17,991 bases of DNA from Candidatus Thorarchaeota archaeon. GTDB taxonomy: Archaea > Asgardarchaeota > Thorarchaeia > Thorarchaeales > Thorarchaeaceae. How positions within the stretch are numbered: position 1 is the stretch's first letter; every line of letters starts with the position of its first letter. The position numbers were made by a program, and so were the translations under genes. Positions 1-17,991 of the stretch are shown piece after piece. The stretch covers positions 1-17,991 of the forward strand of contig JAOUFI010000045.1 of the NCBI GenBank assembly GCA_029858305.1. The letters run 5' to 3'. The notes beneath the pieces were generated by a model. The model did no database searches, was not told where the DNA came from, and saw only the letters and a program-made list of their open reading frames with translations.

Positions 1-37
1 TAAAGGAAAAGAAGTATAATAAAGCAAGAATCATCAA

Positions 38-484
38 ATGCCTGAACCAAGTGAGATTGAAAGAGTTGGCAGTCTATTTAGCTCAATATCTGACCAGAGT
101 AAACCGTTCCTAGATAAGTGCTCAAAGACCAAATTCTTAGCAGTCAGTGATTATAACCGTGCAGCCGATGAATACGTAAAGCTTGCTAGACAAACTCTAA
201 GCAACAAGGGATTAGGCCTGCCAAATGGAAATGATTGCCAAGGATGTCTTTCAAACGTGAAAAGTGCACTAGAGACATATCAGTTGGACACAGGCTTGTT
301 GAGTGCGCTTGAAGACCTCCGTTCAACATATCTAGAGAGCATGCTAAAGCCAGCTTTCAAACGATACTTGCAAAGCGAAAGCTATACTAAAGCTGATATC
401 GAACATCTCTACATGAATGCGCTTAAAATCGATAGCCTCATTGAACTCATCCAGTTCATGAAAAGAATAGAAAGGCTACACTAA
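38..484 (+). CDS. Hypothetical all-alpha protein (148 aa) with a CxxC motif
   Basis: Clean ATG-TAA ORF with an amphipathic helical pattern and DCQGC. AT-rich TATAATAA lies just upstream. No family recognised. Confidence 0.75.
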   Translation: MPEPSEIERVGSLFSSISDQSKPFLDKCSKTKFLAVSDYNRAADEYVKLARQTLSNKGLGLPNGNDCQGCLSNVKSALETYQLDTGLLSALEDLRSTYLESMLKPAFKRYLQSESYTKADIEHLYMNALKIDSLIELIQFMKRIERLH

Positions 485-487
485 ATC

Positions 488-1945
488 CTATTTCTTCCTA
501 TCGTCAATGTGGTCTCTGTGAACAAGAGTATTTCCATCAACTACCCACGCAATTCCAAGGGTTTGGAATTCCTCAGCCCATTTCATGACGATGGCTGGTG
601 CAACCCCAAGGGATCGAGCTATTTCTTTAATCGACATCTCACCGTGTTCTTCGACCATTAGGAATGCCTTTGTCTTTTCCGTGCTATCCATTAGACTGAG
701 ATAGCCTTCGAGGGTTTCTTCAGTATGAGCCAGTTTCGCTTTTGTTTCTTCAAAATCGCTTGTTAGCCTACTCAAACTTGCTGATACCCGTTCTAGCTCG
801 GTCTTGGTATTCTCCAATTCCCTCACCTTGTCGCCAGATTCATAGGAACGAACTCTAGCTCTGAGCTCCTCCATCTCATCTAATCTCGCCCCTGATTTGC
901 TCATGTCATCCTCTAGCTGGCGAATCTTTGTGTTGAGCTCGCCAATTTCTAATTCTTTTTGAGAGATTTGCCCAAGGTAGTCTTTTGCTTTCTTCTCTGA
1001 GGCATCTTTCAAGGTTCCAAATTCTGTGACTTTCTGTTCAAGCATTTCCTTTGTTGTTTCCAAGGTTTTTACAGTGTGTCGTAGTTCCGCAAGCGTTTCT
1101 CTGTCGACCTTTGGAGCGGCCTGAAGACCCATGAGTGTTTCCTCCAGATCATCGCTTCGAACCTTTAATTCAGCCAAATTCTTTCGAAGCTCACTGTTTT
1201 CTGAGTTTCGAGTTTCGATTTTCTTCCGCTCAAAGTTGAGTTCTTGCTTCAATTCCTCAATATTACTCTCAAGTTGTTTTATCTGGGCTCCTACTTCCTT
1301 TGGTACTTCCACACGAGGTTTCATACCTAATTCTGTAGAGAGGAATTCAACCTCTGTTGTAGCTCTTTGTGTGAAGTCGTCAACACTTCCCTTCAACGTA
1401 GAGAGTTCATTTAGAGTAAGTTTCATTGATTCCTTCATTCCTTCAGTAATATCACGCATCTTCTCAAGAATTGGAGTAGACATTCCAGAGGTTAGTGATT
1501 CTTCGACCCGCGAAAACTCTTCATCAACAATTGGTTGCACCTCAGTATCAATATACATGCTCTGAAGGTTAGTTTTGGCCTTACGTTTACTCTTTGAAAT
1601 GATATCGCCTCTCATGCTGACAAGATTGCCTTTGAGACCAACAAGAAATGAAAGCACGACAGGAACAAGATCACGCTCAATCCTATCTATGGTTCCATCC
1701 ACAGTCAAGATGTTCTTTTCAAGAAGAGAAAGACTATCACGCAATCGCTCAATACTCTCATCTAGCTCCAAACGATGTCGAACCTGAGTAGCTGATTCCA
1801 CACGCACCACATCACTTGACATGCGTCCGGACTGAATTAGCTCTTGCCGCATTTCATCGTCAACGCCAAGCTCGGAAAGAAGGCCATCTACGACTCCCTT
1901 GGCATCTGCGCGGTCAGATGGTTCTTTATCAGGTTCCTTTGCCAT
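488..1945 (-). CDS. Long coiled-coil protein with C-terminal winged helix-turn-helix
   Basis: E/K/L-rich heptads over most of the length. The C-terminus KAFLMVEEHGEMSIKEIARSLGVAPAIVMKWAEEFQTLGIAWVVDG fits a wHTH pattern. SD-like GTGAGGT precedes the ATG. No Walker A motif. Confidence 0.85.
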   Translation of the reverse strand: MAKEPDKEPSDRADAKGVVDGLLSELGVDDEMRQELIQSGRMSSDVVRVESATQVRHRLELDESIERLRDSLSLLEKNILTVDGTIDRIERDLVPVVLSFLVGLKGNLVSMRGDIISKSKRKAKTNLQSMYIDTEVQPIVDEEFSRVEESLTSGMSTPILEKMRDITEGMKESMKLTLNELSTLKGSVDDFTQRATTEVEFLSTELGMKPRVEVPKEVGAQIKQLESNIEELKQELNFERKKIETRNSENSELRKNLAELKVRSDDLEETLMGLQAAPKVDRETLAELRHTVKTLETTKEMLEQKVTEFGTLKDASEKKAKDYLGQISQKELEIGELNTKIRQLEDDMSKSGARLDEMEELRARVRSYESGDKVRELENTKTELERVSASLSRLTSDFEETKAKLAHTEETLEGYLSLMDSTEKTKAFLMVEEHGEMSIKEIARSLGVAPAIVMKWAEEFQTLGIAWVVDGNTLVHRDHIDDRKK

Positions 1946-2057
1946 GCGAATACCTCACTATGAATATTAGGAAGGACAGGTGCAAGATGAGCCCGACAAT
2001 ACATAAATCTATTCGCGGAATGGACCAACCAATGTTTGGGACCTAGAAGGCAATGAT

Positions 2058-2894
2058 ATGCGACTAAAGATAGAGATGGAAGCTACTGTACACAACCAAG
2101 GCATGGCTAGGCTTAGAAAAGGAGTGATGACTTGGCATCTCTTCACAGACATGGACAATCAATTCGTTGAGATGATTGACGTTTTCCCTCCTGCACGTGT
2201 AACAGAAAGAGCTGAGAAGAATATGGTCGCAGTTGTGAAAGTTCCCGAGTTAACCCCAGGAGAGAGTTTCTCCCCCACTGTAATTCTTAGGATTGATACA
2301 ATCACACGTGATTGGCTCATGGAACCAAGAGACACACCACATGAGTTGATGGCAAGAAATCGAGGTAGCTACTGTAGTATGCAAAAGTACTGGGAGATCA
2401 CAGATGATATTATCCAAGAGATGTCACGCGAGGCTGCAGAGAGAACGGGTGATGATGAATCATATGCGCGGTTGACCTTTGACATGGTCAGAGAAAGTGT
2501 TAAGCTGAAAACTCACCTTGACCACAGAAGAGGAGCTGCTCGAGCAGCACGGGAAAGAGAGGGTGATTGTGATGAACATGCAGACCTCTATGTTGCACTT
2601 CTTCGTGCAGTAAGAATACCTGCGAGAAGGATTGTTGGTCATGTCTTTCGAAGGGATTCTGAACCAGAAGCTCATGCATGGTGCGAGATCTTTCTGGAGC
2701 AAAAAGGTTGGATTCCAGTTGATCCTGCGTTAGGTAACTTTGGCATGTTAACAGAGAACTACTTCTCAAGAATTAGGGAGGGACAGGTTTCGGAGCGTTC
2801 AATGATTAATCTAAAGTGGAGTGGAATTGCCACACAACCTCCTACTGTTGAAGAAAGTGTTAAGATGTCAATTGCAACCAATGGCAAAGACTAG
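2058..2894 (+). CDS. Transglutaminase-like (papain-fold) domain protein
   Basis: Cys-His-Asp triad motifs GDCDEHA, HAWCE and WIPVDP, plus LLRAVRIPAR. No signal peptide or TM segment evident. Confidence 0.9.
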   Translation: MRLKIEMEATVHNQGMARLRKGVMTWHLFTDMDNQFVEMIDVFPPARVTERAEKNMVAVVKVPELTPGESFSPTVILRIDTITRDWLMEPRDTPHELMARNRGSYCSMQKYWEITDDIIQEMSREAAERTGDDESYARLTFDMVRESVKLKTHLDHRRGAARAAREREGDCDEHADLYVALLRAVRIPARRIVGHVFRRDSEPEAHAWCEIFLEQKGWIPVDPALGNFGMLTENYFSRIREGQVSERSMINLKWSGIATQPPTVEESVKMSIATNGKD

Positions 2895-3631
2895 ACATCC
2901 TGAAGATAACCCATTGCTTGGAGTTGAACAAATAGCTCGGCACCAAAGTGCCAGCTAGAATGTGAAGAGAATATAGAACAGCGAATCTTAGGTAGGAGTG
3001 GAGCTTCTAAAGCAGCTCTGAGAGTGCCAGCGAGATGGTGTGCAATCATCTCACCGTAGGCTGAAACCTGAGGGAGTGAATCTAAGAATCTTCGCTTGGT
3101 AGATTCCAAGGAGCCAGGTTTGTAATCGCTGATTTGGATTGCACCATCAATGTATCGTATCAGGTCAATATGACCAGTGATGCCATAGCGTTCTGACCAA
3201 ACTGGTACCTCGATTGCAATTGTGTTGGGATCGTGAATAAGGAAATCCTGCAGTATTCCATGATCTGCTGAGAAACTCAAATCGCTACGAGAACGGTGAT
3301 ATTCACGCAATTTAGTTACAAGTTCATCGTCAACTCTGCAGGTAATTGAGCCAATTCTTTCGAGTTGTTTTCTGAGTCCAACTTTCTTGGACTGGGGCAT
3401 ACTCACTAGGCGAAGTCTTGATGCTCTTGTGAACATAGGGTCCGAGAAGAGAGCCTCAGGTATCTTGCCTGACTGAATCGTCTTGAGATGAGCCCAGAGG
3501 GAGGCTAAATCGCCTGTCTGATTACCCAAGCGTATATGATTGGATGTATTCCACTGAAATGCGTAAGCAACCTTGCCATGTTGATAATCCCGTCGTACTA
3601 TGTCATCGGAACCTGTAGGCATATCCCTCAT
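2891..3631 (-). CDS. PD-(D/E)XK nuclease, RecB-like motif set
   Basis: EVPVW ... TGHIDL ... DYKP ... QVSAY correspond to the E, D, DxK and QxxxY motifs. Its stop overlaps the upstream gene's stop at CTAG 2891-2894. Confidence 0.8.
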   Translation of the reverse strand: MRDMPTGSDDIVRRDYQHGKVAYAFQWNTSNHIRLGNQTGDLASLWAHLKTIQSGKIPEALFSDPMFTRASRLRLVSMPQSKKVGLRKQLERIGSITCRVDDELVTKLREYHRSRSDLSFSADHGILQDFLIHDPNTIAIEVPVWSERYGITGHIDLIRYIDGAIQISDYKPGSLESTKRRFLDSLPQVSAYGEMIAHHLAGTLRAALEAPLLPKIRCSIFSSHSSWHFGAELFVQLQAMGYLQDV

Positions 3632-3646
3632 TGTTCAAGTCTGAAG

Positions 3647-3767
3647 TGGGACTTTTTAATCCACCGACATCTTTTATGATATCATTACTCATTTTTAAAA
3701 AATGTCTTATCAATAATCGCTGTTTACAGTTCTCATAAGTGAATGCCTTGCAACCATCAAAGTCCCA
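3647..3767. promoter_or_regulatory. Divergent promoter region with inverted repeats
   Basis: TGGGACTTT (3647-3655) and AAAGTCCCA (3759-3767) are inverted copies. Palindromes ATGATATCAT (3676-3685) and CATTTTT-A-AAAAATG (3690-3704). TATA-like T/A runs. Confidence 0.5.
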
Positions 3768-3812
3768 ATGTTTTTAATGTACAAACACAAGTCAGCACAT
3801 GGAGAGAGAAGA

Positions 3813-4109
3813 ATGACATACGCATTCATTGTCTTCTACCGGTTCCATCTCATGACTCCCGAGGAGGCTGGAAAAGCAAAGGAATTCTGGAGCGAGTTTG
3901 CAAAAGGGAGTTGGCCAGAGCAGTTGCCTATTATTGGAGATTACAAATATGCATGGGGCTCAGAGTGGAACGGATTCTTATTGATTGAGTCTGAAGACCC
4001 GCAGAGCTTTTTTGAGTTCTGGCCAATTTTTAGAGACAAGACTAGGTGGTACATAGAGAGCACTCGCACGATTGTGGCTATTAAAAGAGACACTAAAGAC
4101 TGGATGTAG
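3813..4109 (+). CDS. Small protein (98 aa), probable dimeric alpha/beta-barrel (DUF3303/GYD-like) fold
   Basis: ATG 3813 follows purine-rich GGAGAG and is preferred over the track start at 3768. The beta-alpha-beta-beta-alpha-beta pattern (IIGDYKYAWGSEWNGFLLIESEDPQSFFEF) suggests the fold. Family is inferred. Confidence 0.65.
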   Translation: MTYAFIVFYRFHLMTPEEAGKAKEFWSEFAKGSWPEQLPIIGDYKYAWGSEWNGFLLIESEDPQSFFEFWPIFRDKTRWYIESTRTIVAIKRDTKDWM

Positions 4110-4118
4110 CCTGCACAG

Positions 4119-4159
4119 AGATGAGAGGGGAGGCTCGATTTGCCTACCCCAAATCATCT
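4119..4159. terminator. GC-rich stem-loop between convergent genes (possible bidirectional terminator or 3' stabiliser)
   Basis: AGATGA-ga-GGGG-AGGC-tcgattt-GCCT-a-CCCC-aaa-TCATCT forms 14 Watson-Crick pairs and fills most of the 51-nt gap. Confidence 0.55.
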
Positions 4160-4160
4160 A

Positions 4161-4943
4161 CTATGAGGCGTTGTCGAGGAGCATTTTAATTATCCATCGG
4201 AAATCTTTCTCAAGAATTCCGTCTGATGTCTTGAAAACCATAATTGAAGAGTTATCATAGTTCACTGTGGTCTTGTACGGGGTGTTGCTAGGATAGATGA
4301 AGATTCCAGAAAACCTTGAGAGGGTTCCGCCATACATTCTTCCATAGTGACCCACCTCAGCTTTGTGCTGAAGCTTGTCGCCACGAAACTCTGCTTGCTT
4401 CAATTCTTTCTTCTCAACATCAATGTAAGCAATATGACTCACATTGATTTCCAGAGGCTTTGGTGGAGCTTCTGTGGGTTTTATCAATTTATCATAGATT
4501 GCTCTTCTGGCGTCCTTATCAATAAACAGAGGCTCAGCCACAATATCAGTCAGATCAATTAGAACCCTGCGAAATCTCATTGCTAACCGACCGGAACCTC
4601 TAATCTCCGCGATTTTATCATCTAGTCGGACAGTGATGTTTCCTCTTTCTATAGTCGTATACTTATTGTCAGTTCGCTCACCAGCTTCGTCGAATGCATG
4701 AGCAACGACATTGAAGGCTGCTGTAAAATCAGCGATAACAGTTTTTCCACGGGAGTCTATATTAGTAAAACCAGCCTTGGGATCCTTTTTTGCATCGAAA
4801 GGAGCCATCCCGCTGAAGATAGTAGCTAACTGAGCTCCAGTGAGTTTTTTGGCTGCTTCATCATTTAAGCTGAAGAGCCGAACAGATTGCCACAACCCGA
4901 GGGGGTTAATCCTGGATGGTGGTTTTGGTGTTTTTGCGCTCAA
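4161..4943 (-). CDS. Hypothetical alpha/beta protein (260 aa)
   Basis: Long ORF with TTG start after TGAGG. A TTTATA TATA-like box lies at about 5019-5024 on the minus strand. No family recognised. Confidence 0.75.
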   Translation of the reverse strand: MSAKTPKPPSRINPLGLWQSVRLFSLNDEAAKKLTGAQLATIFSGMAPFDAKKDPKAGFTNIDSRGKTVIADFTAAFNVVAHAFDEAGERTDNKYTTIERGNITVRLDDKIAEIRGSGRLAMRFRRVLIDLTDIVAEPLFIDKDARRAIYDKLIKPTEAPPKPLEINVSHIAYIDVEKKELKQAEFRGDKLQHKAEVGHYGRMYGGTLSRFSGIFIYPSNTPYKTTVNYDNSSIMVFKTSDGILEKDFRWIIKMLLDNAS

Positions 4944-5137
4944 ATTGCCTCATCTCACATGGTTGAAGGTCGTAAGATAACGGACCTCTACTTCCATTGG
5001 AGATAATACATATTCTCATATAAACTATACATCAAATCCAGAGAATAGCTACGTAATACAGGGGGAATATCTACATACTATTGTGGATATGAAGAAAAAG
5101 TGATTCTACTTGGCCATATCGAAGTAAGCGTATTCCA

Positions 5138-5165
5138 TTGGCGCCAAACAGAATCTGTTTAATTT
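5138..5165 (+). promoter_or_regulatory. Two overlapping palindromes abutting a TATA-like box upstream of alg14
   Basis: TTGGCGCCAA (5138-5147) and AAACAGA-A-TCTGTTT (5146-5160), followed by TTTAATTT. Confidence 0.4.
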
Positions 5166-5259
5166 TGAGAAGTACCTCATCGATGAAGCAAAAGGATGAT
5201 ATTGGTGTTGCTTGCTCGAAGAATTCAGAAAGGAAGCAGTTGTATATGAGGATGAATTA

Positions 5260-5727
5260 ATGAGAGTCCTATTCGTTCTTGGCTCCGGCGGGCATACTGC
5301 AAGAGGTCTTATCCTTAGTAATCAAATCAGGGCTGAGAAGAGCTTTATTGTTCCATGGGAGTCTGAAGTGACAAAGAAAAAAGTGCAGAGGAACTACTTC
5401 AGTGTCCTCTCACCACGATTTAGGGCAAAGGACAACGTGCTTATGACTGTTCTCAGAACCCTCATTCTGTTCCTTCATAGTCTTCTGATTCTACTTGTCG
5501 TTAGGCCAAAGGCAGTGATAAGCACAGGCTCAGGACTCACTATCCCACCATTCCTGATTGCGAAATTTCTTAGAATCAAGACAATTTACATTGAAAGTCC
5601 TAGTCGAGTTTATAGACCATCAATTGCAGGGAAACTTCTCATTGGAAAAGTCGACTTGTGGTTGAGTAGCTGGCCAGAACTTGCAGAAAGGTATAAGGGA
5701 GTTGAATACAGGGGGATGGTGTTTTGA
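5260..5727 (+). CDS. alg14: Alg14-like acceptor-binding subunit of a split GT-B (Alg13/14, PssD/CpsF family) glycosyltransferase
   Basis: VLGSGGHT, RPKAVISTGSG and YIESPSRV..PS.AGK motifs, plus an internal hydrophobic helix. ATG 5260 after GAGGATG is preferred over the track start at 5212. Confidence 0.9.
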   Translation: MRVLFVLGSGGHTARGLILSNQIRAEKSFIVPWESEVTKKKVQRNYFSVLSPRFRAKDNVLMTVLRTLILFLHSLLILLVVRPKAVISTGSGLTIPPFLIAKFLRIKTIYIESPSRVYRPSIAGKLLIGKVDLWLSSWPELAERYKGVEYRGMVF

Positions 5728-6179
5728 TCTTTGTCACCGTGGGCACTTCACTCCCACATGATGAACTTGTAGAAATGATGGACAGATTAGTAGGTGACGG
5801 AAAAATCAAGGATAAGGTTATCGTACAACGGGGAGCAGGGAAATATGCTCCAAAAAACATCGAACACTTTCGATTTTCACCAAGTCTGGATGAGTATTAT
5901 AATAATGCGGAGATCGTAATCAGCAACTGCGGTGCTGGAACAATCATGGAAAATACAACAAAGGGTCGTAAGTTAATAGTTATCCAGAATCCCGATATCA
6001 TTGGAGGTCATGAGTGGGAACTCGTGACAAAGATGGAGAAGGGCAAACACTTGATCTGGTGCAAAGATATCACTCAACTATTGTCTTCGATTGAAAAGGC
6101 GCAGACAATAGAATTTAGACAGTTCAAACCAAAGCAGCTTAACCTTTCTGAGATATTAAAAGAAATTACTTCTTCGTGA
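5724..6179 (+). CDS. alg13: Alg13-like nucleotide-sugar-binding subunit (GT28 C-terminal domain)
   Basis: MIFVTVGTS, IVQRG, VISNCGAGTI and NP...HEWEL motifs. The TTG start overlaps the alg14 TGA (TTGA coupling). Confidence 0.9.
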   Translation: MIFVTVGTSLPHDELVEMMDRLVGDGKIKDKVIVQRGAGKYAPKNIEHFRFSPSLDEYYNNAEIVISNCGAGTIMENTTKGRKLIVIQNPDIIGGHEWELVTKMEKGKHLIWCKDITQLLSSIEKAQTIEFRQFKPKQLNLSEILKEITSS

Positions 6180-6254
6180 TAGCAATAGTCATAGAACAGC
6201 AACTTCCGCTGATTACTTATAGAGGAGATACTCAGGTCAAAATGAGGTTCAATC

Positions 6255-7679
6255 ATGACTGTCGTTAAAGCCGCTGCAAGTCACCAACTCTATGATGAGC
6301 TGGTGGCCATTGTTGGACAAGAACGAGTGAACGATAATCCAGTTATAATCTCAGCTTATTCTAAAGATGCGTGTCATCTTGAAGCAGAAAGACCAGGGAT
6401 TGTAGTAATGCCGAACAGTGTTGAGGAAGTCCAGAAGATTGTAAAACTCTGTGCGAAAACTAAATCTCCAATTATGCCCTCAGGAGGAAGAAATGGTATC
6501 TGTGGAGCCTGTTTGCCAAGAGTTCCGAATGCTGTGATGCTCGATATGGTTAACATGAAGAAACTTGTCAAACTAGACGAAGATGTAATGACTGTCACTG
6601 TTGAATCTGGAATGAGATGGGCAGAGCTCATCCATATCCTTGATAACCATGGATACAAACTTGGCTTTCGTGGGCCCTATGGTGGAAATGCGGCTACTAT
6701 TGCGGGGTCTGTAAGCATCAACAGTATGGGATACGCAGCATCGAAATTTGGACCAGCTCCTGAAGGAGTAGTGTCATTAGAGGTTGTACTACCAAGCGGA
6801 GAAATAGTAAGGACAGGATCTGCATGGAATAAGGATGCACAGGTGTTTACTAGATATTCATCCTTTGCTGATCTTACTGGTATCTTTCTGGGAGATCATG
6901 GGACACTAGGTGTAAAAACAAAGTTAACACTCAAGATTTATCCAAATGCCCCATTTTCTTCTTATATTGACTTGGGATTTACTAACCTTGAAGATGCAGC
7001 TATTGCTTTTCTGGAGATTCAAAAGAGAGGATTGACGGAAGAGCTGAATTGTCTTCTAGCCAGAGAGTCTGCAGACACTTACTTCCCGGGCTTATTAGAT
7101 AGCCATCCTGGAATAAACGCGACAATTCATAGTGTGATTATGGAAACAGACCAACAGCTTGCTGAGAGAAAGGTGCAGATAATACGAGAGATCGGACAGG
7201 AATTGAAAGGCAAAGACCTTGGGAACTTCGCAGCTCAAATACATTGGGCAGAGAAGTTCAATGAAGTACAACCTATGTACAACAATGGTTTTTGGTTGAA
7301 TACTTGTCACCTAAGACCAATAGTACGTCTTCCAGAACTTATGAAACGCATGCGCACAATTTTCAAGAAGTATAATCTTGAGAAGAACGGGATAAAATGG
7401 ATTGCAGATGCTCTTGCTGTAGATAGAGCGTATACTGCAGCTTGGGTGACAATATTTGCGCCAACTCGAGATAAGATGGAGTTGGCTGAGAAAGCATGGA
7501 ATGAGATGCTTGACGCAGCTATAGAAACTGGAGGGTGCCCCTATTGGAATGGACTACTTTGGGAGAATCGTACTTTAGAGAAAGTAGAAGAGAACTTCAT
7601 ACAACTCTATAGAACACTAAAGAACGCCATAGATCCAGACAATATCATGGCACCTAATGTGTTTGAGGGAGGTTACTAA
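6255..7679 (+). CDS. FAD-binding oxidoreductase, VAO/PCMH (GlcD/D-lactate dehydrogenase-like) superfamily
   Basis: PGIVVMPNSVEEVQKIV, ATIAGSVS, LEVVLPSGEIV, DLTGIFLGDHGTLG and LKNAIDPDNIMAP motifs. SD GAGGT. Confidence 0.9.
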   Translation: MTVVKAAASHQLYDELVAIVGQERVNDNPVIISAYSKDACHLEAERPGIVVMPNSVEEVQKIVKLCAKTKSPIMPSGGRNGICGACLPRVPNAVMLDMVNMKKLVKLDEDVMTVTVESGMRWAELIHILDNHGYKLGFRGPYGGNAATIAGSVSINSMGYAASKFGPAPEGVVSLEVVLPSGEIVRTGSAWNKDAQVFTRYSSFADLTGIFLGDHGTLGVKTKLTLKIYPNAPFSSYIDLGFTNLEDAAIAFLEIQKRGLTEELNCLLARESADTYFPGLLDSHPGINATIHSVIMETDQQLAERKVQIIREIGQELKGKDLGNFAAQIHWAEKFNEVQPMYNNGFWLNTCHLRPIVRLPELMKRMRTIFKKYNLEKNGIKWIADALAVDRAYTAAWVTIFAPTRDKMELAEKAWNEMLDAAIETGGCPYWNGLLWENRTLEKVEENFIQLYRTLKNAIDPDNIMAPNVFEGGY

Positions 7680-7680
7680 A

Positions 7681-9258
7681 ATGGCGAAGGTAAACTTTCC
7701 CAATCTAGAACCTTTTAAAGACGAACTATGGCTCTGTGGAAGGTGCGGTGACTGCTCCCTTGCAGACAAGATTGTAGCATCAGACCGTGGAGTAAATCAT
7801 CCATGTGGCGTGAAGAATGTTCTAGGATTTGAAACATATTCTGCCAAAGGACGCATAATGGTAATCAACGATATACTAGATGGTAATCTTGAGATTAATC
7901 AGGACATTGTTGACCTAGCCTATGCGTGCAATATATGCAAGAATTGCCAAGAAACATGTATGGCAACAGCTGACGGTATAAGAATTCCTGATATGATGGA
8001 AGCTCTCAGGAAAGATCTCGTTGCTAATGGATTCTCAGTTCAAAAGCATGAAGAAATAGAGAATTCAATCATTAACGAGTTCAATCCATACAAGGAAACT
8101 AAGGATTTCAGATTGAAGGTTTTCGGAGACCGTGAATTCCCAGAGAAAGCAGAGGTCGTCTATTTCACCGGTTGTACGAGTTCTTACCGTGAGAAGGAGA
8201 TTGCTGTTACAACAGTCGAATTGTTAAGTAAAATCGGAATCAACTACACAGTCCTGCCTGATGAACGATGCTGCGGATCTATTCTATTGAGATTGGGTCG
8301 TGAGAAGATATTTGGTGACCTTACTAAACACAATATTGAGTCCATCAAACGTACAGGCGCGAAGATGGTTGTCACAGCATGCGCAGGTTGTTATCGAACA
8401 TGGAAGATTGATGTCATCGAAGCTGGATACAAGTACGACTTTCAGGTATTACACATCACAGAATTTCTTGATGAATTGATTTCAAAAGGTGTTGCTTCTT
8501 TTGAATTGGAAGATAGATTACGTGTTACATACCACGATCCATGTCATCTTGGCAGGCATTCCGAGGTCTATGAGGCACCACGACGTGTGATAGAGTCTAT
8601 AGGAAATGTAGAGCTAGTTGAGATGACTACAAACAAAAGATATGCTCACTGTTGCGGTTCCGGCGGTGGATTGAAAGGAACTTATGGAGACCTAGCAAAT
8701 GAAGTGGCAGGAAATAGAATAAGAGAAGCAGAAGAAACTGGAGCTGAATTCTTGCTCACAGCATGCCCATTTTGCTTTCGAGGACTTAAAGATGGAGCCA
8801 GGCATATTGGAAGTGACATCAAGGTTCTTGATCTACCAACATTCCTTCTCGATACAAAAATCAGCAAGAGTATGAAGAGAGTAAAAGAAGAACCGTTGAA
8901 GCTGAAATTCATGGAATACCTTGCAAATCATCCGATGATCTTTGATGGATTAAAGAAAGGTGCAATAATAGAATATGAAATAGAAGATAGTCGATTCCAT
9001 ATTGAAGTCACTGGAAAGAGAGAAATCATTGCAAATCCTCAACGAGCTGATAATCCTGATGTTGAATTGATGTTTTCACCAGCAGCAGTGACCACACTTG
9101 TCACATTTGACTCCGAAGACAAGTATGCAGAGCAGTTTGGCAAGTTTTTCAAAGAACCAACAGACCTCGAGTGGATCAGGTTCAACCTACGATTGAACAT
9201 CGTCAAACTATTAATGAAGGGCTATAGAAAGTTCGCACAGAAAGCAGGACTGATATAA
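7681..9258 (+). CDS. Fe-S oxidoreductase (GlcF/GlpC/HdrD-like: two 4Fe-4S motifs plus two CCG domains) with a C-terminal SCP2-like extension
   Basis: CGRCGDC...PC, CNICKNCQETC, YFTGC, RCCG, TACAGC, YHDPCH, HCCGSGGG and TACPFC. About 120 extra residues follow CCG2. ATG 7681 follows GGAGGT, 1 nt after the flavoprotein stop. Confidence 0.88.
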   Translation: MAKVNFPNLEPFKDELWLCGRCGDCSLADKIVASDRGVNHPCGVKNVLGFETYSAKGRIMVINDILDGNLEINQDIVDLAYACNICKNCQETCMATADGIRIPDMMEALRKDLVANGFSVQKHEEIENSIINEFNPYKETKDFRLKVFGDREFPEKAEVVYFTGCTSSYREKEIAVTTVELLSKIGINYTVLPDERCCGSILLRLGREKIFGDLTKHNIESIKRTGAKMVVTACAGCYRTWKIDVIEAGYKYDFQVLHITEFLDELISKGVASFELEDRLRVTYHDPCHLGRHSEVYEAPRRVIESIGNVELVEMTTNKRYAHCCGSGGGLKGTYGDLANEVAGNRIREAEETGAEFLLTACPFCFRGLKDGARHIGSDIKVLDLPTFLLDTKISKSMKRVKEEPLKLKFMEYLANHPMIFDGLKKGAIIEYEIEDSRFHIEVTGKREIIANPQRADNPDVELMFSPAAVTTLVTFDSEDKYAEQFGKFFKEPTDLEWIRFNLRLNIVKLLMKGYRKFAQKAGLI

Positions 9259-9316
9259 TAGATACATATGAAGCAGATAATATTGTTTAGAGATTAATCG
9301 AGGAAGTGCTAAGTTG

Positions 9317-10129
9317 ATGGTAGACTACATTCTAATAACCAAGTTCTATAATGAACGACAACGTCTACCATCAATCATCGAGAATATCTCCAAGCAGACT
9401 TTAAGACCAAAAATATTCGTCTTCATCAACGATGGATCTAATGATGAAAGTGCAGACATTGCTGCTGAAACAGCAACAAAACTAGGTATCAAATTTGAGA
9501 TAGTATCAATGCCTCCAAAAGCAAAGGGTAACTTAGATACTCTTGGAAGAGCTTGGAACAAGACCCAACCTCTTTTGTTAAGGCTCCTGCAAAATATTCC
9601 ATATGTAGCAACTGTAGACGTAGATACCCGATTTCCCACGGATTATTTTGAAAATATGATTTCATTCCTTGAAGCACATCCAGATATCGGTGTTGTTGCT
9701 GGAGAAGTTACAGGCGAACCAAAACGTACTTTCCCTATGTTCACTGGTAAGGTATTTCGAGCTAGTATCATCAAGGGAATTCAGAAATATTGGGATATTT
9801 CTGCTGACTCCTTCATAAACGTGAAAGCACTCAGGATGGGATATAAGATTATAATACGAAAGGATATGAAAGTGGTGTCGCCTCCTACTCACCTCCATAC
9901 TTGGAAGGGGAGATTCAGGGCTGGGAGACTAGCGTATTATACAGGGACATCACTTGTTTATGTCATAATAAAAGGTATATCAAAGCATGATGCGCAGTAT
10001 CTTAGAGGACATTGGTCGGAAGTGTCAAGGGGAACTTGGCGTTGTGATGATAAAGACATTCTGGAATACTATGGAACATTACACAAAAGAAAGCTTACTC
10101 AAATCGTAAAAAGGACATTAAGATTATAA
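9317..10129 (+). CDS. GT2 (GT-A) glycosyltransferase, paralog 1
   Basis: ITKFYNE, INDGSND and DVD (DXD) motifs. ATG at 9317 (TTG at 9314 in the track). Confidence 0.88.
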   Translation: MVDYILITKFYNERQRLPSIIENISKQTLRPKIFVFINDGSNDESADIAAETATKLGIKFEIVSMPPKAKGNLDTLGRAWNKTQPLLLRLLQNIPYVATVDVDTRFPTDYFENMISFLEAHPDIGVVAGEVTGEPKRTFPMFTGKVFRASIIKGIQKYWDISADSFINVKALRMGYKIIIRKDMKVVSPPTHLHTWKGRFRAGRLAYYTGTSLVYVIIKGISKHDAQYLRGHWSEVSRGTWRCDDKDILEYYGTLHKRKLTQIVKRTLRL

Positions 10130-10171
10130 GAGTGGAGCATCTGCGGCTTCAATAACCAATCATCTACGTGT

Positions 10172-11128
10172 GTGCCCCCCGTGCTGAAGATTCTTGCAAT
10201 AACCGAATATTATAACGAGGTAGAAAACATACCAGGACTCGTAAAGAATCTCTCGTCCCAAACCCATGTGCCGGATTTGTGGCTGATCATCGATGATGGT
10301 AGTTCTGATAACTCAACTGAAGTCTTCATTGAAAATCTAGAGAAATTCAACATACCACATTTGCTCTATCGAATGCCTCCAAAGTCAAAACCTAATGCAA
10401 ATCTGAAAGGTAGGGCATTTACGAAAGTGGATATCCTGAACAATGAGTGGGTTCAACAGAATAAATTTGACTTTCTCATATTGATTGGCGCAGATACAAG
10501 ATTCCCTCCAACGTACATCGAACTTAGTACAAAAATCATGCATAAACTGCCCATATTTGGAGCACTCGGTGCTCGCATCCGCAATGAACCGGGTGGTTCT
10601 ACGCCTATGGGAACAGGCAAGATTGTTTGCTGGGATGTAGTTAAGGCAACATCAGGCAGATATTGGGATCTCGATCCAGATTCGCTTTGGAATTTGATAG
10701 CTACAAACATGGGCTACAAACTACTAATTATTTTAGATTTAGTAATCAATGTAACAAGACCAACGCATATGTATGCTCCTTCAGGATTCTATGACTATGG
10801 TAAGAGAGTGAAATATCTTGGATGGAATCTTTCATCAGCCCTTGCTTATTCAGCAATACTGTTTGTTAGAAGAACTCATCCACAACATTTCTTGCGCGGA
10901 TATATTCATTCACTCATTCGAGACAAGAATTGGCGATGCAACGACCCCGAAGTAGAAGAACACTTTAGCGTCAAACGAATGATTCAACGTTTGATTGGAG
11001 CTGTGCGAAGTCAAGATGAAGCTTTAATGACTCGTATTGGCATTGATAAGCAGAGGGAATCAGCTATTGACGAGGAATTTGTTCATCGAGCTGTTTCAAT
11101 AATTAGAAGTAAGATATCAAATCGGTAA
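10172..11128 (+). CDS. GT2 (GT-A) glycosyltransferase, paralog 2
   Basis: ITEYYNE and IDDGSSD motifs. The DXD position reads GAD. Start is uncertain (GTG 10172 or 10181). Confidence 0.85.
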   Translation: MPPVLKILAITEYYNEVENIPGLVKNLSSQTHVPDLWLIIDDGSSDNSTEVFIENLEKFNIPHLLYRMPPKSKPNANLKGRAFTKVDILNNEWVQQNKFDFLILIGADTRFPPTYIELSTKIMHKLPIFGALGARIRNEPGGSTPMGTGKIVCWDVVKATSGRYWDLDPDSLWNLIATNMGYKLLIILDLVINVTRPTHMYAPSGFYDYGKRVKYLGWNLSSALAYSAILFVRRTHPQHFLRGYIHSLIRDKNWRCNDPEVEEHFSVKRMIQRLIGAVRSQDEALMTRIGIDKQRESAIDEEFVHRAVSIIRSKISNR

Positions 11129-11138
11129 ACATCCATCC

Positions 11139-11150
11139 CTTTTTCCTTAT
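11139..11150 (+). terminator. Pyrimidine/oligo-T tract, possible archaeal terminator
   Basis: CCTTTTTCCTT-type T-rich run in the 22-nt gap between convergent GT2 and CapK-like genes. Confidence 0.3.
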
Positions 11151-12518
11151 TCAATCAAACAATGGTGACACATCGGATTTAATGAAAGAAAGTTTACCGG
11201 TTGAGCTGGGGTCAATTTTTTCAACGGGTACAAAGTCTATTTTCATATCAGATCCGAGTGTTCTCTTCATCATCTTGATTAATTCAAAGACCTCAGATTC
11301 CGAATATTGAACATTCTTCACAACTTCTACTTTAATTTCAGATTCGGATACCTGGTGAACAAAGTATCTATCAAATCCTTGCACTTTCTGGAAAAGGTGA
11401 GGTATGAACTCACCTGCAATTGGTCGTCCGTCTGTCGTAGAAAGAAAGTCATGTGTACGACCTTCTACTTTGCCAATCGTAGAAAGACCTCTACCACATT
11501 TGCAACTCGAATTGTTGAAATTAAGAACATCCCCAATTTCGTATCGAATAAATGGCATTGCAAAATTGTCAAGATCTGTAAGTATTGCAGGAACTCGACC
11601 ATTTTTACTGTCTAACATCTTTTCATTTTCGACGATAACATGTTCATCAAACACATGATATGCCTTTTTTCGCTCACACTGCGCAGCAATCGATAATATC
11701 TCAGCAGCTCCATATTGATCAAATACATCAGCAGAAAGACCCGATTCTATTGTTGTTCTTAGATCAGCATAGAGCAATTCTGAAGTTGATTGAATGATTT
11801 TCACACCCGTAAAATCAAGCCCTTCAGATAATGCATATTTTGCCAGGACATATAGTCCAGAGGGATAACCTCTGAATATGCGAATTCCTAGTTTTCTCGC
11901 GTTATCAGAAATCTGTTTTGCCATATTCAAATCCAAATCAAATATTGGATAGAACTGAATTTTCTGGATTCGTTTTAGTGTATTGGATAGAATATCTTTT
12001 ACTGTTCCTTTTTTCAGGAAACCACCTAGTGACCCCCCGCCGATTTCAAATCGACCTTCTCCAAGTTTCATACCAGTCCATAGGTAGTATCGGTTCATCG
12101 CGCCCCAAGCCCAACTAAGCGTGTTTGCATCATTATAGAATTGTAGAGGTTCTCCTGTCGAGCCGCCAGTTCTATCCGATCTTCGCATTCTGGGAGTGTA
12201 ATTGGAAGCTAATAGCTCGTGTTTGAATTTTCGTACCTGTGGCTTTCTAAGTACTGGTAGTTTGGTTAGATCTTCTACATTCTTGATATCAGAAGGATGT
12301 AAATTTCTCTCCTTGAATATTCGTCGATAATATGGCACATGATCATAAGCGTGAGATACAAGTCGCCGGAGTTTTTCCTCCTGAAAATCACGAATCTCTT
12401 CCTGATTCCACCACTGACTGTCGCAAAGAAATTTTGTCTTTTCTACGAAGGAGGTTCCTCGAATTATATCCGCGATAGGTAGAACCACCTGAGAAACCAA
12501 TGTTCGTCTAATATCCAC
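11151..12518 (-). CDS. CapK-like / phenylacetate-CoA ligase family adenylate-forming enzyme
   Basis: HAYDHVPYYR, RTGGSTGEP, GYPS, DQYGAAE, PFIRYEIGD, EGRTHD and SSTGK motifs. GTG start after GGAGG. Confidence 0.9.
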   Translation of the reverse strand: MDIRRTLVSQVVLPIADIIRGTSFVEKTKFLCDSQWWNQEEIRDFQEEKLRRLVSHAYDHVPYYRRIFKERNLHPSDIKNVEDLTKLPVLRKPQVRKFKHELLASNYTPRMRRSDRTGGSTGEPLQFYNDANTLSWAWGAMNRYYLWTGMKLGEGRFEIGGGSLGGFLKKGTVKDILSNTLKRIQKIQFYPIFDLDLNMAKQISDNARKLGIRIFRGYPSGLYVLAKYALSEGLDFTGVKIIQSTSELLYADLRTTIESGLSADVFDQYGAAEILSIAAQCERKKAYHVFDEHVIVENEKMLDSKNGRVPAILTDLDNFAMPFIRYEIGDVLNFNNSSCKCGRGLSTIGKVEGRTHDFLSTTDGRPIAGEFIPHLFQKVQGFDRYFVHQVSESEIKVEVVKNVQYSESEVFELIKMMKRTLGSDMKIDFVPVEKIDPSSTGKLSFIKSDVSPLFD

Positions 12519-12882
12519 ATTGTATCCTCCAAATCAAATGAAATAGTTCTGTTTCCCATATCAAGATTTCCTGAAAAGGCAGTTTTGATTGCCTGTGATT
12601 TATGGAATCAATCTTTTTCTTCTTGCTCATTCAGGTATTGCTTGAAAGATGGATATCAGCACGATGAATATATCTTAAACTAATAATGCGTAGCTACAAC
12701 AAAACCAACTCATATGCACTACCAAGAATTGGTGATTCATCTACGTGCATAATCAGAAGAAATGTCGTAGTTATAATAATGCTTTTGAATCCATAGGAGG
12801 GATTTGGCCGAATCCTTTTTCAAGATTTCAAGATGCAAGTTTCAAGTGAACCAAAGTAGACAATTTAGAGAGGTTATAGAGA

Positions 12883-14304
12883 GTGTCGTGGGTTCAGGAT
12901 TTCATTGAGTTTCAGAGATTGGAGGATGAGCTCAATCTTTTCGATATTACAATACAGGGCGTAAAAGTCTGGGAACGTATCAGGTTTCAGATTTATTCAG
13001 CAATCGAAACGAGGATGCTTGATAAATCGTTTACTCATCAAAGAAAAAACAGATTTTCTCGATTAATAAGACTACTCAAGGCAATATTTTCTTTTAGGAG
13101 AAATCCTCGATTTGCACCTAAATCAGACATTATGTTTGTATGCAGTGCTCGGCGAGTACTTGAAAATGATGGCATGTGGTGGGATATATACACGGATCCA
13201 ATAACCCAAGAATTCGAAGTGACACCAATTGCTTTTGAAACTCATTTCAATAATCAACATTATGGACCTGAGAAGACTCCAAACCTTCGATATTTTGACT
13301 TCTTTGAAACAATAGCCTATCTTAAGAGAACTTTGGGAATAACCAAGATTACACTCGATTCGCGTGAAATTCAATTACTTGGAAATATTGCTGATGAGTT
13401 GAATAACAGATTCCAAACAAAACTGAAAATTGAATCTATCACACGCAGACTGTTGGAAGAACGAAAAGTAAGACTACCACAATATATTAGTTTACTAAAA
13501 AGGATTAAACCGAAAATAGTGGTTCTTGCTCAAGGATATTATTGGGAAGATATGATTGAGGCATGCAGGTTATTGGGAATAAAAACAGTGGAGCTGCAAC
13601 ATGGAGTAATATATCAATATCATGCAGCATACTCCTACGAAGGACACTCGCGAAGGAAAGATCAATTCGCAGATTACATCCTTTTATGGGGAGATTATTG
13701 GAAATCTAGCGTTGTATTTCCAATTCCTGAAGAGAGATCTGTCAGTGTAGGATTTCCATATCTTGAAAGTAAGAGAAATTCGCTCTCGGGTATAGAAAAG
13801 AAGCGGCAAATCCTATTCATATCTCAAGGGAATATTGGAGTGAAACTTTCGGAGTTTGCGGTCGCTGTAAGTGAAACCATTAGTCGCGAGTACAAAATTG
13901 TATACAAGCTGCATCCACAGGAGCAAATGGATTGGAGAGAAAAATACCCTTGGCTCGTTTCTAGTTCGATCGAAGTAGTAGATCCGTCAAAGATAACACT
14001 TCACGAGTTATTTGCAGAATCGGAAATACAAGTGGGAGTATGTTCCACAGCTCTCTTTGAAGGCCTCGCCTTTGGATTGAGAACATATGTTCTTGATGCA
14101 TCATGCGTTGAACTTATGAATCCTATAATCGAAAAAGGAATAGTAAAGAAAGTGTCTTCTCCAGAGGAGTTCTCGCGAGATATCAATCGAGACAGCAATA
14201 TGTCTTCATTCAACATCAATCTTGTGTTCAAAGATCATGCCACTGAAAACATCATCTCATTTCTTAGAGGATTATTGGATGAAATGCACCAATTAGTCAA
14301 TTAA
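12883..14304 (+). CDS. Putative GT-B nonulosonate (sialyl/pseudaminyl-like) transferase
   Basis: ELQHG, LWGDYWK, VGFPY, ILFISQ, YKLHPQE and STALFEGLAFG resemble CMP-sugar/CDP-polyol GT-B transferases with an HP motif. Adjacent to pseI. SD GAGGT with a GTG start. Confidence 0.6.
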   Translation: MSWVQDFIEFQRLEDELNLFDITIQGVKVWERIRFQIYSAIETRMLDKSFTHQRKNRFSRLIRLLKAIFSFRRNPRFAPKSDIMFVCSARRVLENDGMWWDIYTDPITQEFEVTPIAFETHFNNQHYGPEKTPNLRYFDFFETIAYLKRTLGITKITLDSREIQLLGNIADELNNRFQTKLKIESITRRLLEERKVRLPQYISLLKRIKPKIVVLAQGYYWEDMIEACRLLGIKTVELQHGVIYQYHAAYSYEGHSRRKDQFADYILLWGDYWKSSVVFPIPEERSVSVGFPYLESKRNSLSGIEKKRQILFISQGNIGVKLSEFAVAVSETISREYKIVYKLHPQEQMDWREKYPWLVSSSIEVVDPSKITLHELFAESEIQVGVCSTALFEGLAFGLRTYVLDASCVELMNPIIEKGIVKKVSSPEEFSRDINRDSNMSSFNINLVFKDHATENIISFLRGLLDEMHQLVN

Positions 14305-15342
14305 TTCCCACGAAAGAGGGGTTCCTTTCGTGATATGGTGTTTTGCTTTTCTTCCTAGAATATCATTAAGATATTTTGGTGCCAAGCCAAATGCAGGGCG
14401 GATTGACCTTACATTTTCATGAGTGAATACCGCTCCTTCTTCAATATCACAAATTGAAAATAATGATCTTGAAAATTCTCTGTTCCGTTTTATCTTTTCG
14501 CTCAGAGTGTAATCAACGGTTCCCAACGCTTCTTCAACTTCTCTTACTGACTTAACCATCATTTCAAATTCATGCGGTTCCAAAGAGAATGATGAGTCGG
14601 GTCCTCCTAGCGACCTATCAAAAATGATATGCTTCTCAATTAGACAAGCTCCAAGCGAAGCTGCAGCGATGGGGAGAGTGATACCTGATGTGTGGTCAGA
14701 AAGACCCACTAAGGTATTGAATTTTTTAGCAAGATCAGGCATTGTTCGGAGGTTGACCTCATTCATTGGAGTAGGATATGCGGATGTGCATTTCAAGAGG
14801 ATGATATCATCATTGCCTTTATTTCTGCATGCCTTCACAGCTTCTTCAATATCCTCTAAATATGCAATGCCAGTTGAGATGATGACGGGCTTCTTTTTTG
14901 ATGCTACGTATTCTATCAATGGAATGTCTGTGATTTCAAAAGAAGCAATTTTGTAAGCAGACACTTGCATATTCTCTAAGAAATTGACAGCAGTCAAATC
15001 AAAAGGTGACGAGAAACATTCTAAACCTAATTTTTCTGCATATTGCTTGAGCTTTGGCTGCCAATCCCATGGAGTGTATGCTTCTTCATAAAGCTCATAG
15101 AGAGTCTTTCCATCCCAGATAGTGCCTTGCTTTATTTGAAAATACTCATTATCACAATTGAGAGTGATTGTATCTGGCGTGTAGGTTTGAAGCTTGACTG
15201 CATCAGCTCCTGCCTTGTGAGCAGCTTCAATAGTTTTGATTGCAAGATCATAGTTTTGTAGATGGTTGGCAGAGAGTTCAGCGACAATAAATACAGGATT
15301 GCTTTCACCTATCAGACGATTACCAATCCGAATCTTTTTCAT
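14293..15342 (-). CDS. pseI: Pseudaminic acid synthase (NeuB family with SAF domain)
   Basis: AELSANH, KLQTYTPDTIT, KIASFEITD, LKCTSAYP, GLSDHT, IEKH, GGPDSSFSLEP and RSIRP motifs. ATG 15342 after GAGGT is preferred over the track start at 15384. Confidence 0.92.
   Translation of the reverse strand: MKKIRIGNRLIGESNPVFIVAELSANHLQNYDLAIKTIEAAHKAGADAVKLQTYTPDTITLNCDNEYFQIKQGTIWDGKTLYELYEEAYTPWDWQPKLKQYAEKLGLECFSSPFDLTAVNFLENMQVSAYKIASFEITDIPLIEYVASKKKPVIISTGIAYLEDIEEAVKACRNKGNDDIILLKCTSAYPTPMNEVNLRTMPDLAKKFNTLVGLSDHTSGITLPIAAASLGACLIEKHIIFDRSLGGPDSSFSLEPHEFEMMVKSVREVEEALGTVDYTLSEKIKRNREFSRSLFSICDIEEGAVFTHENVRSIRPAFGLAPKYLNDILGRKAKHHITKGTPLSWELID
14309..14332 (+). terminator. Perfect 8-bp hairpin just after the transferase stop, inside the 3' end of pseI
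   Basis: CACGAAAG-aggggttc-CTTTCGTG, with T-rich sequence shortly downstream. Confidence 0.35.
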
Positions 15343-15410
15343 TGTTATACCTCTTGAGGAAATCATCTCCACCGCACATCGCATTCTGTGCTTTCCCCTT
15401 AATGGATATT

Positions 15411-15435
15411 GGTATATTTAAATGGGTGTTGCAAC
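15411..15435. promoter_or_regulatory. Probable bidirectional promoter for pseI and pseF-B-C
   Basis: Symmetric TATA-like ATTTAAAT (15416-15423) and palindrome GTTGCAAC (15428-15435) lie between the divergent starts. Confidence 0.4.
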
Positions 15436-15470
15436 TTGAACGGTAGCAAGATCTACATGATGGAATTTGT

Positions 15471-16247
15471 ATGAAGTCTAAAATTGTTGCAGTAATTCAA
15501 GCAAGAATGAGATCATCAAGATTTCCAGGAAAACCCCTTGAAAAAATCGGAGAATGGTCGCTTATCGAACTAGTATTAAGACGAGTTAGTAAATCTTCCA
15601 AAATTGAGAAAGTTATTCTAGCCACTTCTTCAAATCCGAACGACGATATCTTAGCCACACATGTTGAGTCTTTAGGTTTTCCAGTTTTTCGTGGTTCAGA
15701 AAATGATGTTCTATCGAGATTCTATGAAGCTGCGAGAGAATATGAGCCCCTTGCCGTTGTCAGAATCACTGGAGACTGTCCTCTTATATCGCCGAGTCTG
15801 ATTGATTATGCGATTGAGAATTTTGCTGTTAAGAACGTCGATTATTTGACTATCTCAATAGGAGAAGAAAAGGAGCGAGCATATCCCAGAGGTTTTGATG
15901 TTGAGGTTGCGAGTTTTAAAGCCTTGACCGAAGCTGTGGAGAATGCTTCTAAACAGTATGAACGTGAACATGTTATGCCTTATCTGTATACACACAGAGA
16001 TAGATTCTCAATAGAATACCTGGATCCCTCTCCGGATGTTTCTAGACCAAGATATCGTTTATGTGTAGATACAAAGAAGGATTTAGAAGTAATCATGCGA
16101 ATATATGATTTTTTCAAAGGTAAATTGGTTGACATTGAATATAAAGAAATAATCAGCTTCCTCGATCGCAACCCGGATGTACACTTAATCAACCAGTCTG
16201 TTAAGCAAAAGCACTATACTGAATCGGACAAAAGAATAGTACAATAA
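15471..16247 (+). CDS. spsF: Acylneuraminate-type cytidylyltransferase (SpsF/PseF-like, CMP-nonulosonate synthetase)
   Basis: IQARMRSSRFPGK, GSENDVLSRF, RITGDCP, PRGFDVE, REHVMP and RLCVDT motifs. Confidence 0.9.
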   Translation: MKSKIVAVIQARMRSSRFPGKPLEKIGEWSLIELVLRRVSKSSKIEKVILATSSNPNDDILATHVESLGFPVFRGSENDVLSRFYEAAREYEPLAVVRITGDCPLISPSLIDYAIENFAVKNVDYLTISIGEEKERAYPRGFDVEVASFKALTEAVENASKQYEREHVMPYLYTHRDRFSIEYLDPSPDVSRPRYRLCVDTKKDLEVIMRIYDFFKGKLVDIEYKEIISFLDRNPDVHLINQSVKQKHYTESDKRIVQ

Positions 16248-16269
16248 GATTCAAATTACGAGTGTTGAT

Positions 16270-17361
16270 TTGTCACATGAGCTTGGTAAACTATTATCTG
16301 AGAGTGGATTTCTTTTGAATAAGTTTGAAAATGAAATTTGGGATTGCATACAAGGCAAAGTTGTTCTCATTACAGGAGGAACAGGATTCTTGGGGAGAAC
16401 ACTCACCTCTAGATTCCTTGAGTTCGAACCGCAATCACTTCGAATTTTTAGTAGAGATGAAGTAAAACATTTCCGATTCAATAATCAGTTTGAATCGCAT
16501 CCACACTTCGATTGCATTCGTAATCTTGTTGGTGATGTAAGAGATTATGACAGAATATCAAAGGCTATGGAAGACGTAGATGTAGTAATTCATGCAGCAG
16601 CTCTAAAAAGAATCGATATGATAGAATACAACGTTGCCGAATCAATCAAAACAAACATTTTAGGGACACTTAATGTAGCAAATGCAGCACTAAGAAATAA
16701 TGTGGGCAAGTCCCTATTTGTTTCAACAGACAAGGCATGTTCTCCACTAAATTCGTACGGCGCGTGCAAATTACTTGGAGAGAGAATATTCACAGAGATG
16801 AATTATAGTAAAGGAAAATCAAAATCAATTCTTAGTTCTGTTCGATATGGGAATGTTCTCGCTAGTACCGGATCTATTATTCCTTTCTTTAAAAACAAAA
16901 TAGAAGCTGGGGTATCTATCCCACTAACTCATCCAGAGATGACCCGGTTTATAATTTCAGCAGATGAAGCAGTGGATTTAGTTCTAAAAGATTTAGTGTA
17001 TAGTGTGGGCGGAGAAGTAATGGTACCATTTATACCATCAATGAAAATTGTGGATTTAATTGAAGTCATGAAAACATCTTTGGGTGCAGATAATGAAATT
17101 GTTAACATTGGTATAAGACCTGGTGAAAAGATTCACGAAGTTCTGATAAATGAATTTGAAATTCCTCTGACCTACAAGATTGATAATACCTTTGCAATAA
17201 CCTCACTAATTGAGAGATATCAAGATGGGACAAAAACGCCTATTTACAAATTAAAAGGAGAGAAGATGGACAATAGTAAGATGAGTGAATACTCATCTCG
17301 AAATCATCTCATCTCAAGACAGGAAATTGAGAAGTACCTAAATAAGTTCAATTTATTGTAG
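16270..17361 (+). CDS. pseB: UDP-GlcNAc 4,6-dehydratase (PseB/FlaA1-like SDR)
   Basis: TGGTGFLG, FSRDEVK, GDVRD, HAAALK, STDKA, YGACK, RYGNV, MTRF and GIRPGEKIHE motifs. Exact start uncertain (TTG). Confidence 0.85.
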   Translation: MSHELGKLLSESGFLLNKFENEIWDCIQGKVVLITGGTGFLGRTLTSRFLEFEPQSLRIFSRDEVKHFRFNNQFESHPHFDCIRNLVGDVRDYDRISKAMEDVDVVIHAAALKRIDMIEYNVAESIKTNILGTLNVANAALRNNVGKSLFVSTDKACSPLNSYGACKLLGERIFTEMNYSKGKSKSILSSVRYGNVLASTGSIIPFFKNKIEAGVSIPLTHPEMTRFIISADEAVDLVLKDLVYSVGGEVMVPFIPSMKIVDLIEVMKTSLGADNEIVNIGIRPGEKIHEVLINEFEIPLTYKIDNTFAITSLIERYQDGTKTPIYKLKGEKMDNSKMSEYSSRNHLISRQEIEKYLNKFNLL

Positions 17362-17371
17362 TGTGGCAAGA

Positions 17372-17991
17372 ATGAAGATACCTTATGGAAAACAGTGGAT
17401 AACTGAAGAGGATAAAGAAAAAGTGCTTGAGGTCCTTAAATCAGATTACCTGACGACGGGTCCTACTATTGCAGCATTTGAAGATGCATTTGCACGGTTT
17501 GTGGGTGCGAAATATGCCATAGCTGTAGCTAATGGTACAGCAGCACTTCATCTAGCAGCAAAAGCCTTGGACGTCCATTCTGGAACAGAAGTGATTACCA
17601 CTCCAATGTCGTTCGCAGCGACCTCGAACTGTATTTTATATAACTCCGGAACACCAGTATTTGCAGATATCACCAATAGAGGACTCATTCAACCTAGTGA
17701 GATTGAAACTAAGATAACTGAAAACACTGCAGGCATCATTCCTGTCCATTACATGGGATTGCCTGCAGAATTGGCGGAGATATCCAAGATAGCAAAAGAG
17801 AATGAACTTTTCGTTATCGAGGATGCATGCCATGCATTGGGTGCCAAGTATAGGGGTACTTCAATAGGAGATTGTGATTATTCAGATATTGCTGTTTTCA
17901 GCTTTCATCCTGTGAAACATATCACTACAGGAGAGGGAGGGATAGTTACAACTAACAACGAAGAAATCGCATCACGAGTTCGAATGCTACG
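17372..17991 (+). CDS. pseC: PLP-dependent sugar aminotransferase (PseC, DegT/DnrJ family), truncated by the window end
   Basis: Translated by hand, not in the ORF track: MKIPYGKQWITEED...LTTGP...NGTAALHLA...PVHYMG...EDACHALGA...SFHPVKHITTGEGG. The frame is open to 17991. Confidence 0.92.
   Translation, partial: MKIPYGKQWITEEDKEKVLEVLKSDYLTTGPTIAAFEDAFARFVGAKYAIAVANGTAALHLAAKALDVHSGTEVITTPMSFAATSNCILYNSGTPVFADITNRGLIQPSEIETKITENTAGIIPVHYMGLPAELAEISKIAKENELFVIEDACHALGAKYRGTSIGDCDYSDIAVFSFHPVKHITTGEGGIVTTNNEEIASRVRML

Follow-up and report, generated by a model that had tools for sequence, protein, structure and literature searches.

The flavoprotein and the CCG iron-sulfur protein encoded next to each other in the window, by which the whole 17,991-nucleotide stretch analysed is meant, form an Asgard-wide orthologous family in which the iron-sulfur subunit ends in a tail modelled as an SCP2 fold. 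From the domain make-up, fold, orthology and neighbouring genes, our reading, held with a little better than even confidence, is that the pair is an O2-independent dehydrogenase acting on a hydrophobic substrate at the alcohol or aldehyde level and that in Thorarchaeia it has moved to the edge of a glycan island.

The source DNA is from an Asgard (Thorarchaeota-type) archaeon, whose genome is 88.9% complete. The initial annotation described six co-oriented genes on the + strand between 5260 and 11128, in the order alg14, alg13, flavoprotein, CCG-SCP2, GT2a and GT2b with gaps of -4, 75, 1, 58 and 42 nt given its choice of starts, and this agreed with the ORF listing and with the Pfam and NCBIfam matches. 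The first gene (5260-5727, from an internal ATG of ORF 5212-5727) encodes an Alg14/EpsE/PssD-type protein, the membrane-side half of a split GT28-like glycosyltransferase (Pfam PF08660, 63.1 bits against a cut-off of 27; NCBIfam PssD, 107.7 bits against 110). The Alg13/EpsF/PssE-type catalytic half follows at 5724-6179 (Glyco_tran_28_C, 53 bits; PssE, 120.3 bits, cut-off 120) and was found as one copy each in 66 of the 86 family genomes. PMC8993221 reports that the Alg13 of Thorarchaeota is the sister group of the eukaryotic protein. The TATA-like CTTATA noted in the 75-nt spacer (6180-6254) was present at 6216-6221, 33 nt upstream of the flavoprotein ATG at 6255. The flavoprotein ORF spans 6255-7679, and the CCG-SCP2 protein is read from the ATG at 7681 of ORF 7657-9258, which is the ortholog start in alignment A1. 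GT2a (9317-10129, from the ATG at 9317 of ORF 9314-10129; PF00535, 45.3 bits) and its paralog GT2b (10172-11128; PF00535, 25.7 bits) are GT2 glycosyltransferases. By Pfam and NCBIfam profiles the glycan island extends past 11128 to the window end (11151-17989), with a PaaK/F390-synthetase-like ligase (-), a polysialyltransferase-like/BFO_1060 glycosyltransferase (+), PseI (-; 502.8 bits, cut-off 340), a PseF-like cytidylyltransferase (+; CTP_transf_3, 120.5 bits), PseB (+; 328 bits) and PseC (+; 273 bits on a protein that is partial at the window end).

The flavoprotein is a VAO/PCMH-fold FAD subunit (FAD_binding_4, 107.8 bits; FAD-oxidase_C, 31 bits) with a remodelled, aromatic-rich active site. 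The closest solved relative in the PDB search was mouse LDHD (E 2.5e-25). The model (pLDDT 79) gave TM scores of 0.78-0.81 with LDHD, ~0.75 with AGPS and 0.80 with vanillyl-alcohol dehydrogenase, and this fold comparison does not discriminate among the three. AGPS (alkyl-DHAP synthase), a member of the FAD-oxidase_C branch acting on long-chain lipids, has the same fold, but the sequence similarity to it is confined to the FAD domain (E 2.4e-19) and AGPS catalyses a redox-neutral reaction that does not require an Fe-S partner. The LDHD site residues Arg347, His398, His405, Glu442 and His443 (PMC10589216) align to F335, W382 or I383, A396 or W397, W431 and N432. F335, at the Arg position, was found in 37/37 family members, all 36 orthologs carrying Phe; Y430 and W431 occurred in 36/37, and a PYW motif lay at the Glu/His position in 35 of the 36 orthologs. 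All three residues were invariant in the 25-sequence alignment A3, as were H330, H352 and R354, which could still bind an acid. With all five LDHD site residues exchanged, the flavoprotein falls outside the canonical D-lactate/glycolate enzymes, in agreement with the initial annotation, and the lack of the Arg/His/His/Glu/His site makes it unlikely to act simply on lactate or glycolate. In a control alignment of the same kind, covering 29 other FAD proteins that partner CCG proteins in archaea, the canonical LDHD motifs were recovered in 2; since they were absent from the other 27, their absence does not single out this clade.

The Fe-S protein with its linker occupies 7681-8892 and matched Pfam CCG in two stretches (131.6 bits). 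Two ferredoxin-type 4-Cys motifs (Cys 19, 22, 25, 42 and 83, 86, 89, 93) and two complete CCG motifs (Cys 165, 197, 198, 234, 237 and 288, 324, 325, 362, 365) were invariant in 14 sequences. The top NCBIfam match was TfrB (220 bits, under the cut-off of 385), and the PDB matches were HdrB chains and 9ojn, a 1042-residue 'iron-sulfur-binding reductase'. These motifs support an HdrD-like electron-transfer subunit, in line with the electron-carrier role first proposed for it. The FAD/Fe-S 2-hydroxy-acid dehydrogenase systems GlcD/GlcF, the archaeal and sulfate-reducer Dld-type GlcD + HdrD-like pairs and the fused YdiJ likewise place a FAD_binding_4/FAD-oxidase_C flavoprotein by a protein with two ferredoxin-type and two CCG motifs, and O2-independent electron exit through Fe-S clusters is expected in both cases. 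However, the window flavoprotein has the replaced site described above, every equivalog model scored far below its cut-off (GlcD, 132.7 against 567.9 bits; GlcF, 72.4 against 333 bits) and the window Fe-S subunit has an SCP2-fold domain that is missing from all the solved or curated relatives retrieved.

This domain (8893-9258, protein residues about 405-525) is joined by a flexible, Lys-rich linker of ~20 residues with pLDDT <50; the AlphaFold model of the tail itself has a pLDDT of 89.4. SCP2 structures ranked first for it both in Foldseek (probability 1.00; top human SCP2, UbiJ-SCP2 and AF1534) and in VIA (Z 9.2, 8.9 and 8.1). On the model, the tail is thus an SCP2 fold, and its description as SCP2-like was upheld. 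At the sequence level it had zero Pfam matches, even at E up to 10, and hhalign against true SCP2 (PF02036) gave a probability of 0.2%. A search of 1.84 billion representative proteins returned just 20 matches at E<=1e-3, and those with a name were all Asgard. The SCP-2L domain of MFE-2, the alkylsulfatases SdsAP and YjcS, and UbiJ, all fold-search matches, similarly have an alpha/beta SCP2 fold C-terminal on an enzyme subunit, a likeness compatible with the modelled tail holding an alkyl or isoprenoid chain. They differ in that the window tail belongs to a rare family, is partnered with an HdrD-like Fe-S protein and has no detectable relation to PF02036. The SCP2 fold alone is no proof of lipid binding, and Eis acetyltransferases and the methyltransferases MycE and SpnK were also among the fold-search matches. 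The last helix is basic in Thorarchaeia: the net charge of the last 30 residues was +5 to +7 in 9/9 Thorarchaeia sequences and -6 to 0 in 14/14 from elsewhere.

The CCG-SCP2 tail was present in 130 of 400 phylum genomes. Wherever both genes were called (36 loci), the flavoprotein gene adjoined the CCG-SCP2 gene, and tblastn showed the same for L143 and L164. In the tree the orthologs formed a single clade, separate from 7 paralogs of the same genome. Most Loki-type genomes have the tail alone, as a gene of 150-175 aa between an SDR and an ALDH, the flavin and Fe-S genes being gone. This suggests that the tail is tied to the substrate of the pathway and not to the Fe-S chemistry.

Outside Thorarchaeia, BLAST with the Alg14, Alg13 and GT2 genes of the window found no relatives in any of 17 fused loci, and Pfam found no glycosyltransferase families among the scanned neighbours of 15 of them. 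An ALDH lay within 3 genes of the tail gene in 15/17 fused and 20/20 stand-alone-tail loci, a second SCP2-like protein in 11/17 and 18/20, and an HpnA-like SDR in 5/17 and 18/20; hhalign gave 99.7%, a partly circular figure. The best NCBIfam matches of the SDR were HpnA, SdmB and OleD, each below cut-off, and the ALDH matched lactaldehyde dehydrogenase best (240 bits against 650). The proposal that the module belongs to glycosylation is therefore not supported in the form given. The ancestral partners, an ALDH, a second SCP2-like protein and an HpnA/3-beta-HSD-like SDR, point to interconversion of a hydrophobic alcohol, aldehyde and acid. The p-cresol methylhydroxylase/4-alkylphenol oxidoreductase pathway comprises PchF, PchC and PchA, the last an aldehyde dehydrogenase. 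Like these loci it has a flavoprotein of the VAO family whose electron-transfer subunit is a distinct protein and which is accompanied by an ALDH, and its substrates are also hydrophobic; but the alignment with PCMH/VAO covers the FAD domain only (residues ~34-250), and here a CCG Fe-S protein takes the place of the cytochrome as electron partner. Three loci also carry true SCP2 (PF02036) with a family III CoA-transferase, and single loci carry a YhhN protein (L150) or a polyprenyl synthetase (L151); these were counted as lipid hints.

Of 23 Thorarchaeia loci, 19, drawn from at least 12 genera, had Alg13/14 no more than 3 genes away from the pair, and 20 had a variable glycan island beside the CCG gene. 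The synteny with glycosylation genes proposed for checking was thus found inside this lineage and in none of the 17 fused loci searched outside it. The Alg genes were divergent from the pair in 15 of the 19 and co-directional in 4, so the co-orientation of six genes in the window is not typical, and the flavoprotein gene must have its own promoter in the divergent loci, where the Alg14/flavoprotein spacers are 22-215 nt (crude ORF starts). A GT2a homolog directly adjoined the CCG gene in L130, L133, L134, L135 and L137; in other loci GT2 relatives matched GT2a and GT2b alike by BLAST. The second SCP2-like protein was found in 0 of 86 Thorarchaeia family genomes with the query used, and the best match to the ALDH partner in the window genome was just 30% identical.

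These neighbourhoods bear on whether the Thorarchaeia complex is part of glycan assembly, oxidising or remodelling a polyprenyl- or dolichyl-linked sugar, its carrier lipid or a glycolipid, with the isoprenoid chain held by the tail. The substrate could be a lipid-linked sugar or the carrier, but the explanation as a whole appears rather doubtful. Adjacency to Alg14/Alg13 survives inversions, the short divergent spacers could accommodate a common control region, the CCG gene has glycan genes at its side, the basic last helix suits a membrane surface, and the Thorarchaeia clade stands on a long stem in the tree and lacks the ALDH and second SCP2-like partners. Against this, orthologs elsewhere occur away from glycosylation genes and share identical invariant active-site residues, so the chemistry is probably that of the ALDH context. 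Furthermore, seven Thorarchaeia relatives have Alg13/14 without the pair, four of them (L196, L197, L202 and L203) with GT2a/b homologs beside Alg13/14, while L136, L144 and L164 have the pair and no glycan genes except Alg13/14 within the fetched stretch. Only 38 of 85 family genomes yielded the tail, although some copies are concealed by contig ends (5 of the 16 loci inspected), and all of the synteny lies within one family, so gene order may be inherited. DprE1, a VAO-superfamily flavoenzyme acting on a polyprenyl-linked sugar, is the kind of enzyme that the earlier model envisaged; DprE1 and DprE2 are a decaprenyl-phospho-ribose oxidase and an SDR. Similarity to DprE1 was negligible (26.4 bits against a cut-off of 500), the C-terminal domain is of another type and the window has no DprE2-like partner.

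A small-molecule route, in which a GlcD/GlcF- or Dld-II-like lactate/glycolate 2-hydroxy-acid dehydrogenase would act after a lactaldehyde-type ALDH and the tail would serve only structure or oligomerisation, is unlikely. The best solved or curated relatives are LDHD, D-lactate dehydrogenase, LctD and GlcD, the neighbouring ALDH scores highest against lactaldehyde dehydrogenase, L158 and L152 have a fucose isomerase and an FGGY kinase close to the pair, and some fold-matched enzymes use SCP2-like domains in non-lipid roles. But the family-wide replacement of all five LDHD metal and substrate residues and the low GlcD and GlcF scores argue against it, and the 2-3 SCP2-type proteins per locus are hard to square with a water-soluble substrate, as is a free tail that stays next to the SDR and ALDH once the flavin genes are gone. 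It is very improbable that the tail serves the acceptor side, holding a lipophilic, quinone-like isoprenoid acceptor or tethering the complex so that the CCG clusters reduce a membrane carrier. CCG subunits of some dehydrogenases do hand electrons to quinones, UbiJ-SCP2 (a ubiquinone-synthesis protein according to the title of its PDB entry) ranks with the top fold matches, it is the Fe-S subunit and not the flavoprotein that bears the tail, and the basic helix in Thorarchaeia would also fit. However, the MqnA/MqnD family, the sole one searched, was not found in the window's 88.9% complete genome, and the Loki-type free tail stays with an NAD(P)-type SDR and ALDH after loss of the Fe-S subunit.

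In the dehydrogenase reading that we prefer, the two proteins would form a complex. The SCP2 domain would take up a hydrophobic, lipid-like molecule and offer it to a flavin site that has lost the metal and carboxylate ligands of 2-hydroxy-acid dehydrogenases and would be lined by the invariant aromatics. The flavin would accept a hydride from a carbon at the alcohol or aldehyde level, and electrons would leave through the [4Fe-4S] and then the CCG clusters to an acceptor; we infer this direction of flow, as well as the class of substrate. In Thorarchaeia the ALDH, SCP2-like and SDR partners are missing, the last helix of the tail has turned basic and the pair is found head-to-head or in tandem with Alg14/Alg13, bordering a hypervariable glycan island. 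Given that adjacency to glycan genes is limited to the Thorarchaeia lineage, a role in glycosylation is only putative and the substrate of the family is probably greasy.

Six genes on the + strand occupy positions 5260 to 11128 of the window, and the ORF listing agrees exactly with the initial annotation on their order and on their spacings of -4, 75, 1, 58 and 42 nt. The first two encode the Alg14/PssD-type half (5260-5727; PF08660, 63.1 bits, cut-off 27) and the Alg13/PssE-type half (5724-6179; PF04101, 53 bits, cut-off 22) of a split glycosyltransferase. These Alg14-type and GT28-C-type halves adjoin with a 4-nt overlap; the PssE model scored 120.3 (cut-off 120) and the PssD model 107.7, narrowly below its cut-off of 110. 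The next two genes, referred to here as the pair, encode a flavoprotein (6255-7679; FAD_binding_4 and FAD-oxidase_C, Pfam 107.8 and 31 bits) and a CCG protein with a C-terminal SCP2-fold tail (7681-9258; PF02754 in two stretches, 131.6 bits). The flavoprotein start is preceded, at a distance of 33 nt, by the hexamer CTTATA (6216-6221). Two GT2 enzymes follow (GT2a, 9317-10129; GT2b, 10172-11128; both on Pfam/NCBIfam evidence), and by the same searches the sugar-gene island extends past 11128 to the window end. This continuation, 11151-17989, encodes a PaaK/F390-synthetase-like ligase, a polysialyltransferase-like/BFO_1060 glycosyltransferase, PseI, a cytidylyltransferase, PseB and PseC. Within this pseudaminic-acid set PseI scored above its NCBIfam cut-off and PseC is cut by the window end; the polysialyltransferase-like enzyme is probably the transferase for the nonulosonic acid. 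Of five further genes at 38-4943, two encode unknown proteins of 148 and 260 aa, the larger of which has no Pfam or NCBIfam match. The others encode a coiled-coil protein of 485 aa with an HTH at its C-terminus, a transglutaminase-like protein and a PD-(D/E)XK nuclease-like protein.

The flavoprotein has the two-domain FAD_binding_4 plus FAD-oxidase_C fold of the VAO-family D-2-hydroxy-acid dehydrogenases (LDHD, GlcD, D2HGDH). Its best solved relative is LDHD, the mouse D-lactate dehydrogenase (E 2.5e-25, full length), on which its model (pLDDT 79) superposes with a Foldseek TM of 0.78-0.81. The similarity to AGPS, the alkyl-DHAP synthase, is E 2.4e-19 over the FAD domain with a TM of about 0.75. 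The superposition on LDHD, AGPS and vanillyl-alcohol dehydrogenase is about equally good, the fold search did not tell these three apart, and the ESM Atlas gave nothing beyond generic FAD-oxidase clusters. The protein fell below both GlcD equivalog models (TIGR00387, 132.7 bits, cut-off 567.9; NF008408, 74.2 bits, cut-off 897) and matched the DprE1 model NF053785 over the FAD domain only (26.4 bits, cut-off 500).

The accessible text of a study of LDHD (PMC10589216) describes a substrate and metal site in which Arg347 binds the carboxylate, His398, His405 and Glu442 form the metal triad and His443 is catalytic, each alanine mutant being dead. In the window flavoprotein, within a region of low alignment confidence, Arg347 falls on F335, His398 on W382 or I383, His405 on A396 or W397, Glu442 on W431 and His443 on N432. 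Phe occupies the Arg position in all 36 orthologs and in the window protein (37/37), and PYW the Glu/His position in 35 of the 36 (36/37 including the window). The replacing motifs are invariant in an alignment of 25 flavoproteins, as are H330, W331, N336, Q339, N349, T350, C351, H352, R354, W397, W415, W436 and E437. A control alignment of the same kind did find the canonical motifs (His..His and Glu-His) in two proteins from Thermoplasmata (L028 and L096). Given that the replacing motifs are conserved and that the control finds canonical motifs elsewhere, the site has been remodelled and not destroyed, and as judged from these alignments a plain D-lactate or glycolate enzyme is unlikely. Of 29 other archaeal FAD partners examined alongside CCG proteins, 27 likewise had a non-canonical site, and the remodelling is thus not unique to the SCP2-linked clade.

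Fourteen aligned CCG proteins share invariant ferredoxin-type cysteines (19, 22, 25, 42 and 83, 86, 89, 93) and two complete CCG motifs (Cys 165, 197, 198, 234, 237 and 288, 324, 325, 362, 365), an arrangement that on sequence matches an HdrD-like layout. Among solved structures it is related to HdrB chains and to an 'iron-sulfur-binding reductase' of 1042 residues. By NCBIfam the protein belongs to none of the named equivalogs tested (TfrB, GlcF, GlpC, HdrB, LdhH); the best score was 220.4 bits for TfrB (cut-off 385), with 72.4 for GlcF (cut-off 333) and 144.1 for LdhH (cut-off 800). Its nearest named relatives are from Candidatus Thorarchaeota.

The tail, residues ~405-525, follows a disordered Lys-rich linker. 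It had no Pfam match, PF02036 being absent even at E up to 10, and hhalign of its profile with three true SCP2 neighbours was not significant (probability 0.2%). An AlphaFold model built from 29 sequences (pLDDT 89.4) gave SCP2-type chains as the best 8 Foldseek matches (probability 0.99-1.00), those at 1.00 being led by human SCP2, UbiJ-SCP2 and the Archaeoglobus SCP2-type protein AF1534. VIA, which is independent of Foldseek, gave Z of 9.2, 8.9 and 8.1 to SCP2 chains over 98-100 residues (rmsd 2.9-4.2). Since both methods place SCP2 chains first, the tail is SCP2-like at the level of fold, and in that sense the initial annotation of an SCP2-like tail was right, although the sequence searches did not bear it out. 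The tail family is rare, with 20 matches at E<=1e-3 among 1.84 billion representative proteins, mostly either within proteins 500-550 residues long or as short stand-alone proteins. The last 30 residues (window 9169-9258) carry a net charge of +5 to +7 in all nine aligned tails from Thorarchaeia (Thor); in all 14 non-Thor tails the charge is -6 to 0 and there is an acidic extension. This basic last helix looks like a lineage-specific surface change and perhaps serves membrane docking. A second SCP2-like paralog is basic in 6/6 sequences.

The tail was found in 130 of 400 genomes of the phylum, including 38/85 in the family of the window genome and 10/27 in its genus. Tails fused to the CCG protein occur in eight further families, in frames of 520-590 residues. 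The largest family has 71 positive genomes, in most of which the tail is a stand-alone gene of 150-175 aa. The named full-length matches are all Asgard (Thor, Loki/Promethearchaeota, Baldr, Frey, Njord, Sigyn and Atabey). In a FastTree phylogeny the flavoprotein orthologs group together to the exclusion of seven paralogs from the window genome; each family is a clade and the Thor clade has a long stem. In the window genome (3.04 Mb, 88.9% complete), of which the window is contig C23, the flavoprotein has 14 matches and the CCG protein 20. The two kinds frequently adjoin, and paralogs lie on contigs C24, C93, C97, C98, C101, C141, C148 and C166. Among its CCG-protein matches only the window copy has the tail, and none of the seven flavoprotein paralogs examined has the full LDHD motif set. 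One of the flavoprotein paralogs, C166:56113-57492, lies between two CCG genes and ~3 kb from an aldehyde dehydrogenase (ALDH) gene and has a His-rich loop, which we take to resemble AGPS. Pyrrolysine was considered for three CCG paralogs with an apparent internal TAG and rejected: that of L015 was a gene boundary and the other two had no in-alignment stop.

The surroundings of the tail were compared in 60 loci using crude ORFs, labelled by BLAST to the window proteins, BLAST to the neighbours in other loci, Pfam and NCBIfam. The Pfam scan of neighbours covered 150 of 151 candidates in one set and 81 of 136 in another, the latter leaving out previously scanned candidates and all 16 from L148 and L154, near-duplicates of L147 and L153. 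The order in 23 Thor loci was the five-gene block, Alg14/Alg13, flavoprotein, CCG-SCP2 and a hypervariable glycan region; the internal order of the block, homologous to window 38-4943, is kept beside Alg14/13 in most of them. Alg14/13 lay within three genes of the pair in 19/23 loci. The exceptions were L130 and L146, which are cut by contig ends, L141, which has none, and L164, which ends 1.2 kb past the flavoprotein gene. That gene is intact in L143 and L164 by tblastn, having been missed by the crude ORF calls. The Alg genes and the pair are divergently oriented in 15 of these 19, across spacers of 22-215 nt measured from crude ORF starts; they are co-directional only in L128, L137, L140, L145 and the window. 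The glycan region contains GT4 and GT2 enzymes, PIG-L deacetylases, ATP-grasp enzymes, UDP-GlcNAc 2-epimerase, flippases, PMT_2, sulfotransferases and Pse genes, and glycan genes besides Alg13/14 were present in 20/23 loci (absent in L136, L144 and L164). PIG-L deacetylases recur near the CCG-SCP2 gene (L127, L128, L132, L133, L139, L140, L142, L143 and L146), directly adjoining it in L128, L140 and L146, and are commonly accompanied by PylC-like ATP-grasp enzymes and a small HAD hydrolase. L164 has the ATP-grasp enzyme and HAD hydrolase without PIG-L; the window has none.

Outside Thor the neighbourhood is different. BLAST found no homolog of Alg14, Alg13 or the GT2 enzymes in 17 non-Thor fused loci, and Pfam found no glycosyltransferase family in the 15 of these scanned. 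The proposed link of the pair to glycosylation genes therefore holds inside Thor but not beyond it. Within three genes of the tail gene there is instead an ALDH (15/17 fused and 20/20 free-tail loci), a second SCP2-like protein (11/17 and 18/20) and an HpnA/3-beta-HSD/OleD-like extended SDR (5/17 and 18/20). The second SCP2-like protein matched the tail profile with an hhalign probability of 99.7%, a partly circular comparison. Neither the ALDH nor the second SCP2-like partner was found in Thor: the best ALDH match in the window genome is 30% identical, and the query for the second SCP2-like gene gave 0/86 in the family genomes. Three loci of one non-Thor family (L149, L150 and L151) have a true SCP2 (PF02036) and a family III CoA-transferase; L150 also has a YhhN-family membrane protein (4497-5219) and L151 a polyprenyl synthetase (12889-14025). 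The YhhN family includes lysoplasmalogenase, and these neighbours together hint at ether-lipid or isoprenoid chemistry. In the Loki-type loci L159 and L161-L163 (5.2-7.9 kb) a TPP enzyme (~575-580 aa), MFS transporters and a DOT1-like methyltransferase are repeatedly found close to the SDR, flavin, CCG-SCP2 and ALDH set. The best, sub-threshold NCBIfam match of the TPP enzyme was the acetolactate synthase large subunit (L161 only), and that of L159 was labelled by BLAST only.

Alg13 is near-universal in the family (66/86 genomes; 22/23 of high quality). Sixteen Alg13 loci were inspected from genomes where the tail search gave nothing near Alg13. In five the flavoprotein gene was cut by a contig end, so that the tail count of 38/85 is an undercount; two were uninformative and one genome had Alg13 and the pair at separate places. 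Seven had Alg13/14 without the pair, four of them with GT2a and GT2b homologs directly beside, which means that the Alg13/14 and GT2 set works without the dehydrogenase. In the remaining locus, L194 (G320:C1, ~8450-9283), from a genome that is a single contig and 86% complete by marker count, only flavoprotein residues 1-278 lie beside Alg14/13 and there is no CCG gene, which makes it a decayed remnant of the pair.

Its anatomy marks the pair as an oxygen-independent two-subunit dehydrogenase, in which electrons would pass from the flavin to the [4Fe-4S] clusters and then to the CCG clusters, and on balance we slightly favour a hydrophobic substrate at the alcohol/aldehyde level. The hydrophobic substrate is suggested by the SCP2 fold, by the aromatic-rich remodelled site and by the constant company of ALDH, second SCP2-like protein and lipid-type SDR, and also by the survival of the free tail between SDR and ALDH after loss of the flavin and Fe-S genes. 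A small-molecule lactaldehyde/lactate route would fit the best, though sub-threshold, match of the ALDH and two sugar-catabolic neighbours, and we consider it improbable. It is more improbable still that the tail acts on the acceptor or membrane side. The nearest known systems to the pair are the GlcD/GlcF- and Dld-type FAD/Fe-S dehydrogenases. SCP2 fusions are already known on other enzymes of hydrophobic substrates; the literature searches yielded no account of an HdrD-like subunit combined with an SCP2-fold domain. An Asgard lipid-transfer preprint, in its accessible part, studied START domains and lists one InterPro SCP-2 homolog in strain MK-D1.

The initial annotation had proposed that the pair serves glycan assembly, acting on a lipid-linked sugar, its carrier or a glycolipid, and for Thor this is doubtful. 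It is kept in play by a real shift in the Thor lineage in partners, tail charge, stem length and Alg14/13 adjacency: the ALDH and second-carrier partners are gone, the last helix of the tail is basic, the stem branch is long and the pair lies persistently beside Alg14/13. However, the invariant site residues are identical in Thor and non-Thor contexts, Alg13/14 can do without the pair, and all of the evidence for a glycan role is gene order within one family. A specific form of recruitment, in which the SCP2-tethered dehydrogenase was brought to the Alg13/14 locus to act on the polyisoprenoid carrier as such, through an O2-independent polyprenol/polyprenal (or dolichal) redox step, is a long shot. 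If true, the step would be the archaeal counterpart of the eukaryotic dolichol pathway, which as recently revised runs via aldehyde intermediates, according to the available portion of that report (10.64898/2026.04.22.720056). Thorarchaeota Alg13 is placed as the sister of eukaryotic Alg13 in the accessible text of PMC8993221. Neither a eukaryote-type polyprenal reductase (PF02544) nor MqnA/MqnD (PF02621) was found in the window genome, where at 88.9% completeness absence is not proof.

If the move beside the eukaryote-like Alg13/14 in Thor is functional, it would bear on how a dolichol-type carrier or glycolipids are made without O2; if it is not, it warns that gene neighbourhood within a single family can be misleading. 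Few redox modules of Asgard archaea are as expanded, or as little understood, as the pairs of flavin and CCG Fe-S proteins. A clade with a putative lipid carrier tethered to the Fe-S subunit offers a testable handle on hydrophobic alcohols, aldehydes or ether lipids, and suggests that the prokaryotes most closely related to eukaryotes carry out lipid redox chemistry anaerobically.
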